Assembly: GCA_007376385.1 (NCBI GenBank)
Contig: VMGC01000001.1
Coordinates: 343,898-407,897, forward strand
Direction of reading: 5' to 3'
From: Parcubacteria group bacterium Gr01-1014_8
GTDB lineage: Bacteria; Patescibacteriota; Minisyncoccia; Phycocordibacterales; UBA2100
Length of the DNA stretch: 64,000 nt
Shown: piece by piece, positions 1 through 64,000 of the stretch
Layout of the letters: every line of letters begins with the position of its first letter
How positions within the stretch are numbered: the first letter of the stretch is position 1
Notes under the pieces: model-generated
What the model saw: only the letters and a program-made list of their open reading frames with translations
The model's database searches: none
What the model was told of the DNA's origin: nothing
Made by a program: the position numbers and the translations under genes

Positions 1-3000
1 TCGGGAGGTGTCCCGACGTGGGGAACTGATTTGACTTCCGGAGGTGGCGCGGATGGCACATGGTCGACGACTACCTCACAAGTCTCTGGCACGTTGATCA
101 ATTACCCTAACAATGCATCCGACATCGTTGCCATCGGCTCCACGGCGACGACATCTGCGGAGTACTGGTTTGACCCGAATACGACGATTGCCTATCTTTC
201 AGGAAAAGTTGGCATCAGCACCACCTCCCCCTACTCAAAGTTAACGTTGTGGGGGAGCGCCTCACTATTTGAGGCAGTGAACACATCTTCGACAACGATC
301 TTTTCAATAGGCCAATCAGGCGCGACAACAACGAATCTCGGAATTTCGGGAATAGCAAGTTCCCTGCTCAAAACAACATCTACCGGAGGAGTGGTTGCTG
401 CGATACCCGACACCGATTACCTCAATACCGCAAGTTCGATCGAATTACTTGGCGACGTCGCCGCGATGACGGAGAATTACGGCGATCTCTTGTATTGGAA
501 TGGCTCCGCGTGGGCTGATCTTGCGACGTCATCGCTTGGGATTGCGATCAGTGACACCACGGGAACACTTGCAGTTGCACGAGGCGGCACTGGTCAAACC
601 ACATTCTCCTCCTCGCAACTTCTCTACGGAAACGGAACCAACGCGCTTTCGTCTGTCGCAACCTCCTCACTCTCCGCAGGAACCGGTGTCACGTTCTCTG
701 GAACTGCCGGCTCTCTCGTTGGAGGCACTGCACTCACCATCAATACACCGTGGACCATCTCCGGAAACAACATCTACAACAACAACATTGCAAATGCCGC
801 CATCGGCACATCAACTCCCTACGCCACCACCACGATCTGGGGTAACACTGCTTCAAAGATATTTGAAGTCGTTGCAAACGCTTCATCCACCGTATTCTCT
901 GTTGCACAAAGTGGAGCTACTACAACCAACCTCGGCATTACTGGCGTCACCAATTCGCTCTTGAAGACCACATCAACCGGTGGAGTCGTTGCAGCGGTCG
1001 CAGGCACGGATTACGCGACACTGTCACAAACATTTGGAAAAGCGTGGGAGATCGACGGTAACGGCTTTACCGGATTCCTTGCACCGACAACAACGCAGAA
1101 AGTGTGGATCGGGCAGGCGTCGTCGACGCTTCTATCGGTGAATGGCCCTGCATACTTTGGCTCAACCGCAACCTCCTCATTCTCAACCGCCGGCGTCCTC
1201 ACGCTTGCCACCGATCTCGCAGTCACCGAAGGAGGCACCGGAGCTTCCACGCTCACCGGCCTTCTCCAAGGAAACGGCACGTCGGCGTTCACCGCCATCA
1301 CTGATTCATCCACGGTGGGACAGATACTCCGTGTGACTGGTGCATCAACATACGCCTGGGGAGCACTGAACCTTGCAGACACTGACGCCATCACCGGAAC
1401 GCTTCCCATCTCCAACGGAGGCACCAACAACACCACCTACTCCACCAACGCGCTCCTCTACTTTGACGGAACATCCATCACTGCTACTTCCACCAGACCC
1501 CTCTACGTCGGCGCTATCAATGCCACCACAACAGCCACCTCCACTTTTGCAGGAGGCATCTCTGTTCTCAACTTCGCACAGACAGGAACAGCAACAAGCA
1601 CGCTCGCAAACGGGCTCACCTTAACCGGTGGCTGTGTCATGGTGAACGGAAACTGCATCTCACCCGTTGGGAACTCCTCCATCGAAGATTTGAACGACGT
1701 TGCTGCGATGACGGAGAACTATGGAGACCTTCTTGGATGGAACGGCAGCACGTGGACTGACTTTGCCACCACCTCACTCTTCACCGGTTCCAACGGGCAG
1801 ATGCTTGCATACGCGAATGGCGGGTGGACGGGAGTTGCAACAACAACAGCCGGCACTGGTCTCACATACACCGGCTCTGCGTTCAATGTTGACCTTGGTA
1901 CCTCTATTAGCGCAGCTGAGATCGCAGACGGCGATCACGGCGACTTCACATACACCAGCGGTGTTGCAGCCATCGATGCAAACGCCGTCACCCTCGGCAC
2001 CGACACAACAGGGAACTACGTTGCAACACTCGCAGATTCAGGCGGAGGAACACTCACCATCTCCAACTCAGGCAGCGAGACAGCGGCAGTGACAGCCTCC
2101 CTCAACCTTGGCAACGCCAACATCTGGACTGGCAAGCAGAACTTCTTTGGTTCTGCATCGTCGACGCTGTTCTCAGCGAACTGGCTCAAAGTCGGTCAAA
2201 CAGCATCAACCACATTCGATTCCGCTGGCAACGCAACCATCGGCGGCACCTTGAACGTCACCGGTCAAACTACACTTGCCACTTCACTCACTGGATTACT
2301 CAAAGCAACCGCAGGAGTTGTCTCCTCTGCAACAGAAGGCACTGACTACCTCTCCAATGCACTCCGCGATTGGTCAGTACAAGGCAACGGATACCTTGCA
2401 CCAACGACAACGAGAGGAATCATCGTTGTTGCATCATCCACCATCGGCGCGGGAGGACAAGCGACGGGGCTCACCATTTCAGGAGGCGCGACGACGACGG
2501 GGAATGCGTATTTTGCAGGGAATGTGGGTGTTGGGACAGCTGCACCAAGTCAAAAATTGCAAGTTGTTAACGGCGCTATTGATATCAACACCGACGACCA
2601 GTTCTTGTACTTCGGTAGCGGGGACGCCGGCATCAGGGAAAGCGGTGCCAATTTGAAATTTGAGACGTATACGGGCGCTGCACTCACCGAAAAAATGAGA
2701 ATTACTGGCGCAGGCAACGTCGGCATCGGGACCACCACTCCCGCAACCCTCCTCTCCATCGCCGGCACGAGCGGCCTCTTTGCCTCCACGACCGCCACCT
2801 CCACCTTCCAAGGCGGCGGGATTAACTTGCTCACGGCGGCGGGGAATACGGGATGCTTTGCGGTGAATGGGACGTGTCTTTCCAATACCGCTTCCGGCAT
2901 CGTCGGAAGCGGCACCACCGGACAATTTCCGTACTATGCCGCCAACGGCACGACTTTGACGGCGACCTCGACACTTTTCGTCTCGACCGCGAGCAATGTT

Positions 3001-6000
3001 GGGATCGGTGCCACCTCTCCCGCAGCAAAGTTAGACGTCGAAGGTTCCGGTGCGGTCTTGACCGACATCATGGTAGGCAACTCACAGGCCAATGCAAACT
3101 TCGGTATTTCCGCGGCAGGAGTTCCCCACCTTTGGACGAACAATGCCTCGTGGCCGCTTGTGCTCGGTGTCGGTGGCGCAGAGAAAATGAGAGTGCACAC
3201 GGATGGAAACGTAGGGATCGGAGCAGGTGCAACGGGTCCCGGGGCACTCCTCACGGTTGACTCTGGTGCAGCGTCTCTCACGGACATCTTGGTCGGCAAC
3301 TCGCAAGCGAACGCGAATTTCGGAATCTCCGCAGCGGGCGTAGCCCATCTGTGGTCAAATAATTCAAGTTGGCCTCTTGCGTTCGGCATTGGAGCCGCGG
3401 AAAATATGCGAATCCACACGAACGGCAACGTGGGGCTCGGGAACACCTCCCCCTCCTACAAACTCGACGTCGCAGGGTTCATCAACACCGACCAATTCTC
3501 CGGCTACAAGCAGAACGGCACGACCATTCTCTATTCATCTTCGACGCTTGCCACGATGTTCGGCGGCTACCAGGCCGGCAATGGTCAAGTGCAATCAGGA
3601 ACCGGACTCTACAATACCGCGTTTGGCTATCAGGCGCTCTTGAGCGCCACGTCGTCTAGCAGAAGCACAGCGGTCGGCTTTTCAGCGCTCGCAAGTCAGG
3701 CGAATGCCAATGGCAACGATGCGCGTAATACCGCAGTTGGTTCCCAAGCGCTCGGCGGCACAACGTACGGTTACTACAACACAGCTGTCGGCTCTGATGC
3801 TCTCGCTGCCAACACGACCGGATACTTCAACAGCGCATTTGGCCAGGGCGCGCTCACTGGCAATACGACCGGCCGCGATAACATTGCAATTGGCTACAAT
3901 TCCGTGAGTCAAAGTACAGCCGCCCTCGAAAATATAGGTATCGGCAACTCCTCGCTTTCAGGAGCGTCGCTCACGGGGGCAGACAACATCGCTATCGGTC
4001 GGCAGGCTGGGAGCGCCATGTCGAGCGGGAGTTACAACATACTGATTGGCCAATATCTCTACAACAGCGGCACCGTCTTTACTGGCTCAAACAACATCAT
4101 CATCGGGCGCGACATCGGCTCGACCGCATCTCCCTTGGTTTCGACGACAACAAGCAACGCGCTCAACATCGGCAACTTGATTTTCGCGACCAGTCTCGGC
4201 ACGGCGGACACTCTTTCGACGGGTAATGTGGGTATTGGAACAGCGGCACCGAATTATCAACTTTCAAACAACTCCGCGAGTAATAACCTGGATTCGGGTT
4301 CCACGGGGCTCTCGACCGCAAGTAGTTTCAACTGGGCGAACAACGGCTCCGGCTACGGTGCAGGATTGTATAACGCAAGCGCCAATTCGGATGCAAACGG
4401 GCTGTTGGTAAAAATTCGCGGTACGGCCTCTACCAACAAAATTCTCTCGCTCGACACGGGCACGACGCAAGCCGGCGCGGGAACAAATGTGCTGACGGTA
4501 TTAGGAAGCGGCAACGTCGGCATTGGGACGACGAGTCCGCGCAGCGCCCTCTATTTCCAGGCGAACAGTAGCGATCCATCGTTAACATCATGGACAGGCA
4601 TAGGGACGATGCGCGCTAGTACTGGTGTAGAACTTGCGATGGGTGCAGACGATACGACACCTTTCGGCGCGTGGCTGCAAACGAAAGACAGCACAAATGG
4701 CGGTACATCCTATCCACTGCTCCTCAATCCTCTCGGCGGCAACGTTGGCATCGGGACGACTACGCCTCAAACGGCGTTGCATGTAAACGGTATTCTCGCG
4801 GCAACGCCAAGCTACGGCTTTTACTGGTACAACGGGGCAACATTCAAAGGCGCACTCAAGCATAACTCATCCAACGATAACCTTGAGATATACACCGCCT
4901 CTGATGGCAGCACGCCGCGGCTCACAGTCCAAAGTTCTTCCGGCAACGTCGGTATCGGGACGACCAGTCCCGTGTCGATACTTGCTGTTGCTGGTGCCAA
5001 TCCTGTACTTACCCTCAATCAAACGAGTAGCGGTAATGTTTCTGGCTTAAAGATAACGAATGGAGTAAATACGCTAGGCACATTTACAGTAGCAATAGAT
5101 ACAGGCGAGGTCAGGATAGGTGGTACGTCTAGCGGCGGTTATTATGATACTTTCTACGCCGATGGTTCGGAAAGGATGAGGATTACAGCAGCAGGCAACG
5201 TCGGCATCGGGACGACGACGCCGCAGTGGCTTTTGAATCCGACTTCGGCAAGCGCATCACAACTTGCCCTTTCGGCGGGGGCGGGCATCGCGCAATGGAC
5301 GTTTAGGAATGCAGGCGGGAATTTGTATCTCTCAACAACTACCGTTGCAGGAACCGCAACGACATCGATAAGCGCGCTTGAGATTGCGGGCGGAGGATTA
5401 GGAACGACAACCGTGAGAGGGCTAAACATCAGCGCTGGCGCAACATCAACGTCTAATGTGGGCTTCTCACTCACGAGCGGATGCTTTGCAACGCCCGCGG
5501 GCTGTATCTCGGGCGTTGGCGATTCTTCCATCGAAGCATTGAACGACGTTGCTGCGATGACGAAAAACTTCGGTGACTTACTGTATTGGAATGGCACAAC
5601 ATGGACTGATCTAGCAACGTCGTCGCTTGCGGTAAATTTCTCCGACCTCATTGGTTCAGCGACAGATGCACAGGTTACGAATGCGCTCACAATTTCCGGC
5701 GGCGTGATTTCGGGGACGAACACGGTGTCGGGTACGTGGAATACGACAAACACGCTTACCATCGGGAACGGCGGCGACCGCATCGACGTCAATTCGAGCG
5801 GATGGGATGTGACGGACAGCGTGATTTCAGGCGCAACCTATCAAGGCAACACGATTGGCACCACCTACGGAGGCACAAATGCGACAGGTTTCAGCAGCCA
5901 TGCGCTTCTTGCATTTAACGGTACGAGCATCGTCGCAACGTCTACTATCGGCTTTCAGTCATTTAATGCGACATCAACCACTGCGACGTCGACCATTGCT

Positions 6001-8856
6001 GGCGGCCTTGCAGTCGAGACCTCCGGCCTCGTGTACGACTACTCGACCAACCGCGTCGGCATTGGGACGGCGAGCCCTTCCAACAAATTACATATTGCAT
6101 CATCCGCGAATGACTCAACGCTTTTCATACAGCAAACGTCTGGCACACAGCGAGCTGATATCCGGATCGACAACGACGGCGGCTATATGCTTATCGGCCG
6201 CGAAAACAGTGCTGGCGGATCACTTGCGGTCGGTTCGACCGGCTATTTTGGCGTCATGAATGTCAACAATGCCTACGGTCTGCAATTTGGTACCAACAAC
6301 ACCGTCCGAGCGACGATCGACTCCTCCGGCAACGTCGGCATCGGGACGACGAGTCCAGCGACTTCGCTTTCAGTATCGGGAAGCGGGTACCTCACTGGCG
6401 CGCTTGGCGTAGGCGCGGTCGCGACGGGCTTCACCAACCTTCTCGTCAATGACAACTCAAACACTGCGCACAATAACGATGAGGGTATTGTTGTGAAAAA
6501 TACAAACACTGGCAGTTCTGCCGGCGCTAGCATCAATCTTCGAAACGACGGCACATATCATGGATTCATGCAGATGAATTCTGGGGCAAACACATCATTG
6601 GCGGGAGCAAATAGTTTCAACATCGGTGCTGAGCACAACATTAATTTCGGATTCATCACCAATGATGCGCTTCAGATGACATTGAATACCACCGGTCTCG
6701 GCATCGGGAACACCTCCCCCTCCTACAAACTCGATGTCGCGGGGTTCATCAACACCGACCAATTCTCCGGCTACAAGCAGGCGGGGAATACTATACTGTA
6801 TGCGTCGAGCACGAATGCCACGGTATTTGGTGGACAAGGCGCAGGAAGCGCGATGCAAACGTCTGGAACCGGTGCGTACAACACCGCGTTTGGGTACGGT
6901 GCCCTTACTACAGCGACATCGTCTAGTAGAAGCACTGCAATTGGATTTAATGCACTCGCCAACCAAGCGAACAGTAACGGCAACGACGCACGCAACACGG
7001 CCGTCGGTTCCGACTCTTTGGCGGCAACTACGTACGGCTACTACAACGTCGGCGTCGGCGCCTCGGCGCTCACCGCCAACACGACAGGCGCTTTCAACGT
7101 GGCACTTGGTGTCGGGGCTTTGCAGACGGCAACATCCACGAACAACGTGACTGCCATCGGCTACAACGCGCTCGGCGCTATGATTTGTTGCGGCCCGGCA
7201 GGGACGACGCCGGCAAATGTCGTGGTAGGCCACCAAGTCGCTCGTCAAGCGACGACTGCCTACGGTATTACAGGAATCGGGTATGGCGCCTTGGATTCGC
7301 TCACGACCGGACACGACATCGTGGCACTTGGATCGCAGGCAGGGCATATGGTCACGACTGGCACTAACAGTATATTCCTTGGCGATCTCTCCGGCTTCAA
7401 AGACAGTGCCGGTGCGAACACCGCCATCACGGGCGACAACAATATCATCATCGGCAATAACCAGCTCATGATCCCGAACGCCGCCGGCTCCAATCAACTC
7501 AACATCGGCAACCTCATCTTCGGCACCAGCCTCTCAACCGGCGCGACAGTTTCGACCGGCAACGTCGGCATTGGGACGACGAGCCCACGTTCGATTCTCC
7601 ACGCTGTGGCCGGTGCTTCGGGAGTTTTGCCCAACGCAGGCACGACCTTCACTATGGAGAGCAACACGGCCAACTACTTGAGCATGCTCACAGCGAGCAA
7701 CGCCGCAAACGGAATTCTCTTTGGTACGCCGACGAGCGCAATCGATGCCGGCATTCTCTACAACAGCAACGGTTCGGCACGAGATTTGCAGTTCCGCACC
7801 GGCGTCAACAACACGCGGATGACGATTGATTCTACCGGCAACGTCGGCATCGGGACGACGACGCCGTTTCGCAAACTTTCTATCACGGATGCAGTATCGA
7901 CCGCACAGCAAGCGATCGCGTACGACTCGACGCGCTGGACTGACCTCCTTACAGACTCTGTTGGGGATCTCACCATCAATCCGCAAGGCGACGATGTGTT
8001 CTTGAATGCGGACAATCTTTGGGTGTGTACCGGCGGCTCGTGTCCGAGCGGGACGCCAGCAGGGACGGGTAATTTGATCGTTGAAACGAAATTGGGCGTG
8101 GCCAGTTCGACACCGTTCGCGACGCTCGGTGTGAAGGGTTCTGCTGCATCGACGGCATATACGTTCATGACAACCAACAGTTCCGATTCTCCGACGTTCA
8201 ACATCCAAGATAACGGCAATGTGGGTATTGGTACCACGACGCCCACGAAACAATTTTCCATCTCGAGTCTCCTCTATGTCGGTGCAGGCGGTGCAACAGG
8301 AATGGGAACAGCGACATCGACTTTCCAAGGTGACATCAAGATAATTGGTAAACTTGATGTCGGTACGATTGACCCGGTCTATACAATAGACGGCACGAAG
8401 TATGCGACGTATGGTCATTCAACCGTTGGTATCAAAGAAGAGGTAACGGCAAAACTGGCAGTCAACGAGTATGACGAAGCTCGAGATTTGTATCGAACAA
8501 CAATTCGTTTCGATGAGTTGGAAAAGGGAAGCGACCTTTGGCTTTTCTATGAGATCACTCGATTCGGACTTGAATGGGAGCATCTCGTCGTGAACTTGAC
8601 GCCGGCATTCGACGGCCGCGTGTTCTACGAAGAAGATATCGTCGAGAACTCTCTGACAATATACGCCGACAAGTCCGGCTTTGTTTCTGCGCGGCTCATC
8701 GCGGACAGATTCGACGCAGAAACGTGGCCGAACATTCGTCCTGACCAGGACGGAAATACCGAAGGCACGCACAATATAACTTCGAAATTGCCGGGAGGGG
8801 TGCTCCGAGCGGCAGCTACAGCAACCGAAGCCGTCTCATCGTGGTTCAATGAATAA
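1..8856 (+). CDS. Giant repetitive surface protein (more than 2941 aa; 5' end lies outside the window). It has about 30 'GNVGIGTTSP...KL.V'-type repeats, resembling phage-tail-fibre or adhesin-like repeats.
   Basis: The ORF is open from nt 1 (no in-frame stop upstream of the annotated TTG at 31) to the TAA at 8854-8856. The NVGIGT motif recurs throughout. A 'SIEDLNDVAAMTENYGDLLGWNGSTWTD' module occurs three times (nt ~420, ~1680, ~5520). There are internal tandem and segmental duplications. Composition is Thr/Ser/Gly/Asn-rich. Confidence 0.8.
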   Translation, partial: SGGVPTWGTDLTSGGGADGTWSTTTSQVSGTLINYPNNASDIVAIGSTATTSAEYWFDPNTTIAYLSGKVGISTTSPYSKLTLWGSASLFEAVNTSSTTIFSIGQSGATTTNLGISGIASSLLKTTSTGGVVAAIPDTDYLNTASSIELLGDVAAMTENYGDLLYWNGSAWADLATSSLGIAISDTTGTLAVARGGTGQTTFSSSQLLYGNGTNALSSVATSSLSAGTGVTFSGTAGSLVGGTALTINTPWTISGNNIYNNNIANAAIGTSTPYATTTIWGNTASKIFEVVANASSTVFSVAQSGATTTNLGITGVTNSLLKTTSTGGVVAAVAGTDYATLSQTFGKAWEIDGNGFTGFLAPTTTQKVWIGQASSTLLSVNGPAYFGSTATSSFSTAGVLTLATDLAVTEGGTGASTLTGLLQGNGTSAFTAITDSSTVGQILRVTGASTYAWGALNLADTDAITGTLPISNGGTNNTTYSTNALLYFDGTSITATSTRPLYVGAINATTTATSTFAGGISVLNFAQTGTATSTLANGLTLTGGCVMVNGNCISPVGNSSIEDLNDVAAMTENYGDLLGWNGSTWTDFATTSLFTGSNGQMLAYANGGWTGVATTTAGTGLTYTGSAFNVDLGTSISAAEIADGDHGDFTYTSGVAAIDANAVTLGTDTTGNYVATLADSGGGTLTISNSGSETAAVTASLNLGNANIWTGKQNFFGSASSTLFSANWLKVGQTASTTFDSAGNATIGGTLNVTGQTTLATSLTGLLKATAGVVSSATEGTDYLSNALRDWSVQGNGYLAPTTTRGIIVVASSTIGAGGQATGLTISGGATTTGNAYFAGNVGVGTAAPSQKLQVVNGAIDINTDDQFLYFGSGDAGIRESGANLKFETYTGAALTEKMRITGAGNVGIGTTTPATLLSIAGTSGLFASTTATSTFQGGGINLLTAAGNTGCFAVNGTCLSNTASGIVGSGTTGQFPYYAANGTTLTATSTLFVSTASNVGIGATSPAAKLDVEGSGAVLTDIMVGNSQANANFGISAAGVPHLWTNNASWPLVLGVGGAEKMRVHTDGNVGIGAGATGPGALLTVDSGAASLTDILVGNSQANANFGISAAGVAHLWSNNSSWPLAFGIGAAENMRIHTNGNVGLGNTSPSYKLDVAGFINTDQFSGYKQNGTTILYSSSTLATMFGGYQAGNGQVQSGTGLYNTAFGYQALLSATSSSRSTAVGFSALASQANANGNDARNTAVGSQALGGTTYGYYNTAVGSDALAANTTGYFNSAFGQGALTGNTTGRDNIAIGYNSVSQSTAALENIGIGNSSLSGASLTGADNIAIGRQAGSAMSSGSYNILIGQYLYNSGTVFTGSNNIIIGRDIGSTASPLVSTTTSNALNIGNLIFATSLGTADTLSTGNVGIGTAAPNYQLSNNSASNNLDSGSTGLSTASSFNWANNGSGYGAGLYNASANSDANGLLVKIRGTASTNKILSLDTGTTQAGAGTNVLTVLGSGNVGIGTTSPRSALYFQANSSDPSLTSWTGIGTMRASTGVELAMGADDTTPFGAWLQTKDSTNGGTSYPLLLNPLGGNVGIGTTTPQTALHVNGILAATPSYGFYWYNGATFKGALKHNSSNDNLEIYTASDGSTPRLTVQSSSGNVGIGTTSPVSILAVAGANPVLTLNQTSSGNVSGLKITNGVNTLGTFTVAIDTGEVRIGGTSSGGYYDTFYADGSERMRITAAGNVGIGTTTPQWLLNPTSASASQLALSAGAGIAQWTFRNAGGNLYLSTTTVAGTATTSISALEIAGGGLGTTTVRGLNISAGATSTSNVGFSLTSGCFATPAGCISGVGDSSIEALNDVAAMTKNFGDLLYWNGTTWTDLATSSLAVNFSDLIGSATDAQVTNALTISGGVISGTNTVSGTWNTTNTLTIGNGGDRIDVNSSGWDVTDSVISGATYQGNTIGTTYGGTNATGFSSHALLAFNGTSIVATSTIGFQSFNATSTTATSTIAGGLAVETSGLVYDYSTNRVGIGTASPSNKLHIASSANDSTLFIQQTSGTQRADIRIDNDGGYMLIGRENSAGGSLAVGSTGYFGVMNVNNAYGLQFGTNNTVRATIDSSGNVGIGTTSPATSLSVSGSGYLTGALGVGAVATGFTNLLVNDNSNTAHNNDEGIVVKNTNTGSSAGASINLRNDGTYHGFMQMNSGANTSLAGANSFNIGAEHNINFGFITNDALQMTLNTTGLGIGNTSPSYKLDVAGFINTDQFSGYKQAGNTILYASSTNATVFGGQGAGSAMQTSGTGAYNTAFGYGALTTATSSSRSTAIGFNALANQANSNGNDARNTAVGSDSLAATTYGYYNVGVGASALTANTTGAFNVALGVGALQTATSTNNVTAIGYNALGAMICCGPAGTTPANVVVGHQVARQATTAYGITGIGYGALDSLTTGHDIVALGSQAGHMVTTGTNSIFLGDLSGFKDSAGANTAITGDNNIIIGNNQLMIPNAAGSNQLNIGNLIFGTSLSTGATVSTGNVGIGTTSPRSILHAVAGASGVLPNAGTTFTMESNTANYLSMLTASNAANGILFGTPTSAIDAGILYNSNGSARDLQFRTGVNNTRMTIDSTGNVGIGTTTPFRKLSITDAVSTAQQAIAYDSTRWTDLLTDSVGDLTINPQGDDVFLNADNLWVCTGGSCPSGTPAGTGNLIVETKLGVASSTPFATLGVKGSAASTAYTFMTTNSSDSPTFNIQDNGNVGIGTTTPTKQFSISSLLYVGAGGATGMGTATSTFQGDIKIIGKLDVGTIDPVYTIDGTKYATYGHSTVGIKEEVTAKLAVNEYDEARDLYRTTIRFDELEKGSDLWLFYEITRFGLEWEHLVVNLTPAFDGRVFYEEDIVENSLTIYADKSGFVSARLIADRFDAETWPNIRPDQDGNTEGTHNITSKLPGGVLRAAATATEAVSSWFNE

Positions 8857-8927
8857 TTATGGTGAAAAATATGTTGTTTGGGATACTCGGAAATCGTGCG
8901 CTGACTCCGGCCGAGGTGAAGCATCTC

Positions 8928-8968
8928 AAGGTCATATCGAGGTCGATATCAAGGTCGGACCTCGATAC
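8928..8968. repeat. REP-like repeat copy 1 (atatcgaggtcgatatcaaggtcggacctcga), 3' of the transposase gene
   Basis: Hairpin tcgaggtc...gacctcga. It shares the core 'atatcaagg(t/c)c(g/c)gacctcg' with copies at 9677 and 9766. Confidence 0.6.
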
Positions 8969-8977
8969 GCTTGTGTG

Positions 8978-9664
8978 TCACGGTGCCGCCGATTCCACGC
9001 GGAAGTCGAGCCATTCCGAGACCTGCGATTTAAAGTCGAGAGGCGAATCAAAGTACTCCGACAGCGCTGCGGCGTTCACGATGCGGCTCTCCAGACGTTT
9101 CTCACGAGTGTAATCGTGAAAGCTCGACCAACGGTATCCGTCGAGGAATTTTTCCGCCGCGCGCCGGTTTGCGATGCCGGTTTCTTTCCAAGTCGGCTCG
9201 ATGAGCTTGACGGGGTTCAGATGGATATACGAAACGAGGTATTTGAAGTATCGGTCGTCTGCCACGTGCGTCGCCTTATATTTCCCCTGAAAAAGGACGC
9301 CGCTTCGTTTTTGGCGGGTGTTAAAATACATCGTATACCCGGTTTGGAGCTTCTGCATGAATCGGGAAATACCGCCGTTCCTAATCTCACGAAGCATGAG
9401 GTGGAAGTGATTCGGCATGAGGCAGTGCGCGCATATGTCCACGAGCGGTTTTCCCCGATCAAGCGAGAGAAGATGGGGAAGAGAGGTCTGGATTTCGTTG
9501 CTGATGTGCACGGTGTTCTCGCCGTTTGCAAGAAACAAAAGCGCGAGAAAGCGCTTATGGTCGGGTACAGAGGTAAAGATTTTCCGTTTTTCAGTGCCGC
9601 GGTTGTAGACATGATACGTCTCATCGACAGTAAACGGTATGCGTCTCATCTTCTGTATTTTCAC
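8978..9664 (-). CDS. IS200/IS605-family Y1 (HUH) transposase, REP-associated tyrosine transposase (RAYT)-like
   Basis: HUH motif 'HCLMPNHFHLML' and catalytic Tyr motif 'YIHLNPVK'. The gene is flanked by REP-like repeats. Length is 228 aa. Confidence 0.75.
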   Translation of the reverse strand: MKIQKMRRIPFTVDETYHVYNRGTEKRKIFTSVPDHKRFLALLFLANGENTVHISNEIQTSLPHLLSLDRGKPLVDICAHCLMPNHFHLMLREIRNGGISRFMQKLQTGYTMYFNTRQKRSGVLFQGKYKATHVADDRYFKYLVSYIHLNPVKLIEPTWKETGIANRRAAEKFLDGYRWSSFHDYTREKRLESRIVNAAALSEYFDSPLDFKSQVSEWLDFRVESAAP

Positions 9665-9676
9665 TCGCGGTGCCTA

Positions 9677-9712
9677 AATATCAAGGCCCATATCAAGGCC
9701 CGACCTCGATGG
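9677..9712. repeat. REP-like repeat copy 2
   Basis: aaatatcaaggcccatatcaaggcccgacctcgatgg. Same orientation as copy 1. Confidence 0.55.
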
Positions 9713-9765
9713 CGACGATGGCGATGGGAATGGAGATACTGTTGCCGACCGGCAGCAATATCTCA

Positions 9766-9800
9766 AATATCAAGGTCATATCAAGGTCGGACCTCGGGGG
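9766..9800. repeat. REP-like repeat copy 3
   Basis: aaatatcaaggtcatatcaaggtcggacctcggggg. Confidence 0.55.
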
Positions 9801-9806
9801 TGGTGG

Positions 9807-10064
9807 TTGCGCCTCGCCGCGAGGCGCTACGACACAGAAAAGTGGCCAAATCTACGGCCGGATCAAGACGGCTATACAACGGGCACGCATGTAATTAGTT
9901 CGAAGCCAAAGGCAGGCGAGCAGGCGAGGGATGAGAGCAAAGTGTCGCATGTATCGGCTGTAGTAACTGCGACCAGCGCTATCGCGCAGATCTCGTCATT
10001 CGCGACAAGTACCATTGAATTTGCGACCAGCACATTCTTCAAACTGCTAGCATGGTTTCAGTAA
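9807..10064 (+). pseudogene. Fragment encoding a diverged copy of the giant protein's C-terminal motif (…EKWPNLRPDQDGYTTGTHVISSKPK… vs …ETWPNIRPDQDGNTEGTHNITSKLP…). Likely a remnant or alternative 3' cassette.
   Basis: Protein-level similarity of ~25 residues to aa ~2890-2915 of ORF 31..8856. The nucleotide sequence is diverged. No upstream N-terminal domain. Confidence 0.35.
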
Positions 10065-10149
10065 ACGATATTTAAAGTTCAAGATGATTTAAAAAATGAA
10101 AAGTCCAAAACAGAGACAGAGATGCAATTCATGAGTATACTTATTGACA

Positions 10150-10707
10150 ATGCGTAAGCGAGATTTCTTCTACATCGCACTTCTCTGCTTTCTGCCTGCA
10201 GCTGCCTTCGCGGTGACCATGACCGTAAACACTGTCGTGACGGGCAATGTAAGTGTAGTCGGAGCGCTCTCGAAGGGTTCCGGTACGTTCATGATTGATC
10301 ACCCGCTTGACCCGAAAAATTCGCTCCTGTACCATTCGTTCCTCGAATCTCCTGACGTCAAGAACATCTACGACGGTGTCGCGAATCTCGACAAGAACGG
10401 AGAGGCCACGATCGCGTTACCAGGTTATTTTCTTGCACTCAACAAGGATTTCAGGTATCTCGCGACATCAATGAGCGGGCCTATGCCGAATCTGCATCTC
10501 ATGCGCGGAGTTCGGAGAGAGTGGTTTGTAGGCGACCCTACATTCAGGATAGCTGGGGGCGTACCGGGCGGCACTATCTCCTGGCAGGTAACGGGTATAC
10601 GCAAGGATCCTCTCATTGTCGCGAATCCTATTATAGTCGAAGTTGAAAAGGGTGCTGAAGCACTGATATTAAAGGGGGAGTGTCTCTTTGAACTCCTTTG
10701 CAGATGA
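10150..10707 (+). CDS. Secreted protein, paralog A of a three-gene family sharing a conserved ~120 aa C-terminal domain (FxIDHPLDP…LYHSF(V/L)ESP(D/E)VKN(I/L/F)YDG…SWQVTGIR(H/K)D)
   Basis: Signal peptide 'MRKRDFFYIALLCFLPAAAFA'. The ATG is the 3rd codon of the listed ORF. The C-terminal domain is alignable with ORFs 10688..12028 and 12019..12750. Confidence 0.7.
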   Translation: MRKRDFFYIALLCFLPAAAFAVTMTVNTVVTGNVSVVGALSKGSGTFMIDHPLDPKNSLLYHSFLESPDVKNIYDGVANLDKNGEATIALPGYFLALNKDFRYLATSMSGPMPNLHLMRGVRREWFVGDPTFRIAGGVPGGTISWQVTGIRKDPLIVANPIIVEVEKGAEALILKGECLFELLCR

Positions 10708-12028
10708 ACATATAATTATCATGCACACAAAACTTTCGACATATTCGTTGTTTTGGTGGGCTCTTGCACTCATCGTCGGCATTTCTTTTTTGCTTGCGCT
10801 TCTCTTTCCTGTAGAGAGATTGTCAGCCGCGCCCACGGTAAAAATCTATCTTGATTCAGGAACATCATTCGTCATCCCCGGAGATTGGAACTCTTCAAAC
10901 AATTCTATCGAAGTTATCGGCGGCGGCGGCGGCGGCGGTACTCCAAGCGCTCTTTGTAGCGCCGGAGGAGGAGGCGGCGCATATTCAAAAGCCGCGAACG
11001 TCTCGCTTACGGCCGGTGCGTCGGTTACCTACGCTATTGGTGATCGCGGTATCGAACAGACGGCAGGGGGTGATACGTATTTTTGTAATTCGACGTTGAA
11101 CTGCGCTTCCATTTCTGGTACTGCCGTGCAGGCAGGTGCGAAGGGCGGAAATGGCGCCAGCGGTGGCACTGGAGGATCTGGCGGTGCATCCGCAAGCGGC
11201 GTTGGAAGCACCAAATTTAGTGGGGGAAATGGCGCCGGAACTGGAAGCAGCACTGGCGGCGGCGGCGGAGGTGCTGCTGGACTAAATGGTGCAGGTAATA
11301 ACGGCTCGGGAACAACTGGCGGTAGTGGCGATGCTGGAAACGGCGGTGCAGGTGGGACCGCAAATAATCCCGGTGGTGCGGGTACCGAATACGATTCTGT
11401 ACACGGTTCCGGCGGAGGCGGTGGCGGAGCAACGGGCGCGGGCGGTGGCGCAGCGGGAGGGAATTTTGGGGGCGCCGGCGGCGGCGGATGCGCATCTGGA
11501 GGCATCGGTAAACGAGGGATGATTGTTCTTACGTACGTTTCGTCTGCGACTCTTACACTTTCCGGAAATGTTAAATTCGCCGGCAATTTAACCATCACTA
11601 GTACTTTAGCAAAAAGCTCCGGCACATTTGTGATTGACCATCCGCTCACGCCGCGCACGCATCTTTTGTACCACTCATTTGTTGAATCACCGGAAGTGAA
11701 GAATCTCTACGACGGTATTGCAAAACTTGACGCGCAGGGCGAGGTAGCAATCGAGCTTCCCGATTATTTTGAAGCACTGAACAAAGATTTCCGCTATCAA
11801 TTCTTTCCTCACTTCGAAGCGATGCCTGGTCTCTATGTGAAGCAAGAAGTGAAGGACAACTCATTCATCATAGCTGGAGGAAAGCCGGGCGGAGAAATAT
11901 CGTGGCAAGTCACGGGTATCCGCCACGATGCGTTTATTCTCGCAAATCCGATTATCGTTGAGGTCCCGAAAACAAACTCGACTGTCGTGCCGAGGGGTAT
12001 GTGTCTGTTTGAGCCGTTATGCAAATGA
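10688..12028 (+). CDS. Secreted/membrane-anchored paralog B. It has a long Gly-rich (GGN repeat) low-complexity middle region and the family C-terminal domain.
   Basis: TM/signal 'LFWWALALIVGISFLLALLF'. About 230 aa of G/A/S/N/T low complexity. C-terminal 'FVIDHPLTPRTHLLYHSFVESPEVKNLYDG…ISWQVTGIRHD'. Overlaps paralog A by 20 nt. Confidence 0.7.
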   Translation: MNSFADEHIIIMHTKLSTYSLFWWALALIVGISFLLALLFPVERLSAAPTVKIYLDSGTSFVIPGDWNSSNNSIEVIGGGGGGGTPSALCSAGGGGGAYSKAANVSLTAGASVTYAIGDRGIEQTAGGDTYFCNSTLNCASISGTAVQAGAKGGNGASGGTGGSGGASASGVGSTKFSGGNGAGTGSSTGGGGGGAAGLNGAGNNGSGTTGGSGDAGNGGAGGTANNPGGAGTEYDSVHGSGGGGGGATGAGGGAAGGNFGGAGGGGCASGGIGKRGMIVLTYVSSATLTLSGNVKFAGNLTITSTLAKSSGTFVIDHPLTPRTHLLYHSFVESPEVKNLYDGIAKLDAQGEVAIELPDYFEALNKDFRYQFFPHFEAMPGLYVKQEVKDNSFIIAGGKPGGEISWQVTGIRHDAFILANPIIVEVPKTNSTVVPRGMCLFEPLCK

Positions 12029-12750
12029 GCGCTGTTCAGAGTGCGACGGTGTGTGGCGTATTGTCACTTGTGTTGGCGATTCTTTTCCCCATGCGAACTT
12101 TCGCGGGCTACGCTGAAAGTGCGTATTACTCGCAGTCGACCTACTACTCGCAGTCGACCTACTACTCGCAGTCGACCTACTATTCACAGGGAACATATGT
12201 GACGACGTTTAGCAATAACGCGACGGCGGGAACTAATTTCACCGTCGCGGGCACGATTAATAAAGGTTCCGGTTCATTCGTCATCGACCATCCGCTCGAT
12301 CCAAAAAATAAGCTGCTCTATCACTCGTTCGTTGAATCTCCTGACGTGAAGAATTTCTACGACGGTATAGCAACGCTCGACACAAAGGGCGAAGCAGTCA
12401 TTCGGCTTCCCGCGTATTTTATGGCACTCAACAAAGAATTTCGGTACCAACTAAAACCCATTGGCGGGCCGCAGCCTGATCTGCACATTAAGGATGAAAT
12501 CTCAGGAAATCGCTTTACGATTGCGGGTGGCGGGCCACGCGGGCGCGTATCGTGGCAGGTCACGGGGATCCGTCATGATCCGTACATCGAAGCGAATCCT
12601 ATCGAGGTCGAGGTAAAAAAAGGTACAGATCCCGAGAAAAGCGTCTTCGTGCTCTATGGAGGGTTTTTGCACGAGGACATTTATCCGCAGACGATCCAAC
12701 CCGCGATATCTACATATATGAGAAAGATACTTAGTTTGTTCGGCAATTGA
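12019..12750 (+). CDS. Secreted paralog C with a (YYSQST)n repeat and the family C-terminal domain
   Basis: Signal peptide. A perfect 18-nt tandem repeat encodes YYSQST x3-4. C-terminal 'FVIDHPLDPKNKLLYHSFVESPDVKNFYDG…VSWQVTGIRHD'. Confidence 0.7.
   Translation: MQMSAVQSATVCGVLSLVLAILFPMRTFAGYAESAYYSQSTYYSQSTYYSQSTYYSQGTYVTTFSNNATAGTNFTVAGTINKGSGSFVIDHPLDPKNKLLYHSFVESPDVKNFYDGIATLDTKGEAVIRLPAYFMALNKEFRYQLKPIGGPQPDLHIKDEISGNRFTIAGGGPRGRVSWQVTGIRHDPYIEANPIEVEVKKGTDPEKSVFVLYGGFLHEDIYPQTIQPAISTYMRKILSLFGN
12124..12195 (+). repeat. 18-nt tandem repeat (tactactcgcagtcgacc) x3 plus degenerate flanking copies, coding YYSQST
   Basis: Direct reading of sequence 12121-12195. Confidence 0.8.
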
Positions 12751-12800
12751 CAGACGACTTATGTAGACATAGAGGAGATGTTATTGCATAGTAGCGCGAT

Positions 12801-13991
12801 ATGAAAAGGTCCACAGTGCTTTACGCCGTGTCCGCTCTTGTTATTGGAGGTTTTCTTGCGTACTGGTTTGTTCCTCTCGGGCCTGCATATTCTGAAGCAA
12901 ATACCATCGCGGATGGAGCATCAAATTTTAAAGAGCTCGCGGCGCGCTTCGGCGATCTCGCTCGCGAAAAGGGAGGAGCATATGCATTCGAGGTGTTGAA
13001 ACGCGCTGAATTGCCGCCGAATACTGACCTGCATTTGTTGGGACATGAGGTCGGAAACATTCTATACGAACAGAAAGGTGTCGATGGTATTGCGGATTGC
13101 ACGCAGGATTTTAGAAACGCCTGCTCGCATGCAATTGTTATCGGCGCTTTGAATGAGTTCGGCGGTGAGGCTGCATTACCTCTCATAAGCGATGCGTGCA
13201 AAAAGGCTCCAGGCGGAAGCGGAGCGTACACGATGTGTTATCACGGACTTGGCCATGGCGTGTTCGCGTTCTACAGCTATGACCTTTCAAAAACCGCTGA
13301 ATTTTGCAGAAAGACCGGGACTCCCGAATACCACGAACGAGAATATGTTGAATGCGTCGGAGGTTCGGTGATGGAATTGATGGGAGGAGGCGGGCATGAT
13401 AGGGAGGCGTGGCTTGCGGCGAGGGAGAAATATCTCGACCCGCATTCACCGCTCTCGCCGTGTATGGACAGCGCTGTGCCGGAAAGAGCGAAAATAATGT
13501 GCCTTACATATCTGACACCTCGTCTGTGGGAATTAGCAGGTATTGATATGGGAAACCCCTCACCTCATATGTTTGCAACTGCGTTCTCGTATTGCGATGC
13601 GATCCCTCGCTCTCGCCCAGAACTTCGCGGTGCCTGCTACGGAGGGTTTGGCAAAGAATTCTTTCCGCTCGTAGCCTCGCGCGATATTCGCGATGATGTA
13701 TCGTATTCAGACAGGCAACTCTCTACCGTCATCGATTGGTGCAGTTTTGCAGGGGATGTCGAAGGAACGTATGCGTGTGTGGGGGATGCGGTTGCGTCCG
13801 CATTCTGGGGTGGGGAGAAAGATCCGAAAACAGCGTTTAGGCTCTGCGGCGCAGCAGATGGAACGTTGCAAGATGCATGTTTCGAACGACTCGCCGATGA
13901 AGTGACGATGTATATGCGAGGAGCAGAGAAAGATGAGCTATGCGCGCAGATCCCCGCACGTCTCGAGACCAAATGTTCAAAAAGTAGTTAG
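12801..13991 (+). CDS. Membrane-anchored Cys/His-rich repeat protein, family member 1 (motifs CSHAIVIG, CYHGLGHGV, CYGGFGKEF)
   Basis: N-terminal TM 'LYAVSALVIGGFLAYWFVPL'. Periodic Cys-x2-(H/G)-G-x-G-(H) repeats. Paralogous to 8 other ORFs in 13-31 kb. Confidence 0.65.
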   Translation: MKRSTVLYAVSALVIGGFLAYWFVPLGPAYSEANTIADGASNFKELAARFGDLAREKGGAYAFEVLKRAELPPNTDLHLLGHEVGNILYEQKGVDGIADCTQDFRNACSHAIVIGALNEFGGEAALPLISDACKKAPGGSGAYTMCYHGLGHGVFAFYSYDLSKTAEFCRKTGTPEYHEREYVECVGGSVMELMGGGGHDREAWLAAREKYLDPHSPLSPCMDSAVPERAKIMCLTYLTPRLWELAGIDMGNPSPHMFATAFSYCDAIPRSRPELRGACYGGFGKEFFPLVASRDIRDDVSYSDRQLSTVIDWCSFAGDVEGTYACVGDAVASAFWGGEKDPKTAFRLCGAADGTLQDACFERLADEVTMYMRGAEKDELCAQIPARLETKCSKSS

Positions 13992-13992
13992 T

Positions 13993-15036
13993 ATGCGGTT
14001 TCTGATGTGGATGGGCGGAGGAGTGCTTGCCGCTCTTTTTTCGTTTTTCCTGTTCCATTCATTGTATGCTGGGGGCGATCTATTCGTGCCGCATGAGTAC
14101 GCACCATTCGAAGAACAACGTGCGTATTGGCAACATCTCATCGAAAAAGAAGGTGCCGAAAACGCTCTCACTGCATTTTCTGTCCGAGTCGGATCATTAT
14201 CTCTGAATACGCAGCATCAATTGGCTCACTCGTTCGGCGCTGCGCTTTTCCAGGCGGAAGGTATTGGTGGCATTTTCATATGCGATGCGCGATATTCGTT
14301 TGGTTGTTTCCATCAGTTCTTAGGAGATGCGATACAGGCGCTTGGTATCGAGCGTGTTCCGGATCTGAACACACGTTGCTTTGATGCGTCATCCGTAAGT
14401 CCCATTTCTTGTACGCACGGCATTGGTCACGGGGTCCTCGCCTCGCTTGGGTATGATGATATAGCTCTCCAAAAAGGGCTCGAGATATGCAAAGGTCTGC
14501 CGGGAACGGAGCCCATTGGAGGATGTTATGGAGGCATTTTTATGGAATACAACGTACGCACAATGCTCGCAGAGCAGGCGACGGTACGAGAGTACGAAGG
14601 AAATGTGTATGCGCCATGCGATTCGCTTGCGGCTGAATTTGTTCAAGGTTGCATATATTGGCAGCCACAATGGTGGCTTGTGACAGTGCTTGATGGGGTC
14701 TCTTCGGAAAAAGCGTATGCGAAAATGGGTTCATATTGCCGAGAATTCGCAAAAACACCGGAGTTATTGCGTGCATGTTTTGAAGGCTTGGGAAATATTG
14801 TCGAAGATGAGGCGGAGTATGAGCCATTGCAGGCGCGGAGGCTTTGTGACGCCGCAGGCGCGGGTACTCTGAGCAGCGTATATTGTCGCTCCGTCGGCGC
14901 GAATCATTTTGGCATTGATGGCGGGGAAGATCAGGCTGTGTTGGTGTGCGAAGATCTTCAAGGAGACAAGAGAGCATATTGTATGGCGTATGCAAAAAAT
15001 GAGATAGGCCTCGCGCCGGAATTACGTGAATTATGA
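13993..15036 (+). CDS. Membrane-anchored Cys/His-rich repeat protein, family member 2 (CFHQFLGD, CTHGIGHGV, CYGGIFME)
   Basis: Start taken at the internal Met 'MRFLMWMGGGVLAALFSFFLF' right after the upstream stop. The listed ORF begins at 13933 overlapping the previous gene. Confidence 0.6.
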   Translation: MRFLMWMGGGVLAALFSFFLFHSLYAGGDLFVPHEYAPFEEQRAYWQHLIEKEGAENALTAFSVRVGSLSLNTQHQLAHSFGAALFQAEGIGGIFICDARYSFGCFHQFLGDAIQALGIERVPDLNTRCFDASSVSPISCTHGIGHGVLASLGYDDIALQKGLEICKGLPGTEPIGGCYGGIFMEYNVRTMLAEQATVREYEGNVYAPCDSLAAEFVQGCIYWQPQWWLVTVLDGVSSEKAYAKMGSYCREFAKTPELLRACFEGLGNIVEDEAEYEPLQARRLCDAAGAGTLSSVYCRSVGANHFGIDGGEDQAVLVCEDLQGDKRAYCMAYAKNEIGLAPELREL

Positions 15037-16166
15037 ACCGTTTATTTCTCGTAGTAATTGTGTTTATAGCGTTCGCTTTTATGGGATGGCAGGTGTGGGG
15101 CGATGTGGACCCATTTGCTGAGTGTACCGGAGTCCATCGCAACGAATGTCTGGGCGCTGTCCTCAAAGAGATGGCAGATGTGCAGGGGATCGCGGCTGCG
15201 TTCGAGTCATTTACAGAACTTTACGACGAGCCGGATTTCACGAAAGATTGCCATCCAATAGTGCACGAAATGGGAAAAGGCGCATATGAGCGGTACAAAC
15301 GAGGAAAACCACTCGAGGCGGTTCATGAACTTTCCTATTGCAGCTACGGTTTTTATCACGGATTTTTGGAAGCCATGGTACCGGATACTGGAGACCCCAA
15401 AAAGGCTCGTGAGTTGTGCGATAAGTTACAAGATGGCGTGACGGACGGCAGATCAGTTATCGGTCCTTGTCTTCATGGTTTTGGTCATGGGGTGACAGAC
15501 GGCACGAGGCCAGAGCGTTGGGGGAGTTTTGAGACCATGTCTGAGCCTTCGCTCGAGATATGTTCGTCTATCGCGCGACGTGATGATGAAAAAATGCTCT
15601 GTGCAGGCGGAGTTTTCAACGCGATCTCTATCATGTCGCTTTACAAGAAAAATGGGCTTGTCATTGATAAGGTGCATCCATACGCTCCGTGCGAGAAGCA
15701 AACAGATGTGCGTGTCCGTGAGGCTTGCTTTCGGAATTTTCACCCGACAGTTTCTCATATAAATCATGAGCATTTTTTGCTTGCAGCGCACCAGGTTGAG
15801 GCATTAGAGAAGGATGCGGATGCAATTCCCGCGATGGAGAACCTTGCGATCTATCAGTCAAGGAGGATGACCGAAGAATACACGGACCCATATATCGCTG
15901 CCTTTTGTCATCGAGTCCAGCCGCGGTTGCAGAACATGTGCGTAGAAGGTTTCGCGGTAGGTTTTCTTATCTTTGGCACACCAGGCGAAGAATATGAACG
16001 CGCTCTCACGTTCTGTCAGAATACCGAACTTCGCGGTGAACACGAGGAGCATTGCCTCAGACGAGTCATACAGTCTTCGAAGCAGCAATATTCAAGGGAC
16101 GTGTATAAAAAAGTATGCATGAAAGTTCCGAGAGCGTTTCAGTACCTTTGCGAAGAACCCGCGTAA
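15033..16166 (+). CDS. Membrane-anchored Cys/His-rich repeat protein, family member 3 (CSYGFYHGF, CLHGFGHGV)
   Basis: N-terminal TM 'LFLVVIVFIAFAFMGWQVW'. Family motifs. 4-nt overlap with the upstream gene. Confidence 0.65.
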   Translation: MNRLFLVVIVFIAFAFMGWQVWGDVDPFAECTGVHRNECLGAVLKEMADVQGIAAAFESFTELYDEPDFTKDCHPIVHEMGKGAYERYKRGKPLEAVHELSYCSYGFYHGFLEAMVPDTGDPKKARELCDKLQDGVTDGRSVIGPCLHGFGHGVTDGTRPERWGSFETMSEPSLEICSSIARRDDEKMLCAGGVFNAISIMSLYKKNGLVIDKVHPYAPCEKQTDVRVREACFRNFHPTVSHINHEHFLLAAHQVEALEKDADAIPAMENLAIYQSRRMTEEYTDPYIAAFCHRVQPRLQNMCVEGFAVGFLIFGTPGEEYERALTFCQNTELRGEHEEHCLRRVIQSSKQQYSRDVYKKVCMKVPRAFQYLCEEPA

Positions 16167-16230
16167 AGAACCCTGCGACAGAAAGCGTGGGGCGTTCTCG
16201 GCGAGTCCGGTAAAGTACGTTCATTCATTT

Positions 16231-17739
16231 TCATCGGACTTCCAACAACCATGACAGTGCGTTATTCGCGTACGCGTCGCATGCGTCTAGCTCTTCGAAT
16301 CCAAGAGCCTTGCAAATGACGTCGTTCTTGAAGCCCGCAAATTCACGCCAGTGTGTCGCACGCATAAAAAGAGCTCCTAGAAGGCAATTTTGTTGGTCGT
16401 TCGATCCTGGGCCCATCTGACATTTTTCTACTACTTCTGAGTCAGTGAGATTCAGCCATGGGAGAGCGGTGTTGAATCCGATGCCAGTGAAGCACTTATC
16501 CCTGAATCGTGATGGGGCGCGGAGGCATCCCTTGATCGACTCTTCGCTGAAATAACCAGGGCTCCAAACGGTGGATTGATTCAAGTAACAGATCTCAAGC
16601 ATTGGATCGTCTCCAGCAAGTTCGAGGGCATCGCACGGAAAATCAGGCCGTGTTTTATCGAGCCATGTTGTCGTATGTCCGCGTACGCCGAATCCAAGGG
16701 TGACGAATACATTTTCCATGAATGCGCCGTGATAGCACATCTTTTTCCCACGTTCGTACGTGACAAGATCGCGGCACTTTTGCAGCGACAAGGGAAGGTC
16801 ATAATTGTGATACACCATGAGCCCATGGCCGATGACGTGCTCGCAGAAGATGCCTCGCAGCGAGTCAGCATTCTCTTTTAAACACCCCGCCGCATACTTT
16901 TTTACGGTCTCATCGTCTCCGACATTTCCAAGTGATGATTCGATGACACCGTGGTAAAAACCGAATTGGCATCTTGTGTCTATCATCTGTTCATCGAGTA
17001 TTGAGAGGCCGTTCAGCGCGTATGCGATACGGCCTAAAAAGTGTGCCTCCGAATGACACTCTCCCACCGCTACCTGCGAACCTGGATTATCCGGACGCTG
17101 TGAAGGATCCATCGAATCCTTGACCAGTTCATCGAGCATTTTTTCGTATCCGAACACGCGCATCCAATATTCGAGTTCAGCGTCAGTCCTGCTCACCTCT
17201 ATCATATTCAATTTTTCCAACACCGATACTCCAGATCTCGGAAAAAATCTGAAATAGAAATGCATCAGCGACGCATGAAATTTTCGAGCAGGAGATAGCG
17301 CCCCATAACGAGGCAGCTCGGATGGATCTCCGCTCCCCGAATCCTTGACTAGTACCGTACCTGAACGTTCCGGGTCCATGTGGTCATGAAAATTCCACGT
17401 TCCTGCTTGTTTGAATTTAAAGCGGAATGATGCGTCTTGCAGCAGTTCGTGGCAAGAATCGAATCCTTTATACGCGTCAGTGCCGCACTCACGGATATCC
17501 GACCCGGGATATTGTGTATGCGTGGGATGTACGTCAGATGCAATCCAATGAGGTTCGGTGTCTTCATTCACGAAAAGGACGCTTTCTCCTTGGACTATCT
17601 CAACCTGCGACGGTTCAAAACCGCTCGCCGTCATGCGAATCGTAGTGTATGTAGTTTCTGCCGAGAGTGTCTGCGGCAGTGCGCAAAGAATTGATAGCAG
17701 GACGAGAGATGCGTTGGAAGCTGCTGTTTTTTTTGTCAT
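16231..17739 (-). CDS. Secreted protein with an N-terminal cupredoxin-like His-cluster domain followed by the Cys/His-rich repeat domain, family member 4 (CQFGFYHGV, CEHVIGHGL, CYHGAFMEN)
   Basis: Signal peptide 'LVLLSILCALPQTLSA'. N-terminal domain '…VHPTHTQYPG…WNFHDHMDPERSGTVLV' is alignable to ORF 26769..27161 and the N-terminus of 28447..29997. Confidence 0.65.
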   Translation of the reverse strand: MTKKTAASNASLVLLSILCALPQTLSAETTYTTIRMTASGFEPSQVEIVQGESVLFVNEDTEPHWIASDVHPTHTQYPGSDIRECGTDAYKGFDSCHELLQDASFRFKFKQAGTWNFHDHMDPERSGTVLVKDSGSGDPSELPRYGALSPARKFHASLMHFYFRFFPRSGVSVLEKLNMIEVSRTDAELEYWMRVFGYEKMLDELVKDSMDPSQRPDNPGSQVAVGECHSEAHFLGRIAYALNGLSILDEQMIDTRCQFGFYHGVIESSLGNVGDDETVKKYAAGCLKENADSLRGIFCEHVIGHGLMVYHNYDLPLSLQKCRDLVTYERGKKMCYHGAFMENVFVTLGFGVRGHTTTWLDKTRPDFPCDALELAGDDPMLEICYLNQSTVWSPGYFSEESIKGCLRAPSRFRDKCFTGIGFNTALPWLNLTDSEVVEKCQMGPGSNDQQNCLLGALFMRATHWREFAGFKNDVICKALGFEELDACDAYANNALSWLLEVR

Positions 17740-17767
17740 CGAACCCTAGTATAGCGGAAGAAGTTTT

Positions 17768-19348
17768 TCAGGCTACTTCGCGTTTTCTGATGATGAGGAA
17801 CACGATCGAGAGGATGGGAAGTATGAGCACATATTCTCCTAGAAGTGAGTACAGGGTTTTCGTGTCTTTGAGCGGCACTGATGCTGCGAGTATAGAAGGA
17901 GCTGAGTCAGAGCGCATCTCCACTTTTCCGCGGTTTGTGACGATGGAAGATGCCAGCCCGTTTCCTGCGATAGCTATGTAGCGATCATTTTCGACCGCAC
18001 GTACCTTTCCTAGGGAAAGTACGAGGTTGTCTACCAGATGCGATCCATGGAACCACGCCTGTCCGGCTGGATTTACGAATACCCGTGCTCCGCCCTGGGC
18101 AAGTTTCTGGTACAGATTTGGCGAGAGAATATCCGAACAGAAAAGCGCTCCGACTTCTGTTCCGTTGATATGTGCAGGGAACAGTTTTGTTCCTGAAGCA
18201 ACGGAACGTTCCCTCATTGTGCTCTGCTCTGCATCAGACACACCAATAAGGCGGAGCAGCATGGCAAAGAGCCAGGGCGTATATTCTCCCTGTGGCACCA
18301 AGAATATCTTCCGGTATGTTTCAGGCATCAAGGTGCCGTTTTCGTACATACGCATCTGGACGTATCTTTCAGAACCCGTTCTCACCGGACCTGAGTCAAT
18401 GAATGTAACGGCGTGATCGGGAAAAACTAACTTCGCGAATTCAGTCGGGTCTTCGTTACTATGAACGAAAAAATCTGTCGCTTCCGGAAAGACAATGATA
18501 TCCGGCGGCTCATTTTCTTTTGCCCATATTCGTATGTATTCTGCGACTTCGCGTGCATGTTTTCGCTTGACCTCTAACGAATACAGCGAGGTGACAGGCA
18601 TGCTTGTTGAAACGAGTGCGACACGCACCGATCCAGATTCATTTTGAAAAGTCCAACTCGGAAGAGAATAGGCTCTATCAAGAGCCGCAAGAGTCAACGC
18701 TCCGGAGAGGATAAGTGCGAACACGAGCCCTCGTTTTCTCGCGTTTTCATACTGAAAAATTACGTGATACAGAGAAAAGCCGAGAAAGACCGCAAGAAAG
18801 GTCAGTATGTATATGCCGCCAATGGAAGCGGATCGAAGAAAAGGAGAAAAATTAGTAAGAGAATATCCGAGCATCGTAGGTGAGAAGTGCGGGCCGGAAA
18901 ATGAAAGGTCGCGTGCTGTGAGTATGGCAAATCCCCACATTTGCGCGTATTGCAATACTGTCCAAAGAGAAGCGGCAAGCAGTGCGGCATAGAAACCTGA
19001 GCGCTTGGATCGGACAAAGCCAGCCGCAAAGAGTGAGAAAAAGACGGCGAGGACGAGAGTGACCATGAGCCATGAGAACCCTACGAATATGATCCCTTTC
19101 CACGGAGGAGAACCAGTCCAGTCGAGTGGCAACACGTCCCAGAACCATGCTATGGCAGTACCGCTGTAGGCAAAGCCAAAGAGAAGTCCAAGTATTGACG
19201 CATCTCGGTATTGTTTCTCTTGCAGGCGGTGCAATACGTGAGCGAAGGGAATGAGTCCGAATACGGATACCAGCCATATGGACGGGAACAGTATTCCCGA
19301 TGCAGCGATAACGCCTGAGAATATTGCAAGCAAACCAAAGACTACCAT
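17768..19348 (-). CDS. lnt: Apolipoprotein N-acyltransferase-like protein (N-terminal polytopic membrane domain plus C-terminal CN-hydrolase/nitrilase domain)
   Basis: Multiple N-terminal TM helices. CN-hydrolase signature with Glu in 'IIVFPEATDF' and Cys in 'GALFCSDILSP'. About 526 aa, typical of Lnt. Confidence 0.6.
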   Translation of the reverse strand: MVVFGLLAIFSGVIAASGILFPSIWLVSVFGLIPFAHVLHRLQEKQYRDASILGLLFGFAYSGTAIAWFWDVLPLDWTGSPPWKGIIFVGFSWLMVTLVLAVFFSLFAAGFVRSKRSGFYAALLAASLWTVLQYAQMWGFAILTARDLSFSGPHFSPTMLGYSLTNFSPFLRSASIGGIYILTFLAVFLGFSLYHVIFQYENARKRGLVFALILSGALTLAALDRAYSLPSWTFQNESGSVRVALVSTSMPVTSLYSLEVKRKHAREVAEYIRIWAKENEPPDIIVFPEATDFFVHSNEDPTEFAKLVFPDHAVTFIDSGPVRTGSERYVQMRMYENGTLMPETYRKIFLVPQGEYTPWLFAMLLRLIGVSDAEQSTMRERSVASGTKLFPAHINGTEVGALFCSDILSPNLYQKLAQGGARVFVNPAGQAWFHGSHLVDNLVLSLGKVRAVENDRYIAIAGNGLASSIVTNRGKVEMRSDSAPSILAASVPLKDTKTLYSLLGEYVLILPILSIVFLIIRKREVA

Positions 19349-20217
19349 CGTAAAGATCCGCGATAATCAGCGAGTCGGATGGAAAAGACGATATGCAGGA
19401 TCGCCCAGATATAAAAGAAGAGCGGAGGGAATACATACGCGAGTACGATAGAACCCCACGCGGTATATGCAAATAGCGCATACAGAGCAAAAACAATGGC
19501 ATGGATCGCAAGCATATCCTTCACATATGCACTTTGACGGTCAGGCTTGCTTCCGAATCGAAAATAAAAGTGCACGTACCAGCATACGTAATGCAGCAGA
19601 ATGACCGAGCCGGTGAGTTTTGTCGATGAAACTTGAATGTCAAAAAACCACAACGCAAATAGTCCTGCGGTGATAAGCAAAAGATACGCACTCAGTGCAT
19701 CAGGACGGTATGTTCCGATCGCAATGCTCGCGACATAGGGAACTAGCAACACGATCGCGAGCATGACAAGAGACGAAGAGAATGTGGCTCCCAACATATA
19801 TCTTGAGATAAGAGCTGTGAAAAGAAGCACTGGCGGCAACTGTTCAAGAGCGCGAGAGAGAGAACGTTCCTTCCCGAAGAGCGTCACTTCATCCTGAAAA
19901 TGATGTATGAAAAACACTACAGAAGCGACGAGAGCAAACCATGCTACTTGATCCGTTAGAATGGCAAGTGTGAACAGTGCAGTTGTAAGAGTAACGAATG
20001 CAGCGACCCACGTCATCGTCATCTTACCGGCTTTCCATTGGTAGTAGTATGCCCCGAGAAAATGACCTTGGCCGAAGATACTGAATGCGAGTCCGACCTG
20101 CAGGGGAGAAAGGTAGTAAACCGCAAGCGCGACAATGGCGAGGCCAAGCGATTTTTGTATGACCAATTCACGTGTCATAGTAGAAGTATGGTAGCACATA
20201 CTGGCATATGAAATCAC
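19342..20217 (-). CDS. Polytopic integral membrane protein (8-9 predicted TM helices), function unknown
   Basis: Highly hydrophobic helices throughout. Overlaps lnt-like by 7 nt. The true start may be an internal Met (e.g. at 20178). Confidence 0.45.
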   Translation of the reverse strand: MISYASMCYHTSTMTRELVIQKSLGLAIVALAVYYLSPLQVGLAFSIFGQGHFLGAYYYQWKAGKMTMTWVAAFVTLTTALFTLAILTDQVAWFALVASVVFFIHHFQDEVTLFGKERSLSRALEQLPPVLLFTALISRYMLGATFSSSLVMLAIVLLVPYVASIAIGTYRPDALSAYLLLITAGLFALWFFDIQVSSTKLTGSVILLHYVCWYVHFYFRFGSKPDRQSAYVKDMLAIHAIVFALYALFAYTAWGSIVLAYVFPPLFFYIWAILHIVFSIRLADYRGSLRW

Positions 20218-21407
20218 ATCTTATTTTGATCGTGGGAGGCATAGGGCTATTTTTGCTTGGTATTTTTTTCATAGTCTCTATGCCAGTAGGTGCAATCGTC
20301 GTCGAAGACGTCGTTGAAGATCTAGGGGAATGTCTCCACGAGAATCAGGCAGAATTAGAGAGTTTTCCATGCGTGAGGGAGAAAATACAGTCGCTTCTTC
20401 TCGAATTGCCTGCGCATGAGATCATGCGTGCGGTTGAAGCGTCGTTTCCATATCAGTGTCATGCTGTTGGTCATATTCTCGGGCAAGAAACGTACAAGAT
20501 GCTCGGCTCAGTGGAAAGCGCCTTCGGAGCATGCTCTCCTGCCTCGTGCGTTCACGCGTGCACACACGGAGTTGTCGGGGAAGTCTTTCTCTCTACACCC
20601 GGGATAGGAGGATTGCCAGAAGAATGGAGGCATCCGAACATCGACTTGATACGCTCGGAAGGCTCTTTGCTTTGCAGGGATAGAACGACATGTCATGCGG
20701 TCGGTCATGTACTTTTTTTACTTTTTTTTGAGGACCTCTCAGGTGCGCTTTCTATGTGTGATGAAATCGCAGGAGATGAGGCATTTACATGTCACAGCGG
20801 CATATTTATGGAGAATGGTGGCGGGACATTTGCGCGCACGATCCCTGGCTTAGATGTTGAGCGGGAAGAGTATCGTGACCCCACTGATCTTCTTTCTCCC
20901 TGCAATACGGTCGCTGACCGCTACAAAAAGGCATGCTTTAGATTCTTGTATATAAATCAATATGACTATTTTAAGGATCACGGCATTACTGATCCGCATA
21001 CGATCTTCAACACGCAGACGGATGCCTGCGGTATTGTCACGGATCGTTTGCAGCGCAGAGCATGTTTCAGAAGCGTGGGCTGGTCTCTCCAGGGGATGCG
21101 CCGACCGCTTCTTTCCGCGCACGTGCTCTGCAACTCGCTGACTGTCATAGAGGATCGCAGTGCATGTCTTTTTGGCGTGAGCGATTCATTCACGGATCAG
21201 GGTATGAGCATCTCGGAAACCGGAGGGGCGTGCAGAGCAGTAAACAATGAGCAAGGCAAACGCGCATGTTATGGAGGAATTTTCATGGCACTTTCAGACA
21301 GAGAACCTGGTCTTCTCCCAAGCGTGTGCGATGGCGCTTCTGACAGCGCATGTCAAATGTCGTTGCAGGAATTTTTAGCGAATCCAGACAGTCGTGATTC
21401 TATTTAG
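20208..21407 (+). CDS. Membrane-anchored Cys/His-rich repeat protein, family member 5 (CHAVGHILG, CTHGVVGEV, CHAVGHVLF, CHSGIFMEN)
   Basis: N-terminal TM 'LILIVGGIGLFLLGIFFIVSMPV'. Family motifs. Confidence 0.65.
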   Translation: MKSHLILIVGGIGLFLLGIFFIVSMPVGAIVVEDVVEDLGECLHENQAELESFPCVREKIQSLLLELPAHEIMRAVEASFPYQCHAVGHILGQETYKMLGSVESAFGACSPASCVHACTHGVVGEVFLSTPGIGGLPEEWRHPNIDLIRSEGSLLCRDRTTCHAVGHVLFLLFFEDLSGALSMCDEIAGDEAFTCHSGIFMENGGGTFARTIPGLDVEREEYRDPTDLLSPCNTVADRYKKACFRFLYINQYDYFKDHGITDPHTIFNTQTDACGIVTDRLQRRACFRSVGWSLQGMRRPLLSAHVLCNSLTVIEDRSACLFGVSDSFTDQGMSISETGGACRAVNNEQGKRACYGGIFMALSDREPGLLPSVCDGASDSACQMSLQEFLANPDSRDSI

Positions 21408-21433
21408 ACACTATTTACTCAATTGTTGGCACA

Positions 21434-22549
21434 ATGAGTCACATGATACAGCGTCTCACAGTGGGTGTGCTCGTGGCTGTTCTATCAGCGTTAGGAAGTG
21501 TCTTCTGGTTTCTGTACAACGAACCCCCTCATCATTGTCTGAAAGAAGAAAACGTACGGTGGTGCTTCATACACGAGGCGCAAGCTATTGCCGCAATAGA
21601 GGGAGCACAGAAGGCATATTCATATGTGCACGATGTCATTAAAAAATATAGCGATTATAAGACCGAACACCTGGCACTTCATTATGTTGGTATGAAGGCA
21701 TATGACGAAGCGGGATCAGTAGACAAGGCTTTTACGCTCATCTATGGGGAAGATCAGATGGCTGATGATTCGATATATTACAGCGGTTTTCAACACGGGC
21801 TCTTCGAGCGATATTTTGAGGTGAATGGAGCACAGACACCGACTGTGCTCGGGAATGAGACGTGTCACACATATGCTTCATCGGAGTCCCTCGATGAGTT
21901 CACCAGTACCCGCACGCGAGTGCTCGCAGCGGAATGCTATCACGCGATCGGTCACGCGATAATGTTCATATCTGACAATAATGTTGAGGCATCACTTTCG
22001 GCATGTGACGCGTTCCCTCATCAATGGGAGCAACGGTGGTGTTACCATGGAGTGTTCATGGAGAATTATTATCTACACATTCCCGAATATCATCTCGGCG
22101 TCGCACGGCCGGATGCCGAAGGGCTTTCTGTAGTCGAGCTTTGCATGCGCGTTGGGGAAAAATATCGGGGAGAGTGCAGTTATTTCGTGGGCTGGGTGTA
22201 TATGCAAATGCATCCAAACGACTTTGCCGGAGCATTTTCCGAATGCGCGATGTTTCCGCAGAGTGATGCAAGGATATGTATCGCACGCGTGGGACGTTTT
22301 TTTGTAGCCGCATCGTCCGCAGGCGATCTCTCGGGCATGATCGCAACGTGTGAGAAGGCGCACCCATTCCTGCGTGAATGTTTGTACGGAACAGCCATCG
22401 GATTGAACCAGGGAGTGGGTTTGTTTGAATATGTCAATAAAGGCAAAGGGCTATGTGATGTTCTTGAGGACGATATGCACGCGGATTGTGAAAACGCCCT
22501 GACACGGTCTCATGAAAGTCTTGCGCGGAAAGTAATAACCGAACTCTGA
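21434..22549 (+). CDS. Membrane-anchored Cys/His-rich repeat protein, family member 6 (CYHAIGHAIMF, CYHGVFMENY)
   Basis: N-terminal TM 'LTVGVLVAVLSALGSVFWFLY'. Family motifs. Confidence 0.65.
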   Translation: MSHMIQRLTVGVLVAVLSALGSVFWFLYNEPPHHCLKEENVRWCFIHEAQAIAAIEGAQKAYSYVHDVIKKYSDYKTEHLALHYVGMKAYDEAGSVDKAFTLIYGEDQMADDSIYYSGFQHGLFERYFEVNGAQTPTVLGNETCHTYASSESLDEFTSTRTRVLAAECYHAIGHAIMFISDNNVEASLSACDAFPHQWEQRWCYHGVFMENYYLHIPEYHLGVARPDAEGLSVVELCMRVGEKYRGECSYFVGWVYMQMHPNDFAGAFSECAMFPQSDARICIARVGRFFVAASSAGDLSGMIATCEKAHPFLRECLYGTAIGLNQGVGLFEYVNKGKGLCDVLEDDMHADCENALTRSHESLARKVITEL

Positions 22550-22563
22550 CTGGAGGGTCCCTT

Positions 22564-23004
22564 TTAGGGTCGTGGGAACGGCTCACCGATAAGGAGGTAG
22601 GAGAGCACCAATTGTCCTTGTGGGTTGATATATACAGAACCGTATCCATGTGTACCCGGGACGACGTCGTCAATCGTAGCCGGGGTTGTCGAACTAGTGC
22701 CAACGACCGCGCCGTTCTCGATTATCACATCCCTGCGTTCTACGAAGAAGTCAGGGGCGAGGGAATACAAAGTCGGGACATCCAGGTTAACGCTGGGTAT
22801 CCGCGTAATCCCTACCAATTTCCGATGCTCGAGGTCTATAGAGTACACGGTGAGAAATTCCGAGAATGCTAAAAAGCCGAAGATCTTCTCTGGCGCTGTC
22901 ATGGCGCTAAGACGTTCGCGATAAACATAGAGTTCTTCGCCGGCGATGATGGTCGCGGATAGGACAAGGGATAGACAGCCGAGAATGATTGGAAGTCTGT
23001 TCAT
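22564..23004 (-). CDS. Small secreted protein, unknown function
   Basis: Signal peptide 'MNRLPIILGCLSLVLSATIIAG'. 146 aa. Confidence 0.45.
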   Translation of the reverse strand: MNRLPIILGCLSLVLSATIIAGEELYVYRERLSAMTAPEKIFGFLAFSEFLTVYSIDLEHRKLVGITRIPSVNLDVPTLYSLAPDFFVERRDVIIENGAVVGTSSTTPATIDDVVPGTHGYGSVYINPQGQLVLSYLLIGEPFPRP

Positions 23005-23420
23005 GATCCTATACGTTTGGTGATGGTTATGTCCGTAGCGCGGAGCGTCCCCATTGTCTGCAGGTCTCTATTCACGCGTACGGTTGCTCCGGGCGGTAAG
23101 GGGATCATTTTTCCTATTATGAATCTCTTCTCTTCCATGATACCCGCTCTGAACACATATTCTACAGATGACCACCTCGTGGCGTCATCGTATACGAATT
23201 CTACTGTAACTCGCGGTTCTGCAATCGAGTAGCTACTCAGAGTTGAAACACGAAGCACGTGATCGGCGAGACGGTGATCAGTTACGATCCCATAATATGT
23301 ACGCTCAGCATGCATTCCGTCTCGTGGTAGTGTAGGCATGAAAACATTAACGCCGAAAGACAATACGTATCCGCAGGCTCCCCCAAGAATTATCGGCAGC
23401 GCGTATCTTAGGGCGATATG
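23001..23420 (-). CDS. Small secreted protein, unknown function (start trimmed to internal Met 'MHIALRYALPIILGGACGYVLSF')
   Basis: The listed ORF 23001..23618 extends 5' through a repeat element. The signal-peptide-like Met at 23420 is a more plausible start. Confidence 0.35.
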   Translation of the reverse strand, partial: HIALRYALPIILGGACGYVLSFGVNVFMPTLPRDGMHAERTYYGIVTDHRLADHVLRVSTLSSYSIAEPRVTVEFVYDDATRWSSVEYVFRAGIMEEKRFIIGKMIPLPPGATVRVNRDLQTMGTLRATDITITKRIGS

Positions 23421-23446
23421 CATCGAGTAATTATAGCTCGTAGTAA

Positions 23447-23600
23447 AGGTTCCTCGGAGCAAGCTCCGAGGTATTATGGAGCTCGCTTCGCTCGCGCAGT
23501 CTCGCAGCAGAGCTGCGAGATATTGAACCTGTGTTTGCTCCTCGGCTCGGAAATGCAAAAGTGCTCTTTTGCGTTTCTCTCGCAACGCTCGCAAATAAAG
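23447..23600. repeat. MITE-like intergenic hairpin repeat, copy A (reverse orientation relative to copy B at 28385). Contains palindromes cctcggagc…gctccgagg and gaaatgc(a)aaag…cttttgcgtttc, plus a ~50-nt palindromic insertion.
   Basis: The reverse complements of 23447-23475 and 23525-23569 match 28420-28448 and 28389-28418 near-exactly. Confidence 0.6.
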
Positions 23601-23674
23601 CGCATGAGGGCGACCCATTTATGCGTATCGTTCTTCGCATCGTATTTGCTTGACATAGGCGTGCAGAATATGAT

Positions 23675-25285
23675 GTGCACAACATGCAACGCATCAGTGC
23701 TTTATTGCTGGTACTTGTACTCGGCTCTTATGCAATGTATTACGCCATTCCGGAGGACGTATCCAACGTATCATGTGATAACTGCAATCTTGTGATCATC
23801 ACGTTGGATAGCGTGAGGTTGGATCACATGGCTTTGTATGGTTATGAACGCTCGACAACCCCGAACATCGACAACTTCGGACAGGGCGCGTTGGTATTCA
23901 CTAATTATTTTTCGACGAGTTATTTGACGCCTGTTAGTGCATTTTCAATGCTCACTGGCAGATATCCTTTCAGCAATGGCGTCGTCAGTTTTTATTCATA
24001 TTTGCGCGACGATGTTACTTCACTTGCGGAGACCCTACAGGCGGAGGGGTATCGTGCTGCGGCGTTCGGTTCTTCTCCAGAGTACGAACTCTTTCCTTCA
24101 CTCAAAGAAAGCGGGATGCGAGGTTTCGATGTGTATAAAACTTTTACGTCTGATGATCCAGATATATTGCCCAGTCGTTCGCAGGTTCCAGTAGAGGAAG
24201 CAATTGCCTGGGCCGAAGATTCTTCGCAGCCGTTTTTTTTATGGATGCCGATCGGCGCTGCGCACTGGCCATATGATCCATTTGAAGAACGAACTTTTAC
24301 CGATGCAGGTTACGACGGGTTTCTGCGGAATTTACCTTCCGGTTTTAAGACCTATAGTCAGATATATAAGGGGACATATTATCCGATACGTGAGGGGACA
24401 ATGCCGAATGTCCGCCAGTCTCTGCATCTGCCGGAATATTCTTCCCGACATACCGAAGAGGTCGATCTGCTCCTTGAGTGGGGACCATCTGCAACTACCT
24501 CATTGAATGCGGAGGACCTTGAATACGTTCGAGGTCGCTACGACGACGGACTGCTATTCATGGATCGCATCGTCGGCGACATAATTGCAACTCTCGAAGA
24601 AAAACATTTGGATCGGGATACCATCATAATTATTGAATCGGTGCATGGTGAAGAATTGGGCGAGCGCGGTGTCATTGGGCACTATGATATTGATGAAGCA
24701 ACGATACGAAGTCCGTTGATGATCAAGGTGCCTGGAGCGCGTTCGCGCCGCATCGACGCTCTTATCTCTGGAGTCGACATCTATCCGACCGCGCTAAGTA
24801 TGTTGGGAATCGATATGGCTATGCGCGATGGGATAGACTTTGTACCATTTCTTTCCGGAGTGACCTCAACAGAACCTCGGCAAGAAGTATTCCTTACGCG
24901 CACGCCACTTTTCGAGACGCTCTATACGGTCGAAGGGGATAGCATGACATCTGCTCGTTACGAGCGATTGCGCTCTGAGGATGCGCGCATGCATTATCAC
25001 GATAGCGCGATCCGTACGAACGAATGGAAGCTCATTCATCGCACTAGCAGAGTGGCGTTGTCACGTTATTCATGGTGGCAGTATCTCACTGGGAATATTG
25101 AAAATATCCCAGAATACGAGCTGTATTTTCTTCTTGACGATCCTCTTGAGACAACGAATCTGTATAACGAGCGTCCTGACATTGCGACGCCATTGCAGGA
25201 GCGCTTGAGCGCGTGGGAGAATACGCAGGCGAGTGATCGCAATCTATTAAAAATGCAAGATACGATACGGCAGGAATACTTTTAA
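23675..25285 (+). CDS. Sulfatase-fold (alkaline phosphatase superfamily, PF00884-like) membrane-anchored enzyme with Thr at the nucleophile position
   Basis: N-terminal TM. 'CNLVIITLDSVRLDH' metal-binding N-terminal motif. 'LTPVSAFSMLTGRYP' aligns to the sulfatase C(T/S)PSRAALLTGRYP signature with Thr replacing Cys/Ser. 'ESVHGEELGERGVIGHYD' C-terminal motif. Confidence 0.65.
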   Translation: MHNMQRISALLLVLVLGSYAMYYAIPEDVSNVSCDNCNLVIITLDSVRLDHMALYGYERSTTPNIDNFGQGALVFTNYFSTSYLTPVSAFSMLTGRYPFSNGVVSFYSYLRDDVTSLAETLQAEGYRAAAFGSSPEYELFPSLKESGMRGFDVYKTFTSDDPDILPSRSQVPVEEAIAWAEDSSQPFFLWMPIGAAHWPYDPFEERTFTDAGYDGFLRNLPSGFKTYSQIYKGTYYPIREGTMPNVRQSLHLPEYSSRHTEEVDLLLEWGPSATTSLNAEDLEYVRGRYDDGLLFMDRIVGDIIATLEEKHLDRDTIIIIESVHGEELGERGVIGHYDIDEATIRSPLMIKVPGARSRRIDALISGVDIYPTALSMLGIDMAMRDGIDFVPFLSGVTSTEPRQEVFLTRTPLFETLYTVEGDSMTSARYERLRSEDARMHYHDSAIRTNEWKLIHRTSRVALSRYSWWQYLTGNIENIPEYELYFLLDDPLETTNLYNERPDIATPLQERLSAWENTQASDRNLLKMQDTIRQEYF

Positions 25286-25293
25286 ATGATCTT

Positions 25294-26715
25294 ATGATGT
25301 TGCTCTTTCCATCTAAAAAACATGCATTTGTTGTGGTGGGGTGTATCGTGATGCTCGCGGTCGCGACATTTTTCATACTTCGAGGAGGAGACGATCTCTC
25401 GTGCAGAGAGTGTAATGTAATTATCATTGGCGTCGACACACTCCGGGCGGACGCGTTGCATAGTCTTGGATATGAGCGTGAGACCACTCCGACCCTTGAT
25501 GCGCTCGCCAATAAAGGTGTCATTTTCTCACAGGCAATCTCTGCATCGAGCTGGACGGTGCCATCATTCATGTCGATCTTTACGGGTATGTATCCCTCGG
25601 CGCACAAGGTGACAAATAAATTCGTAAAATTTTCAAAAGACGCGAAGATACTCACAAATCTTAAAGATATTGATCCTGAGATCGAAACGTTCGCGATGAT
25701 CATGAAGAACGCAGGCTACGCAACCGGAGGCTTTACGGGGGATGCAGGAGTCTCAGCACAGTTCGGATACGGACAGGGGTATGATATATATACCGACGAA
25801 AAAACCTTCGGCGGATTTGAGAATAGCGAGCAACATGCCTTGAAATGGCTGGATACTCTGGACTCCAAACAAAAGTTCTTTATGTTCTTCCATGGTTATG
25901 ATCTGCATGGGCAACATGATCTAGATGACGATTCGTCCAGGGAATTTGTTCCTGAATATTCAGGGACGTACAAAGGCACGAAAGAAGAAGAGGCAATTAT
26001 CCGTGAACAGCAACTGGAATGGGGAGGATTGTCACTCACGCCGGGGGACGTAGCATTCTGGCGGGGCATATATGACAGCAAGATCAAAGACGCAGATACG
26101 CGGCTTGCCAGTTTTATCGCGGAACTCGAAAAGAGGGGTCTTCTCAAAAATACGGTCATAGTTTTAGTGTCTGACCACGGAGAAGAGTTTTATGAACATA
26201 AAGGCATTGATCACGGACACTCTTTATATGATGAACAGGTTCATGTGCCTTTGATACTCATCGTTCCGGGTATGACCGGCGGAAGAAGGGTCGATGCGCA
26301 AGTAAGTACAATGGATATCGCTCCTTCAATTCTCGATATCCTCAACATCGCACCGAGCGCAGCTTTCGAAGAACAAACCGCTTTGAGACGCAGTCTTGTG
26401 CCGTATATTCTTGGATTGGAATTTCGCGGGTACGATATTTTTACCGAGACGGATTATCGCAACTCACGGCATCTTCGTTCAGTGCGTACCGCAGACGGGT
26501 GGAAGTACATACTCGATCTCGAAAGTAAACACGAAGAGCTTTATGACCTTCGCAATGATCCAGGTGAGTTAAAGGATTTAGCATCGAGCGAGGTAAAAAA
26601 GCGTGACGAGACTAGAAGAAGACTTCTCACTCACATGCGGGATGAACTTCATCAGACTTTGGATCAAGAAATACGCACTGATTGTCTCCCGGTATATGTT
26701 GGAGAGTGCGAGTAG
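25294..26715 (+). CDS. Sulfatase-fold (alkaline phosphatase superfamily) membrane-anchored enzyme, paralog with Thr at the nucleophile position
   Basis: N-terminal TM. 'CNVIIIGVDTLRAD'. 'SSWTVPSFMSIFTGMYP'. 'SDHGEEFYEHKGIDHGHSLYDEQVHVPLILIVPG'. Confidence 0.65.
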   Translation: MMLLFPSKKHAFVVVGCIVMLAVATFFILRGGDDLSCRECNVIIIGVDTLRADALHSLGYERETTPTLDALANKGVIFSQAISASSWTVPSFMSIFTGMYPSAHKVTNKFVKFSKDAKILTNLKDIDPEIETFAMIMKNAGYATGGFTGDAGVSAQFGYGQGYDIYTDEKTFGGFENSEQHALKWLDTLDSKQKFFMFFHGYDLHGQHDLDDDSSREFVPEYSGTYKGTKEEEAIIREQQLEWGGLSLTPGDVAFWRGIYDSKIKDADTRLASFIAELEKRGLLKNTVIVLVSDHGEEFYEHKGIDHGHSLYDEQVHVPLILIVPGMTGGRRVDAQVSTMDIAPSILDILNIAPSAAFEEQTALRRSLVPYILGLEFRGYDIFTETDYRNSRHLRSVRTADGWKYILDLESKHEELYDLRNDPGELKDLASSEVKKRDETRRRLLTHMRDELHQTLDQEIRTDCLPVYVGECE

Positions 26716-26768
26716 TACTATCGATAGGGAAAATATATCTATTATCTGACAGATGATACTATGCGTTC

Positions 26769-27161
26769 ATGCGAGGGACGCAGGTTTTCGATAATATGTC
26801 GCTGACATATATTCTTGTTTCCGTACTCCTCTTTGTATTGGTAGTAACTTCTGTTCTGTATCTAAAGAAAGGGGATGTCCAGGATGTAAGGAAGCAAATT
26901 ATTCTTGAGCAACAAGGATTTCAGCCGAGTGAGCTCACTGTCAAAAAAGGAAGCACGGTAACATTCACTACGACCGCCGCGCGACAGTTCTGGCCGGCTT
27001 CAAATTTGCATCCAAGTCATGACATCTATCCTGATTTTGACGCGAAGCGGCCTCTTGAGAGCGATGAAGTATGGAGCTTCACTTTCAATACAGCAGGCGA
27101 TTGGCCATTTCATGATCACATCCGATCATACTATGTTGGTGTCGTACACGTAATCGAGTAA
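26769..27161 (+). CDS. Small membrane-anchored cupredoxin-like domain protein with a conserved His cluster (HPSH…FHDH)
   Basis: N-terminal TM. 'GFQPSELTVKKGSTVTFTTT…WPASNLHPSHDIYP…WPFHDHIRSYYVGVVHV'. Homologous to the N-terminal domains of ORFs 16231..17739 and 28447..29997. Confidence 0.55.
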   Translation: MRGTQVFDNMSLTYILVSVLLFVLVVTSVLYLKKGDVQDVRKQIILEQQGFQPSELTVKKGSTVTFTTTAARQFWPASNLHPSHDIYPDFDAKRPLESDEVWSFTFNTAGDWPFHDHIRSYYVGVVHVIE

Positions 27162-27175
27162 AGTGGAAGCTGTAT

Positions 27176-28375
27176 ATGCGTTTGTATATGAAGATAAGTG
27201 TCCTCTCAGCATTCTTGTTTGTGGGGCTCGCAGTGTTTTTCTTTATGCCGGGTACTCGGATGGCGCGCGCGGCAGAGGCCTGTTCCACCGGGCACGAAAA
27301 ACAAGATGAGCAGATACAATGCTGGCTCGATATCATGCGTGCGGAAATGAGAGATGATGGAATAGGAGCCGCAATGAAGGTCTTTTCGTACGTATACAAC
27401 ACGTACCCCACATTCTCAGCTACAGGCTGTCATGTGCACGCGCATCGCGTGGGCGATATGGCGTATTATGAATTTTATCTTGCGAATCCTGATCTTGATG
27501 CTCTGGAATTTCCGCAAGAGACGGCAAGTTGCGGGTATGGCTTCTATCACGGCTTTTTCGAGCATCTTATTCAGGATAATCCCGATCCGTCATACATAAC
27601 GTCCACATGCACATATTTTCATGAGCGGCTCGGGCACATGCTCGGCGACATGAGACAGATCTGCTATCACGGGAGCGGGCATGGACTTATGCTTGCGAGA
27701 ACAGAAGAAGTAACGAACGATGATTGGGGGAATGCACAGGCGTTCGCAACAAAGCCGCTCGAACAGTGCGAGAAACTTTCTGAGGCGACAGTGCGTGAAA
27801 AAGAAGAATGTCGTGAGGGGATCTATAATGTGCTTGTTGATTGGATGGAGGGGAAAGAGTATGGATTTGTCTACAACGACATCCACCCGTTCGCAGTTTG
27901 CGATGAGCTTCAAAATTACGATTGGAAAAAGGCATGTTACTACGAAATGTCCCAGAAATTGGACCGAGTATCGGCACGTGACCCTGTGCAGCTTGTCAAA
28001 ATTATTGCTCCGATACAGGACCCGAAATTACAACGCACCGCATTGTTGGTAGGTATCGCGGGAATGATGCAGTCAGTTGCAAACACCAATGCGTACGAAT
28101 CCTTCATGCGTACGTGTGCGCAATTGGGCGAGAAGTCCAGGAACGACTGTGCCATCGGCGTCATTTCCGGGCTCTTCGAGCACGGGCTTCCTCAGGAAGA
28201 GTATGTGAATGCCATACGCGCATGTCGTCTCGAGGAAATTGGATCATCCGGGATGGCTGCTTCGTGCTGGAAAGAGGTTTCGAATAAATTAATACGTTTT
28301 TATACCCCCCAGCGTGTGCAAGAGATCTGTCCAGAATTTCCAGAGGAATACCGATCTCTGTGCAGCAAGAAATGA
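27176..28375 (+). CDS. Membrane-anchored Cys/His-rich repeat protein, family member 7 (CHVHAHRVG, CGYGFYHGF, CYHGSGHGL)
   Basis: Signal/TM 'ISVLSAFLFVGLAVFFFMPG'. Family motifs. Confidence 0.65.
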   Translation: MRLYMKISVLSAFLFVGLAVFFFMPGTRMARAAEACSTGHEKQDEQIQCWLDIMRAEMRDDGIGAAMKVFSYVYNTYPTFSATGCHVHAHRVGDMAYYEFYLANPDLDALEFPQETASCGYGFYHGFFEHLIQDNPDPSYITSTCTYFHERLGHMLGDMRQICYHGSGHGLMLARTEEVTNDDWGNAQAFATKPLEQCEKLSEATVREKEECREGIYNVLVDWMEGKEYGFVYNDIHPFAVCDELQNYDWKKACYYEMSQKLDRVSARDPVQLVKIIAPIQDPKLQRTALLVGIAGMMQSVANTNAYESFMRTCAQLGEKSRNDCAIGVISGLFEHGLPQEEYVNAIRACRLEEIGSSGMAASCWKEVSNKLIRFYTPQRVQEICPEFPEEYRSLCSKK

Positions 28376-28384
28376 AGAGCCTCT

Positions 28385-28590
28385 TTTATTTCCGAGCCGA
28401 GGAGCAAACACAGGTTCAATACCTCGGAGCTTGCTCCGAGGAACCTTTATCTGTCGAGGATAGCAAGCGAAATGCGAAAGTGCAGGTTTCGCATTTCCGA
28501 GCGACACAGACAGCAAAGGTTCAAAGCCCCGCGGCTTGCCTGCCTGTGCGATGCACGCAGACAGGCCGCGGAATTTGGGACGCATAACCC
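28385..28590. repeat. MITE-like intergenic hairpin repeat, copy B (ttccgagccgaggagcaaacacaggttc + tacctcggagcttgctccgaggaacc + gaaatgcgaaagtgcaggtttcgcatttc hairpin)
   Basis: Matches the reverse complement of copy A at 23447-23600. Lies between convergent genes 27176..28375 and 28447..29997 and overlaps the 3' end of the latter ORF. Confidence 0.6.
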
Positions 28591-29997
28591 TTCAACAAGC
28601 TGCGGGTCGGATGCCTTTGCAAATACGAGCACGATCTTTTGGCACTGCAGAAGCTCTTGCTCTAACGTAAATTGGCCGCAAAATGCAATGGAGTGCCGTG
28701 CGCCCTTTTCAGGTGTCTCACGATGGAAGAAACCCGACACAACGCCGAGAATGCATGCTGCCCATTCTTCTTGATCCATGAGTTGACTGCACTCTTTTGC
28801 CAGATGCGTGAATTCTGGCTCACCGACGCGGCGCCGTACCTCGTCATTTATAAGCGCTTGCATTGATTCGAGCCGTGCTGCCTTTACGGGTATCTGTCTT
28901 AGTAACGAGAAACCGTCTTCAAGTGAGTATTTGTTGTGGCGGATGTATCCGACACCGATCTCTATGGCGCATCCCGTCCAATATTCTGGCACTGCCCTGC
29001 AAACACCGAGGGGATCGTCATGCCTGAACGAGATCCCGTATTCACCGGAACCAAGAGCTATTGAGAGCGAATTGAATACGCCGGAAGCACACCGTGTTCT
29101 TTCCCACTCTGGTTGAATTGCGCTCTCGCATGAGAGGAGTGCGCTTTTCGCCATTTTGTATTCGTCACCCCACTTGGTTGAATCAATAGAGTCGAACAGT
29201 GCATGTCCGATGCCGTGATAACACGCGCCGACAGCATTGTGCCGTGATGTTGGCGTTCCTAGATGTGTGCTATCTCGCATCTTTTCGCAGTAGGCAACGG
29301 TTTGAGCGACTCCCTCATCTCCTGTGTCGCGAAGGGCTTGTTCCATGAATCCATGATAGAAACCGAAATTGCAATACGTGGTTTCTATCCTGTCAGCGAC
29401 AGCGCCTCCGGCTTTGTATAGTTGATATGTCTGTATGCCGATATAGTGCGAAACGTCGTGACAATTTCTCTGAAATAACGGATCCTCAGCATTCCACTTT
29501 TCGAAAGCGTCGAACACTGCGTCGAGTCCTCCTTTCTTAAGAATACGGTCTATTTCACCGTCCCAGCAGTAGGCTTTTATTGTGTCGGTCGAGGAGTCGA
29601 GACATGCTTCGACACTTTCTCCTTCATATCCTAGGACGATAATTCTTCCCTGCACCATTGGGTGCATATGATCGTGGAATGGCCAGACCCCTGCACGCGA
29701 AAAAGTAAATTCCCATGGATCACCGGGCTGAATCGCGTGTGTTGGGTCGAAATCCGAATAGCGTCCATGGGACGGATGAGAATCCGACGCAGGCCACGAA
29801 TCTGATATCGATGAATTAACGAAGATGACCGTGTCACCTTTGTTGATAGTAAGCCTCTCAGGCGAGAATCCGGTATTGGTTCTTGTGATGGTGTATGTCT
29901 GCGGAGAAAGATATGCGTATGCCATTCCTGCAAGAACCGCGACAGCAAGAAAAATAACTGCCAAAAGCTTAACAGAAAGAGAAAAATGCGCGCGCAT
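28447..29997 (-). CDS. Secreted protein with an N-terminal cupredoxin-like His-cluster domain plus the Cys/His-rich repeat domain, family member 8 (CNFGFYHGF, CYHGIGHAL)
   Basis: Signal peptide 'LLAVIFLAVAVLAGMAYA'. '…WPASDSHPSHGRYSDFDP…WPFHDHMHPMVQGRIIVLG'. The C-terminal ~45 codons read through the repeat element, so the true stop may be earlier. Confidence 0.6.
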   Translation of the reverse strand: MRAHFSLSVKLLAVIFLAVAVLAGMAYAYLSPQTYTITRTNTGFSPERLTINKGDTVIFVNSSISDSWPASDSHPSHGRYSDFDPTHAIQPGDPWEFTFSRAGVWPFHDHMHPMVQGRIIVLGYEGESVEACLDSSTDTIKAYCWDGEIDRILKKGGLDAVFDAFEKWNAEDPLFQRNCHDVSHYIGIQTYQLYKAGGAVADRIETTYCNFGFYHGFMEQALRDTGDEGVAQTVAYCEKMRDSTHLGTPTSRHNAVGACYHGIGHALFDSIDSTKWGDEYKMAKSALLSCESAIQPEWERTRCASGVFNSLSIALGSGEYGISFRHDDPLGVCRAVPEYWTGCAIEIGVGYIRHNKYSLEDGFSLLRQIPVKAARLESMQALINDEVRRRVGEPEFTHLAKECSQLMDQEEWAACILGVVSGFFHRETPEKGARHSIAFCGQFTLEQELLQCQKIVLVFAKASDPQLVEGLCVPNSAACLRASHRQASRGALNLCCLCRSEMRNLHFRISLAILDR

Positions 29998-30085
29998 ATG
30001 CCCCTAGTATACGATGCCCGTTCAGGTTGTTTTTTAACGACTCTTGGGGCAGAATGGCATCCTCGTGGGGTAGCGCCCTTGCTTT

Positions 30086-31261
30086 ATGAAGTTCAGACTG
30101 AGTGTCTATATATGGCCTATTATCGCTGCGGCAGCGTTGCTCGGGGGCGCCTTTTTCTACGTTAATTTTTCCTCGCGTGCTGAAGCTGCAGCCATAGTCG
30201 AAACATGTAAAAAGGAGCCAGACAACATGTTCTGTTACGAACGCGAAGTGCCGAAGCTGTATTCTTCTTACTCGATCCCGGAACTATTTGAATTCATCCG
30301 CGAGATCCGTCGTCTCGATCCGTCGTATCAGTTTTGCCATGTACTTGCGCATAAGCTCGGCGAAGAGGCCGTTGCAGAAGACCCGTCGCGCTGGCTGGAT
30401 ATGATCCCTCTGAACCCGCGTGATGGAATGTGCAGCAACGGATTCATTCATGGCGTCATCGTAGGCAGGTTTCGCAATGACACGCTCGACAAGGAAACGC
30501 TCGAGAAAACGATACCTGATCTTGCGAGGGCGTGCGAACCGCGGGCGAACTGGTCTCCCAGTTCGTTGGACCAAGCGATTTGCTATCACGGCATGGGCCA
30601 CCTTTTTATGTTCATAACGAACGCTGACATGCGGCTCTCGCTGGATACGTGCGCACGCATATCGCGAAGTGCAACTGGGGATTTTATGCGCGTCTGCCGA
30701 GAAGGCGTATTCATGCAAACATATCAGCCGCTTGAGCCGGACGATTTTGCTCTGCTAGAATTACTTCCTGAAAAACCGACGAAAGAAAATTACCGGCGCT
30801 TATGCGCAGCGTACGCGAACGATCCAGAAGAAGGAGCGTGTCTTCGGGAAGCGTGGCCGTTCTTCCGCACCGACATTCTTAAAGGAACTGGTGCCATCAG
30901 TTTTTGCTCAGGACAACCAACCAAGGAGGAGGAAGAGATGTGCTACGAATCGGCTTCAACTATCATAGGAAGACAGCTTCTCGGGAACGATGAAAAAGCA
31001 AGTGCGGCGTGTGATGCTCTTCCTCAGAAATGGCAGAGCATATGCTACATTGCGGCTGCTCAAGCACTGCTGGAAGAAGATAGGGCGACGGGGAAGGCTG
31101 CAATTTCTCTCTGCGAGAGAGGAAAGAATGGTGTTGCTGATACCTGCTTAAAGACACTTGCGATGCGAGCAAACTGGATATTTTCAAGCGGTGCAGCGGA
31201 AAAGGACGCATTTTGCGAGGCATTGCCGCGATTCAAGGAGGAGTGCGATCGGCGGCGCTAA
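30086..31261 (+). CDS. Membrane-anchored Cys/His-rich repeat protein, family member 9 (CHVLAHKLG, CSNGFIHGV, CYHGMGHLF)
   Basis: TM 'VYIWPIIAAAALLGGAFFYV'. Family motifs. Confidence 0.65.
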   Translation: MKFRLSVYIWPIIAAAALLGGAFFYVNFSSRAEAAAIVETCKKEPDNMFCYEREVPKLYSSYSIPELFEFIREIRRLDPSYQFCHVLAHKLGEEAVAEDPSRWLDMIPLNPRDGMCSNGFIHGVIVGRFRNDTLDKETLEKTIPDLARACEPRANWSPSSLDQAICYHGMGHLFMFITNADMRLSLDTCARISRSATGDFMRVCREGVFMQTYQPLEPDDFALLELLPEKPTKENYRRLCAAYANDPEEGACLREAWPFFRTDILKGTGAISFCSGQPTKEEEEMCYESASTIIGRQLLGNDEKASAACDALPQKWQSICYIAAAQALLEEDRATGKAAISLCERGKNGVADTCLKTLAMRANWIFSSGAAEKDAFCEALPRFKEECDRRR

Positions 31262-31286
31262 ATTCCGCGTATAGTATAATCTACCC

Positions 31287-32336
31287 ATGCAGCGTCTGTT
31301 GCATTTTCTTTCCTACAACAACGCGGTCCCGATAGCTGTCTCCATAGTCTTCTTAGGAGGCACCGCGACGTTTGCCGCAACTAATCCGGAAGCCATCTTT
31401 GATTCGGAGCAGTCTGTTCTCTCGATTGACAATACGTACATCGCAAATAAGGATCTTTCGGGTTATACGCCCACGATAGAGATACTTGGTGTCACCGAAG
31501 ACTCGGAGAAATACTATGTCTCATACCGTTTGACGACCATTGATGTCGTAGACGCAATGTGGCGCGATGTTACAGAAAATGGGGTTCTCGAAGTCGCAAA
31601 GCCTGTTCTCGGACAATATGGCGATTTGGGTTTATATGCCACCGAACAATTCAAGCAATTAGTTGACCATGAGATAGCATACCTAAAAGAGGTCCAAGAA
31701 ATAGAAAGAAAACAAGTTACTCCGAAAATTGTTGCAACAAGTTATAGCGGGTTGGTAGGGAAGTTGCTCGATGATAAAACTGAAACTCTGCCGGGATACA
31801 CTCCGGTAGTGACGCCGCCTCCTATTGTTGTCGAGAACGTCTCTGCACCGGATACGAGCGGTCAAGTTGCAGGCGCATCAACGTCAGCAGTACCAACTTT
31901 AAGCATGCCGGTTATACAGATACTTGGGCCCAATCCGCATGAAATACCTGTCGGAGCAAATTTTGCCGATCTTGGCGTTGTTGTGAGCGATGACTCCGGA
32001 TATATTCCCACCGTAAAGACGTTTGTGGATGGAACATTGTACGAGAGATCTCCTGTCACGGTTGATACGTCAAAGCCGCGCGAGTGGCACATACGGTACG
32101 AAGCGACTGACACAGATGGCAATATCGCGACTGCCGAGCGTCTCGTCATCGTTAAAGATCCCTTTGTTTCTCAGTCTGCACCGGAGTCTTCTGTCGCTTC
32201 GAGTACCTCGACGACGACTGAACCAACCGCCGCGAGCGAACCTCCTCCAGGATCTATTCCGATCTCTCCACCCGAATCGGCTCCAGATGCAGGGCAGACT
32301 TCTGCGACGACAACAACCGCGACCACAACGCCATGA
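31287..32336 (+). CDS. Secreted surface protein with an Ig-like (DUF5011-like) domain and a C-terminal Ser/Thr/Pro-rich tail
   Basis: Signal peptide. 'PVIQILGPNPHEIPVGANFADLGVVVSDDSG…TDGNIATAERLVIVKD' resembles the DUF5011 Ig-like consensus. C-terminal low complexity 'ASSTSTTTEPTAASEPPPGS…TTTTATTTP'. Confidence 0.4.
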   Translation: MQRLLHFLSYNNAVPIAVSIVFLGGTATFAATNPEAIFDSEQSVLSIDNTYIANKDLSGYTPTIEILGVTEDSEKYYVSYRLTTIDVVDAMWRDVTENGVLEVAKPVLGQYGDLGLYATEQFKQLVDHEIAYLKEVQEIERKQVTPKIVATSYSGLVGKLLDDKTETLPGYTPVVTPPPIVVENVSAPDTSGQVAGASTSAVPTLSMPVIQILGPNPHEIPVGANFADLGVVVSDDSGYIPTVKTFVDGTLYERSPVTVDTSKPREWHIRYEATDTDGNIATAERLVIVKDPFVSQSAPESSVASSTSTTTEPTAASEPPPGSIPISPPESAPDAGQTSATTTTATTTP

Positions 32337-32386
32337 CCGATACTTATCCCCTGTAATAATATTTCTTCCGTGGTATTCTCATCGCC

Positions 32387-32473
32387 ATGTCAGTAAAAAT
32401 TGCCATTAATGGATTTAGAAGGACCCCAAAGGAAAGCGTAGCTTCCTACGGGGCGGGACTCATTTCAAATTAA
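32387..32473 (+). pseudogene. Short ORF encoding a GAPDH-like N-terminus (MSVKIAINGFRRT…) just upstream of gap. Likely a remnant 5' fragment of a second gap allele, or a leader ORF.
   Basis: atgtcagtaaaaattgccattaatggatttagaagg versus the real gap start atggcagccaaaatagcgattaatggttttggaagg (~75% identical over 39 nt). It diverges thereafter and stops after 28 codons. Confidence 0.35.
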
Positions 32474-32493
32474 CGAATTACAAATTTTAAAAT

Positions 32494-33501
32494 ATGGCAG
32501 CCAAAATAGCGATTAATGGTTTTGGAAGGATAGGAAGAGGTTTTTTAAGAGCGGTGCACGGTCGTCCTGAAATGGAAGTAATTGCCATTAATGACCTGGG
32601 GACGCCGGAAAATCTGGCATATCTTTTGAAATATGACAGTGTCTACGGTCGCGCCAAATTTGAAGTGAAAGCGGGGGAAAAGGCGATCATCGTAGATGGT
32701 AAATCGATTCCGGTGATCGGAGAAAGGGAGGTAGCGAATTTACCCTGGAAAAGCATGGGTATTGATATTGTCGTTGAATCAACGGGTCTTTTTACTGAAG
32801 CAGAAAAAGCAAAAATGCATCTCTCTGCCGGTGCGAAGCGCGTAGTCATCAGCGCTCCAGGCAAAGGAGAGGGTATTGATACGATACTCATCGGCGCGAA
32901 TGAGGAGAAGTTTGGCAAGTCCGAAATCACATCCAACGCCTCATGTACGACGAACGCTGCGTCGCCTCTCATAGGAGTTCTTCTCGAATCTATCGGCATT
33001 GAACGCGCGGTTTTGAATACGACGCATGCATACACGGCAAGTCAAAGTCTCGTCGATGGCGGCAAAGCCAAGGATATGCGCGAGCAGCGTGCTGCGGCGC
33101 AGAACATGGTACCGACATCGACCGGTGCCGCAAAAGCAACGGCGCTCGCATATCCCTCTCTCAAAAATAAATTTGACGGTATTTCGGTGCGCGTTCCAGT
33201 GCCTGCTGGTTCAATAGTCGACGTGACGTTCGTACCGACGCGTCCTACAACGACCGACGAGGTGAATGATATTCTTAAAAAGGCTGCTGCGAGCGATCGC
33301 TGGAAGCGCGTCTTTGCTGTAAGCGAGGAGCCACTTGTCTCATCTGACATTCTCGGACTCCCGTACGGTGCTATAGCAGATCTAAGTATGACGCGTGTTG
33401 TTGACGGGACGCTCGTAAAAGTAATGGCTTGGTACGACAACGAAATGGGATATTGCTACACGCTTGTGGAGCATGTCGCCGAAGTCGCGAAGCACTTGTA
33501 G
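32494..33501 (+). CDS. gap: Glyceraldehyde-3-phosphate dehydrogenase, type I
   Basis: 'MAAKIAINGFGRIGR' NAD-binding N-terminus. Active-site 'SNASCTTNAASPL'. 335 aa. Confidence 0.95.
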   Translation: MAAKIAINGFGRIGRGFLRAVHGRPEMEVIAINDLGTPENLAYLLKYDSVYGRAKFEVKAGEKAIIVDGKSIPVIGEREVANLPWKSMGIDIVVESTGLFTEAEKAKMHLSAGAKRVVISAPGKGEGIDTILIGANEEKFGKSEITSNASCTTNAASPLIGVLLESIGIERAVLNTTHAYTASQSLVDGGKAKDMREQRAAAQNMVPTSTGAAKATALAYPSLKNKFDGISVRVPVPAGSIVDVTFVPTRPTTTDEVNDILKKAAASDRWKRVFAVSEEPLVSSDILGLPYGAIADLSMTRVVDGTLVKVMAWYDNEMGYCYTLVEHVAEVAKHL

Positions 33502-33502
33502 C

Positions 33503-33994
33503 ATGCGTGTTTATCTCGCCACAGATCACGGCGGATTTGAACTCAAAAATAAACTTGTAGAGTTTATTACAACCCTCGGTCATGAGGCGGAGGATTGCGG
33601 CGCGTTTGTGAACGATCCGCATGACGACTATCCGGCGCTTATCGCCGCGGCTGCAAAAAAACTCAGAGACGACGTCGCAAAAAACATTGATAGCCGTGCA
33701 ATCGTGATCGGGGGCTCGGGACAGGGGGAGGCGATCGTCGCCAATCGGTTCAAGGGAGTTCGTTGCGCACTCTACTATGGACCTGCGCAACGCGCGCAAA
33801 CAGATATGAGCGGGAAAGAGTTGGATATGCTCACATCAACTCGGGAGCACAACAACGCGAACGCTCTCTCTATTGGGGCGCGATTTCTTTCCGAACAGGA
33901 AGTAAAGGCCGCTGTTCTGAAATGGCTCTCGACGCCGTTTCCGGGAGAAGAACGTCATGTGCGCCGCGTAAAGCAAATTGATGAACAAAATTGA
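33503..33994 (+). CDS. rpiB: Ribose-5-phosphate isomerase B (RpiB/LacAB family)
   Basis: 'MRVYLATDHGGFELKNKL…' and 'VIGGSGQGEAIVANRFKGVRCAL'. Start taken at the ATG 2 nt after the gap stop; the listed ORF starts further upstream in the same frame. Confidence 0.85.
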   Translation: MRVYLATDHGGFELKNKLVEFITTLGHEAEDCGAFVNDPHDDYPALIAAAAKKLRDDVAKNIDSRAIVIGGSGQGEAIVANRFKGVRCALYYGPAQRAQTDMSGKELDMLTSTREHNNANALSIGARFLSEQEVKAAVLKWLSTPFPGEERHVRRVKQIDEQN

Positions 33995-34030
33995 CCTCGT
34001 GAGAAAAACACATGAACGTCGGCGCAACAT

Positions 34031-34741
34031 ATGAATAAGCCGAAAAAACAAAGCTCGCAAGAAAAATCGGGGCTATTTTCTCATGGGGTTGAGATCATCC
34101 CAACCGTTGTTCCTGCGTCACTCGATGATGTTGTGAACGCTCGCGCAAAAAATCACTTTGCGTCCGGTCTTCATATCGATGCGGCTGACGGCTCGTTTGC
34201 GCCGAACACGACCTGGGTACCGAATCCAGAAGAAAAGATCCCCGACGCTGGTACTTCCGTGTATGAAGCGCACCTTATGGTTGATAACCCGTTGTCCACC
34301 GGTCTCGCCTTTGTTCGCGCTGGTGTAAAGCGCATCATCGGGCACGTCGAGGCGTTTTCAAACGCCGAATCGGCGCGCGAGGCTCTCCACATGTGGAAAA
34401 AAGCAGGGGCGAGTGAAGCGGGACTCGGTGTCTTATTGGATACGCCGCTCGATTCCCTTGAACCGTATCTCGAGTTTTGCGACGTGGTTCTTTTTATGTC
34501 TATCGCAACAATAGGCGTACAGGGCATTCCATTTGACGAGAGAGGAATAGGGCGGGTCAAAGAATTCCACAAAAAGAATCCGCGCATCACTATTGCGGTA
34601 GACGGAGGCGTCTCCGAAAAGAATATAAAAAAGTTCGCTCGCGCGGGCGCTACACGTTTTTCTGTCGGCTCTGCCCTCGTAAAGAGCGAAGATCCTGTTG
34701 GGATGTATAACAAGCTGCACCATCTCGTCGGTACACAGTAA
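34031..34741 (+). CDS. rpe: Ribulose-phosphate 3-epimerase
   Basis: 'HIDAADGSFAPNTTW', 'EAHLMV', 'IAVDGGVSEKNIKKFARAGA' (TIM-barrel Rpe motifs). Confidence 0.8.
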   Translation: MNKPKKQSSQEKSGLFSHGVEIIPTVVPASLDDVVNARAKNHFASGLHIDAADGSFAPNTTWVPNPEEKIPDAGTSVYEAHLMVDNPLSTGLAFVRAGVKRIIGHVEAFSNAESAREALHMWKKAGASEAGLGVLLDTPLDSLEPYLEFCDVVLFMSIATIGVQGIPFDERGIGRVKEFHKKNPRITIAVDGGVSEKNIKKFARAGATRFSVGSALVKSEDPVGMYNKLHHLVGTQ

Positions 34742-34878
34742 CCCGTTGACAATTCATACATGGCGCAGTAGCCTTGCACTATCATGGTTCGAGGCGCACT
34801 AAATTTCTTTGGTTTTTGGTTTTATGAGCTCTCACTCGAGAGTTCGTTTGCGCGATCGTAAAAAAGATACGATACCGA

Positions 34879-34906
34879 AAACGAGCCCTCGAGAGAGGGC
34901 TCGTTT
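34879..34906. other. Perfect 12-bp stem-loop (aaacgagccctc-gaga-gagggctcgttt) in the rpe-aroQ intergenic region
   Basis: Direct reading. No clear downstream U-tract on the + strand. Confidence 0.4.
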
Positions 34907-34928
34907 AGCAAGAGCATAACCATAACCC

Positions 34929-35369
34929 ATGAACTTACTTCTTATCCATGGACCTAATCTGAATCGTTTTGGAGAGCGTGATGCGGCGCAATACGGTTCT
35001 GTTACATTCGCACAAATCGAATCTCTTGTCGTTGATGAGACGAAGAAGCTGGGACACGGCGTAAAGAAATTTCAGTCAAATCACGAAGGTGCTCTCATTG
35101 ATTTTCTGCAAGCAGAAAGCAAGAATGCGCACGGAATCATCATTAATCCGGGCGCTCTCTCCCACTACAGTTACGCTCTGTACGATGCGCTTGTCGATAC
35201 GAAATTGCCGGTCGTTGAGGTACACCTCTCAGACATCAAATCCCGGGAAGCGTGGAGACGAATCTCCGTAACTGCTCCTGCCTGCATCGCTCAAATTTCG
35301 GGAAAAAAGGAAGCGGGGTACAGCGAAGCTGTAGCGGTCTTGCATCAGCACCTTTCAAAACAAGTATGA
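34929..35369 (+). CDS. aroQ: 3-dehydroquinate dehydratase, type II
   Basis: 'LLLIHGPNLNRFGERDAAQYG', 'SNHEGALIDFL', 'IIINPGALSHYS'. Confidence 0.9.
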   Translation: MNLLLIHGPNLNRFGERDAAQYGSVTFAQIESLVVDETKKLGHGVKKFQSNHEGALIDFLQAESKNAHGIIINPGALSHYSYALYDALVDTKLPVVEVHLSDIKSREAWRRISVTAPACIAQISGKKEAGYSEAVAVLHQHLSKQV

Positions 35370-36181
35370 CGGAAACAAAGAAACGAACCGCTGTTGTAGG
35401 GCATCCAATTGCCCATAGTCTCAGTCCGCTCCTGCATAATGCAATTTATGAACGAGAACGAATTGATGCGGAAATGTTTCGCTACGACGAGACCGATATT
35501 GTTTCCTTTGTTTCTACGGTACGCGAAGAGCCGCTTCATTTGGTCGCAGTAACTCTTCCTCATAAACAAAGTGTCATTCCGCTTCTTGACGAGGTAGACC
35601 ATGTTGCCTCGGAAATTGGTTCTGTAAATACCATCATAAATCGAGAGGGTATGTTGAAAGGGTCAAATACTGACTTCCTCGGAATTGCAACGTCGCTGGA
35701 AGATCTCCCGCTCGAACACAAGAATGTACTTGTTCTCGGTGCAGGAGGCGCGGCACAACCAGTCGCGTATTATCTGCGTCAACAAAAAGCAGATCTGTAT
35801 TGTTTCAACAGGGATGTTGAAAAGGCGCGAGAACTTTGCGAACGATTTGGCGGTACGCCAGTTGTGAATATAGATGATGTGAAAAATGTGGAATTTCGGC
35901 TCATCATCAACGCGACGCCGCTTGGACTCAATAGCAGCGATACTTTGCCGATCCCTGAAGAGTTTTTGCACCCAGGCATGACTGTGTTTGATCTCATCTA
36001 CACACCCACGAAATTGCAGGATATCGCAAAACGAAAAGGAGCGAATGTCATTTCAGGGTTAGGGATGTTTGTTGCGCAAGGCTTAGAGCAAGAGAAGCGC
36101 TGGCTCGGTAGAGAAATTGTCGATCCTGGGTATACTGCGCTACTTCGGGCGGAACTTGAGAAAAATAATGCACTAAATTAA
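35366..36181 (+). CDS. aroE: Shikimate dehydrogenase
   Basis: 'AVVGHPIAHSLSPLLHN', 'VLGAGGAAQPVAYYL'. ATGA overlap with the aroQ stop. The listed ORF begins upstream at 35252 in the same frame. Confidence 0.85.
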   Translation: MTETKKRTAVVGHPIAHSLSPLLHNAIYERERIDAEMFRYDETDIVSFVSTVREEPLHLVAVTLPHKQSVIPLLDEVDHVASEIGSVNTIINREGMLKGSNTDFLGIATSLEDLPLEHKNVLVLGAGGAAQPVAYYLRQQKADLYCFNRDVEKARELCERFGGTPVVNIDDVKNVEFRLIINATPLGLNSSDTLPIPEEFLHPGMTVFDLIYTPTKLQDIAKRKGANVISGLGMFVAQGLEQEKRWLGREIVDPGYTALLRAELEKNNALN

Positions 36182-36185
36182 TAAT

Positions 36186-37244
36186 ATGACAACGGAAGAA
36201 ACAATGAACGTACGCGTCATCAAAAAGATGCCCTCGGCAGATGAGATGATCGCAGCGCATCCCATTTCAGATAAGGGGTTAGCTCGCGTTGAACAAGACC
36301 GAAAAGAAATAGCAGATATTCTTTCTGGGCGCGACAGCAGACTTCTTTTTATTGTCGGTCCATGTTCTGCCTGGCCGGAGGGGGCAGTCATCGAATATGC
36401 AAAGAGGCTCAAGAAACTTTCCGACAAAGTTAGAGATAAACTTAAACTCGTGATGCGTGTGTACATTCAAAAGCCTCGCACTATTCGTGGTTGGCTGGGG
36501 CCGGTAAATCAAGTTGATCCATACACGGAACCGGACATCGCGCTTGGCGCCGCGTATTGCAGAGATATGATGGTACAGATAGTAGAGATGGGGCTTCCCG
36601 TAGCGGATGAAGCGCTGTTTACTCACAACGCGAGGGGATTTGCAGAACTATTGTCGTGGATGGCTATCGGGGCTCGTAGCGTCGAGGATCAAGAACACCG
36701 CATCTTTGCCTCCGGCGCACGTTGTCCTGTCGGCATGAAAAACAACACATCCGGCTCCATAGAGGTAGCAGTGAACGGTATCGTCGCCGCGCAACACCCG
36801 CATCACGCTGTCGTTGATGGATATCAGGTAGAGACGAAGGGAAATGCCCTTGCGCATCTCGTATTGCGAGGAGGAGAAAAGGGTTCAAATTACGGCCCGG
36901 AGCATATTCAAGAGGCAAACGCGCTCCTAAAGAAGCACAAAGTGAAGAATCCCTCCATCATCATTGATGTAAGCCATGAGAACTGCCGCGTGAACGGCGT
37001 AAAGGAGCCTACAAGACAGGGACAGGTCGTAAAAGAAGTTCTCTCCATCATGCGCGTCAATCCAGAATATAAGGCTTTGGTGAAGGGGTTCATGATGGAG
37101 AGTTTTATCAAAGAGGGATGTCAAAAGATCGAAAGTAAAACTGCCGAAACGATCGATAAAAGCGGACTTTCAATAACCGACCCTTGCGTCGGATGGGACG
37201 CAACAGAAAAACTACTGTGCGAGGTGGCAAAAGAATATGTCTAA
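36186..37244 (+). CDS. aroG: 3-deoxy-7-phosphoheptulonate (DAHP) synthase, class I
   Basis: 'DSRLLFIVGPCSAWPEGAVIEYAKRLKKL…VMRVYIQKPRTIRGWLGPVNQVDP' matches the AroG/F/H-type signature. Confidence 0.85.
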   Translation: MTTEETMNVRVIKKMPSADEMIAAHPISDKGLARVEQDRKEIADILSGRDSRLLFIVGPCSAWPEGAVIEYAKRLKKLSDKVRDKLKLVMRVYIQKPRTIRGWLGPVNQVDPYTEPDIALGAAYCRDMMVQIVEMGLPVADEALFTHNARGFAELLSWMAIGARSVEDQEHRIFASGARCPVGMKNNTSGSIEVAVNGIVAAQHPHHAVVDGYQVETKGNALAHLVLRGGEKGSNYGPEHIQEANALLKKHKVKNPSIIIDVSHENCRVNGVKEPTRQGQVVKEVLSIMRVNPEYKALVKGFMMESFIKEGCQKIESKTAETIDKSGLSITDPCVGWDATEKLLCEVAKEYV

Positions 37245-38343
37245 ACGCATACAGCGAATTCAGGTGAAAACCGCTTACGCTTCGTATCCAATAGTAATTG
37301 GAATGAATATCGAGCGGGAATTGGTGAATGTAGTAAAAAAAGAGGGAGCAAATCGCCGTGTAGCAGTCATTTCGGATGGTACGGTTGCGCGGCTCATCGC
37401 TACGCGGATTGTTTCAGTTCTGAAAAAGAATGGTCTTAAAACAGAGCTCTTTACGTTTCCTGCGGGTGAAAAAAACAAAAACCAGCAGATTGTTACAAAG
37501 CTTCAGCACGCAATGCTGAAAAGAAAATATGGTCGAGACTCTCTTATTGTTGCGCTTGGCGGAGGAGTTACGGGTGACATGGCAGGATTCGTCGCTGCCA
37601 CATACATGCGCGGTATTCCGTACATTCAAGTACCGACGACACTGCTTGCGATGGTAGATAGTTCCGTCGGAGGAAAGGTAGGCATTGATACGCCATTTGG
37701 GAAAAACACGGTGGGAGCTTTTTGGCAGCCGAAGGCAGTCATTGCGGACGCTGCGCACTTACGGCATCTGTCTCGAAAAGAATTAATAAGCGGATTGATA
37801 GAGGCAGTCAAGACGTTCTTTACTTCGGACAGACACATGCTTGCTGTCGCACAAAGGTTGGATCTGGATGATCCGTTCAGAACAGCAAACGAGCTTCAAG
37901 CGATCATTTATCGGTCGATTTCAATCAAAGCTGCCATTATAGGTCGTGATGAACGCGAGTCAGCGGAGCGTCTTGTTGTTAATTTCGGGCACACGATCGG
38001 ACATGCGATTGAACTTCTGTCTGAATTCCGTATGCCGCATGGATATGCTGTCGGGTACGGCATTCTTGTAGAGAGCAAAATTGCAGAACTTCTCGGAACG
38101 ATCTCATCCGATGAATATGTAAGTATCCGTGATCATTTAAAGCGTTTCGGTATCACGAAAGCGCCTCTTTCAAAATTTTCCATCGCGCGCGTATTGCATG
38201 TTGCTAAGACAGATAAGAAGAGTAAAAGCGGCGTTCCACACTATGTTCTTCTCTCGTCCATTGGCTCGGTGTATACAAAAGGAGGAGTGTACGCGTACCC
38301 CGTGAAGGAATCTATCGTTAGGAAGGCATATAGAACTGTATGA
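37237..38343 (+). CDS. aroB: 3-dehydroquinate synthase
   Basis: 'LGGGVTGDMAGFVAATYMRGIPYIQVPTTLLAMVDSSVGGKVGID', 'FGHTIGHAIE'. Confidence 0.9.
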   Translation: MSKRIQRIQVKTAYASYPIVIGMNIERELVNVVKKEGANRRVAVISDGTVARLIATRIVSVLKKNGLKTELFTFPAGEKNKNQQIVTKLQHAMLKRKYGRDSLIVALGGGVTGDMAGFVAATYMRGIPYIQVPTTLLAMVDSSVGGKVGIDTPFGKNTVGAFWQPKAVIADAAHLRHLSRKELISGLIEAVKTFFTSDRHMLAVAQRLDLDDPFRTANELQAIIYRSISIKAAIIGRDERESAERLVVNFGHTIGHAIELLSEFRMPHGYAVGYGILVESKIAELLGTISSDEYVSIRDHLKRFGITKAPLSKFSIARVLHVAKTDKKSKSGVPHYVLLSSIGSVYTKGGVYAYPVKESIVRKAYRTV

Positions 38344-38777
38344 AAGAGCGCGAGGTAACAGAGCGAGGCCAATATGTATTGCGTCTCATCAAGGATGAGG
38401 ACGTTTTGCTGACGCTCGAGGATTTCTGCGCGCGAAAAGGGATTTTGTCTGGTTCTTTTAGGGCGATAGGTGCTGTGAAAGAGGCGAAGATAGGATACTA
38501 CGACCTGGCGTCAAAAAAGTACGGCTCAAAAGTGTATCTAGACGAAATGGAAGTTGCTTCAATGACGGGTAACGTCGCACAGGTCGACGGTAAACCATTC
38601 ATACATGTTCACGCGGTACTCTCCGGCATGAAGCCAGGCTCGGAGAATCAGCCGGTCGCCGGGCATGTTTTCGAAGCGATTGTAGCTGTAACGCTTGAAG
38701 TGCAGCTAACCGCGTTCAATGAGAATATCTCACGCGAATTTGACGATGATATAGGTCTCAAGTTGCTTAATATATAA
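38340..38777 (+). CDS. PPC/DUF296-like small protein, possible DNA-binding (tentative)
   Basis: About 145 aa. 'GNVAQVDGKPFIHVHAVLS…AGHVFEAIVAVTLEV' pattern resembles the PPC domain. ATGA overlap with aroB. Confidence 0.3.
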   Translation: MKEREVTERGQYVLRLIKDEDVLLTLEDFCARKGILSGSFRAIGAVKEAKIGYYDLASKKYGSKVYLDEMEVASMTGNVAQVDGKPFIHVHAVLSGMKPGSENQPVAGHVFEAIVAVTLEVQLTAFNENISREFDDDIGLKLLNI

Positions 38778-38828
38778 CGTCAGTCTTTTTCCATCGGGGG
38801 CATTGGGAATATACTATATACTGCTTCA

Positions 38829-39080
38829 ATGTATCCTGATCCAAGTCCTGTATCTTTACAGTCCGTGCTTGCGATGCCAGCGCGTAGTCTCGTTAAATTG
38901 GGAATTGCGGGGAGTGAGAAAACGGCGTATATACTTATCGTTTTTGTTGTCAGTGCGGCGCTTTTTTTGTTCATTTTTGTCCATAAGAAACCCGATGTAC
39001 CTTCAGTCCCGAACCTTGTAAGCGAGCGAGCGCCGCAGCTTCCCGCGCCCATAAAAAAAGCAGGCACGCAAGCCAATTAA
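38829..39080 (+). CDS. Small membrane protein (single TM), unknown
   Basis: 'TAYILIVFVVSAALFLFIFV' TM helix. 83 aa. Immediately upstream of the pilin gene. Confidence 0.3.
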   Translation: MYPDPSPVSLQSVLAMPARSLVKLGIAGSEKTAYILIVFVVSAALFLFIFVHKKPDVPSVPNLVSERAPQLPAPIKKAGTQAN

Positions 39081-39087
39081 CCATGCG

Positions 39088-39630
39088 ATGAAAACTTCAC
39101 GAGGGTTCACTCTTATCGAATTGCTAGTGGTCATTGCAATTATCGGGATCCTTTCTTCTGTCGTACTCGCGGCTCTGAACCAGGCACGTATTAAGGCTCG
39201 GAATGCCCGTCGTGCTTCTGATCTCAAGCAATTACAGACAGCTCTTGAGTTGTATAATTCAGACAATAGCCACTACCCGTTCACTTCGGCGTCCGCGTAT
39301 GAATATCGAAGCACATGCTCAGGTCAAAGCTGGTGGGGAGGCTCATATGCACCGCAAGATGTCATTCCAGGCCTTGTCCCTGTCTACATCCCGGCAATGC
39401 CGCTTGAGCCTTCTGGCGGTATCGGTTCAAGCTGTTGTTATATCTACGGTGTTGCACCTGGCGGTACTGATTATAAACTGCTCGATTTCAATTGCGCCGA
39501 GATCGATTACATGGGCTACCCAGGTCTTGTCGACGTGAATAGAGACGGAGGACCAAATACCTGTATCCTTGACGGGTCCGCACCGTGGGCGTGGGCTGTT
39601 TATTCGGGGGAGGGATCGAAATGCATGTGA
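39088..39630 (+). CDS. Type IV pilin-like protein (prepilin-type N-terminal cleavage/methylation domain)
   Basis: 'MKTSRGFTLIELLVVIAIIGILSSVVLAALN' class III signal peptide. Confidence 0.9.
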   Translation: MKTSRGFTLIELLVVIAIIGILSSVVLAALNQARIKARNARRASDLKQLQTALELYNSDNSHYPFTSASAYEYRSTCSGQSWWGGSYAPQDVIPGLVPVYIPAMPLEPSGGIGSSCCYIYGVAPGGTDYKLLDFNCAEIDYMGYPGLVDVNRDGGPNTCILDGSAPWAWAVYSGEGSKCM

Positions 39631-39710
39631 ATCACCGTTGACTCGAAGTTTCGATGACATCGGTATGAGCTTTTCTCCATGCCCATAAAGCGTTAGAATG
39701 GCGCATTGCT

Positions 39711-40574
39711 ATGGTGATAACAGACGCTGAAGTAAAAAACATCGAAGAGAAGGCGCTGGCAATTCGCAAGACCATCGTCGAAATGTTGGAGGCTGCTAAA
39801 TCGGGACACTTGGCTGGACCGCTTGGCATGACTGATATTTTTGCCGCGCTGTATTTTCACGTACTCAAACACAACCCAAAAGATCCTGCGTGGGCGGAGC
39901 GGGATAGATTATTCCTCTCGAACGGACATATTTGTCCAGTGCGATATTCCGCGATGGCTCATGCGGGATATTTTCCCGTAGAAGAATGTATGACGCTTCG
40001 CAAATTCGGCTCTCGCCTGCAAGGGCATCCGGAGCGTGACATGCTTCCGGGTGTTGAGACCACATCAGGCCCGCTTGGCTCGGGTCTTTCGCAAGCATCA
40101 GGGTATGCGTATGCGGCTCGCATGGATGGGAAGACCTTCAGAGTGTTTTGCGCGATGTCTGATGGAGAACAAGAGGAAGGCAACACATGGGAAGGTGCAA
40201 TGTTTGCTGGAAAGTATCGTCTCACAAATCTCACCGCAATTATGGATCGCAACAACATTCAGATTGATGGCAATACGGAAGATGTGATGCCTCTCGAGCC
40301 GCTCGCGGACAAATACAAAGCATTCAACTGGCACGTTATTCCGATTGACGGACACAACATCCAGCAGTTCATCGAAGCGTGTGATGAGGCAAAATCAATA
40401 AAAGAAAAACCAACTCTGATTCTCGCGCACACGACTCCTGGCAAGGGAGTCCCGTCTATCGAAAACGACTACCGCTGGCATGGCGCGCCTCCTGGTAAGG
40501 GCCCGACGGACAAAGTCCCGGCGGATAAACAAAAGGATGCGTTCCTCGAAGAGCTTCAGGCAAGTGCAAGATAA
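39711..40574 (+). CDS. tkt: Transketolase, N-terminal (TPP-binding) subunit of a split transketolase
   Basis: 'SGHLAGPLGMTDIFAALYFHV…LFLSNGHICPVRYSAMA', 'GPLGSGLSQASGYAYAARMDGK'. Confidence 0.85.
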   Translation: MVITDAEVKNIEEKALAIRKTIVEMLEAAKSGHLAGPLGMTDIFAALYFHVLKHNPKDPAWAERDRLFLSNGHICPVRYSAMAHAGYFPVEECMTLRKFGSRLQGHPERDMLPGVETTSGPLGSGLSQASGYAYAARMDGKTFRVFCAMSDGEQEEGNTWEGAMFAGKYRLTNLTAIMDRNNIQIDGNTEDVMPLEPLADKYKAFNWHVIPIDGHNIQQFIEACDEAKSIKEKPTLILAHTTPGKGVPSIENDYRWHGAPPGKGPTDKVPADKQKDAFLEELQASAR

Positions 40575-40601
40575 TGTTACAAGGTAGAATTACAGACGAA
40601 T

Positions 40602-40907
40602 ATGAATAAAACCCAACTCATCTTCGGAATAATCTTTGCGGTAATTAATACCGCGATTGTCGGGATTTACGGTTTCTTTCTTAACCCTTTTGCGATTCGT
40701 TTTTCTGCTGAGGCGGGCTGGGGAGAGCCTCATGTCGCATACGTACCTATCATCATGATAGTGTCGCTTCTTAGCATTTCAGCAGGATGGATATTACTAA
40801 TGCATGTCCGAAGAAGTATTAAGATATTTCTCTGGGTACTTCTTCTTGCTCCGTACGTCCAATTCACTGTCGCTGGTGTTTTGAACACCGGAATGCTTCA
40901 ACCATGA
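40602..40907 (+). CDS. Small polytopic membrane protein (3 TM), unknown, between the transketolase subunits
   Basis: Hydrophobic helices 'LIFGIIFAVINTAIVGIYGFFL', 'IIMIVSLLSISAGWILLM', 'IFLWVLLLAPYVQFTVAGVL'. Confidence 0.4.
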   Translation: MNKTQLIFGIIFAVINTAIVGIYGFFLNPFAIRFSAEAGWGEPHVAYVPIIMIVSLLSISAGWILLMHVRRSIKIFLWVLLLAPYVQFTVAGVLNTGMLQP

Positions 40908-41893
40908 TCAACCCTACCGCAAAACTTGCCGCAAATATATTCGAAAAACCCGACATGGCTTCGACGCGCGAGGGGTTTGGAAAAGGCGTTGTCGAAGCGG
41001 GAAAGGCAGACGAGCGCGTTGTCGTTCTCACTGCTGACCTCGCAGAGTCCACGCAAGCACATCATTTTCAGAAGGCGTTTCCGGAGCGATTCATTCAGGT
41101 CGGAGTTGCGGAGCAGAACATGGCGACGGTCGCCGCGGGCATGGCCAACTACGGAAAAATACCTTTCTTTACGTCATACGCGGCATTTTCACCAGGCAGG
41201 AATTGGGAACAAATCCGCACCACGATCGCGCTTAACGACCTGCCAGCTATAGCGTGCGGTATGCATGCCGGGGTATCAGTCGGACCCGATGGAGCGACGC
41301 ATCAAGCTCTCGAAGATATGGCAATGATGCGTGCGCTTCCCAAATTTACCGTTATATCTGCGTGCGATGCCGAAGAGGGAAGAAAAGCGACTTTAGCTGC
41401 TGCGAAACTCGGCAAACCGGTCTACATGCGATTCGGCCGCGAGAAAACGCCGATGATGACGACGGCTGAAACGCCGTTCGAGATAGGGAAGTTGAATGTT
41501 TTTTGGCGCGGAGAGAAACCGCAGGTCGCTATCTTTGGCACGGGACCTCTTGTTCATAATGCCCTGCTTGCTGCGCGTGAACTTGAGAAGGACGGGATAT
41601 CATCGGTCGTAGCGAATGTACACACGTTGAAGCCGCCCGATCCGGCAATCGTCTCGCTCGCACAGGAAACCGGAGCCGTTGTAACTGTCGAAGAGCATCA
41701 AGTACACGGAGGCTTGGGCGGCGCTATCGCGGAACTTCTCGCAAAAGAAGCGCCTACTCCTATTGAATTCATCGGCATGCAAGATAAGTTCGGTCAATCC
41801 GGGACAGCGGCTGAATTGATCGAGCACTATGAGATGGGCGTCTTGCACATTGTCGCGGCGGCAAAAGAGGCGATAGGACGAAAGAAAATCTAG
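40904..41893 (+). CDS. tkt: Transketolase, C-terminal (pyrimidine-binding plus C-terminal domain) subunit
   Basis: 'REGFGKGVVEAGKADERVVVLTADL', 'GVAEQNMATVAAGMA', 'RFGREKTP'. Confidence 0.85.
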   Translation: MINPTAKLAANIFEKPDMASTREGFGKGVVEAGKADERVVVLTADLAESTQAHHFQKAFPERFIQVGVAEQNMATVAAGMANYGKIPFFTSYAAFSPGRNWEQIRTTIALNDLPAIACGMHAGVSVGPDGATHQALEDMAMMRALPKFTVISACDAEEGRKATLAAAKLGKPVYMRFGREKTPMMTTAETPFEIGKLNVFWRGEKPQVAIFGTGPLVHNALLAARELEKDGISSVVANVHTLKPPDPAIVSLAQETGAVVTVEEHQVHGGLGGAIAELLAKEAPTPIEFIGMQDKFGQSGTAAELIEHYEMGVLHIVAAAKEAIGRKKI

Positions 41894-42885
41894 AGTGGGA
41901 CAGCGGCAAAATCAGCTGGGCGCTTTGCATACCAGTCTTCGATCTTCTCGCGCGGCATGAGGCCGCGCTGCGCGCCGATCTCTTGCACAACATTTGCTGA
42001 ATTGATGAGGCCTCGAAGCATCGCTTCCTGCGGTGGAAGGCCAAGAATGATGTATGCGACTGTCGTTGATGCGGCGGCGTCCCCCGCTCCGGTTCGTTGG
42101 AGTGGGGGTTTCGGATCGGGATACATTGGCGAATGCCATGCGCCGTCATCAGTCATGATAGATGAGCCCTTGCGGCCATCCGTCACGACGGCGATTTTCG
42201 GTCCGAGCGCGCGGATGCCTTGCATCAGCTCGTTTGCATCGGTGCTTTTTGACCCCAAGATGCGCTGGGCTTCTTCCTTATTGCAGAAAAATATTTCAGT
42301 CCGCGCATAAATATCTTTTAAGGCTTCTTTTCCCATCCTCATCTGAAACGTGCCCGGCTGGAACGCGAGTTTGACGCTCGGGTGCTCGATCAAATATTTG
42401 GAGATTTCCGCGTGGTAAGTTACTGCTGCGTCACCTTCGCTCATTGAAGAGAGATATAGCCACTTCGGTTCCTCAGCAAGTGCGGGGAATGAGTAGGCGT
42501 AGTGTTCGTGCTTAATGAGGATCGTTCTATCAACCTCGTACCATAAGACGTAATGATAGTTCGTTTTGTTTTTGGGGTCTTTTACCATGAGAGATGTGTC
42601 GACCTTGTCTTTTTCGAGCGCGGCGTAACAGGCAGCGCCGTCGGCATCGTCGCCGACGTATGCGCGAAGGGCTGAATTCAGACCAAGACGAGCCGCAGAA
42701 ACGGCAGCATTTGCAGCGTTCCCGACCGCGGGAATAACCTCGACGAATTCGTAGGGGATCTTGTCTCCATAACGCATGCATATCTCGCAATCTTCGTCAT
42801 TCAGATCACAGTGAACGCGCGCATCTTTGAGGCGGATAAAGGCATCAATCGTTGTATCTCCTATCGCTAAAAAGTCATGTTGCAT
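41890..42885 (-). CDS. PfkB-family carbohydrate/nucleoside kinase (ribokinase-like)
   Basis: N-terminal 'FLAIGDTTIDAFIRL'. C-terminal 'GAGDAAASTTVAYIILG' anion-hole motif. Confidence 0.75.
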   Translation of the reverse strand: MQHDFLAIGDTTIDAFIRLKDARVHCDLNDEDCEICMRYGDKIPYEFVEVIPAVGNAANAAVSAARLGLNSALRAYVGDDADGAACYAALEKDKVDTSLMVKDPKNKTNYHYVLWYEVDRTILIKHEHYAYSFPALAEEPKWLYLSSMSEGDAAVTYHAEISKYLIEHPSVKLAFQPGTFQMRMGKEALKDIYARTEIFFCNKEEAQRILGSKSTDANELMQGIRALGPKIAVVTDGRKGSSIMTDDGAWHSPMYPDPKPPLQRTGAGDAAASTTVAYIILGLPPQEAMLRGLINSANVVQEIGAQRGLMPREKIEDWYAKRPADFAAVPL

Positions 42886-42936
42886 ATGGGAGAAATTGTA
42901 GCACAGCAGGCTTGGTATACTTGTGGACGAGTTAGT

Positions 42937-43512
42937 ATGAATAATCCCGCGCTTTTTTTAAAAAAGTTCCTACGCTATGGGACAACCATCGCGAGCGTTG
43001 CACCCAGCAGTGTCTGGCTTTCACGAGCGACGATCTCTACGATTGATTGGTCATGTCCGCGGATAATTCTTGAACTTGGCGCTGGCACCGGTCCAATTAC
43101 GGCTGAAATACTTAAAAAAGCGACGCCAGAGTCGAGAGTGATAGCGGTAGAACAGGACGCGGATTTTGCGGCGCATTTAAGAGTCCGGTTCTCACGATAC
43201 AAAAATCTTGAGATAATTCATGGCGACGTATCAGAGCTCGCTCGCTACCTAAAAGGGAGGGGCATTGATAAGGTGGACTACATCATCTCCGGTCTCCCCG
43301 TGCCTTCATTTACAGGGGAGGCGCAACAGGCCCTTTTTAGATCCGTTAGAGCAGTCTTAAAGCAGGATGGCAGCTTCAATCAAATAACTGAATTTCCCCT
43401 CCTCTATAAGCGCATATACAAAAAATGGTTCAAAGATGTGCGATTTATTTTTGAGCCTCGTAACATACCGCCGGCAGGGGTCTACATATGCAGGAATATG
43501 CAAGAGCCGTAA
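42937..43512 (+). CDS. Class I SAM-dependent methyltransferase
   Basis: 'ILELGAGTGPITAEILKK' motif I and 'VIAVEQD' motif II. Start taken at the internal Met 'MNNPALF'; the listed ORF begins at 42877 overlapping the opposite-strand gene. Confidence 0.65.
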   Translation: MNNPALFLKKFLRYGTTIASVAPSSVWLSRATISTIDWSCPRIILELGAGTGPITAEILKKATPESRVIAVEQDADFAAHLRVRFSRYKNLEIIHGDVSELARYLKGRGIDKVDYIISGLPVPSFTGEAQQALFRSVRAVLKQDGSFNQITEFPLLYKRIYKKWFKDVRFIFEPRNIPPAGVYICRNMQEP

Positions 43513-43552
43513 TTCGTTGCAAAACGGCGCTGAATCAGTATAATCCAAGCCC

Positions 43553-44221
43553 ATGTTATCGCTTGCAGTAAAACCTAGAGATGAGAAAGAAACACCCGAC
43601 GTACTGCGCAAGCGGGGCGCTATTCCTGCTATTTATTACGGGCCTAAGGAATCGGCGACATCGGTTGTTATAGATTCTCTCGCGTTCGACAAAATATGGC
43701 GCGAGGCGGGCGAGACCACTATCGTGAATTTGATCGGTATCGGCGAAGAGAAACAGACACTTATTCACGACGTGCAATTTCATCCAGTGACTGACAGGCC
43801 GCTGCACGCAGACTTCTACGTTATTGAAAAGGGTAAGAAAGTAACTATTAAGGTCCCGCTTGAATTTACAGGGCAAGCTCCTGCGGAGAAGGCTGGGCAT
43901 ATCGTCGTGAAAGCGCTGCACGAGGTTGAGATAGAAGTTGCACCAGCGGAATTGCCGCACCACCTGTCTGTTGACCTATCCAGCCTTGAAAACGTCGGCG
44001 ATCACATCACCGCCTCGCAGATAAAGCTTCCATCATCCGCGAAACTTCTCACCGGTTCCGACGAGATAATCATTTCTATAACTGAATTCAGAGAAGAGAA
44101 AGTTGAAGTGCCCGCTGCGGCTCCAGTAGAGGGCATTGCACCTGTGGAAGGCGCTGCACCAGCAGAAGGTGCCTCTGCCGCACCCGCGTCACCGGAGGGC
44201 AAAGAAAGCAAATCGTCCTAG
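43553..44221 (+). CDS. rplY: 50S ribosomal protein bL25 (Ctc/general stress protein form with C-terminal extension)
   Basis: 'LAVKPRDEKETPDVLRKRGAIPAIYYG…TIVNL' L25 N-domain. Ala/Pro/Glu-rich C-terminal tail. Confidence 0.8.
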   Translation: MLSLAVKPRDEKETPDVLRKRGAIPAIYYGPKESATSVVIDSLAFDKIWREAGETTIVNLIGIGEEKQTLIHDVQFHPVTDRPLHADFYVIEKGKKVTIKVPLEFTGQAPAEKAGHIVVKALHEVEIEVAPAELPHHLSVDLSSLENVGDHITASQIKLPSSAKLLTGSDEIIISITEFREEKVEVPAAAPVEGIAPVEGAAPAEGASAAPASPEGKESKSS

Positions 44222-44237
44222 CGTCGTCTCTGGTAGA

Positions 44238-45599
44238 ATGCAGGAACGTATGCTGCGACCGAGCGTCGAGCGAGGAAATACTGAGTGTAGCAGCGCGAAC
44301 GTACGCATCAGCGTTCGCTTTTTCTTTGTGTTCGCGGGTGTGGCGGCGCTGCTTATTGCATATGCGGCTCCTTTTTGGGCGTTTGCTGAGACATCTGAAG
44401 AGCGCCGAGCGAGACTTGAGCAGGAGTTGATGGAGATAGAAAAAGATATTGCGGCAAAGAAAGGGAATCTGACTGAACTCCAGAGGCAGCGCACATCGCT
44501 AGAGCGCGATGTTGCCATTCTCGACTCAAAAATTGAAACAGCACGTCTTTCTATCAAACAGAGAGATATCTCGATCACGAAGTTGCGGGATGGGATTGCC
44601 GACAAACACAGAGCGATAGCGGGCGTTGACCAAAGAGTGCTCAAAAGCGAGGAATCTTTGGCACAGCTTATAAGGCGCACGCGCGAAATAGACGACGTGT
44701 CGCTTGCCGAACTAGCGCTTGGCGAGGGCACCGTCTCGCGTTTTTTTGAAGAGATAGACAACTTCGAGCAGATACAAAGTGCGCTCGATGTTTCTTTTAA
44801 AGAAATGGCTGTGCTTCGCGCGGATCTTGCGGCACGTAAGGAAGCGCTGGAGGGACAGCAGGTCGAAGAACAGGACCTGCGTCAGATACAGGTGCTGCAA
44901 AAACAAGCCATAGAGAAAGACGAGAAAGAAAAGAAAACAATTTTGACTGTCACAAAAGGCCAGGAAAAAGCGTATCAGCAGCTCATAGCTGAACGTGAGC
45001 GCCAGGCTGCGACTATCCGTTCGGCGCTCTTCGGCCTTCGCGACTCAAGCGCAATTCCATTCGGTAAAGCGTACGAATATGCAAAAGAAGCGTCAGCAAA
45101 AACGGGAGTGAGGCCAGCTGTCATACTTGCGATATTGAGGGAGGAGACGAATTTAGGTGAGAACGTCGGAACGGGAAACTGGAAAACCGACATGCATCCG
45201 ACACGCGACCAGCCCGTTTTTGCGCAGATAACAGCTGAACTCGGGCTGAATCCGGACAGCATGCCAGTTTCGAGAAAGCCGGGATACGGGTGGGGAGGTG
45301 CGATGGGACCGGCCCAATTTATTCCTTCGACGTGGATTCTCTACAAGGACCGTATTGGTAAGGCCACGGGAGAAAATCCGCCAAACCCCTGGACGGCGAG
45401 GACAGCCATCTTTGCAACATCGCTTCTCATGATGGACAACGGAGCAGATGGCGGCACCTACGCAACGGAGCGAAAAGCGGCACTCAAATACTTTGCGGGA
45501 GGAAATTGGAGCAAACCTGCTTATGCGTTCTATGGCGACGACGTGATGGAATTCGCAGAAAGCTACCAGAGAGACATCAACATCCTCGAAGGCAAGTAG
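44238..45599 (+). CDS. Membrane-anchored coiled-coil protein with a C-terminal lysozyme-like/lytic-transglycosylase-like domain (putative peptidoglycan hydrolase)
   Basis: TM 'FFFVFAGVAALLIAYAAPFWAFA'. Long heptad-like coiled-coil region. C-terminal 'PAVILAILREETNLGE…GYGWGGAMGPAQFIPSTW' resembles the SLT/lysozyme-like fold. Start chosen at the Met following the rplY stop. Confidence 0.5.
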   Translation: MQERMLRPSVERGNTECSSANVRISVRFFFVFAGVAALLIAYAAPFWAFAETSEERRARLEQELMEIEKDIAAKKGNLTELQRQRTSLERDVAILDSKIETARLSIKQRDISITKLRDGIADKHRAIAGVDQRVLKSEESLAQLIRRTREIDDVSLAELALGEGTVSRFFEEIDNFEQIQSALDVSFKEMAVLRADLAARKEALEGQQVEEQDLRQIQVLQKQAIEKDEKEKKTILTVTKGQEKAYQQLIAERERQAATIRSALFGLRDSSAIPFGKAYEYAKEASAKTGVRPAVILAILREETNLGENVGTGNWKTDMHPTRDQPVFAQITAELGLNPDSMPVSRKPGYGWGGAMGPAQFIPSTWILYKDRIGKATGENPPNPWTARTAIFATSLLMMDNGADGGTYATERKAALKYFAGGNWSKPAYAFYGDDVMEFAESYQRDINILEGK

Positions 45600-45608
45600 G
45601 GTGCTCGC

Positions 45609-45772
45609 AAGATGTGGGAATGCAGTTTTCCGAGTACGGATCTTTCTACCACAAGAGTACTTCGATTTTCTAAGACGGAATACCGTCAAGAAAATCAGGT
45701 CGTTGCTAGAAAAATCCTCGGATCCTCGACCGACGTCTGCGGAGCCCCTCTAAACCGCATTCCCACATCTTG
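45609..45772. repeat. Pair of perfect 16-nt inverted repeats (caagatgtgggaatgc / gcattcccacatcttg) enclosing ~130 nt. Candidate structured RNA or MITE.
   Basis: Direct reading. Intergenic, between 44238..45599 and 45849..46454. Confidence 0.45.
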
Positions 45773-45848
45773 GCTCGCTGGGGGTGGAAAGATGGTAACT
45801 TTTCCCCATATTGAGAACATTTGCGTTTTTGTGCGCTAATATTGAGTT

Positions 45849-46454
45849 ATGACAAGAGCTCAAATGGATCATTCGGGATTGTTTCTTATTATTCTTATGC
45901 TTTGCGTTTCTGCTGTCGCCTTACCGCTTCGCGCGCACGCACAGGAGAATACAGTAACCTCCATTCTCCAAAGCGTTTTGAATCTACAACAACAGATCAT
46001 GCAGCTTCTTACGTCGCCGACATTTTTCATTAGTCCGACTCTCAAGCGAGTCGGCATTGGCACGAAAACTCCGGTATCAACGCTGGACGTGAATGCCGCG
46101 GATGACGCCGACACAACGCTACTCGTGCGATACGCAGGGAACCTCGGTCATCGCGCTTCTCTCATACTCTCGAACAAAGCGATAGGGCAGTCGGAGGGAA
46201 GCGCGGGTATTTGGACCATAGTTGCGGGGAATAAACAGACAGGAACTCTTGGTCAGCGTCTCGGTATTTCTGGGCATAACGGTACGCCTGATCCGAACTA
46301 CAAATTTATGCTTGATTTCAATGGCAATGTGGAATTAGGAAACGATATGAATCCTGCCGGTATCACGCTCTACGATACAGTAACGAAACAACCGTACTGC
46401 ATTCGCATAACAAATGGCATGCTGACTCCTTCAGTCGGCAATTGTTCGCAGTAA
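45849..46454 (+). CDS. Secreted protein carrying a repeat unit related to the giant surface protein (…RVGIGTKTPVSTLDVNA…)
   Basis: Signal peptide 'LFLIILMLCVSAVALPLRAHA'. 'VGIGTKTPVSTLDV' matches the NVGIGTTSP…KLDV repeat logic of ORF 1..8856. Confidence 0.5.
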   Translation: MTRAQMDHSGLFLIILMLCVSAVALPLRAHAQENTVTSILQSVLNLQQQIMQLLTSPTFFISPTLKRVGIGTKTPVSTLDVNAADDADTTLLVRYAGNLGHRASLILSNKAIGQSEGSAGIWTIVAGNKQTGTLGQRLGISGHNGTPDPNYKFMLDFNGNVELGNDMNPAGITLYDTVTKQPYCIRITNGMLTPSVGNCSQ

Positions 46455-46671
46455 CTCCCAAATGGATGAGCTCGACCAACAACCTCTTCTCGGGACTACC
46501 GCTCAAGAGAAGTTGAAAGATCTAGCGGCGATATTGGGAAAGCGCATAACAAAAGATCCGCCTCTTGATGTGGGATGTATAGAAAAACTAGCGCACTCGT
46601 GATTTGCAGAAATGTTGAATTAGAGCGGAGTTCTCGATGAAATTAGATGCTTAGGCGAGAGAAACGTTGAC

Positions 46672-46700
46672 TTGCTTCAAGCGTTATTTTTCAGTATAGT
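46672..46700 (+). promoter_or_regulatory. Candidate sigma70-type promoter for rpmE (-35 ttgctt, 17-nt spacer, -10 tatagt)
   Basis: Sequence ttgcttcaagcgttatttttcagtatagt ends 8 nt upstream of the rpmE ATG. No obvious SD. Confidence 0.3.
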
Positions 46701-46708
46701 GCTCGCTC

Positions 46709-46978
46709 ATGAAGAAGGATATCCATCCGGCAGACTATAGGCAGGTTATCTTCGAGGACGTGACTTCGGGCGCACGTTTTTTGATCGCTTCGACGATGAA
46801 AACCTCTAAGACATCAAAATGGGAGGACGGAAAGGAATATCCGACCCACGAAGTTGAAATCTCAAGCGCATCACATCCGTTCTACACTGGCACCGCAAAG
46901 GTCTTGGACACAGGCGGACGCGTGGAGCGATTCAAGGCTCGCCAGGCTAAGCAGAAGCCAGCTAAGAAGGCAAAGTAA
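46709..46978 (+). CDS. rpmE: 50S ribosomal protein bL31 (type B, non-zinc form)
   Basis: '[13 protein letters not shown]…[23 protein letters not shown]'. No CxxC pairs. Confidence 0.85.
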
Positions 46979-46994
46979 CCACCCTATACGATTG

Positions 46995-47020
46995 CAGCCC
47001 GCGAGTGCGGGCTGTTGCTT
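46995..47020 (+). terminator. Candidate intrinsic terminator after rpmE (cagcccgc-gagt-gcgggctg followed by ttgcttgt)
   Basis: 8-bp perfect GC-rich stem with a weakly T-rich tail. Confidence 0.4.
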
Positions 47021-47040
47021 GTATACTGAACAAAAAACCT

Positions 47041-48021
47041 ATGGCTTCAATAAATCCAGACGACTACGCGGACGACCACCGAGTGTCGTATTTGGTGTCG
47101 GAATGGAAAAAACTTACGCAAGCGGAAAAGGACGCAACAGAACTCATTGAAGTGGACCCGTCGATGAAAGATTTGGCGGAGAAAGAACTCTCGGAAATTG
47201 GGACAGCAAAAGAAGCGCTGATGAAAGATCTTGAGAAGATAGTCGGGGCAGATAACGAACGTGAGTGGCCCAATGAGGTAGTTCTCGAAGTTCGTGCGGG
47301 GGTCGGAGGCGAAGAGGCGTCGCTTTTTGCCGAGGAATTGGCCCTCATGTATCTTCGCTTCGCTGAAACACGTGGGTGGTCAGCAAAGAAGGTAGAAGAA
47401 TCGAGGGCTGCACTCGGGGGCATAAAAGAAGGGCAGTTCCAGATAAAGGGAGAGAATTGCTATCGTGAATTGCAGTTCGAGACCGGCGTGCACCGCGTAC
47501 AGCGCGTGCCGGCGACTGAAAAAGCTGGCCGTATACATACATCAACCGCCTCCGTTGCGATCCTTCCCATATATAAGCGCACCAAGATAGACATCAATCC
47601 GGCGGATCTTGAGATAGAATTTTCTCGCTCCGGCGGTGCAGGAGGCCAAAATGTTAACAAGGTTGAGACGGCCGTGCGCATTATTCATAAGCCGACGGGT
47701 ATTGATGTGCGTTGCACGTCCGAGCGCAGTCAATTGCAGAACCGCGAGAAAGCAATGAAGCTCCTCACCAGCCGCCTGCAACAAAAGAAGGATGAAGAGG
47801 AGGCGAGATTGCGTTCAGCAGACCGTAAAGAGCAGGTCGGGACCGCAGATAGGTCCGAAAAGATACGTACCTACAATTTTCCCCAGGACAGGGTCACCGA
47901 CCACCGGATAAAGGAATCGTGGTCGAATATTCCAAAGATAATGGCAGGAAATTTAGGTCCCATTATCGAGGCGCTGCACATACTAGACCCAGAATATAAG
48001 CCTGTTGCGACCCTCCAGTAA
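47041..48021 (+). CDS. prfA: Peptide chain release factor 1
   Basis: '[23 protein letters not shown]' GGQ motif. '[17 protein letters not shown]' PxT-type codon-recognition motif (RF1). Start at 'MASINPDD'. Confidence 0.85.
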
Positions 48022-48067
48022 TCCTGCTACAATCGCGCCTGCCCTGGATAGGGCTCTATTTTTAGAT

Positions 48068-48763
48068 ATGGTTACAGCTCAAGCAGAAATGAAAAGGCTC
48101 TATGACGCCGGGGCGCACTTTGCGCTTCCGCGTGCCAGGCGCCACCCTTCAGCTGTTCCCTTTATTTTCAACACAAAAGACCGCACCGATATTTTTGACC
48201 TGGAAGAAACGTCCAAGAGACTCCATGGTGCGCACGAATTCGTACGCGACCTCGCAAAGAAAGGAAAGACGCTCGTGTTTGTTGGTGGCAAGAATGAGGT
48301 CATCGCGGCTGTAAAAGAAGCGGCTGAACGAGTGGGCGCTCCATATGTTGCTGGGAGGTGGATCGGGGGAACACTTACGAACTTCAAGAATATTAGAAAG
48401 CGCATAGACCGGCTAGAGAAATTGATGGAAGAGCGTGGGGCAGGGCAGCTCGAGAAGTACACGAAGCGCGAGCGTCTCATGATAGACCGCGAGATCGATG
48501 AACTTCTAGGGCGGTTCGGAGGCATTGTATCGCTGCGCGACCTACCGGGCGCACTCTTTGTGGTAGATACGCGTCACGAGAATACAGCAGTGCGCGAGGC
48601 AAATCAGCTCGGCATTCCAGTTCTCGGGCTCTCAAGTTCCGATTGCGATTTCGCACTTATCCAGTATCCGATACCTGCAAACGATACATCGGTAAAAAGC
48701 GTCCGCTTCGTAACAGAGAGTATCGCTGACGCGTATCAAGAAGGGAAGGTTCCCGCGAAGTAA
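48068..48763 (+). CDS. rpsB: 30S ribosomal protein uS2
   Basis: 'LYDAGAHFALPRARRHPSAVPFIF…DIFDLEET', 'VAGRWIGGTLTNF', 'VVDTRHENTAVREANQLGIPV'. Start at 'MVTAQAEMK'. Confidence 0.85.
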   Translation: MVTAQAEMKRLYDAGAHFALPRARRHPSAVPFIFNTKDRTDIFDLEETSKRLHGAHEFVRDLAKKGKTLVFVGGKNEVIAAVKEAAERVGAPYVAGRWIGGTLTNFKNIRKRIDRLEKLMEERGAGQLEKYTKRERLMIDREIDELLGRFGGIVSLRDLPGALFVVDTRHENTAVREANQLGIPVLGLSSSDCDFALIQYPIPANDTSVKSVRFVTESIADAYQEGKVPAK

Positions 48764-48816
48764 TGCGGGAAAGACAGGCTGGACGCCGTTGATTAAAAGC
48801 TTTACGCTAGTTCGAT

Positions 48817-49401
48817 ATGGCTATCACTACGGATGTAATAAAAACCCTAAGGGATAAAACCGGTGTTTCCATCATGCAGTGCAAGAAAGCGCTTGAGGAG
48901 GCTGGAGGGGATATAGAAAAGGCAAAGGTTATCCTTCGGAAGATAAGCGCAACTATCGCGAGCAAAAAAGCAGATCGCACTCTTGGCGCGGGAACTGTCG
49001 CTGCGTATACGCATGCGGGGGGCGCTGTAGCTGGCGTTGTAGTGTTAGCATGCGAAACAGACTTCGTTTCGAAGAATGAGGGATTCATAAAGCTGGCCTA
49101 CGATATTGCGATGCATGTGGCCGCGATGGCGCCGCAATTCAGGACAAAAGAAGATGTGAGGGACGCGGATGTCAAAGCGGCTCGGGAGGTTTTCGAGAAG
49201 GAAGCAGCAAACGTGCCTGATGGCATGCGCCAAAAGGTCATAGACGGTAAGCTGGACAGCTATTTGAAGGACAAAGTGCTCCTGGAACAGCCATTTGTGA
49301 AAGACCAGGCTCAAACAGTGAGACAGCTCATCGAGTCGGCTGTTCAGAAGTTCGGCGAAAAGATAGAAGTAGTGCGATTTGAACGCCTCTCGGTAAAATA
49401 G
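48817..49401 (+). CDS. tsf: Elongation factor Ts (short form)
   Basis: 'MAITTDVIKTLRDKTGVSIMQCKKALEEAGGDIEKAKVILRK' UBA-like N-terminus. Confidence 0.9.
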   Translation: MAITTDVIKTLRDKTGVSIMQCKKALEEAGGDIEKAKVILRKISATIASKKADRTLGAGTVAAYTHAGGAVAGVVVLACETDFVSKNEGFIKLAYDIAMHVAAMAPQFRTKEDVRDADVKAAREVFEKEAANVPDGMRQKVIDGKLDSYLKDKVLLEQPFVKDQAQTVRQLIESAVQKFGEKIEVVRFERLSVK

Positions 49402-49413
49402 AGGTATACTCGT

Positions 49414-49854
49414 ATGGTGGTCAGTGCAATAACAGTCTTCTTTGTGTCTCTTGCCGGCATTGTCGGCCTTTTCTCCCTCAAGGTGCTTGAGGAGAAGCGA
49501 GAGCGAGCATTCGTGTCTTCTATGCGCGATTCCATCGATTCCGTGGCACTGAAATTTAAGTCTTTGCTCCTTCGAGGGGAGATCTTTCTCTCGAAACTTC
49601 CATCGCTCTCGGCGTACCTCGCTCTTAAGGCTCTTGCCGCGAGTGCTGTAGGATTTGCGCGTCTCGCGCGAATGGCGGCAGAATCTGCGCACAGGCTTGC
49701 AGACTTTGTCTCGCACAAACACAATTTTGAACGGCGCGAGACGCGCTCGGATTTTTTAAAACAAGTGAGTGAGTTTTCCATAAAGCAGAATATCGTTTCT
49801 CCGGGGAATGTCCCCGTGGGGAAGGTGATGCACGATATTGATGTTCGAGAATAA
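49414..49854 (+). CDS. Small membrane protein, unknown
   Basis: N-terminal TM 'VVSAITVFFVSLAGIVGLFSL'. 146 aa. Confidence 0.4.
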   Translation: MVVSAITVFFVSLAGIVGLFSLKVLEEKRERAFVSSMRDSIDSVALKFKSLLLRGEIFLSKLPSLSAYLALKALAASAVGFARLARMAAESAHRLADFVSHKHNFERRETRSDFLKQVSEFSIKQNIVSPGNVPVGKVMHDIDVRE

Positions 49855-49874
49855 ACAGGGCAGAATAGCGCCAC

Positions 49875-49947
49875 GCCGCCTTAGCTCAGTCGGTAGAGCA
49901 ACTCTTTTGTAAAGAGAAGGTCCCCAGTTCGAGTCTGGGAGGCGGCT
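49875..49947 (+). tRNA. tRNA-Thr (anticodon UGU)
   Basis: Acceptor stem gccgcct/aggcggc. D-arm gctc-agtcggta-gagc. Anticodon stem actct/agaga (one A:A mismatch) with loop tttgtaa. T-arm cccag-ttcgagt-ctggg. Discriminator T. 73 nt. CCA not encoded. Confidence 0.8.
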
Positions 49948-49952
49948 CCGGT

Positions 49953-51527
49953 ATGAACATTCCTGAAGTTACAGATTTAGCGCAAAAAGGTGGGAAGTAT
50001 TGGTACCTTCATGTTGCAAGGGCAACCGAATTAACGGGACGTGACCGAGTTCTGTATCGCGCATTCGAGATGCTGCCGGGAATTCTGTCGATAGCGACGC
50101 TGGCCGCCTTTGTGGGGCTTGCATTCCTAAAGCCAGTGTGGGCCGCATACCTCACTATTGTTTTTTCCATCTACTGGCTGTTCAAGACATTCTATATGTC
50201 GATGCACTTGCGGCATAATTTTCGCCGCATGAAACACAATCTTGCGCTCGATTGGAACGAGCGGCTTAACGTGCTTGGCAAGAGGCACTCAGATATCGTA
50301 CATATGGTCATATTTCCTTTTTATATGGAAGGATATGAAGTCGTAGAAGAAAGTATGCAAGGGCTTTTTCGCGCAGCATGGGACCCAAAGCATATTGCGG
50401 TAGTCCTCGCAGTTGAGTCTCGTGCCGGCAAAGAACAGCTTGAAACTGCAGAGCGGATACGGACAGAATTCGAACATACGTTTCTCTCACTCATCATCAC
50501 CGTTCACCCTGCGGGTGTTGCCGGAGAAATTCCCGGCAAAGGCTCCAATATTTCATTTGCCGCAGAAGAGGCAAGGAAGCTTATTCTTGATGCAAAGAAT
50601 ATTCCGTATGAACATGTGTTGGTTTCGGCGTTTGACATTGATACCGTCGTCTATGAGCAGTATTTTGCATGTCTGACGTGGAATTTTCTTACTGCCGAGG
50701 ATCCGCAGCGCTCATCGTTCCAGCCAGTTCCGCTCTACAACAACAACATATGGGAGGCCCCGATGTTGTCTAGGGTCATAGGCTATTCAAGTTCATTTTG
50801 GCAAATGATCCAGCAAGAGCGACCAGAAAAATTAGCAACTTTCTCGTCGCATGCTGTCCCATTCCCTGCGCTCTATGAGGCCGGGTACTGGCAGCGCAAT
50901 GTCGTTTCAGAAGATTCCCGTATCTTTTGGAATTTATTCGTGCGATATGACGGAGATTATCGGGTGATACCGCTTGCCTATCCCGTCTCAATGGATGCCA
51001 ACGTTGCGCCGACTTTTTGGGGTACCGTAAAAAACATTTACAGACAACATCGCCGATGGACATACGGCGCCGAGAATATCGCATACATCCTTTTTGCGTT
51101 CACTAAAAATCCTCGCATCCCCCTTTGGAGAAAGATAAAGGCAGCCGCTGTCCAGTTAGAAGGTTTTTGGTCTCTCGCTACGCACCCGCTTATCTTGTTC
51201 GCCATCGGGTGGCTTCCTATCGTCGTCGGCGGCAGGGGATTCAACGCGACTGTACTCTCCTACAATTTACCCTTGATCGCAAAGGGATTTCTTACGGCCG
51301 CGATGTTCGGTCTCATCGTTTCCGCCATCATCTCTAGTTCACTTGTTCCCAGACGTCCATCTGAATACACTCGTCTACGCTCTGTTGCGCTCTTTCTCCA
51401 ATGGATACTAGTTCCCTTTACGATGGTCATGTTTAGCTCTATTCCAGGACTCGATGCGCAGATGCGCCTTCTCACGGGCCGATACCTCGGTTTTTGGGTG
51501 ACACCAAAGATGAGGGCGCCAAAGTGA
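49953..51527 (+). CDS. Membrane-bound family 2 glycosyltransferase (processive beta-glycosyltransferase/cellulose-synthase-like)
   Basis: N- and C-terminal TM helices. 'VSAFDIDTV' DxD-like. 'QHRRWTYG' Q(Q/R)xRW motif. Confidence 0.65.
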   Translation: MNIPEVTDLAQKGGKYWYLHVARATELTGRDRVLYRAFEMLPGILSIATLAAFVGLAFLKPVWAAYLTIVFSIYWLFKTFYMSMHLRHNFRRMKHNLALDWNERLNVLGKRHSDIVHMVIFPFYMEGYEVVEESMQGLFRAAWDPKHIAVVLAVESRAGKEQLETAERIRTEFEHTFLSLIITVHPAGVAGEIPGKGSNISFAAEEARKLILDAKNIPYEHVLVSAFDIDTVVYEQYFACLTWNFLTAEDPQRSSFQPVPLYNNNIWEAPMLSRVIGYSSSFWQMIQQERPEKLATFSSHAVPFPALYEAGYWQRNVVSEDSRIFWNLFVRYDGDYRVIPLAYPVSMDANVAPTFWGTVKNIYRQHRRWTYGAENIAYILFAFTKNPRIPLWRKIKAAAVQLEGFWSLATHPLILFAIGWLPIVVGGRGFNATVLSYNLPLIAKGFLTAAMFGLIVSAIISSSLVPRRPSEYTRLRSVALFLQWILVPFTMVMFSSIPGLDAQMRLLTGRYLGFWVTPKMRAPK

Positions 51528-51580
51528 TGTCTCCACTTCAAGACCTGGCTACCGTGGATAACTGGCGGTAACCTGTCCCT

Positions 51581-52408
51581 ATGCAGCCTCTCTCAAATAT
51601 GAAAAGGCGTTTCTATCTCGTAGGACTTATCCTCCTTTTTGTCATTCTTTTGCCCATTGTTATTTTTTTTGCCGACGGCTATCGATATCGTTCTGGGTCG
51701 GGCTTTGTTCAAACAGGCGGAATTTATATTTCCGTACCGTATTCGAATGCCAATGTTTACTTTGATAGAACTCTGTATGGCAGGAGTTCTTTTTTGCGGC
51801 GCAGTTTCTACATTGATAACCTCACCCCCGGGCAGTACGTTATCCGCGTCGAGCAGCCAGGCGCAAATACATGGGAGCGTACTCTGTACGTAGAGCCTCA
51901 GCTCGTTACAGACACGAGCGCGCTTCTCGTTCCCCTCGAATTCGAAATGCTAAAAATAATCACAGCGACAAGCACCGCGACAACGACACGAACGCTTACG
52001 CGCACGGCATTTCAGGACATGCAAACTGTCTTTTCTAAGCCGCTTGCAACAACAACGGCGTCGAGCGTTGCGGGTCTCTCCGTCGTTCTCGAGAAAGGCA
52101 ACGTGTATGAAAGGAGAAATCAAGTGAACAACATACTCCCCCCGAGCAATTTCTGCATACGCCCTTCCCAATGTGTCTCAGAGATCGCCATCGAGAACGG
52201 CCCTGATACCGCAATTTCGGCAGCATATTTTGGCGGCGGCATCATATATGCGATAAAAGAGAGGGGCGTCTTCTTTTCAGAATCAGATATACGGTTCGCA
52301 CCGGTAGTTGTCTCTCTGTACCCCAAAAAAGGAGCGGATTTTCGCATCATTGACGATGCGCTTATCGTGAAAGATGAGGCCGCGTACTACGAGATTCTGG
52401 GGCTCTGA
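51581..52408 (+). CDS. Membrane-anchored protein with a possible PEGA-like beta-sandwich domain, unknown function
   Basis: TM 'FYLVGLILLFVILLPIVIFF'. 'LTPGQYVIRVEQPGANTWERTLYVEPQ'. Confidence 0.35.
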   Translation: MQPLSNMKRRFYLVGLILLFVILLPIVIFFADGYRYRSGSGFVQTGGIYISVPYSNANVYFDRTLYGRSSFLRRSFYIDNLTPGQYVIRVEQPGANTWERTLYVEPQLVTDTSALLVPLEFEMLKIITATSTATTTRTLTRTAFQDMQTVFSKPLATTTASSVAGLSVVLEKGNVYERRNQVNNILPPSNFCIRPSQCVSEIAIENGPDTAISAAYFGGGIIYAIKERGVFFSESDIRFAPVVVSLYPKKGADFRIIDDALIVKDEAAYYEILGL

Positions 52409-52529
52409 TACGTTATACCCCGTGAGATAAATAACATAGAGTCGGTATTCAAAATCCGATTTTCGTCGCAGACTTTATAATAATATTACAATTTCGGATG
52501 TTGTTATCTCATGGGGTATACTGCGCGAC

Positions 52530-53258
52530 ATGAAGGGTCACATTCATCCCGTTTCTTCTCTCATTCGTGAGGCGAATAAGATATTCAACGGGATGGGCTT
52601 TACGTTTGCAGAAGGCCCGCTCCTCGAGGATGAAAAGCACAATTTTGATGATTTGAATGTACCCAAAGAGCATCCTGCAAGGGATATGCAAGATACGTTC
52701 TTCGTAAAGGACGAGCCTGGATTTGTTCTGCGCACGCATACTTCTCCTGTGCAGGTTCGCTACATGGAATCGCAGATCAAGAAGAAGATCCAACCGCCAT
52801 ATCGAGTCATTGTTCCGGGCAAAGTATTTCGAAATGAAGCAACAGACATAACGCACGAGGCGGAGTTTTTTCAACTCGAAGGCCTCGCCGTCGGAGAGGA
52901 TATAACGCTGGCGAATCTTAAGGGCACGCTCGCGCGTTTTTTCAAAGAGTTATTTAAAGGGGCAAACGTCGAGATTCGTTTTCGTCCCAGCTTTTTCCCG
53001 TTTGTTGAACCGGGCGTAGAAGTAGACATGCGCGTCGTTGGCGAGAGCGCGCCGGAAAAATTGCGTGACAGATGGATAGAGATGATGGGTGCGGGCATGG
53101 TGCATCCAAATGTATTGAAGAATGCAGGCGTTGACCCGACAAAATATCAAGGCTTCGCATTTGGCATGGGACTCGATAGGCTGGCGATGCTTCGGTGGGG
53201 CATTGACGACATACGCTTGATGCATTCAGCAGATCTGCGGTTCATTAACCAATTTTGA
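52530..53258 (+). CDS. pheS: Phenylalanine--tRNA ligase alpha subunit (short form, catalytic core only)
   Basis: 'EHPARDMQDTFF', 'LRTHTSPVQVRYM', 'FRPSFFPFVEPGVEVD', 'GAGMVHPNVL' class II motifs. Confidence 0.9.
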   Translation: MKGHIHPVSSLIREANKIFNGMGFTFAEGPLLEDEKHNFDDLNVPKEHPARDMQDTFFVKDEPGFVLRTHTSPVQVRYMESQIKKKIQPPYRVIVPGKVFRNEATDITHEAEFFQLEGLAVGEDITLANLKGTLARFFKELFKGANVEIRFRPSFFPFVEPGVEVDMRVVGESAPEKLRDRWIEMMGAGMVHPNVLKNAGVDPTKYQGFAFGMGLDRLAMLRWGIDDIRLMHSADLRFINQF

Positions 53259-53259
53259 T

Positions 53260-53841
53260 ATGGTTGAGCAGAAACAGCGAATTCAGTTCCAGAAGGATGG
53301 ACCACGGACATTTGAATCGGCAGCGTCCCATGACGTAAAGCATCTTAAGGATAATCTCGAATTGTTTCTTTTCCACTTTCCACCCGAGAGTCGCAAGGGA
53401 GACGTAGTGCCGAATATGACGCTTCGTATCGAGAACGCAGTCAATATACTGGAGCGTTCGCCCAACGTCATGAAATTACAGAGCAAGAATGACCAAACAG
53501 TTTGCACAACGTATGCGATACCAAACCATAGTGCAGGCATGTTTTTTTTCGATGATGTGAACGGAGTGCTTGCAGGTATGGCATTTGTTGTGTTCTCGAG
53601 GAATGGAGCCATTGTAGCGCCGACTGTCGAATGGGTCGGGACTCTGCCGGATTTTTCAAATATGGGGCTGAATACCGAACGAATTAAACGTGTTGCTGCA
53701 TATTGCCGGACTCAAGGATGGCCGCCGCTTGAAGCCACTAACGGGTTCGTGGACGATTTTGCACGCAAAACTTGGCAGAGCCTCGTGCAAGAAGGAGTTG
53801 TCGTCGAATATGAAAAAGATAAATTTCGCTTCATAAAGTGA
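53260..53841 (+). CDS. Hypothetical protein encoded between pheS and pheT
   Basis: 193 aa ORF tightly packed (2-nt gaps) between pheS and pheT. No confident motif; a GNAT-like fold cannot be excluded. Confidence 0.4.
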   Translation: MVEQKQRIQFQKDGPRTFESAASHDVKHLKDNLELFLFHFPPESRKGDVVPNMTLRIENAVNILERSPNVMKLQSKNDQTVCTTYAIPNHSAGMFFFDDVNGVLAGMAFVVFSRNGAIVAPTVEWVGTLPDFSNMGLNTERIKRVAAYCRTQGWPPLEATNGFVDDFARKTWQSLVQEGVVVEYEKDKFRFIK

Positions 53842-53842
53842 T

Positions 53843-55663
53843 ATGAAGATCTCTCGCGAATGGCTGCAGACTTTCTTTGATGCTCCGCTGCCGGATGTGC
53901 ATGAACTTTCTCGCGCGCTCACATTCCACGCTTTCGAGATTGAAAGCGTGGAAGCCCATGGCGGCGACTCTGTGCTTGATGTGAAGGTGACGCCGAATCG
54001 GGGACACGATTGTCTTTCGCATCGCGGGATTGCGAAGGAAATTTCGGCGATCTTGAATATCCCTCTAAAAAATGACCGACATACGATGTCGAACATTTTA
54101 GAGCGGAAAACGGACGCGGTGAAGGTTTCCATCGAAGAGCCAGGGCTGTGTGCGAGGTACGTTGCAGGATATATTAAGGGTGTGAAGGTAGGATTTTCTC
54201 CCGATTGGCTTAAAAAGCGGCTTCATGCGATGGGGCAGCAAAGCATTAATAATGTCGTGGATGCAACGAACTTTGTCATGTTCAACATTGGTCAGCCACT
54301 CCATGCATTCGATGCAGGAAAACTCCGAGGTTTAACCTCGGATCCCGAGGTTAAACCTCGGTATGCAATAGAAGTACGGAAGGCGAGGAAAGGAGAGAAG
54401 ATGATCGCTCTCGATGAGAATGAGTACATTCTCAATGAATCGATGTTAGTGATCGGAGACAAATATGCCGATATATCGGTAGGTATTGCCGGAGTTAAGG
54501 GTGGGATGGCAAGCGGAATTGATGACACAACGGCCGACATTATCATCGAGTCAGCGAATTTTAATGGTGTTTCTGTACGTCGTACTGCACAGGCACTAAA
54601 GCTTCGAACCGATGCGTCGAGCCGGTTCGAGCAAGTGATATCACCGGAATTAGCAGCCTATGGCATGCGCGCAGCAATCGAACTCATCCTCAAGCTATCT
54701 GGAGGGGAACTGGTTGGATTTGCTGACGAATACCCCCGACCTCAAGAAAAAAAGAATGTTTCGGTCACATTGTCGCATATAAATCGTTTGCTTGGCACAG
54801 CGCGGAAGGCGAGCGAAGTTGAAGATGCACTGACGCGGTTGATGCTCCCCTTTGAAAAAAGTGGAGAAACTTATTCTGTTGCAGTTCCGTTTGAGCGGCT
54901 TGACATCACAATACCAGAGGATCTCATAGAGGAAGTTGGGCGTATTGTCGGATACGATAAAGTTGCAGCCGCAGAGCTGCCGGTATTCCCGAAGCCGGTG
55001 GAAGTCAATCAAGATTTTGCGGCGAGCGAACAGGTACGCGAAGATCTCATCGCGAAAGGATATTCAGAAGTGTACACGTCTGTTTTTGCGGGAGGTGGGG
55101 CACGACAGGTTTTAAATAAGGTTGGAGGTGGGAAATCTTATTTGCGCACGAATCTTAAGGACGGCCTGACCGACGTACTGGAGAGAAATATTCACAACAA
55201 AGACCTGTTGGGATTAAAAGAAGTGAAGCTTTTTGAGATAGGTACCGTGTGGCCTTCCGGTGGAGAGGAAGAAATTCTGGTCGGCACGATAAGTGAAAAA
55301 GAACAAGCGCAAGAGAAATCTCTTTCTCATTACGGAGCGAACGTGATGCCGGAAAATTTGCCTGTCTCGCAAACAGAACGTTACCAACCTTTCTCGCGGT
55401 TTCCTTCGATCACACGGGATATTGCGCTTTGGGTACCGAGCGGAGTGAAGCCCGAAGGTATCGAGTCCATGATCCGCAGCCATGCGGGGGAACTGTTGAT
55501 CCGTATTGATCTTTTCGATCAATTTGAAAAAGGCGGAAAAACATCATTTGCTTTCCGTCTCGTGTTCCAATCGTTCGACAAAACTCTGACCGACGACGAC
55601 GCAAATCACCGCATGGAAAGCATCTATAAAGCGCTCAGGACACAAGGGTACGAAATACGCTGA
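53843..55663 (+). CDS. pheT: Phenylalanine--tRNA ligase beta subunit (reduced form)
   Basis: 'MKISREWLQTFFDAPLPDVHELSRALTFHAFEIESVE' B3/4-like start. B5 and C-terminal anticodon-binding-like regions. 606 aa. Confidence 0.85.
   Translation: MKISREWLQTFFDAPLPDVHELSRALTFHAFEIESVEAHGGDSVLDVKVTPNRGHDCLSHRGIAKEISAILNIPLKNDRHTMSNILERKTDAVKVSIEEPGLCARYVAGYIKGVKVGFSPDWLKKRLHAMGQQSINNVVDATNFVMFNIGQPLHAFDAGKLRGLTSDPEVKPRYAIEVRKARKGEKMIALDENEYILNESMLVIGDKYADISVGIAGVKGGMASGIDDTTADIIIESANFNGVSVRRTAQALKLRTDASSRFEQVISPELAAYGMRAAIELILKLSGGELVGFADEYPRPQEKKNVSVTLSHINRLLGTARKASEVEDALTRLMLPFEKSGETYSVAVPFERLDITIPEDLIEEVGRIVGYDKVAAAELPVFPKPVEVNQDFAASEQVREDLIAKGYSEVYTSVFAGGGARQVLNKVGGGKSYLRTNLKDGLTDVLERNIHNKDLLGLKEVKLFEIGTVWPSGGEEEILVGTISEKEQAQEKSLSHYGANVMPENLPVSQTERYQPFSRFPSITRDIALWVPSGVKPEGIESMIRSHAGELLIRIDLFDQFEKGGKTSFAFRLVFQSFDKTLTDDDANHRMESIYKALRTQGYEIR
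54325..54361. repeat. Two adjacent near-identical perfect palindromes (ccgaggtttaacctcgg gatc ccgaggttaaacctcgg) embedded in-frame in pheT (encoding LRGLTSDPEVKPR)
   Basis: Direct reading of 54321-54362. Confidence 0.7.
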
Positions 55664-55770
55664 AAAATGGCTCAAATAAGCCAACTTTTCCACTGTTTAC
55701 TGCTTACGGAATAAGCATTTTTCTGCTATACTCTCGGGGAGCGCGATGGAGCGTTTTTTCATTGAATATC

Positions 55771-57840
55771 ATGGCAGAAACTAAGGAAAAAAAGGGTGCG
55801 TATGGGGCAGCACAAATAACCGTTCTTGAAGGACTGGAGGCAGTTCGCCGCCGTCCTGGAATGTACATAGGGACGACAAGTTCGACCGGCCTGCATCATC
55901 TGATATGGGAAGTCTTTGATAACTCGCGTGACGAAGCAATGGGCGGCTTCGCGAATGATATTGAAGTAGCGCTCTTGCCCGATGGTTCGGTCCGGGTTGC
56001 CGACAACGGCCGAGGAATACCAGTTGATATTCATCCGAAGACGAAAGTCTCGGCACTTGAGACGGTGATGACTGTTCTTCATGCGGGGGGTAAGTTCGGC
56101 GGAGAGGGCTACAAAGTTTCCGGCGGGCTCCATGGCGTCGGCGTGTCCGTCGTGAACGCGCTTTCGGTGAGCGTGCGTGCTGAAGTGCATCGGGAAGGAG
56201 GCAAATTCGAGCAAATGTACAAAAACGGAGGCAAGCCGGTTGGGAAAACAAAGAAGATCGCATCCTCAAAATTGCACGGCACCATCATTTCATTCATTCC
56301 GGACCCGACGATCTTTCCGGACCGTACGTTTAATTGGGATACGATAGTTTCGCACCTGCGTCAGCAGGCCTATCTCGTACGGGGACTTCGAATTTCGATA
56401 CTCGATTTTCGCGGCATGAAGGATGTCGACCTGCCCGCGCGTAGCGCGCAGGCGGGCGACGTGGGAGTGTTTTATATGCGGGAACTAGGGATAGATGCTC
56501 CTTCAACGTCATTTTATTTCGAAGGGGGCCTTCGTTCGCTCGTTGAGTTTCAAAACAGACACCTCGAATCCGTACACAAAACGACATTTTATGTTGAGAA
56601 AGAGCAAGACGGCGTACAGGTAGAAGTTGCTCTGCAATATGTGGACGATATTACGTCCCGTATCTCCGCGTTTGCGAACAATATTTATAACAGCGAGGGA
56701 GGCATGCACATCACTGGTTTCAAGACCGCGCTTACGCGTACGCTTAATGCCGCGAGCAAGGGAAATGGGAATGGAAAAGAGGGCGAATCATTTACCGGTG
56801 AGGATGTCCTTGAAGGCCTGACGGCGGTTGTCTCTGTGAAGATGAGAGAAGTCCAATTCGAAGGTCAGACGAAATCGAAGCTTGGTTCCGTCGAAGCCCG
56901 TGGAGCAGTTGAAACTGTATTCGGTGAATCGTTTGCAGCATTTCTTGAGGAGCACCCAGACGACGCTCGCAGCATCATCGGTAAGGCAGCTCTTGCAATG
57001 AAAGCGAGAAAAGCCGCCAAAGCCGCCAAAGACTCAGTCCTACGAAAGGGCGCACTGGAGGGCCTCTCTCTACCGGGGAAATTGGCGGACTGCCAAGTCC
57101 GTAATCCTGAAGAGGCAGAACTATTCATTGTAGAGGGAGATTCTGCGGGGGGTACTGCAAAGATGGGTCGCGACAGGCGTACACAGGCGATATTGCCGCT
57201 TCGCGGGAAGATACTGAATGTGGAGCGGGCGCGGTTGGATAAGATGCTATCGTCCGAACAAATAAAGAATCTTGTTATCGCGATGGGAACCGCGATAGGA
57301 GACGTATTTGATATAACGAAACTTCGCTATCACAAGATAATCATCGCAACCGATGCGGACGTCGACGGCGCACACATCCGCACGCTTCTTCTCACAGTGT
57401 TGTATCGACACTTCCGTGCCATCGTTGATGGCGGTTATTTGTACATCGCTCAACCGCCGCTCTTTAAAATAAAGAAAGGAAAGGAAATATCATACGCATA
57501 TTCGGAAGACGAGAAAATAAAGTTGGCAGGCAAGGATGTTCCACTTGAGGAAGAAGGCCAGATGGAAGAAGAAACCGCGGCAGACGAGGAAGGAGTTACT
57601 CCCGCGAAGGCTACAAGGAAACAAAAGATGTCAGTTCAACGTTACAAAGGTCTGGGTGAGATGAATGCGGAAGAGTTGTGGGAGACGACAATGGATCCAG
57701 CGAGGCGAATATTGAAGCAGGTAGCAATCGAGGATGCGCAGGAGGCTGACCGCACATTCGACATTCTCATGGGCACCGATGTTGCGTCTCGCAAGTCTTT
57801 TATTCAGTCTCATGCCAAGGAGGCGACGCTCGATATATGA
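55771..57840 (+). CDS. gyrB: DNA gyrase subunit B (type IIA topoisomerase B subunit; gyrB versus parE not distinguishable by eye)
   Basis: GHKL ATPase 'GLHHLIWEVFDNSRDEAMGG', 'GGLHGVGVSVVNALS'. Toprim 'EGDSAGGTAK', 'IIIATDADVDGAHI'. About 690 aa. Confidence 0.9.
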   Translation: MAETKEKKGAYGAAQITVLEGLEAVRRRPGMYIGTTSSTGLHHLIWEVFDNSRDEAMGGFANDIEVALLPDGSVRVADNGRGIPVDIHPKTKVSALETVMTVLHAGGKFGGEGYKVSGGLHGVGVSVVNALSVSVRAEVHREGGKFEQMYKNGGKPVGKTKKIASSKLHGTIISFIPDPTIFPDRTFNWDTIVSHLRQQAYLVRGLRISILDFRGMKDVDLPARSAQAGDVGVFYMRELGIDAPSTSFYFEGGLRSLVEFQNRHLESVHKTTFYVEKEQDGVQVEVALQYVDDITSRISAFANNIYNSEGGMHITGFKTALTRTLNAASKGNGNGKEGESFTGEDVLEGLTAVVSVKMREVQFEGQTKSKLGSVEARGAVETVFGESFAAFLEEHPDDARSIIGKAALAMKARKAAKAAKDSVLRKGALEGLSLPGKLADCQVRNPEEAELFIVEGDSAGGTAKMGRDRRTQAILPLRGKILNVERARLDKMLSSEQIKNLVIAMGTAIGDVFDITKLRYHKIIIATDADVDGAHIRTLLLTVLYRHFRAIVDGGYLYIAQPPLFKIKKGKEISYAYSEDEKIKLAGKDVPLEEEGQMEEETAADEEGVTPAKATRKQKMSVQRYKGLGEMNAEELWETTMDPARRILKQVAIEDAQEADRTFDILMGTDVASRKSFIQSHAKEATLDI

Positions 57841-57895
57841 TCGCGAGCGATACGTAAAGCCAGGAGCAAGAAATTTCTTCTGCGGAATGTTGGGA

Positions 57896-58897
57896 TCAGT
57901 ACTGGTATGGGTAGTACGAGCCTTGGTATGGCGATGGATAGTATCCGAACCCGCCGTTTATCCATTGTGATGCTCTGTTGTTACTTTCGTTTGTTTCCGC
58001 GACGGAATTGTACGGGTCAACGGATACGGAGAATGTGCCGCCGCCTGGTGTTACTCGGTTGAATCGAAGCGTATTCTCGATGTGGTCGCCCTTTCCGAGG
58101 CTTCTCTGTTGTGGCGATGTGTACGGAGTGAGTGGGGACGTTGGCAATTCAGCAGTGAAGTACCACGCGCCCGATGGACCGCCAAGGTTCGCTATGTCGA
58201 ATTTCACTGCGACCACTTCGTTGTCGGATGATGGTGCTCGATTTACGAACATTCCGCTGTATTGGTCTATCACACCTACTGCAATGATGCGGACAACGAG
58301 GTCAGGTTTTCCTTGTGATACTGCCGGCTGTGTTGGGGTTACTACGGGAGTAGAGGTTGCAGTCCCCGCAGCTGCGGGAGTGATCGTGACCGTTGCATTT
58401 CCTTGTGCTCTAACCGAAGCAGCCTGTGTCGACGTGCTGGTTGTTGTCGCCTGCTGGAAGATGACCGAAATCTGCACATCAACAGGCGAAGTGCCGGTGA
58501 GAACCGGAACAAGCTTCACGTTCTTTGCATTCGAGTCGCCGACTACCTGTGCAGAGCCGCAGGGAAGCGCACTGACGACGCCAGCGGCATTAATAGCGCG
58601 GAATTGGAAACCGTCGCGGCATTGATACAAAAGTGCAAAACTGCCGCTTCCTGTACCTGTCGGAATTGTGTATTTCCATGACAAATCGAGCGGCTGCCCT
58701 GATGCAACGCTCCGCTGGGAGAGTGTTATTTGGATGGTGCCGGTTGAGCTTCGGTTGAAGAGGGAAGAGAAACCAGATGATGCGATGTTCAAAAAGTGAA
58801 ATGCGCCCCACACCACAATGGCGATGAGGATGATGAACCCAGCGACGGCTAGGATATTCGAGATAAGACCTGCGCGCTGCGGTGAGTGTTCTGACAT
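57896..58897 (-). CDS. Membrane-anchored surface protein with a C-terminal CARDB-like domain
   Basis: N-terminal TM 'LISNILAVAGFIILIAIVVWGAF'. Thr/Ser/Ala-rich linker. C-terminal 'DLVVRIIAVGV…NLGGPSGAWYFTAEL…VDPYNSVAETNESNN' CARDB-like pattern. Confidence 0.5.
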   Translation of the reverse strand: MSEHSPQRAGLISNILAVAGFIILIAIVVWGAFHFLNIASSGFSSLFNRSSTGTIQITLSQRSVASGQPLDLSWKYTIPTGTGSGSFALLYQCRDGFQFRAINAAGVVSALPCGSAQVVGDSNAKNVKLVPVLTGTSPVDVQISVIFQQATTTSTSTQAASVRAQGNATVTITPAAAGTATSTPVVTPTQPAVSQGKPDLVVRIIAVGVIDQYSGMFVNRAPSSDNEVVAVKFDIANLGGPSGAWYFTAELPTSPLTPYTSPQQRSLGKGDHIENTLRFNRVTPGGGTFSVSVDPYNSVAETNESNNRASQWINGGFGYYPSPYQGSYYPYQY

Positions 58898-58994
58898 ATG
58901 GGAAATGAGTAATTATTATTGCAAAACTGTGGTACTAATAGCCCGTTTCCCTTGAGGCACGACATTTGTACCACATCGGAATCAGTTTGACAAG

Positions 58995-59693
58995 TTGACA
59001 AAAGTGATGTATTATAGCGACATTATGCCTCAGTACTCACACGACATAGGCACAAAAAAGGCTCCGAAATCGGTTTTTGTCGCCGCATCGGTGATGCTTT
59101 TCTTTCTGTCGCTGTCTGCTGCCGATTCTATCGGATTTGTTCCGTACTACGTCGATGGTTCAACGCCGCGTGAGAATGTTGCGCTCTCGAATCTACCGGA
59201 ACTTGGAGAGGAATTTACCGAGCCTATAGCTCAAGACGAAACGACTCCACTCCAAAAGGGAGTCGAACCTTCGCATATTTCCATTCCAAAAATAAATCTT
59301 GATCTTCCGGTCTCGAACCCCAGCACACGCGATGTCGAGGCGCTGGACGCGATATTGAAGTCCGGTCCTGCACGGCACGTTGATTCGGCTCTTCTCGGAG
59401 AGAAAGGAAATGTGCTCATTTTTGGCCACAGCTCTCACTTGCCGGTCGTTCACAACCAAATGTACAAAGCATTCAATCGCGTGCCGGAACTTACCTCTGG
59501 GGACATAGTTACCATCACTGCGGGTGGCAAGGACTATATTTACAGTGTTACATCGCTCCGCCGAGCAGATGCGAACGAAGAGTTGATAGACGTCTCACGA
59601 ACAGGTAACCGACTCACGCTTGTTACCTGCGACACGCTCACATCAAAAAGTACCCGCTGGGTATTGGAGGCGGAGTTGATAGGGACGTACTAA
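58995..59693 (+). CDS. Sortase-family transpeptidase
   Basis: N-terminal TM. 'LIFGHSSHL' His. 'RLTLVTCDT' TLxTC Cys motif. Arg 'WVLEAEL' region. Confidence 0.75.
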   Translation: MTKVMYYSDIMPQYSHDIGTKKAPKSVFVAASVMLFFLSLSAADSIGFVPYYVDGSTPRENVALSNLPELGEEFTEPIAQDETTPLQKGVEPSHISIPKINLDLPVSNPSTRDVEALDAILKSGPARHVDSALLGEKGNVLIFGHSSHLPVVHNQMYKAFNRVPELTSGDIVTITAGGKDYIYSVTSLRRADANEELIDVSRTGNRLTLVTCDTLTSKSTRWVLEAELIGTY

Positions 59694-59714
59694 GTCAGTC
59701 GGATATTTCGGCGT

Positions 59715-60359
59715 CTATGCGTCAACTTCTGGTCCGCGCCTTGGAAACTGACGAGGCGCCGCTTTTGGTGCAAATTCAGGAGGTCTGGGCGCCGCTCTTG
59801 GCGCAGATTCAGGTGCCTTCGGTTCGGCATTAGGTGTCTTAGGTGCAGGTCTAGCTGCTCCTTCGGGCAAATTAAAATTCATCCATCCGATGCATTTTCT
59901 GCCGCTATCATCAGTTGTGATGAAGGTAGCAAATGTAGTTTTTTGCGTTACTTTCGTCATCGATACATCGATCTGTTTGACCGCTTTAAGGGCTGGGAAT
60001 GCTTGCCAAATCCTTCTTTCTGTAAGTGCTGGTACAAGTTTTCTCGCGGGCGAGCCTGGAGCATCCATCTCAGCAAGCTTCAGCAAATTTCTCACCGGCG
60101 TCTTACTGGAATCAGTTTGCTTTTTTTCCCAGTCCCAAATGCATTTCACCACATCGCGCAGTTCCTTAAGGTGTTCATGACCTGGTGGCAGTGACTGAGC
60201 TTCAGCTTCGTTAACGGCATAGCCGTCGAGGGCTAATGCGCCGGCGGTCAAACCGACGCCTCCTAACACTCGGGCACCAGCTGCCACAACTCCGAGCCCT
60301 GCCAGTTTCGTAAATGCCCTTCGAGACATCTCACCGAATCCGCCTTGATTTTCAGTCAT
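59715..60359 (-). CDS. Secreted protein with a twin-arginine (Tat) signal and a Pro/Ala-rich C-terminus, unknown function
   Basis: 'SRRAFTKLAGLGVVAAGARV' matches S/T-R-R-x-F-L-K plus an h-region. C-terminal 'PKTPNAEPKAPESAPRAAPRPPEFAPKAAPRQ'. Confidence 0.5.
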   Translation of the reverse strand: MTENQGGFGEMSRRAFTKLAGLGVVAAGARVLGGVGLTAGALALDGYAVNEAEAQSLPPGHEHLKELRDVVKCIWDWEKKQTDSSKTPVRNLLKLAEMDAPGSPARKLVPALTERRIWQAFPALKAVKQIDVSMTKVTQKTTFATFITTDDSGRKCIGWMNFNLPEGAARPAPKTPNAEPKAPESAPRAAPRPPEFAPKAAPRQFPRRGPEVDA

Positions 60360-60486
60360 AAAATCAGATATATCTAATCAGTAACACGTTAAGCGTATGC
60401 GGAAGAAGGTTCAGTCGCAAGGGGTTGACAAGGATATCTTTTATGATAAAATGTCGCGGTTAATATAACACCATAGTTTCATCGTT

Positions 60487-61698
60487 ATGTACAGTCATTA
60501 TCGAGACGGTGTCGTGCGAGCGTTGACGGTTTCGTTGTTTGTAATTGCGGTTGTCCTCACTGCTACTGCAGCTTTTGCCGTTGTTGCTCCGCAAGGCATT
60601 GCGTTTGCGGAAGAGTCCGAACCCGACTGGGGTTCATGGGGCGGTGATTGTTGCACAGACGCTCCGTACTCCGAACCAGATTGGGGTTCATGGGGCGGTG
60701 ATTGTTGCACAGACGCTCCGTACTCCGAACCAGATTGGGGTTCATGGGGCGGTGAATGCTACGACTGCGGCTACGATCCGAACGGCAACCCTGATGATGG
60801 TTGTTACTACGACTGTGGTTACGATCCGAACGGAAATCCCGTAGATGATGGCTGTTACGATTACTACTGCGGTGACGATGATGGTTGTGACTACTACTGC
60901 GGTGATGATGATTACTGCTGCGATGATTACGATGATGATTTTGGAGACGATGTCTTCTGTGATGACTACTGTGATGATGAGTTCTACGACGAGTATGAAG
61001 AGGGGACTTCGTTCCGCGACTCAAGCGGCGCACGTTACTCGTTCTCTGCTCCGTCATTCCGTTCTTCTCCGACGTCCTACAGCGCACCGATCCAAGTCTC
61101 GAATAGACCGGCTCCTAGCTACCCGAGCTATCCAAGTTACCCAAGCAATCCGAGTCGCCCGAGTCAGACTGTTCACTTCCCATCTTCGACGAACATCACG
61201 AACATCGACAACTCGATAAACGATAGCTTCAATACTTACAACAGCTACAACACGGCTATCGCACAATCAACAACGGGTGGTGCTGCGGTTGCTGCGGTAA
61301 CTCCGGGACACACGGTTGCGTACGTCCTTCCGACCTACTCGTACACAGCGCCGACGTACACCTATACTGCGCCTGTGGTTCGAGCAACTCCTGCATACGT
61401 GGCACTCTCGCAGATACCGTACACAGGCTTCGACCTCGGCCCAGTTGGCAATGCTATCTACTGGATGTCGCTTCTCAGCTTTGCAGTTGCCGGAGCGTAC
61501 CTCTTGGTCTACTACAATGGAGGCGCACTCGCCCTGGCCGGGCAGGCATTCGCAGGGATGAAGAGTTCGCGAAAGGAAGGGGAGTACACACTTCCTGAAC
61601 TTCCGGTCGCTCCTGTAGTGAAAAAAGAAATTGCGTCCAACACAAAGGATACGATGAAATTCACTGAAAAGGGGATTGTTATCGACCGAAACTTCTAA
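60487..61698 (+). CDS. Membrane-anchored, extremely acidic Cys/Asp/Tyr-rich repeat protein, (EPDWGSWGGDCCTDAPYS)x3 followed by (CYDCGYDPNGNPxDDGCY)x2 and (DYYCGDDDxC)x2, then a PS(Y/N)PS-rich region and a hydrophobic segment near the C-terminus
   Basis: N-terminal TM 'LTVSLFVIAVVLTATAAFAVVA'. Perfect 54-nt tandem repeats at 60619-60762. The segment 'CYDCGYDPNG…CDDYCDDEFYDEYEE' is ~50% Asp/Cys/Tyr. Later 'YWMSLLSFAVAGAYLLVYY' TM. Confidence 0.7.
   Translation: MYSHYRDGVVRALTVSLFVIAVVLTATAAFAVVAPQGIAFAEESEPDWGSWGGDCCTDAPYSEPDWGSWGGDCCTDAPYSEPDWGSWGGECYDCGYDPNGNPDDGCYYDCGYDPNGNPVDDGCYDYYCGDDDGCDYYCGDDDYCCDDYDDDFGDDVFCDDYCDDEFYDEYEEGTSFRDSSGARYSFSAPSFRSSPTSYSAPIQVSNRPAPSYPSYPSYPSNPSRPSQTVHFPSSTNITNIDNSINDSFNTYNSYNTAIAQSTTGGAAVAAVTPGHTVAYVLPTYSYTAPTYTYTAPVVRATPAYVALSQIPYTGFDLGPVGNAIYWMSLLSFAVAGAYLLVYYNGGALALAGQAFAGMKSSRKEGEYTLPELPVAPVVKKEIASNTKDTMKFTEKGIVIDRNF
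60619..60762 (+). repeat. 54-nt coding tandem repeat (2 perfect copies plus 1 variant) followed by degenerate 42-48-nt repeats up to about 60920
   Basis: gaacc(a/c)ga(t/c)tggggttcatggggcggtgattgttgcacagacgctccgtactcc repeated in tandem. Confidence 0.85.
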
Positions 61699-61739
61699 GT
61701 CCGTCGCTCCCCTTGAAATGGAGTTCCAAAGTGAAAGCA

Positions 61740-61772
61740 GTGCCGCGCCGCCCCGAAAGGGCGGCGCGGCAC
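61740..61772 (+). terminator. Very stable GC stem-loop (gtgccgcgccgccc-cgaaag-gggcggcgcggcac), GNRA-like loop, downstream of the acidic-protein gene. Candidate terminator or structured element.
   Basis: 14-bp perfect GC-rich stem. Followed by caagaaaaag rather than a U-tract, so intrinsic-terminator assignment is tentative. Confidence 0.35.
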
Positions 61773-61938
61773 CAAGAAAAAGATTGACTGTTGTTCTTTG
61801 AGATCGTAAAAGGTTCTATACTTTGGCAAGTATTGTTGTCTGGTATTTCCTTGCCTGGCCAATCGAACGTAACCATTTCGTTGTGTTTAGCTGGCTCCGC
61901 AAGGGGCGATTCCCTGCAACAACAGAAGGAATAGTGTC

Positions 61939-62235
61939 GTGAGAATCCAAATCCTCAAGGCGCTCGGTATGGCAGCTGCCGCACTAACGCTGTCCACTGC
62001 CCTGGGGCTGGCACAAAATGCCCCGTCAAAAGCCGCCGCTTTGGGTTGTGTTGACGGAACGGCCGTCGTAGATGTAGAGCCCAGTGGTCCGAAAGGATCC
62101 ATGGCGTGGGGGACGTGCCTTTGGGTGCGTTCTACCTGCCGTGAAGGTTACGGGCACTGCGTTTGCGCCGCGGCCAAACACAAGGGAGCACGACCCCGTT
62201 CTGGGGTTTGTGAGCCTCTTCCCGAAAGGAAGTGA
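61939..62235 (+). CDS. Small secreted Cys-rich protein (6 Cys), unknown
   Basis: Signal peptide 'ILKALGMAAAALTLSTALGLAQNA'. Mature ~70 aa with C-x…C-x…C-x5-C-x-C pattern. Confidence 0.35.
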   Translation: MRIQILKALGMAAAALTLSTALGLAQNAPSKAAALGCVDGTAVVDVEPSGPKGSMAWGTCLWVRSTCREGYGHCVCAAAKHKGARPRSGVCEPLPERK

Positions 62236-62294
62236 CGGTGACTGTCTCTGGGGGGCGCATTCCCGCTCCCCAGCGGCATTTTTTCAGATAGGGT

Positions 62295-63785
62295 ATGTTT
62301 GATCGACTTAGAGAAATATTTTCAATGGATGCACGCTCACTCGCGGCAGTGCGTATTTTTTTGGCGTGTATCGTACTTGTAGACCTCTCGACTCGTCTTG
62401 CGGACATCGCCGTCTTTTACGGCGACGCAGGTTTGTTCCCCTCTGAATTGATATATACGTTTTGGACGGGGAATCTAGTGTGGTCCTTGCATACGCTTTG
62501 GGGTGGACCACTCATTCTTCTTGTCGGACTTTTTTTCGCACATGCCCTTGCAGCAGTTGCACTTCTTGTCGGTTATAAAACAAGGCTCGCGACAATCATT
62601 ACCTGGGTTCTTTTAGTCTCGCTTCACAATGCCAATCCTCTCATATTGCAAGGAGAGGATGTTCTTTTGCGCGCCGTTCTCTTTGTGAGCATCTTTCTTC
62701 CGCTTGGTGCTGCTTTTTCGATAGACAGTTTGCAGAGGCGTGAAAAAATAACCGGCTCTATTCTATCGGGTTGGACCATTGCGTTCCTCCTTCAGGATGC
62801 GTTCCTCTATTTCTTTGCCTCTATCTATAAGCACAGCCCGGAATGGCTTTCTGGTAATGCCATCTACTATTCTCTTTCAATAGACACCTACGCCACACCA
62901 TTTGGAAGATTCTTGCTGCAATTTCCGGAGCTCCTGACGTTTTTGACCTACAGCATTCTTATATTCCAAAGCTTTGCGCTGTTTCTTCTGTTCTCGCCGT
63001 ATCGCACTCCGTATCTCCGAACATTTGCTGTAGGTTCTTTGATATTCATGCACTCATCGCTCGCGCTCTGCATGCACCTAGGAATGTTCTCGTCTGTCGC
63101 AATTGCAACACTTCTCGGCTTCATACCTCCATTGGTTTGGGATTCACTGATCATCTATTCAAAAAAATTAATCCCGCTTGAGAAATGGAGTGTTCGCGTC
63201 CACAGACTGTTCAGCTCGAAAGAGCGGCAGGCGGATGATACTCGATTCTCCAGGCGCGTTGCGATGACAGTATCCCTCCTCGGCATTTTCTATATCACAT
63301 ATATATTTGTGTGGCAGTCAATGAACGTACTTAATCCGGGACAGTATGTGCCATTCAACTATGGTTTCGAAATGCCGGCAAAAGTGTTGCGGATAGACCA
63401 ACGATGGAATCTGTTTGCTCCGAATCCGAACAGAAATGATGGTTGGTTGGTCGCTGTTGCAACATTGAACAATGGTGAACAAGTGGACCTTTTTCGTGGA
63501 GGCACACCCGTCTCATTCTCCAAGCCAGAAAAAGTCTTTTCCATCTATCCGAGTCCTCGTTGGCGTCGCTATGTCTTGCATCTCCGGAGTCAAGAAAATG
63601 CTAGGTACAGGCCGTACTATGCGCAATATCTTTGCAACTCATGGGATCAACAGCACGACATTGCAATGCGGGCAGACAACATTGAATTGATATACATGTT
63701 GGAGTGGACACCTGCTCCGGGCTCGCCGTCGCCGACACCTCGGCCCGTTTCGCTATTGAAGCAGGAATGTCTGGCAGGGGAATAA
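62295..63785 (+). CDS. HTTM-domain (vitamin K-dependent gamma-carboxylase-like) polytopic membrane protein
   Basis: N-terminal 'MDARSLAAVRIFLACIVLVDL…' matches the HTTM start consensus (D-x-RSLA-x-FRI). Multiple TM helices across the first ~290 aa. About 200 aa soluble C-terminal domain. Confidence 0.6.
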   Translation: MFDRLREIFSMDARSLAAVRIFLACIVLVDLSTRLADIAVFYGDAGLFPSELIYTFWTGNLVWSLHTLWGGPLILLVGLFFAHALAAVALLVGYKTRLATIITWVLLVSLHNANPLILQGEDVLLRAVLFVSIFLPLGAAFSIDSLQRREKITGSILSGWTIAFLLQDAFLYFFASIYKHSPEWLSGNAIYYSLSIDTYATPFGRFLLQFPELLTFLTYSILIFQSFALFLLFSPYRTPYLRTFAVGSLIFMHSSLALCMHLGMFSSVAIATLLGFIPPLVWDSLIIYSKKLIPLEKWSVRVHRLFSSKERQADDTRFSRRVAMTVSLLGIFYITYIFVWQSMNVLNPGQYVPFNYGFEMPAKVLRIDQRWNLFAPNPNRNDGWLVAVATLNNGEQVDLFRGGTPVSFSKPEKVFSIYPSPRWRRYVLHLRSQENARYRPYYAQYLCNSWDQQHDIAMRADNIELIYMLEWTPAPGSPSPTPRPVSLLKQECLAGE

Positions 63786-64000
63786 CAGGTAGATAGTAAC
63801 CTTGGGGCCTGTTCACAGTTGCTTTACTGGAATCCGCCGAAAACGCCCAACGCTCTTGGCGCAGGGATCGACGGGACGGCCTTTTTTACTGTACGTACTT
63901 GCTGAATAAGTTCAGATACATTTGGCACTCCTCTAACTAGGGGAGAATGAGGCAATTCAACATATTCAGAGGCACGAAAGGATGGTTGTGGCTGTACGAG

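What the first reader, a model, noticed from the sequence alone, without database searches (positions are those of the whole stretch)
1..8856. Giant (more than 2941 aa) repeat surface protein truncated at the window edge
The reading frame is open from nt 1, so the gene starts upstream of the window. The product contains about 30 'GNVGIGTTSP(x)…KL(D/H)V' repeat starts. A 'S(I)E(D/A)LNDVAAMT(E/K)N(Y/F)GDLL(G/Y)WNG(S/T)(T/A)WTD' module is reused three times. The C-terminal ~150 aa domain is globular. The composition and repeat logic resemble phage tail fibre or fibrous adhesin proteins, but there are no phage genes nearby, so it is more likely a cellular surface fibre, as seen in reduced-genome or episymbiotic bacteria. 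Most minus-strand ORFs inside this gene are GC-driven artefacts.
Basis: seen in the sequence. Interest (0 to 1): 0.6.

Follow-up and report, generated by a model that had tools for sequence, protein, structure and literature searches.

The report
Giant tail-fibre-like surface fibre, Parcubacteria
The first 8.9 kb of the window are the last three quarters of an intact gene from an ultra-small (Parcubacteria) bacterium. It encodes a 4,051-residue, membrane-anchored fibre built from phage-tail-fibre-like modules, which most likely lets the cell grip other cells.

Summary
Frame 1 is open from nt 1 to the stop at 8854-8856 (2,951 codons). The 'GNVGIGTTxP...L' motif occurs 16-17 times, not about 30. 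The 'DVAAMT' module occurs three times.

The product is 100% identical to residues 1101-4051 of GenBank TSC87231.1 (4,051 aa, Parcubacteria group bacterium Gr01-1014_8).

The repeat unit matches the crystallised trimeric beta-helix modules of Bdellovibrio MAT fibres (Bd2133 1.4e-11, Bd3182 7e-6). The motif is their 'capping loop'. Two ~280-aa blocks match phage tail-fibre and tail-spike proteins.

The C-terminal ~110-aa core is confidently predicted as a beta-sandwich. It weakly resembles phage receptor-binding tips and belongs to an unnamed domain family of about 1,200 clusters; every named member but one (a Bacteroidota fragment) is from Parcubacteria/Patescibacteria or is labelled only 'bacterium' or 'metagenome'.

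The full protein starts with an HTH_17 domain and one hydrophobic helix, an anchor shared by 62 of 120 giant homologues whose C-terminal ends differ.

The setting is chromosomal, not prophage, and synteny is conserved in two relatives.

Verdict: a cellular, MAT-like adhesive fibre with a different anchor, so a new variant of a known kind. The adhesin role and the trimer state are inferred.

The parts
1..8856 (+). 3' three quarters (codons 1101-4051 plus stop) of the giant fibre gene. The product is identical to TSC87231.1.
   Evidence: Open frame with no stops. 100% identity and coverage to P0001.
1..2520 (+). Proximal shaft (window aa 1-840). It holds repeated ~70-aa modules (aa 72-140 ~ 268-338, 61% identity), three 'GGTG/N...LL.GNG' motifs, three 'LLK...GTDY' motifs, and DVAAMT modules 1 and 2 (aa 146-180 and 560-594).
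   Evidence: Internal BLAST and motif counts. No PDB sequence match.
2503..3480 (+). First block of beta-helix modules, each bounded by a 'GNVGIGTxxPxxxL' capping-loop motif (aa 842, 907, 1000, 1071, 1144).
   Evidence: Motif list. Aa 827-978 align to Bd2133 (8OND). The profile of 11 modules hits 8OND at 1.4e-11 and 8OJN at 7e-6. phrog_9942 tail fibre matches aa 894-1024.
3430..4260 (+). Block A of 'NTAxGxxAL' repeats (aa 1144-1420), duplicated as block B.
   Evidence: Internal duplication, 78% identity over aa 1144-1260 vs 2233-2349. No PDB sequence match.
4210..5310 (+). Second block of capping-loop beta-helix modules (motifs at aa 1410, 1506, 1582, 1650, 1734).
5323..5778 (+). Cys-loop (CX6C) plus DVAAMT module 3 (aa 1775-1926), a copy of aa 486-648.
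   Evidence: 48% identity, E 4e-27. Cys pairs. phrog_18345 tail fibre covers aa 1623-1954.
6037..6720 (+). Third block of capping-loop modules (motifs at aa 2019, 2112, 2233). Aa 2088-2183 give the best match to Bd3182.
   Evidence: 8OJN_C at 4.6e-7, with 'GRVGVGTTAPTSALHV' aligned to 'GNVGIGTTSPATSLSV'.
6697..7590 (+). Block B of 'NTAxGxxAL' repeats (aa 2233-2530), tail-spike-like.
   Evidence: phrog_4636 tail spike at 2.8e-28, best stretch aa 2271-2381. tblastn finds 42 phage records at 35-43% identity, annotated as tail fibre or tail spike.
7546..8325 (+). Fourth block of capping-loop modules (motifs at aa 2522, 2615, 2741).
8326..8853 (+). C-terminal tip domain (aa 2776-2951). The high-confidence beta-sandwich core is aa ~2810-2905 (nt 8428-8715). 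There is no S74 chaperone domain.
8978..9664 (-). IS200-like / REP-associated tyrosine transposase-like gene. It is flanked by direct repeats of 'ATATCAAGGTCGGACCTCGAT' at 8922-8966, 9678-9710 and 9766-9798.
   Evidence: Pfam Y1_Tnp 35.7 bits against a cutoff of 23. NCBIfam REP_Tyr_transpos 43.6 bits, below its cutoff of 80. Repeats.
9814..10064 (+). Relic of the last ~80 codons of a second tip-family domain ('LRLAARRYDTEKWPNLRPDQDGYTTGTHVISSKPK...').
   Evidence: blastp to the C-termini of P0004 (4e-13), P0016, P0002 and P0001 itself (47% identity). No DNA-level similarity to the live tip.
10144..12750 (+). Three secreted small proteins (10144-10707, 10688-12028, 12019-12750) that share a C-terminal 'IDHPLDP...' beta-sandwich domain. 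They are conserved neighbours of the fibre gene in relatives.

Best explanation
Window nt 1-8856 is the 3' end of an intact 12.15-kb chromosomal gene of a Parcubacteria (CPR) bacterium.

Proposed architecture of the 4,051-aa product:
- It is held in the cytoplasmic membrane by its N-terminus: a cytoplasmic HTH_17-like domain followed by a single hydrophobic helix at aa 158-176.
- About 3,870 residues project outside the cell as a long fibre that is probably homotrimeric.
- The shaft is a chain of phage-tail-fibre-type modules:
  - 16-17 intertwined beta-helix modules, each ending in the 'GNVGIGTxxPxxxL' capping loop known from Bdellovibrio MAT fibres and S74-type phage spikes;
  - two ~280-aa tail-spike-like 'NTAxGxxAL' blocks;
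  - four Cys-loop/'DVAAMT' modules.
- The fibre ends in a ~110-aa beta-sandwich knob instead of an S74 chaperone.

Proposed function: the knob, and perhaps clefts in the beta-helices, bind a surface molecule of another cell. The fibre therefore acts as a host or partner recognition adhesin of an episymbiotic cell, in the way phage receptor-binding proteins and Bdellovibrio MAT fibres do.

Within the family the anchor end is conserved and the distal end is exchangeable.

What is shown: gene integrity, organism, module homology, anchor architecture, mosaic ends, chromosomal synteny.

What is inferred: trimer state, surface display, adhesion, and a length of roughly 0.2 um. The length is scaled from the 550-Angstrom model of 922-aa Bd3182 reported in PMC10769870.
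For: - Intact frame.
- Identity to TSC87231.1 from a 407,897-bp Parcubacteria contig.
- PDB sequence matches to Bd3182 (4.6e-7) and Bd2133 (1.9e-6). With a profile of 11 modules these become Bd2133 1.4e-11 (3 stretches), Bd3182 7e-6 and Bd2439 0.09.
- The paper defines the capping loop and the trimeric intertwined beta-helix (PMC10769870).
- PHROG tail spike and tail fibre families match, as do 42 phage tail fibre or spike records.
- HTH_17 is found in 23 of 24 aligned N-termini. The most hydrophobic 19-mer of the whole protein is at aa 158-176.
- 62 of 120 giant homologues carry the HTH N-terminus. Of these, 13 carry an S74 (PF13884) domain, 15 carry this tip domain, and 34 carry neither.
- The tip is a confident beta-sandwich, and its nearest folds are phage receptor-binding or tail protein C-termini.
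- CX6-7C pairs are consistent with an extracellular location.
- Many downstream genes are housekeeping genes. In two relatives the order is gatB - HTH protein - fibre - small knob proteins - Cys-rich paralogs.
Against: - There is no experimental evidence for expression, trimerisation, surface display or binding.
- The HTH_17 match of this protein alone is just under Pfam's cutoff (26.6 vs 27 bits; 22.3 bits).
- I could not fetch the upstream flank of this very contig, so the absence of phage genes upstream is inferred from relatives.
- Most of the shaft (aa 1-840 and the 'NTAxG' blocks) has no solved homologue.
- GC3 of the gene (0.60) is above that of housekeeping genes (0.44-0.53). This could reflect foreign origin or merely codon choice for Thr, Gly and Ala.
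Confidence: 0.8

Rival explanations
1. It is a prophage or phage-derived particle (tailocin, contractile injection system) tail fibre that merely lies in a bacterial contig.
For: PHROG tail spike and tail fibre hits. tblastn hits to phage tail fibre genes. The tip fold is nearest to phage tail proteins. A mobile-element gene sits next to the 3' end.
Against: No ORF scanned in the 55 kb downstream matched a phage structural family. Relatives have gatB and secA upstream and the same cellular neighbours downstream. The N-terminus is an HTH plus membrane helix, not a baseplate-attachment domain. At 4,051 aa it is far beyond usual fibres. The adjacent mobile gene is an IS200/RAYT type, not phage.
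Confidence: 0.05
2. It is a structural cell-envelope component (a spacer, S-layer-like coat or cell-cell tether that gives the fibrous coat seen on CPR cells) rather than a specific host-recognition adhesin.
For: CPR predators show a thick fibrous coat attributed to giant membrane proteins (PMC8080830). The protein is anchored and very long. No ligand is known. NCBI names it a cell wall surface protein.
Against: The family shows a conserved anchor with interchangeable distal ends and a relic of a displaced tip at this locus. That is the pattern expected of recognition proteins under diversifying pressure. The modules are those of receptor-binding fibres.
Confidence: 0.12
3. It is a trimeric autotransporter adhesin (YadA-like), as JGI's pipeline names a few homologues.
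For: JGI names 'trimeric autotransporter adhesin' for P0036, P0086 and P0108. The 'NTAxGxxAL' repeats look like YadA head repeats (my recollection, not tested).
Against: Pfam finds no YadA anchor or any TAA domain. The C-terminus is a soluble beta-sandwich. The anchor is N-terminal. From general knowledge, CPR cells have no outer membrane to hold a beta-barrel anchor.
Confidence: 0.02

Closest known systems
Bdellovibrio bacteriovorus MAT (mosaic adhesive trimer) fibres, e.g. Bd2133 (PDB 8OND) and Bd3182 (8OJN); Caulton et al. 2024, PMC10769870
   Same: The beta-helix modules and their capping-loop motif match by sequence. Both are cellular rather than viral and are phage-fibre-like. Both have one conserved end and a variable distal end that is either S74 or non-S74. 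This protein is of the non-S74 kind. Both belong to bacteria that live off other cells.
   Different: - The anchor differs. MATs have a signal peptide plus a conserved ~130-aa beta-rich domain. Here there is an N-terminal HTH_17 domain plus a membrane helix.
- This protein is four times longer (4,051 vs ~1,000 aa).
- The host is a CPR bacterium without an outer membrane.
- The tip fold is none of the six solved MAT tips by sequence (one search shows no tip match).
- CPR does not appear in the paper's list of MAT-bearing taxa.
Phage tail fibres and tail spikes of the S74 (endosialidase chaperone) type, e.g. T5 pb1 and K1F endosialidase; PHROGs 4636, 9942, 18345
   Same: Module types and the capping loop. 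35-43% identity over ~180 aa to phage tail fibre or spike genes.
   Different: There is no S74 domain in this protein, although 43 of 120 homologues have one. It is not in a phage genome, it is membrane-anchored, and it is far longer.
Giant membrane proteins of CPR predators (Vampirococcus lugosii), PMC8080830
   Same: Giant (1.4-4.2 kaa) predicted membrane proteins of a CPR bacterium, proposed to form the fibrous coat and mediate host attachment.
   Different: Those are described with WD40, PKD, integrin, fibronectin and DUF11 domains, not tail-fibre beta-helix modules. No sequence comparison was made here.

Membership tests
MAT (mosaic adhesive trimer) fibre superfamily | Trimeric beta-helix shaft modules with the capping-loop motif (V-G-x-small-x-x-P-x-x-x-L) | tested here: met
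   16-17 motif copies. The module profile hits Bd2133 at 1.4e-11 and Bd3182 at 7e-6. The loop aligns residue for residue.
MAT (mosaic adhesive trimer) fibre superfamily | Signal peptide followed immediately by a conserved ~130-aa beta-rich N-terminal domain | tested here: not met
   The full-length N-terminus is an HTH_17-like domain (aa 12-60), followed by a hydrophobic helix at aa 158-176. I had no Bdellovibrio N-domain sequence for a direct comparison.
MAT (mosaic adhesive trimer) fibre superfamily | Variable C-terminal tip (S74 or non-S74) on a conserved proximal end | tested here: met
   Of 62 HTH-anchored homologues, 13 have an S74 domain, 15 have this tip domain and 34 have neither.
MAT (mosaic adhesive trimer) fibre superfamily | Homotrimer displayed on the cell surface | not testable with these tools
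   Only monomer predictions were available. The trimer state is inferred from homology.
Phage tail fibre / tail spike | Encoded among phage structural genes | tested here: not met
   None of the 39 ORFs scanned in the 55 kb downstream matched a phage structural family, and many are housekeeping genes. Relatives have gatB and secA upstream. The native upstream flank was not retrievable.
Phage tail fibre / tail spike | C-terminal S74 intramolecular chaperone (for the S74 class) | tested here: not met
   No PF13884 hit and no SDxRxK motif.
Trimeric autotransporter adhesin | C-terminal YadA-type beta-barrel membrane anchor | tested here: not met
   No Pfam hit. The C-terminus is modelled as a soluble beta-sandwich plus helix.
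LPXTG 'cell wall surface anchor' protein (the GenBank name) | C-terminal LPXTG sortase signal followed by a hydrophobic tail | tested here: not met
   The only LPx[TSA]G match is 'LPNAG' at aa 3643, internal and without a tail.

The most novel reading that the evidence does not exclude
The HTH_17 - membrane helix - giant fibre layout has the same topology as ToxR-type one-component regulators. The fibre could be a contact sensor whose cytoplasmic DNA-binding domain couples host attachment to gene expression, or tethers the fibre to the nucleoid.

More broadly, these HTH-anchored fibres with swappable tips could be the main host-range determinants of Parcubacteria. The tip relic behind a mobile element would then record a recent tip exchange.
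Probability: 0.12. Interest if true: 0.8.

Novelty: new variant of a known kind. Interest (0 to 1): 0.5.

Why it matters
How uncultivated Parcubacteria find and hold their hosts is unknown. Work on cultivated CPR bacteria has centred on type IV pili.

A large family of phage-like fibres with a conserved membrane anchor and interchangeable tips gives concrete candidates for host-specificity determinants. The tips are small, soluble domains that could be expressed and used as probes to identify hosts in environmental samples.

The finding also extends the MAT fibre concept from Gram-negative predators to the CPR, with a different way of attaching the fibre to the cell.

The sequence itself is already public under a generic, and by the LPXTG test incorrect, name.

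Tried and rejected
- Pfam and NCBIfam on the whole protein gave no hits.
- PDB sequence searches with the proximal shaft and with the 'NTAxG' block alone found nothing at E up to 1.
- The tip profile searched against 1.84 billion representatives did not pull in the small-protein family.
- The tip has no match in the phage record collection.
- Attempts to get the native upstream flank failed. The look-up of encoding contigs has no record of P0001. The GTDB genome scan with the N-terminus found no relative.
- The afdb50 fold library was unavailable.
- Diversity-generating retroelement targeting of the tip: no template-like repeat of any part of the gene exists elsewhere in the window.
- Sortase anchoring is rejected.
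- Literature searches found no description of such fibres in Patescibacteria. This covers only the held library.
Full report
**1. The observation**

Frame 1 of the + strand is open from nt 1 to a stop at 8854-8856, which is 2,951 codons. The other five frames of the same DNA carry 72-151 stops, and their longest open stretch is 312 codons. The long frame is therefore not a product of base composition.

The translation is rich in Thr 14.6%, Gly 14.0%, Ala 11.6%, Ser 10.6% and Asn 8.1%.

- 11 exact GNVGIG;
- 15 NVG[IVL]G;
- 16 matches to a looser pattern that includes the following Pro and Leu, plus one variant copy.

Shuffles of the same composition give 0.06 matches.

The 'SSIEDLNDVAAMTENYGDLL.WNG..W.D' module is present three times, at aa 146, 560 and 1843.

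An internal BLAST shows that the protein is a mosaic of reused blocks:
- aa 1144-1420 recur at 2233-2530, with 78% identity over the first 117 residues;
- aa 486-648 recur at 1775-1926;
- aa 72-140 recur at 268-338;
- aa 994-1074 recur at 1065-1147.

**2. Identity of the gene**

A search of 5.8 billion proteins returned one sequence that is 100% identical over 100% of the query. It is P0001, 4,051 aa, GenBank TSC87231.1, named 'MAG: cell wall surface anchored protein [Parcubacteria group bacterium Gr01-1014_8]', on a 407,897-bp contig.

The window therefore starts at codon 1101 of a 12.15-kb gene.

The rest of the window is ordinary chromosome: Lnt, two sulfatases, GAPDH, shikimate dehydrogenase, DAHP synthase, dehydroquinate synthase, transketolase, PheT, GyrB and one tRNA-Thr. 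None of the 39 ORFs scanned against Pfam and/or PHROGs matched a phage structural family.

**3. What the repeats are**

Pfam and NCBIfam find nothing in the protein.

PHROGs find tail-spike family 4636 at 2.8e-28 (best stretch aa 2271-2381) and tail-fibre families 9942 and 18345.

Only two distinct PDB sequences (four entries in all) match by sequence. Both are Bdellovibrio bacteriovorus fibres: Bd3182 (8OJN, 4.6e-7, query aa 2088-2183) and Bd2133 (8OND, 1.9e-6, aa 827-978). In the Bd3182 alignment, 'GRVGVGTTAPTSALHV' lies on 'GNVGIGTTSPATSLSV'.

A profile built from 11 of the window's own modules (alignment A3) raises these matches to 1.4e-11 for Bd2133 (three stretches) and 7e-6 for Bd3182. 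It also adds Bd2439 at 0.09.

Caulton et al. 2024 (PMC10769870) solved these structures:
- They are intertwined homotrimeric beta-helices.
- Their edges are closed by 'capping loops' with the consensus V-G-G/N-small-x-x-P-x-x-x-L.
- The loop is shared with S74-type phage spikes.
- The fibres, named MAT for mosaic adhesive trimer, sit on the predator's surface, carry a conserved N-terminal domain and end in diverse adhesive tips.

The two 'NTAxGxxAL' blocks have no solved relative by sequence. They do match tail fibre or tail spike genes in 42 phage records at 35-43% identity.

**4. The tip**

The last 176 residues are shared by 16 of the 120 listed homologues. In ten of them the domain is terminal, and in six it is followed by a further ~200-560 residues.

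An AlphaFold2 model built on a 17-sequence alignment (A1) gives pLDDT above 90 for residues 55-150 of the modelled segment (window aa ~2810-2905). The fold is an eight-strand beta-sandwich with one helix.

Structure comparisons:
- Foldseek against predicted viral structures gives phage tail, minor-tail and tail-fibre proteins at E 2e-6 to 1e-3, with TM-scores of 0.35-0.49.

The fold resembles phage receptor-binding tips only loosely.

A profile search of 1.84 billion cluster representatives finds 1,214 clusters with this domain, 1,123 of them below 1e-10. The proteins are 160-5,205 aa long, and the domain mostly lies at or near the C-terminus. Most named members are from Kaiserbacteria, Uhrbacteria, Colwellbacteria, Liptonbacteria or unclassified Parcubacteria/Patescibacteria. 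Four are labelled only 'bacterium' or 'subsurface metagenome', one is an unclassified TARA/metaclust sequence, and one is a Bacteroidota fragment. All are 'hypothetical' apart from one JGI mislabel ('FlaG/FlaF family flagellin (archaellin)', P0385) and the unnamed TARA/metaclust record (P0417), and only one listed member carries any precomputed Pfam domain (P0360, PF04917).

There is no match in phage genome records.

**5. The anchor (outside the window, from P0001)**

- Residues 12-60 match HTH_17 over the whole model at 22-27 bits, just under the 27-bit cutoff. 23 of 24 aligned N-termini of homologues match it, the best at 4.5e-10.
- The most hydrophobic 19-mer of the entire protein is aa 158-176, within 'FLHKLTALITAFVLTFGAYAFV'.
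- There is no signal peptide and no LPXTG signal.
- Five of the seven cysteine pairs are CX6-7C loops, and three of these five directly precede one of the four DV modules (P0001 Cys pairs 849/857, 1645/1652 and 2928/2935, before the modules at aa 869, 1664 and 2947). This fits an oxidising, extracellular location.

I infer an N-in, type II orientation with about 3,870 residues outside.

Scaling from the 550-Angstrom model of 922-aa Bd3182 gives roughly 0.2 um. This is a rough inference only.

A profile of the N-terminus finds it in 62 of the 120 giant homologues. Of those 62, 13 carry an S74 domain, 15 carry this tip and 34 carry neither. That is the MAT logic, with one end conserved for retention and the other diversified, but the retention device is different.

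**6. Neighbourhood and relatives**

I could not retrieve the native upstream flank.

Two relatives with the same anchor and tip were retrieved: P0004 on a 156-kb JGI contig (L001) and P0007 on a 70-kb ENA contig (L002). Both show the following:
- Upstream lies gatB (plus secA in L002), then a ~290-320-aa protein with two HTH_17 copies. In L001, the only one inspected, it also has a C-terminal membrane helix.
- Next comes the giant gene.
- Downstream lie two or three small proteins with the 'IDHPLDP' domain, then Cys-rich paralogs.

These are the same families that follow the gene in the window. The locus is therefore vertically conserved chromosome, not a prophage.

The three small proteins (10144-12750) have signal peptides or anchors, short linkers and a shared ~110-aa domain. 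That domain's family has more than 5,500 members, mostly 170-320 aa, in Parcubacteria.

A shared fold class is likely. Homology is not shown.

**7. A relic at the 3' end**

Between the stop codon and the small genes lies a minus-strand IS200/RAYT-like gene (8978-9664). Y1_Tnp scores 35.7 bits, above its cutoff. The gene is flanked by direct repeats of 'ATATCAAGGTCGGACCTCGAT'.

Directly after it, nt 9814-10064 encode 'LRLAARRYDTEKWPNLRPDQDGYTTGTHVISSKPK...'. This matches the last ~55-60 residues of tip domains of P0004 (4e-13), P0016, P0002 and the live tip itself (47% identity). There is no DNA-level similarity to the live tip.

This looks like the stranded end of an older or alternative tip. 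It is consistent with replacement of the 3' end. Other histories are possible, for example loss of a second gene.

**8. Mechanism, rivals and novelty**

The best-supported reading is a cellular, membrane-anchored, MAT-like adhesive fibre (confidence 0.8 for what it is, lower for the adhesin role).

Rival readings:
- A prophage fibre is contradicted by the context and the anchor.
- A trimeric autotransporter is contradicted by the missing barrel anchor and the N-terminal anchoring.
- The GenBank name implies sortase anchoring, and the required signal is absent.
- A purely structural coat protein cannot be excluded (0.12).

I found no paper in the held library describing such fibres in Patescibacteria. 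CPR taxa do not occur in the MAT paper's supplementary list of other lineages. Giant CPR surface proteins as such are known (PMC8080830).

I rate it a new variant of a known kind, of moderate interest. The unusual points are the HTH_17 membrane anchor, the size, the size of the unnamed tip family, and the tip relic.

Noticed in passing
window 8922-9798 (gene 8978-9664, minus strand): An IS200/REP-associated tyrosine transposase-like gene is flanked on both sides by direct repeats of an 11-12-nt unit ('CATATCAAGGTC', or 33-nt 'ATATCAAGGTCGGACCTCGAT'). The overlapping + strand ORF 8849-9898 is probably spurious.
   Followed up: partly
window 9814-10064 (+): A stranded relic of the last ~80 codons of a second tip-family domain lies immediately after the mobile element. 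It is 47% identical to the live tip's tail and closer to the tips of relatives P0004 and P0016.
   Followed up: partly
   Followed up: partly
window 12801-31261, both strands: Nine paralogs of a membrane-anchored, Cys-rich family lie at 12801, 13933, 15033, 16231(-), 20208, 21434, 27176, 28447(-) and 30086. Each has 14-20 Cys, and most carry a 'C.H..GHG' motif. Two have an N-terminal cupredoxin-like domain. There is otherwise no Pfam hit. The family also lies next to the fibre gene in the relatives.
   Followed up: partly
L001 8773-9744 and L002 8567-9433 (relatives; the corresponding region is upstream of the window): A ~290-320-aa protein with two tandem HTH_17 domains is encoded directly upstream of the giant fibre gene in both relatives. 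In L001, the only one whose sequence was inspected, it also has a C-terminal membrane helix. L001 also has a second, divergent giant gene with the same HTH N-terminus on the opposite strand.
   Followed up: no
window 1-8853 vs the rest of the window: Third-position GC of the giant gene is 0.60, against 0.44-0.53 in housekeeping genes of the same window. The tip portion (0.52) is like the rest of the genome.
   Followed up: no
window 62295-63785 (+): An HTTM (vitamin K-dependent gamma-carboxylase-like) domain protein lies near the end of the window. It is preceded by a 403-aa, 16-Cys protein (60487-61698) with no family match.
   Followed up: no

Follow-up and report, generated by a model that had tools for sequence, protein, structure and literature searches.

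A RAYT-like transposase unit and a probable displaced gene end behind a groundwater parcubacterium's giant surface-fibre gene

Why should a diverged copy of the C-terminal end of a giant surface-fibre protein lie on the far side of a transposase gene, just downstream of the gene that already encodes such an end? The question arises in a 64-kb stretch of DNA (hereafter the window, meaning the whole stretch analysed) from Parcubacteria group bacterium Gr01-1014_8, a groundwater member of the Parcubacteria (CPR). The left part of the window holds the 3' part of a repeat-rich surface-fibre gene on the plus strand (1–8856; more than 2,951 codons), whose left end lies outside the window; translation met no stop from base 1 until 8854–8856. 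Homologues, alignment and a tblastn search of the window delimit a C-terminal domain in the encoded protein (GKLDVGTIDPVYTIDG...WPNIRPDQDG...WFNE; 8347–8853, plus strand), with the conserved WPNIRPDQDG coded at 8725–8754. This domain has 27 homologues, every one of them the 3' end of a CPR gene. Only two copies were found by tblastn in the 64-kb window, namely the giant gene's own and the orphan that concerns us here.

The locus records a genuine, if rather ordinary, rearrangement associated with a mobile element. Over 7837–12156, all junctions included, the window agrees at 100% identity with an independent Logan assembly (L001; 4,320 bp). We consider it probable that the block from 8857 to 10143 combines a REPtron/TIRtron-type unit with an old 3' end of the fibre gene that has been displaced, and that it arose through replacement.

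A RAYT-Like Transposase Gene

Behind the giant gene, on the minus strand, lies a gene for a Y1 HUH tyrosine transposase of 223 aa (8978–9649, with an ATG start and a GTG at 9664 as the alternative), which is RAYT-like (RAYT/TIRYT-like) by its Pfam match, its motifs and an AF2 model. The initial annotation had proposed such an enzyme, and the profile search since run bears this out: Pfam PF01797 (Y1_Tnp), whose cut-off is 23 bits, gave the protein a score of 35.7 and matched all 32 aligned homologues as well. The ORF contains HFHLML, and the motifs NHFH (residues 80–83) and YIHLNP (residues 141–146) are both invariant in the family alignment; LFQG and WSSF are further motifs, and all 44 family-invariant residues are kept. 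An antisense ORF (8849–9898, 349 aa) was disregarded as the shadow of this gene.

The AF2 model of the protein (pLDDT 86.6) was compared with solved structures by Foldseek. Its best genuine PDB match was 4ER8, the REP-bound E. coli RAYT (TnpA-REP), at a TM of 0.65 and an rmsd of 3.6 Å, followed by TnpA structures of IS608 and ISDra2; 4ER8, 2A6M, 2XM3, 2VJV and 2F4F were all matched at probabilities of 0.99–1.00 and TM values of 0.5–0.65. Matches to Thg1 were set aside, with a TM of about 0.3 and an rmsd of 12 Å. A PDB search by sequence with the single protein gave no match, and one with the family profile gave marginal matches only (4ER8, E 0.027; ISDra2, 0.08), so it is the fold comparison, not these sequence-level searches, that settles the question of the HUH fold. 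The model has a helical C-terminal region (residues 154–215), while a Pfam search of the last 72 aa returned no match even at E <= 10 and no HTH/DnaA_C-like similarity.

Homologues of the transposase numbered 7,436 at E <= 0.001, and among the best 120 of these the named sources were all CPR groups; the family is large and mostly of the CPR (Patescibacteria). The closest non-self homologue is 64% identical, homologues lie at 40–64%, and no near-identical copies were seen. At 90% identity the protein forms a cluster with a single member, from one contig of 407,897 bp, and the window contains one transposase copy within its 64 kb. The gene is intact and probably single-copy.

Palindromes in the Window and Across the Family

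Palindromic elements, to which no strand is assigned, flank the transposase gene on both sides. Lying 11 nt past its stop, the first cluster (8922–8967) consists of two extra half-units (CATCTCAAGGTC, ATATCGAGGTC) and then a near-palindrome, ATATCAAGGTC-G-GACCTCGATA, which proper occupies 8934–8966; the cluster folds as single-stranded DNA at -11 kcal/mol (z -4.0). The second (ATATCAAGGCC CATATCAAGGCC-C-GACCTCGAT; 9678–9710) lies upstream of the transposase start and has a loop of opposite orientation to those of copies 1 and 3. The third (9766–9798) bounds the orphan on its left and pairs with the second over 16–17 bp as a REPIN-like doublet. The long hairpin that copies 2 and 3 make in the single-strand fold has as its tip an imperfect palindrome of 32 nt (9733–9764; -7.5 kcal/mol, z -3.6). 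The three copies share a 19-mer, ATATCAAGGYCSGACCTCG, that occurs exactly three times on the plus strand, where shuffled sequence would yield 0.03 matches at <=3 mismatches, and that was not found in the other ~63 kb of the window. The window palindromes are of ATATCRAGGYCSGRCCTYGATAT-like form.

These results uphold the three REP-like repeats that had been annotated at the transposase, with copies at 8934–8966, 9678–9710 and 9766–9798, and a cognate palindrome flanks the gene in roughly 70 of 85 loci of the family. Their description as lying in the same orientation is right in one respect: the stem mismatch (A:C on the plus strand, G:T on the transposase strand) has equal polarity in all three copies, but these are near-palindromic and copy 2 has its loop the other way round. 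The label 'REP' is not supported in its strict meaning: no GTAG (GT[AG]G) guide tetranucleotide was found at the hairpin foot, where the window copies read GCGTATCGAGG..., and no copy lies elsewhere in the 64 kb.

The 19-mer of the window was not found near close homologues even at <=4 mismatches, and these bear palindromes of their own; in about 70 of the 85 homologous loci the gene is flanked by one lineage-specific palindrome, before the start and at the stop, and palindrome and protein vary together between lineages. The palindromes share a core, caAGG-N5-CCTtg, around which the outer stems covary in an alignment that was itself chosen by symmetry; at least 10 of 12 symmetric pairs were present in 52–59% of flanks, as against 3% of background windows. 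No position outside the core was conserved in 65 upstream and 61 downstream copies. The stem mismatches showed no strand bias (G:T 24 vs. A:C 23), which is uninformative as to whether the element acts as a one-strand hairpin or as a double-stranded palindromic site. Most long loci contain just two flanking copies (at least eight of the longest, ~20-kb, loci). In about 25 of the 85, the lineage's own palindrome also occurs in frame inside the transposase gene, at a fixed site (+152..170) before the HUH motif; the gene in the window has no such internal copy, having lost it or never had it. Such an arrangement is a REPtron/TIRtron architecture that lacks the GTAG tag and whose palindromes are little dispersed.

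The upstream palindrome lies family-wide about 44 nt from the transposase start and is followed by TATAAT. In the window, a candidate promoter of the transposase (TTGATA-16-GAAAAT; 9657–9684, minus strand) takes its -35 hexamer from the duplicated right arm of repeat 2, and a palindrome overlapping the -35 region may allow the enzyme to regulate its own expression.

Solo intergenic copies of the identical 19-mer, far from any transposase, are present in other CPR genomes. They come from a scan of representative genomes that did not include the source genome, and the exact 19-mer was found in 10 stretches in 596 Gb, which is not above chance given a crude uniform expectation of ~17. The case for these copies therefore rests on their taxonomic concentration and on their extended palindromic context.

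The Orphan Fragment and Its Genomic Context

The orphan (9810–10064, plus strand) is, by homology and syntenic position, a 5'-truncated gene end, comprising the last 84 codons and the stop of a 'long-tail' fibre-gene 3' end (RLAARRYDTEKWPNLRPDQDG...LLAWFQ, stop). The reading frame is open from 9765 and encodes ...EKWPNLRPDQDGYTTGTHVISSKP..., while the orphan's left edge at 9810 falls 12 nt after repeat copy 3 and 11 codons ahead of the conserved motif. As the initial annotation had it, the ORF is homologous to the C-terminus of the giant protein; the similarity (23/36 aa, E 6e-15) runs well past the short motif, up to the stop. Its divergence, also noted from the start, excludes a simple target duplication: identity to the giant gene's current end is 65% over 99 homologous nt, and no exact match extends beyond 8 nt. 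Gene calling on L001 predicted nothing at the orphan, and 79 nt separate it from the next gene.

The orphan's tail, long and rich in Ala and Ser, is a natural C-terminal variant that also occurs in intact genes (P0129, P0131, P0143). P0129 and P0131 had been candidates for further orphans and were rejected, since in both the reading frame continues without a stop as far as the contig begins; they are ordinary gene ends truncated by the contig. Compared with a related fragment, P0121, the orphan shows a dN/dS of about 0.2, indicating that it diverged mostly inside a working gene. P0121 itself looks mosaic: ahead of the motif it resembles the C-terminus of the giant gene, and past the motif the orphan. 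The related fragment on L021, a second case besides the orphan, is independently truncated, with another breakpoint and a different neighbour gene, and was called as a gene of 108 aa. Given that the orphan's frame is still open and that this second fragment exists, such fragments could be kept for a reason.

The first conserved gene downstream (187 aa; 10144–10707, plus strand) lies outside the inserted block and served as the anchor for synteny. In two relatives its homologue follows the stop of the giant gene after only 28 nt (L104) or 75 nt (L106); beyond it come further paralogues of the trio, with order kept, and in L104 also the homologue of the 396-aa gene. Neither transposase nor palindrome nor orphan was found at the giant gene's 3' end in L104 or L106, and all three are absent from L102 and L103 too. 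Since in L104 and L106 nothing but a short gap separates the giant gene's 3' end from the next-gene homologue, the 1.29-kb block of 8857–10143 is extra, and the orphan occupies the position that the giant gene's own 3' end has in these relatives.

Origin of the Block

The likeliest reading of the orphan is that of a dead-end remnant, which once formed the 3' end of the giant gene and was displaced. Through homologous recombination within the gene, DNA from a related strain would have taken the place of its distal part, bringing along another 3' end and, downstream, a transposase unit. The right junction would have been illegitimate, made at repeat copy 3 and inside the resident gene's 3' end, so that the old end was left stranded before the next gene. 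Neither the donor arrangement nor a left crossover was seen in close relatives. The unit so acquired would consist of one transposase gene, one palindrome just past its stop and the REPIN-like doublet of copies 2 and 3 before its start. By analogy with TnpA-REP and IS608 TnpA, we infer that the enzyme binds its palindrome as a hairpin on single-stranded DNA; its catalytic tyrosine would then cut beside the hairpin, and rejoining of the strands could occasionally copy or rearrange palindromes.

An alternative, raised by the initial annotation, is that the orphan is the remnant of a tandem paralogue: the transposase unit would have separated two consecutive fibre genes, and the second would have been deleted up to repeat copy 3, leaving its last 84 codons. 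We judge this unlikely. That the orphan is a true diverged homologue, as the proposal supposed, is correct, and a divergence of 65% nucleotide identity from the upstream gene's end is what paralogues might show; a palindrome copy does bound the orphan on the left. Moreover, the relatives' contigs break inside the giant gene, so that either copy could be the one adjoining the 187-aa homologue, and the synteny as such fits the old 3' end of the giant gene and the end of a lost tandem copy equally. A tandem pair, however, requires an extra gene and a deletion of more than 8 kb in place of a single replacement event, and no relative examined carries two copies of the C-terminal domain at one locus; the window itself has just the two. 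It is because of the synteny in L104 and L106 that we regard a displaced former 3' end as the best reading and the paralogue remnant as the weaker one.

Might the transposase and its palindromes instead be an active insertion sequence of the IS200 kind, autonomous and recently inserted, extending from repeat 1 to repeat 2 or 3 (about 0.75–0.85 kb), with the palindromes as subterminal hairpin ends and not REPs? The spacing of the hairpins (about 630–745 nt) is IS200-sized, most long loci of the family have just two flanking copies, neighbour genes vary between lineages, and the unit is missing from the syntenic relatives. The protein, however, has class-2 RAYT-like motifs (Y---NP, NHFH, 223 aa) and not those that Table 1 of Quentin et al. 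(PMC6006769) gives for IS200 (Y---Q, DH[VI]H, ~150 aa). There is also one copy in 64 kb and one member in the 90%-identity cluster, and homologues at 40–64% identity include no near-identical copies. Solo palindromes occur in other genomes far from a transposase, and the upstream hairpin doubles, at a fixed distance, as a predicted promoter -35. Overall, we give an active element a low probability.

A silent C-terminal cassette had also been suggested, in which the orphan is kept for swapping of the tail at the stretch coding for WPN(I/L)RPDQDG, possibly aided by single-strand breaks made by the transposase. The orphan does begin 11 codons before the conserved motif, its 84-codon frame is intact, its dN/dS against the L021 fragment is about 0.2, P0121 looks mosaic around the motif, and the L021 fragment is a second, independently truncated case. 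The suggestion is nevertheless not supported, on several grounds, and is very improbable. An identity of 65% with no shared tract longer than 8 nt is far under the needs of homologous recombination; the orphan is in direct orientation; there are no matching crossover sites, the palindromes do not bracket exchangeable segments, and repeat 1 comes after the giant gene's stop. Neither an invertase nor an integrase turned up in the interval, there is one cassette only, three of the relatives with context have none, and a low dN/dS fits a history within intact genes equally well. Related to this is the still more doubtful idea that stranded open 3' fragments, here and on L021, act as donor stock for replacement of the fibre tail around the same stretch, with Y1 nicks at palindromes promoting the exchange. 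Least probable of all is an independent small gene expressed from the orphan ORF (TTG, 9807–10064; 85 aa): the ORF is open, its dN/dS is about 0.2 and the comparable L021 fragment was called as a 108-aa gene, but no gene was called here on L001, the plus strand has no promoter-like site upstream, the TTG start comes right after G-rich palindrome sequence, and the homologous region is otherwise always the C-terminal end of very large proteins.

The initial annotation had further envisaged RAYT/REP systems beside fibre genes as general shufflers of 3' ends. This did not survive comparison across the family, as the fibre C-terminal domain was found near none of about 85 other loci and the neighbour genes vary. 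We accordingly rejected any family-wide link between the transposase and giant genes or the fibre domain, the neighbours varying and the domain never being present in an 80-locus sample. Among the first transposase loci, three of five were convergent with a very large gene.

If the displaced 3' end is the right reading, the puzzling duplicate motif is explained as a scar: with the distal fibre end replaced, the new end is now followed by a hairpin-flanked transposase unit and the old one is left as a stranded fragment. Nothing here is categorically new, and the transposase unit is of a known kind. The locus brought out a very large and well-conserved RAYT/TIRYT-like family, mostly of the CPR, with a uniform layout in which one palindrome lies at the promoter -35, another at the stop codon and often a third in frame within the gene. 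To RAYT research it offers a compact low-copy system in reduced genomes, bearing on the role of 'domesticated' enzymes that have almost no repeat family. Were the improbable donor-stock idea true, it would mean a transposase-assisted device for surface variation in ultra-small CPR bacteria.

Comparison With Known Systems

Orphan 3' ends of polymorphic genes are known from C-terminal displacement in Rhs and CdiA systems. The present orphan resembles these in being a 5'-truncated and diverged C-terminal copy downstream, near a conserved motif and with mobile-element DNA between; unlike them, it is a single fragment with no toxin/immunity pair, and the genes that follow are conserved structural paralogues also found in orphan-free relatives. 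Invertible or shufflon-type cassette switches differ more clearly, since here the orphan is direct, the shared tract is <=8 nt, the palindromes are not placed around the two C-terminal copies and the Y1 enzyme is the only recombinase-like gene in the interval.

REPtrons of the E. coli type, in which RAYT/TnpA-REP is associated with REP/BIME, were reportedly treated by Nunvar in 2010, Ton-Hoang in 2012 and Messing in 2012 (4ER8). The present unit shares with them the HUH Y1 fold (4ER8 being the closest solved structure, TM 0.65), a single gene between cognate palindromes that include an inverted REPIN-like doublet, and palindromes that co-vary with the protein between lineages. It also has the class-2 Y---NP motif (criterion of PMC6006769), here YIHLNP. 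It departs from them in missing the GT[AG]G tetranucleotide at the hairpin foot, in showing no high-copy dispersal (three copies in 64 kb, none of them away from the gene) and in its match to the NCBIfam model REP_Tyr_transpos (NF047646), where it scored 43.6 bits and did not reach the equivalog cut-off of 80; the 32 family members all fell below that cut-off as well, with a best E-value of 1.7e-15.

With IS200/IS605 elements (IS200, IS608, ISDra2) the unit has in common the enzyme superfamily, hairpins at both ends, a length of about 0.7 kb and the expected single-strand cleavage beside the hairpin. It differs in NHFH, Y---NP and 223 aa, as against DH[VI]H, Y---Q and ~150 aa, in having no tnpB, and in that multiple identical copies were not seen in the window. 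TnpA-Y1 subclass 2.4 (RAYT Group 4), with REPs in frame inside tnpA, recalls the in-frame palindrome of about 25 of the 85 family loci; the family's internal copy, however, sits at the fixed +152..170 before HUH, whereas in subclass 2.4 its position varies between HUH and Y, and the Y motif is YIHLNP here vs. YIxNNP there.

The remaining comparison is with TIRYTs and TIRtrons, which correspond to TnpA-Y1 subclass 2.1 and to RAYT Group 1 (Di Nocera 2013, PMC3733652; Quentin 2018, PMC6006769; Bertels 2017, PMC5581495). A literature search on RAYT in the Candidate Phyla Radiation found nothing relevant, and CPR are not named among the hosts in PMC6006769. The repeats lack GGGGWSAS, which many subclass 2.1 inverted repeats carry, and are short hairpin-type palindromes (CAAGG-N5-CCTTG); in the last 72 aa of the window transposase, a Pfam search did not detect the HTH/DnaA_C-like similarity of the subclass 2.1 C-terminal extension. 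Subclass 2.1 is described as being without REP-like structures (Quentin et al., PMC6006769), and unrelated, self-complementary TIRs are permitted (Di Nocera et al., PMC3733652). The likenesses include an apparently low copy number with small repeat families only, and a gene set between inverted or self-complementary repeats, which may reach into its 5' or 3' end. The protein, at 223 aa, is close to the about 220–240 aa of the subclass (Table 1, about 238), and by motifs alone it would fall in subclass 2.1: the signature of NH[YF]H, FQ, Y[IV]HLNP and 'SS' (Table 1, PMC6006769) is matched here by NHFH, LFQG, YIHLNP and WSSF.

Organization of the Locus

The window comes from a candidate phyla radiation (CPR) MAG, "Parcubacteria group bacterium Gr01-1014_8." Translation shows a giant repeat-rich ORF on the plus strand, open from base 1 to a stop at 8854-8856. 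It is followed by repeat cluster 1 (8922-8967), and then by a 223-aa transposase ORF on the minus strand (8978-9649), repeat cluster 2 (9678-9710), repeat cluster 3 (9766-9798), and an orphan open frame on the plus strand, whose homology to the giant gene's C-terminus begins at 9810 and whose stop lies at 10062-10064. Between clusters 2 and 3 are short GATGGCGAY direct repeats (9711-9735) and a 32-nt imperfect palindrome, GAGATACTGTTGCC-GACC-GGCAGCAATATCTC (9733-9764); a 187-aa gene starts at 10144. The initial annotation's overall observation of a transposase, repeats and an orphan after the giant gene is confirmed. Between 7837 and 12156 the window matches a Logan assembly of SRR8863434 at 100% identity, which rules out MAG misassembly as the source of the junctions. 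Most likely a shadow ORF, the 349-aa plus-strand frame at 8849-9898 covers the repeats and lies antisense to the entire transposase gene.

Synteny was compared with contigs from relatives. On L104, a gap of 28 nt separates the giant gene's stop from a homologue of the 187-aa gene. Beyond that come homologues of the 446-aa gene (its C-terminal part), the 243-aa gene, and the 396-aa gene, ordered as in the window. On L106, a long-tailed giant 3' end precedes the 187-aa homologue by 75 nt, with another member of its paralogue trio beyond. No transposase, palindrome, or second C-terminal copy was found in L104, L106, L102, or L103. Comparison with these contigs marks 8857-10143 as extra DNA and places the orphan at the position proper to the fibre gene's own 3' end.

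A domain of about 160 aa (…IDHPLDPKNSLLYHSFLESPD…) is common to the three paralogues of the trio: the 187-aa protein (10144-10707), the 446-aa protein in its C-terminal part (11550-12028), and the 243-aa protein (12019-12750). The whole trio follows the giant gene in the same order on L104 (425-2272), and its first two members do so on the shorter L106 (753-1993). Pfam returned no family match for the trio except a sub-threshold Gly_rich_2 in the 446-aa protein. The giant protein (1-8856) itself contains sizeable internal duplications: two copies of SPSYKLDVAGFINTDQFSGYKQ... each lead into a long similar segment, SSIE(D/A)LNDVAAMT(E/K)N(Y/F)GDLL.WNG..W.D.ATSSL occurs several times, and a GNVGIGTTSP-type motif recurs throughout. 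Relatives' contigs consistently break within such repeat-rich giant genes.

Origin of the Orphan Frame

BLASTP aligned the orphan to the giant protein's C-terminus with 23/36 identities (E 6e-15), bearing out its description as a diverged homologue. At the nucleotide level, the current giant 3' end and the orphan are only 65% identical and share no exact stretch longer than 8 nt; the orphan is neither a recent tandem duplication nor, as the initial annotation had held, a target duplication. The giant protein's last 169 aa matched 27 proteins, each encoded by the 3' end of a CPR gene that a contig boundary truncates. Their alignment revealed a conserved C-terminal domain ending in WPNLRPDQD..H....K, with the stop a few residues further on in most members. 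A subset (the orphan, P0121, P0129, P0131, and P0143) carries a long Ala/Ser-rich tail ending in ...ATST..KLLAW..., so the orphan's tail is a natural variant; from the alignment, the tail that the giant now has resembles a shortened form of it.

The orphan is a real remnant and is best read as the displaced former 3' end of the giant gene. In the simplest history, DNA from a related strain would have replaced the gene's distal part, bringing its own 3' end with the transposase unit downstream. It would have entered by homologous crossover within the giant gene. On the right, an illegitimate junction would have formed at repeat copy 3, within the 3' end of the resident gene. No donor-like relative was found. 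The main alternative is that a second tandem fibre gene was lost, leaving the orphan as its remnant.

We assign only a small probability to the orphan belonging to a C-terminal cassette system. Its frame is intact, and it matched a second 5'-truncated fragment, P0121 (79% identity over its whole length), that is cut 22 codons further upstream and appears mosaic, resembling the giant's own C-terminus before the motif and the orphan after it. The dN/dS between the two is about 0.2, a low value equally explained by divergence of both while within working genes. Against a silent alternative cassette, as had been proposed, the orphan lies in direct orientation, its identity to the active copy offers no tract competent for recombination, no invertase is present, and the two C-terminal copies are not bracketed by palindromes, repeat 1 lying past the giant's stop. 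Nor is the suggested RAYT/REP-driven shuffling of fibre-gene 3' ends supported, since the fibre domain lies near the transposase in 0 of ~85 other family loci and neighbour genes are varied, which also counts against a cassette.

P0121 adjoins a DUF86/HepT-like ORF (likeness judged by eye) on L021, directly after which it lies (2-208 and 288-620 for the pair). Beyond it, 22-nt inverted repeats (~635-656, ~805-827) surround ~150 nt of GC-rich, MITE-like sequence, surroundings very unlike those in the window.

Palindromes in the Window and Across the Transposase Family

On the plus strand the 19-mer ATATCAAGGYCSGACCTCG has three occurrences, against 0.03 matches in shuffles, and the rest of the 64-kb window has none. 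Every copy forms a near-palindrome, ATATCAAGGTC-G-GACCTCGATAT, after one or two tandem extra half-units. These half-sites (8922-8956, 9678-9700, 9766-9788) are 11-12 nt units, (C/A)ATATCAAGGYC, one or two per cluster, and comparable arm duplications occur at L015, L075, and L081. The reported shared orientation holds for stem-mismatch polarity (3/3 copies) and fails for the loop of copy 2, which is inverted. Folded as a single strand, copies 2 and 3 form a stem of 16-17 bp capped by the 32-nt palindrome (-21.9 kcal/mol, z -2.2), a REPIN-like doublet.

We sampled 85 family loci (five homologues and 80 more from metagenomes). In ~70, one lineage-specific palindrome is present twice, upstream of the gene (centre at a median 44 nt before the start) and at or just past the stop (median +11 nt). 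The shared core is caAGG-N5-CCTtg, and the outer stem is lineage-dependent with paired changes. Covariation reached 0.70 (shuffles, 0.17; slid controls, 0.10-0.16), a figure biased by symmetry selection of the windows. A control less prone to circularity counted sequences with at least 10 of 12 symmetric pairs: 52-59% of flanks had them, compared with 3% of 2,805 background windows taken from these loci. No GTAG-like tag outside the palindrome is conserved in family flanks. Copies away from the gene are rare, and at least eight of the longest (~20-kb) loci hold just the two flanking ones. Stem mismatches in the palindromes showed no strand bias (24 G:T against 23 A:C).

The window's exact 19-mer recurs as solo, mainly intergenic copies in other genomes, including Campbellbacteria, Nomurabacteria, Taylorbacteria, Paceibacterota, and two Omnitrophota MAGs. 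On one Nomurabacteria contig, two identical copies bracket a 42%-identical transposase homologue. The 10 hit stretches in 596 Gb do not exceed a crude uniform expectation of about 17; their significance lies in their concentration in CPR genomes and their extended palindromic context. The Omnitrophota copies (L005, 7732-7750; L009, 5937-5955 and 7416-7438) lie just upstream of a homologous gene start in the two MAGs, with no transposase homologue in the 8 kb examined.

In ~25 of the 85 loci, the transposase gene contains an in-frame copy of its lineage's own palindrome at a fixed place (CDS +152..170; e.g., L012 3146-3180, L015 3154-3180, L016 256-279). It precedes the HUH motif, encodes QG(R/S)TL, and varies in step with the flanking copies; at this site the window's gene shows no more than a degenerate trace (EIQTSL). 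At L012, the locus of a 60%-identical homologue, a convergent 3,180-aa gene has three palindrome copies within the 3' end of its coding region (3667-3948), translated as ELSRLNLD inside a 132-nt tandem duplication, so absorption into a neighbouring giant protein's C-terminal tail is possible.

In the window, the right arm (CCTTGATA) of the upstream palindrome provides a -35-like hexamer 16 nt ahead of GAAAAT (TTGATA-16-GAAAAT, 9684-9657, minus strand). In most family loci, a TATAAT box follows the upstream palindrome at promoter spacing, and the right arm, CCTTGnnn, would act as the -35 element. This placement suggests, from sequence, autoregulation in which the enzyme could repress its own promoter.

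The Transposase and Its Relation to Known Systems

The Y1-HUH assignment was upheld by the Pfam Y1_Tnp profile (35.7; gathering score 23); the NCBIfam REP-associated tyrosine transposase model scored 43.6, under its cut-off of 80. Homologues number 7,436 at E ≤ 0.001, the top ones being 55-64% identical; the named sources among the best 120 are all CPR groups. All residues invariant in a 32-member alignment are kept, including YNRG, LMPNHFH (HUH), and YxHLNP (tyrosine). From that alignment AlphaFold gave a confident model (pLDDT 86.6), whose closest genuine structural match is E. coli TnpA-REP in complex with a REP hairpin (4ER8; TM 0.65, rmsd 3.6 Å), followed by IS608, ISDra2, and IS200 TnpA. 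By analogy with TnpA-REP and IS608 TnpA, the enzyme would recognise its own palindrome as a single-stranded-DNA hairpin, cut beside it via Tyr141 with a metal held by His81/His83, and religate.

In its motif set (NHFH / LFQG / YIHLNP / SS) and length, the protein fits TnpA-Y1 subclass 2.1 (PMC6006769, Table 1), which corresponds to Bertels' RAYT Group 1 and the "TIRYT" of Di Nocera et al. (PMC3733652). Its motifs do not match IS200 (DH[VI]H, Y---Q, ~150 aa). Accordingly, of the earlier labels "IS200/RAYT-like" and "REP-like," the RAYT/TIRYT-like kind stands, IS200 proper does not, and "REP" applies only in a loose sense. Overall, the unit is organised as a REPtron/TIRtron whose palindrome is non-canonical and low in copy number.

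Follow-up and report, generated by a model that had tools for sequence, protein, structure and literature searches.

A four-gene cassette of Patescibacteria carries three types of a phage tail fibre end-like domain and suggests a three-part surface knob

Three genes follow one another on the + strand of the window, by which we mean the whole 64-kb stretch of DNA that was analysed, and their products end in the same domain while their middles differ. What is this shared end, and why would a genome keep it in three adjacent copies? An earlier note, made from the letters alone, had described an operon-like set of exported paralogs with a common C-terminal module, and this description was borne out: the three ORFs overlap, each begins with a signal or transmembrane (TM) start, and the module carries no name in the curated libraries. 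The features of the trio are the following:

10113..10141, + strand: sigma-70-like promoter match, GAGACA-17-TATACT, just 5′ of gene A (consensus scan only)
10144, + strand: alternative TTG start of gene A
10150..10707, + strand: gene A (type A, 185 aa), signal peptide, neck and fibre-end-like beta-sandwich, without a middle
10216..10704, + strand: conserved C-terminal domain of A, neck TMTVNTVVTGNVSVVGALSKGSG and sandwich
10721..12028, + strand: gene B (type B, TSC87234.1), 435 aa from this ATG, 446 aa from TTG 10688
10886..11536, + strand: glycine-rich domain of B, probably PF21722 Gly_rich_2, a relative of the ALK/LTK glycine-rich domain (Pfam, phmmer)
11555..12025, + strand: conserved C-terminal domain of B (alignment and tblastn)
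12025..12750, + strand: gene C (type C, 241 aa), start called at 12025, alternative ATG at 12019
12109..12198, + strand: Tyr-rich tract of C (YAESAYYSQSTYYSQSTYYSQSTYYSQGTY), which holds a perfect 18-nt tandem repeat
12199..12675, + strand: conserved C-terminal domain of C (alignment and tblastn)
12676..12747, + strand: tail of C, DIYPQTIQPAISTYMRKILSLFGN; tails of 24-39 aa are present in all type C proteins

The gene A product (P0001) is 100% identical to TSC87233.1. The start of gene B differs by database, the NCBI entry giving the 446-aa form and the ENA entry the 435-aa form that begins at ATG 10721, and the ends of A and B overlap only with the TTG start at 10688. The stop codon of B (TGA, 12026-12028) overlaps both starts of C, ATG 12019 and ATG 12025, and forms an ATGA with the second of them. 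No terminator-like site was found when the + strand between the three genes was scanned. Read from the sequence, all three N-termini are hydrophobic and signal-like, with ...AAAFA followed by VT in A and ...RTFA followed by GY in C; that of B contains a long hydrophobic stretch of 22 residues, which may serve as an anchor without being cleaved. In B, the hydrophobic N-terminus leads into the probable Gly_rich_2 domain and then into the fibre-end-like domain, whose last residues are CLFEPLC. Gene C encodes a signal peptide, the Tyr-rich tract, the fibre-end-like domain, and a 24-aa hydrophobic tail.

Compared by tblastn within the window, the domains of A, B, and C are mutually 51-59% identical over 149-178 aa (E 1e-50 to 1e-56), and no fourth copy was found in the 64 kb. 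Their alignment contains 75 invariant columns, and the conserved unit is ~155 aa long, made of a ~20-aa neck and a ~135-aa sandwich. Invariant His, Asp, and Glu residues belong to its conserved DHP...HSxxESP motif. Of the ~120-aa shared C-terminal domain previously proposed, the presence in all three proteins thus held, and the length had to be extended. Library searches with the domain gave no match in Pfam, NCBIfam, or the PDB sequences, and at E ≤ 0.1 the Pfam scan of the whole proteins returned no family for A and C and Gly_rich_2 alone for B; CBM matches in the N-terminal region were dismissed as chance. A literature search on the domain motif, PF21722/DUF7483, or Patescibacteria fibre proteins found nothing relevant.

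The domain, which the first reading had left unrecognised, indeed matches no well-characterised family, and its homologs are abundant. A wider search gave about 15,000 domain-bearing clusters from many bacterial phyla (14,975 clusters at 50% identity with E ≤ 1e-3, 6,216 with E ≤ 1e-30). Among the 150 cluster representatives listed, the domain lies at or near the C-terminal end. Its hosts include Patescibacteria, Bacteroidota, Acidobacteriota, Chloroflexota, Planctomycetota, Verrucomicrobiota, and further groups; the identities are 50-60%, and many polar residues stay invariant across phyla. Outside Patescibacteria, it terminates long fibre-like surface proteins, and the domains that precede it in homologs have a lectin-like or binding character, among them Laminin_G_3, DUF7483, and Gly_rich_2. 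Receptor-binding tips are usually far less conserved than this domain.

The closest named relatives of the domain are found in phages. The top Foldseek matches in BFVD were a minor tail protein of Arthrobacter phage Mufasa8 (32% identity, E 1e-7) and, also among the top matches, a tail-fibre-like protein of P-SSM2 (29% identity), and tblastn identified eight phage records with the domain (E 4e-7 to 5e-4, 31-33% identity over 67-73% of the domain). It forms the C-terminal end of Prochlorococcus phage P-SSM2 gp295 and Arthrobacter phage Sonali gp19, with which the window domain aligns along its whole length and shares the motifs GSFxIxHP...HSFxExP...SWxVxGxR. In an IMG/VR locus (L081), the gene of a protein with the domain lies 3′ of the genes for the tape measure and the baseplate hub, and the protein matches phrog_17490 (E 1e-11); in the PHROG search, C of the window matched the same family weakly (E 0.0018). 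PHROG 17490 is annotated as "unknown function", and no function has been described for the domain in phages. These similarities, which extend over most of the length of the phage tail-fibre C-terminal family (PHROG 17490/P-SSM2 gp295), show homology between the window domain and the C-terminal domain that ends some phage tail fibres. Its fold class is a beta-sandwich. It is an uncatalogued and very widespread relative of that phage domain.

The relationship with the phage fibre ends (29-33% identity, end-to-end alignment, and the same C-terminal placement) comes with clear differences in context: the window domain has little beside it other than a signal peptide, is encoded on a cellular chromosome, and is present as three specialised copies. 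A, B, and C are not tips of long fibres in a virion tail module, A being a signal peptide and the domain only and the N-terminal parts of B and C being short or non-fibre. No phage structural genes were found near the trio, whose neighbours are cellular, and a prophage or tailocin origin was rejected for that reason. The C-terminal end of a tail fibre points away from the virion, and the receptor-binding role put forward for the domain in the earlier note is consistent with its homology to that distal end. Beta-sandwich ends of tailspikes and tailocin fibres (Pam1 7eea; R2/R1 pyocin 6cl6/6cu2/6cxb; K1 lyase 7w1c; AP22 gp53 4mtm) share only 14-19% identity with the window domain; the similarity is moderate, the fold is common, and the Pfam families of these proteins have no match here.

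Two other families of fibre-like proteins were considered and rejected for the trio. The Peptidase_S74 chaperone (PF13884) gave no Pfam match at E ≤ 0.1, and the A domain contains no "SD" dipeptide of the catalytic SDxxxK motif at the cleavage site. The YadA-type anchor and the head and stalk repeats of trimeric autotransporter adhesins were not found by Pfam in A, B, or C; among the homologs, the JGI name "trimeric autotransporter adhesin" is carried by P0006 and P0090 only.

The middle of B had been taken for a GGN low-complexity spacer or stalk. This reading had to be replaced: the region is glycine-rich but probably a domain of its own, of the Gly_rich_2 or ALK-GRD-like kind. Residues 67-283 of B cover positions 12-225 of the 226 in the Gly_rich_2 profile with 21.3 bits (E 3e-4), under the cut-off of 24.3, and its relatives score above that cut-off (P0123, 24.4 bits; P0129, 43.5; P0169, 67.6; P0148, 91.4). 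One close relative of like architecture matches PF12810 (ALK_LTK_GRD) below the cut-off of that family. The comparison was made by phmmer, since the composition adjustment of BLASTP made it uninformative against clear Gly_rich_2 members; phmmer related the B middle to P0123 (E 4e-62) and P0129 (E 3.5e-51), values to be read with the high compositional bias of the region in mind. The likeness to PF21722 and PF12810 concerns the middle of B only. As the Gly_rich_2 domain is limited to part of the genomes and is found on more than one paralog type, the B middle is not a stalk.

The Tyr-rich tract of C is a more regular feature: the type C proteins of all genomes have one, with a length of about 17 to about 90 aa and a varying unit. 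In the window, it contains 3.1 copies of an 18-nt tandem repeat (12127-12182, 100% matches) that encodes YYSQST. The suggestion that this repeat is length- or phase-variable survives in part, as tract length does vary between genomes, but the 18-nt unit is in frame, so that slippage would alter the length of the protein without turning its expression on or off. A slipped-strand phase-variable (contingency) locus is therefore not supported, the in-frame unit lying inside the coding region. The exact C sequence was not found in the protein collection, an exact search with the repeat flanks gave 0 matches in the JGI metagenomes, and the closest metagenome relatives reached no more than 68% identity across the whole domain. 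Two lineages have a YcaO/dehydrogenase pair next to genes in which a leader-like ...LTGG segment precedes a tract beginning with Cys/Ser.

The tail of type C was also inspected. In the window, it has a hydrophobic moment of 0.58, a value that 5% of shuffles reach, and contains no TM helix, whereas the type C protein of locus L018 ends in a TM helix and RRRG. An amphipathic-helix tail was rejected as a general type C trait, the moment being significant in some genomes only, and neither the Pfam scan nor the tail check found known C-terminal sorting signals (T9SS CTD, LPXTG, PEP-CTERM; Por_Secre_tail/CHU_C).

The three paralogs had seemed to be local and fast-diverging, but they are instead three old types whose order is kept across Patescibacteria. 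Types A, B, and C are present 1:1:1 and in fixed order, the A-B-C order and the type-specific signatures being found in 13 of 13 complete Patescibacteria loci. Type A is marked by RYLAT and a loop 6 aa longer (RGVRREWFVGDP), type B by RYQFF and a C-terminal Cys pair, and type C by RYQLK, the Tyr tract, and the long tail. In the trio comparison, best matches between loci follow gene position. A neighbour-joining tree gave three clades, with bootstrap values for strict monophyly of 42% for A, 30% for B, and 18% for C, and 82% for all Patescibacteria copies together; given the low values per type, the three-type scheme rests mainly on position and on the indel and tail signatures. Types A and B are usually bare domains without any add-on. 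Some Patescibacteria loci, such as L009, are single-copy, which indicates that the domain is able to work without the trio.

Two neighbouring genes complete the locus:

31..8856, + strand: giant fibre-like ORF of 2941 aa, often but not always located upstream of the trio
12801..13991, + strand: d1, the fourth cassette gene, for a Cys/His-rich protein that starts with a TM helix

A gene of the d1 family lies directly 3′ of the trio in all 13 Patescibacteria loci with data. Its close orthologs are 42-63% identical, and d1 had no match in Pfam, NCBIfam, or the PDB sequences. A-B-C and the gene for this membrane protein are thus a cassette conserved in several classes of Patescibacteria. The giant ORF is less constant, its C-terminal region lying upstream of the trio in nine loci and being absent upstream in L004. 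It has tail-fibre matches in PHROG and a weak match among the PDB sequences to the Bdellovibrio MAT fibre Bd2133 (E 0.006). MAT fibres are cell-encoded, phage-tail-fibre-like proteins on a bacterium that attaches to other bacteria, in which the signal peptide is followed by a conserved, beta-rich N-terminal domain of ~130 aa, a beta-helical trimeric shaft, and a variable C-terminal tip, where sandwich tips replace S74 (PMC10769870). The trio resembles them in being cell-encoded, signal-peptide-bearing, and phage-tail-fibre-like, and the weak match to Bd2133 comes from the giant ORF only. However, A, B, and C have no shaft, and their conserved part is the C-terminal domain, which is the variable part in MAT fibres. 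For lack of the shaft and of the other traits that define them, the trio was not assigned to the MAT fibres.

The recurrence of the trio across Patescibacteria suggests a three-part surface knob. Since three distinct types are kept adjacent with overlapping stop and start codons, the most likely arrangement is one A·B·C heterotrimer, and to the co-assembly of A, B, and C at the surface, with d1 as partner or anchor and a role in attachment or recognition, we give about even confidence, judging from sequence and gene order. Each product, probably exported by Sec, ends in the neck and sandwich, and the domain would form a trimeric knob, as do the phage fibre and tailspike ends that it resembles. 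The signal peptides and the gene order would place the heterotrimer at the cell surface with the d1 membrane protein as its likely partner or anchor. In such a knob, A may supply the longer loop; B the Cys pair and, in this genome, the glycine-rich binding domain; and C the variable-length Tyr-rich N-terminal tract and the hydrophobic tail. Attachment or recognition at the cell surface would be its likely role. A parallel is given by C1q, whose A, B, and C chains are encoded by three tandem paralogous genes, each end in the same sandwich domain, and assemble 1:1:1. This likeness is an analogy only, of side-by-side paralogs with a common end domain; homology was neither detected nor is it claimed. 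A bolder version, which we consider doubtful, would make the A·B·C knob obligate, a phage fibre end in a cellular form spread over three genes, and docked to d1 as a host-attachment surface organelle found throughout Patescibacteria, with the C tract as a tunable and possibly post-translationally modified or cross-linked tether.

Three independent adhesins would be another explanation. Here, each protein would form its own homotrimeric or monomeric knob, the add-ons would provide three binding functions, and the genes would merely be co-transcribed. We think this unlikely, as it explains neither why all 13 of the 13 complete loci have exactly one gene per type in the same order nor why types A and B are usually bare. 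Other explanations start from the conservation of the domain, which counts against the A·B·C reading: at 50-60% identity across phyla, an assembly or anchoring role fits better than the recognition of variable targets. The domain might thus be the C-terminal folding nucleus of trimeric fibres, a cap or chaperone that works like the S74 intramolecular chaperone or the assembly proteins of phage tail fibres, with the trio acting in trans on the giant fibre. Its position at the very C-terminus of fibre-like proteins of many kinds, its unusually high conservation with many invariant polar residues, and the giant gene upstream in nine loci argue for this role, and in Bdellovibrio MAT fibres non-S74 beta-sandwich tips stand in place of the S74 chaperone (PMC10769870). 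However, the Pfam scan gave no Peptidase_S74 match and inspection of the A domain no SDxxxK motif, the giant gene is missing beside the trio in some loci (L004), and a transient chaperone would need neither signal peptides of its own nor type-specific appendages, which leaves this role with a rather low probability.

An invariant ligand would account for the same conservation if the domain bound part of the envelope of the cell that makes it, for example peptidoglycan or a different wall polymer, and displayed its N-terminal fusions, and the lectin-like or binding partners fit such a display. The phage homologs, which carry the domain at the C-terminal end of tail-fibre or tail-region proteins, speak against an envelope anchor, as do the lack of any likeness to LysM, SLH, CWB, or a sortase signal in the Pfam scan and the A and B types that have nothing to display; we regard it as improbable. 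Bacillus Ena appendages are encoded by three tandem paralogs, and by analogy A, B, and C could be subunits of a pilus-like polymer linked by an N-terminal strand or by the C-terminal Cys pair, but to this we attach very little probability. The A·B·C heterotrimer is the reading that we retain.

Much of bacterial diversity belongs to the Patescibacteria, and their cultivated members live attached to other microbes; to our knowledge, little has been described of their attachment molecules beyond type IV pili. A four-gene cassette built on a phage fibre end domain is a concrete candidate for a surface recognition structure of these bacteria. If the heterotrimer were obligate, it would be a subfunctionalised form of a viral fibre end that is normally homotrimeric, for which we know of no described precedent. 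Naming the domain or solving its structure would annotate thousands of fibre-like proteins that are now called "hypothetical".

Three consecutive ORFs on the + strand, here called A, B and C, encode proteins with a hydrophobic, signal-like N-terminal segment, as read from the sequence, and the same C-terminal domain.

A: 10144 or 10150 to 10707, + strand, ORF with alternative starts
B: 10688 (TTG) or 10721 (ATG) to 12028, + strand, ORF with alternative starts
C: 12019 or 12025 to 12750, + strand, ORF with alternative starts

The stop codon of B (TGA, 12026-12028) shares bases with the start of C in an ATGA overlap at 12025; A and B overlap only if B starts at TTG 10688, and both B starts are in use in public annotations. 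A consensus scan placed a promoter match immediately 5′ of A and found no + strand terminator match between the three genes, and the GC content of the trio resembles that of the remainder of the window. A is 100% identical to TSC87233.1 (Parcubacteria group bacterium Gr01-1014_8). Searched within the window, the three proteins matched one another with E-values of 1e-50 to 1e-56 and 51-59% identity, confirming the earlier note's view of secreted-type paralogs with a common C-terminal domain; the 64 kb contained no further copy of this domain. Its conserved unit, with 75 invariant columns in the alignment of the three, spans ~155 aa instead of the ~120 aa first proposed. The trio is a real feature and not an artefact.

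The domain had no match in Pfam-A, NCBIfam or the PDB sequences, and we found no paper describing it or the trio. Homologues, which the earlier note had proposed to seek with a profile, proved abundant: an exhaustive profile search recovered 14,975 clusters at 50% identity (6,216 at E ≤ 1e-30), making this one of the commoner unannotated domains. They are publicly named "hypothetical protein" or occasionally "trimeric autotransporter adhesin", a label that is unfounded. Among the 150 representatives listed (140 to >1,100 aa), it occupies the C-terminal end or a position close to it. Screening one genome per species detected the domain in Patescibacteria, Bacteroidota, Acidobacteriota, Chloroflexota, Planctomycetota, Verrucomicrobiota, Zixibacteria, Omnitrophota and others, and copies across phyla keep 50-60% identity to those of the window. 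Outside Patescibacteria, it comes last in long proteins bearing signal peptides, preceded by "GIGT"-type fibre repeats, Laminin_G_3, DUF7483 or Gly_rich_2.

The best matches of a BFVD structure search included an Arthrobacter phage minor tail protein (32% identity, E 1e-7) and a P-SSM2 tail-fibre-like protein (29% identity), and tblastn found the domain in eight cultured-phage records. It forms the C-terminal end of P-SSM2 gp295, a tail fibre of 1,170 aa, and of Sonali gp19, whose gene comes right after the genes for tape measure and minor tail proteins; each of the two phage copies aligns with the entire bacterial domain and shares its motifs. In the IMG/VR locus L081, a 45%-identical copy closes a 478-aa protein whose gene directly follows those for tape measure and baseplate hub; the protein matches phrog_17490, a family without known function. 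The domain is a beta-sandwich homologous to phage fibre C-terminal domains, and its identity is well supported.

In Patescibacteria loci, the domain is present as three adjacent genes. By best match, the first gene is always A, the second usually B and the third usually C. A neighbour-joining tree separated the copies into three clades, each genome contributing one member to each, all Patescibacteria copies clustering apart from other phyla (bootstrap 82%). Support for strict monophyly of the types was weak, at 42% (A), 30% (B) and 18% (C), as expected because only 152 slowly evolving columns were available. Discrete, tree-independent characters sort perfectly by position in 13 of 13 complete triads.

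Characters distinguishing the three types
Type A: strand motif RYLAT; loop 6-9 aa longer
Type B: strand motif RYQFF; usually a C-terminal CxxxxLC
Type C: strand motif RYQLK; Tyr-rich tract before the domain and a 24-39-aa tail after it

Three differentiated types are thereby conserved 1:1:1 in fixed order, which makes the trio an ancient and conserved cassette. The type C orthologue of L018 (7033-7785) ends in a clear TM helix followed by RRRG (PLPSVVVLGAAVLLIVWLRRRG), unlike the short Phe/Leu-rich tail found elsewhere, which suggests that the tail is a membrane- or partner-docking element.

The perfect 18-nt tandem repeat reported in C is real (12127-12182, 3.1 copies, encoding YYSQST), and the peptide repeat is characteristic of the family: all type C proteins carry a tract rich in Tyr, Gln, Ser and Gly, of differing unit and length (~17 to ~90 residues). 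Locus L010 uses the same YYSQST peptide unit (5.1 copies) with other codons than C, adjoined by a second, YYAQST-type array (4.8 copies). Since the codons differ, it is the peptide that is conserved, the DNA arrays being homogenised within each lineage separately; this is evidence that the arrays have repeatedly expanded and contracted. With an in-frame unit of 18 nt, slippage alters the length of C and not its expression, so that the proposed phase-variable switch is not supported. An independent short-read assembly of this locus (L094, Logan contig, SRR8863434) ends inside the repeat (window ~12156), which is compatible with repeat-induced assembly ambiguity or copy-number heterogeneity.

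The middle of B, described earlier as GGN low complexity, is more than that: it spans the whole Pfam Gly_rich_2 profile (21.3 bits, just under the 24.3-bit cut-off) and has close relatives, with the same domain layout, that score above it; one of these matches the ALK/LTK glycine-rich domain, below cut-off. The glycine-rich domain is missing in most B-type proteins and fused to other paralog types elsewhere; it is a mobile add-on and not the stalk suggested earlier.

A gene of the d1 family (Cys/His-rich, with an N-terminal membrane anchor; window 12801-13991, +) directly follows the trio in 13 of 13 loci, its close orthologues being 42-63% identical. Upstream, nine loci, not all, carry a relative of the giant fibre-like ORF 31-8856 (+), whose 2,941 aa are full of "GNVGIGTTSP" repeats. 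This ORF has PHROG tail-fibre matches and a weak PDB-sequence match to the Bdellovibrio fibre Bd2133 (E 0.006); it lacked a Pfam match and, from its first start codon, any obvious signal peptide.

Several further features were observed around these genes. The orphan ORF 9807-10064 (+) opens with a repeat of the final ~35 aa of the giant ORF (RYDTEKWPNLRPDQDG vs RFDAETWPNIRPDQDG) and is probably what remains of another fibre gene; in L003, two fibre genes of this kind stand in tandem upstream of the trio. An IS200-like/REP-associated tyrosine transposase (RAYT; 8978-9664, −; Y1_Tnp 35.7 bits, NCBIfam RAYT model below cut-off) is flanked by REP-like direct repeats, ATATCAAGG(C/T)C twice, at 9678-9701 and 9767-9788, and a 41%-identical RAYT sits in the same place, between giant fibre gene and trio, in L007. 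The window holds at least six Cys/His-rich paralogs (12801-16166, +; 16231-17739, −; 20208-22549, +) with an N-terminal TM helix and repeated CxHGxGHG-like motifs, an uncharacterised family without match in Pfam, NCBIfam or PDB. ORF 16231-17739 (−) has an N-terminal Cupredoxin_1 domain (27.9 bits), and small, weakly cupredoxin-like ORFs adjoin the trio in L011, L014 and L097. An apolipoprotein N-acyltransferase-like gene (LNT_N and CN_hydrolase; 17768-19348, −) lies near the cassette, as does a CN_hydrolase gene in L095.

In L095 (9537-11566, −) and L096, the B-type and C-type genes are separated by a pair of genes for YcaO and a nitroreductase-type dehydrogenase, and in L009 (2244-4182, −) such a pair adjoins a single domain gene; YcaO is absent from the window. 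In the flanking L095 domain proteins, a TM segment, a leader-like "...DVEKVFSD...LTGG" stretch and Cys/Ser precede, in this order, a Tyr-rich tract (GGSCSYGQGYYY, GGCCCYGQAYYY), a layout that, together with YcaO, hints at azole-type modification. In other phyla than Patescibacteria, the gene immediately downstream of the domain gene is often one for a small secreted protein with a common "Y.L.G..GQP..G....Y.L.GGFW" module (L024, L042, L048, L061, L063, L064, L065, L068, L078), ending by eye in an apparent T9SS-type sorting motif in L048 and L078. The downstream gene carries a T9SS sorting domain (CHU_C, Por_Secre_tail) in L037 and L043 and a Peptidase_S74 domain in L047.

C1q is built from three tandem paralogs that are assembled together, and it offers an analogy for the trio. 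The domain would trimerise like its phage look-alikes, and types A, B and C would join in a single A·B·C knob on the cell surface, with appendages carried by B and C and d1 as a likely partner or anchor. We hypothesize both this heterotrimer and a role in attachment; independent homotrimers of A, B and C, or a polymer of A/B/C subunits, are the alternative arrangements. The confident monomer model of the domain is least certain in two blocks, one of them its first ten residues (mean 73), the other containing its most conserved motif, HSFxESPD (mean 71); by conjecture, this pattern would fit a segment moulded by contacts between subunits or by an ion bound to it. As for function, the receptor-binding module proposed earlier agrees with the homology to phage fibre ends, but the very high conservation across phyla speaks against a classical tip and would be in keeping with an assembly cap or with anchoring to a ligand that does not vary.

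The nearest characterised cellular analogues are the mosaic adhesive trimer (MAT) fibres of Bdellovibrio, signal-peptide-bearing surface fibres that resemble those of phages and in which the S74 chaperone can give way to a beta-sandwich tip (PMC10769870). In contrast to these, the trio consists of three genes, lacks a shaft and has its C-terminal domain as the conserved part. When tested, the trio proved to be no S74 chaperone, trimeric autotransporter, T9SS substrate or sortase substrate, nor, the 18-nt unit being in frame, a contingency locus. The trio belongs with the phage-tail-fibre-derived surface modules, a known kind; what is new here is its unexplored, conserved three-gene organisation in Patescibacteria.
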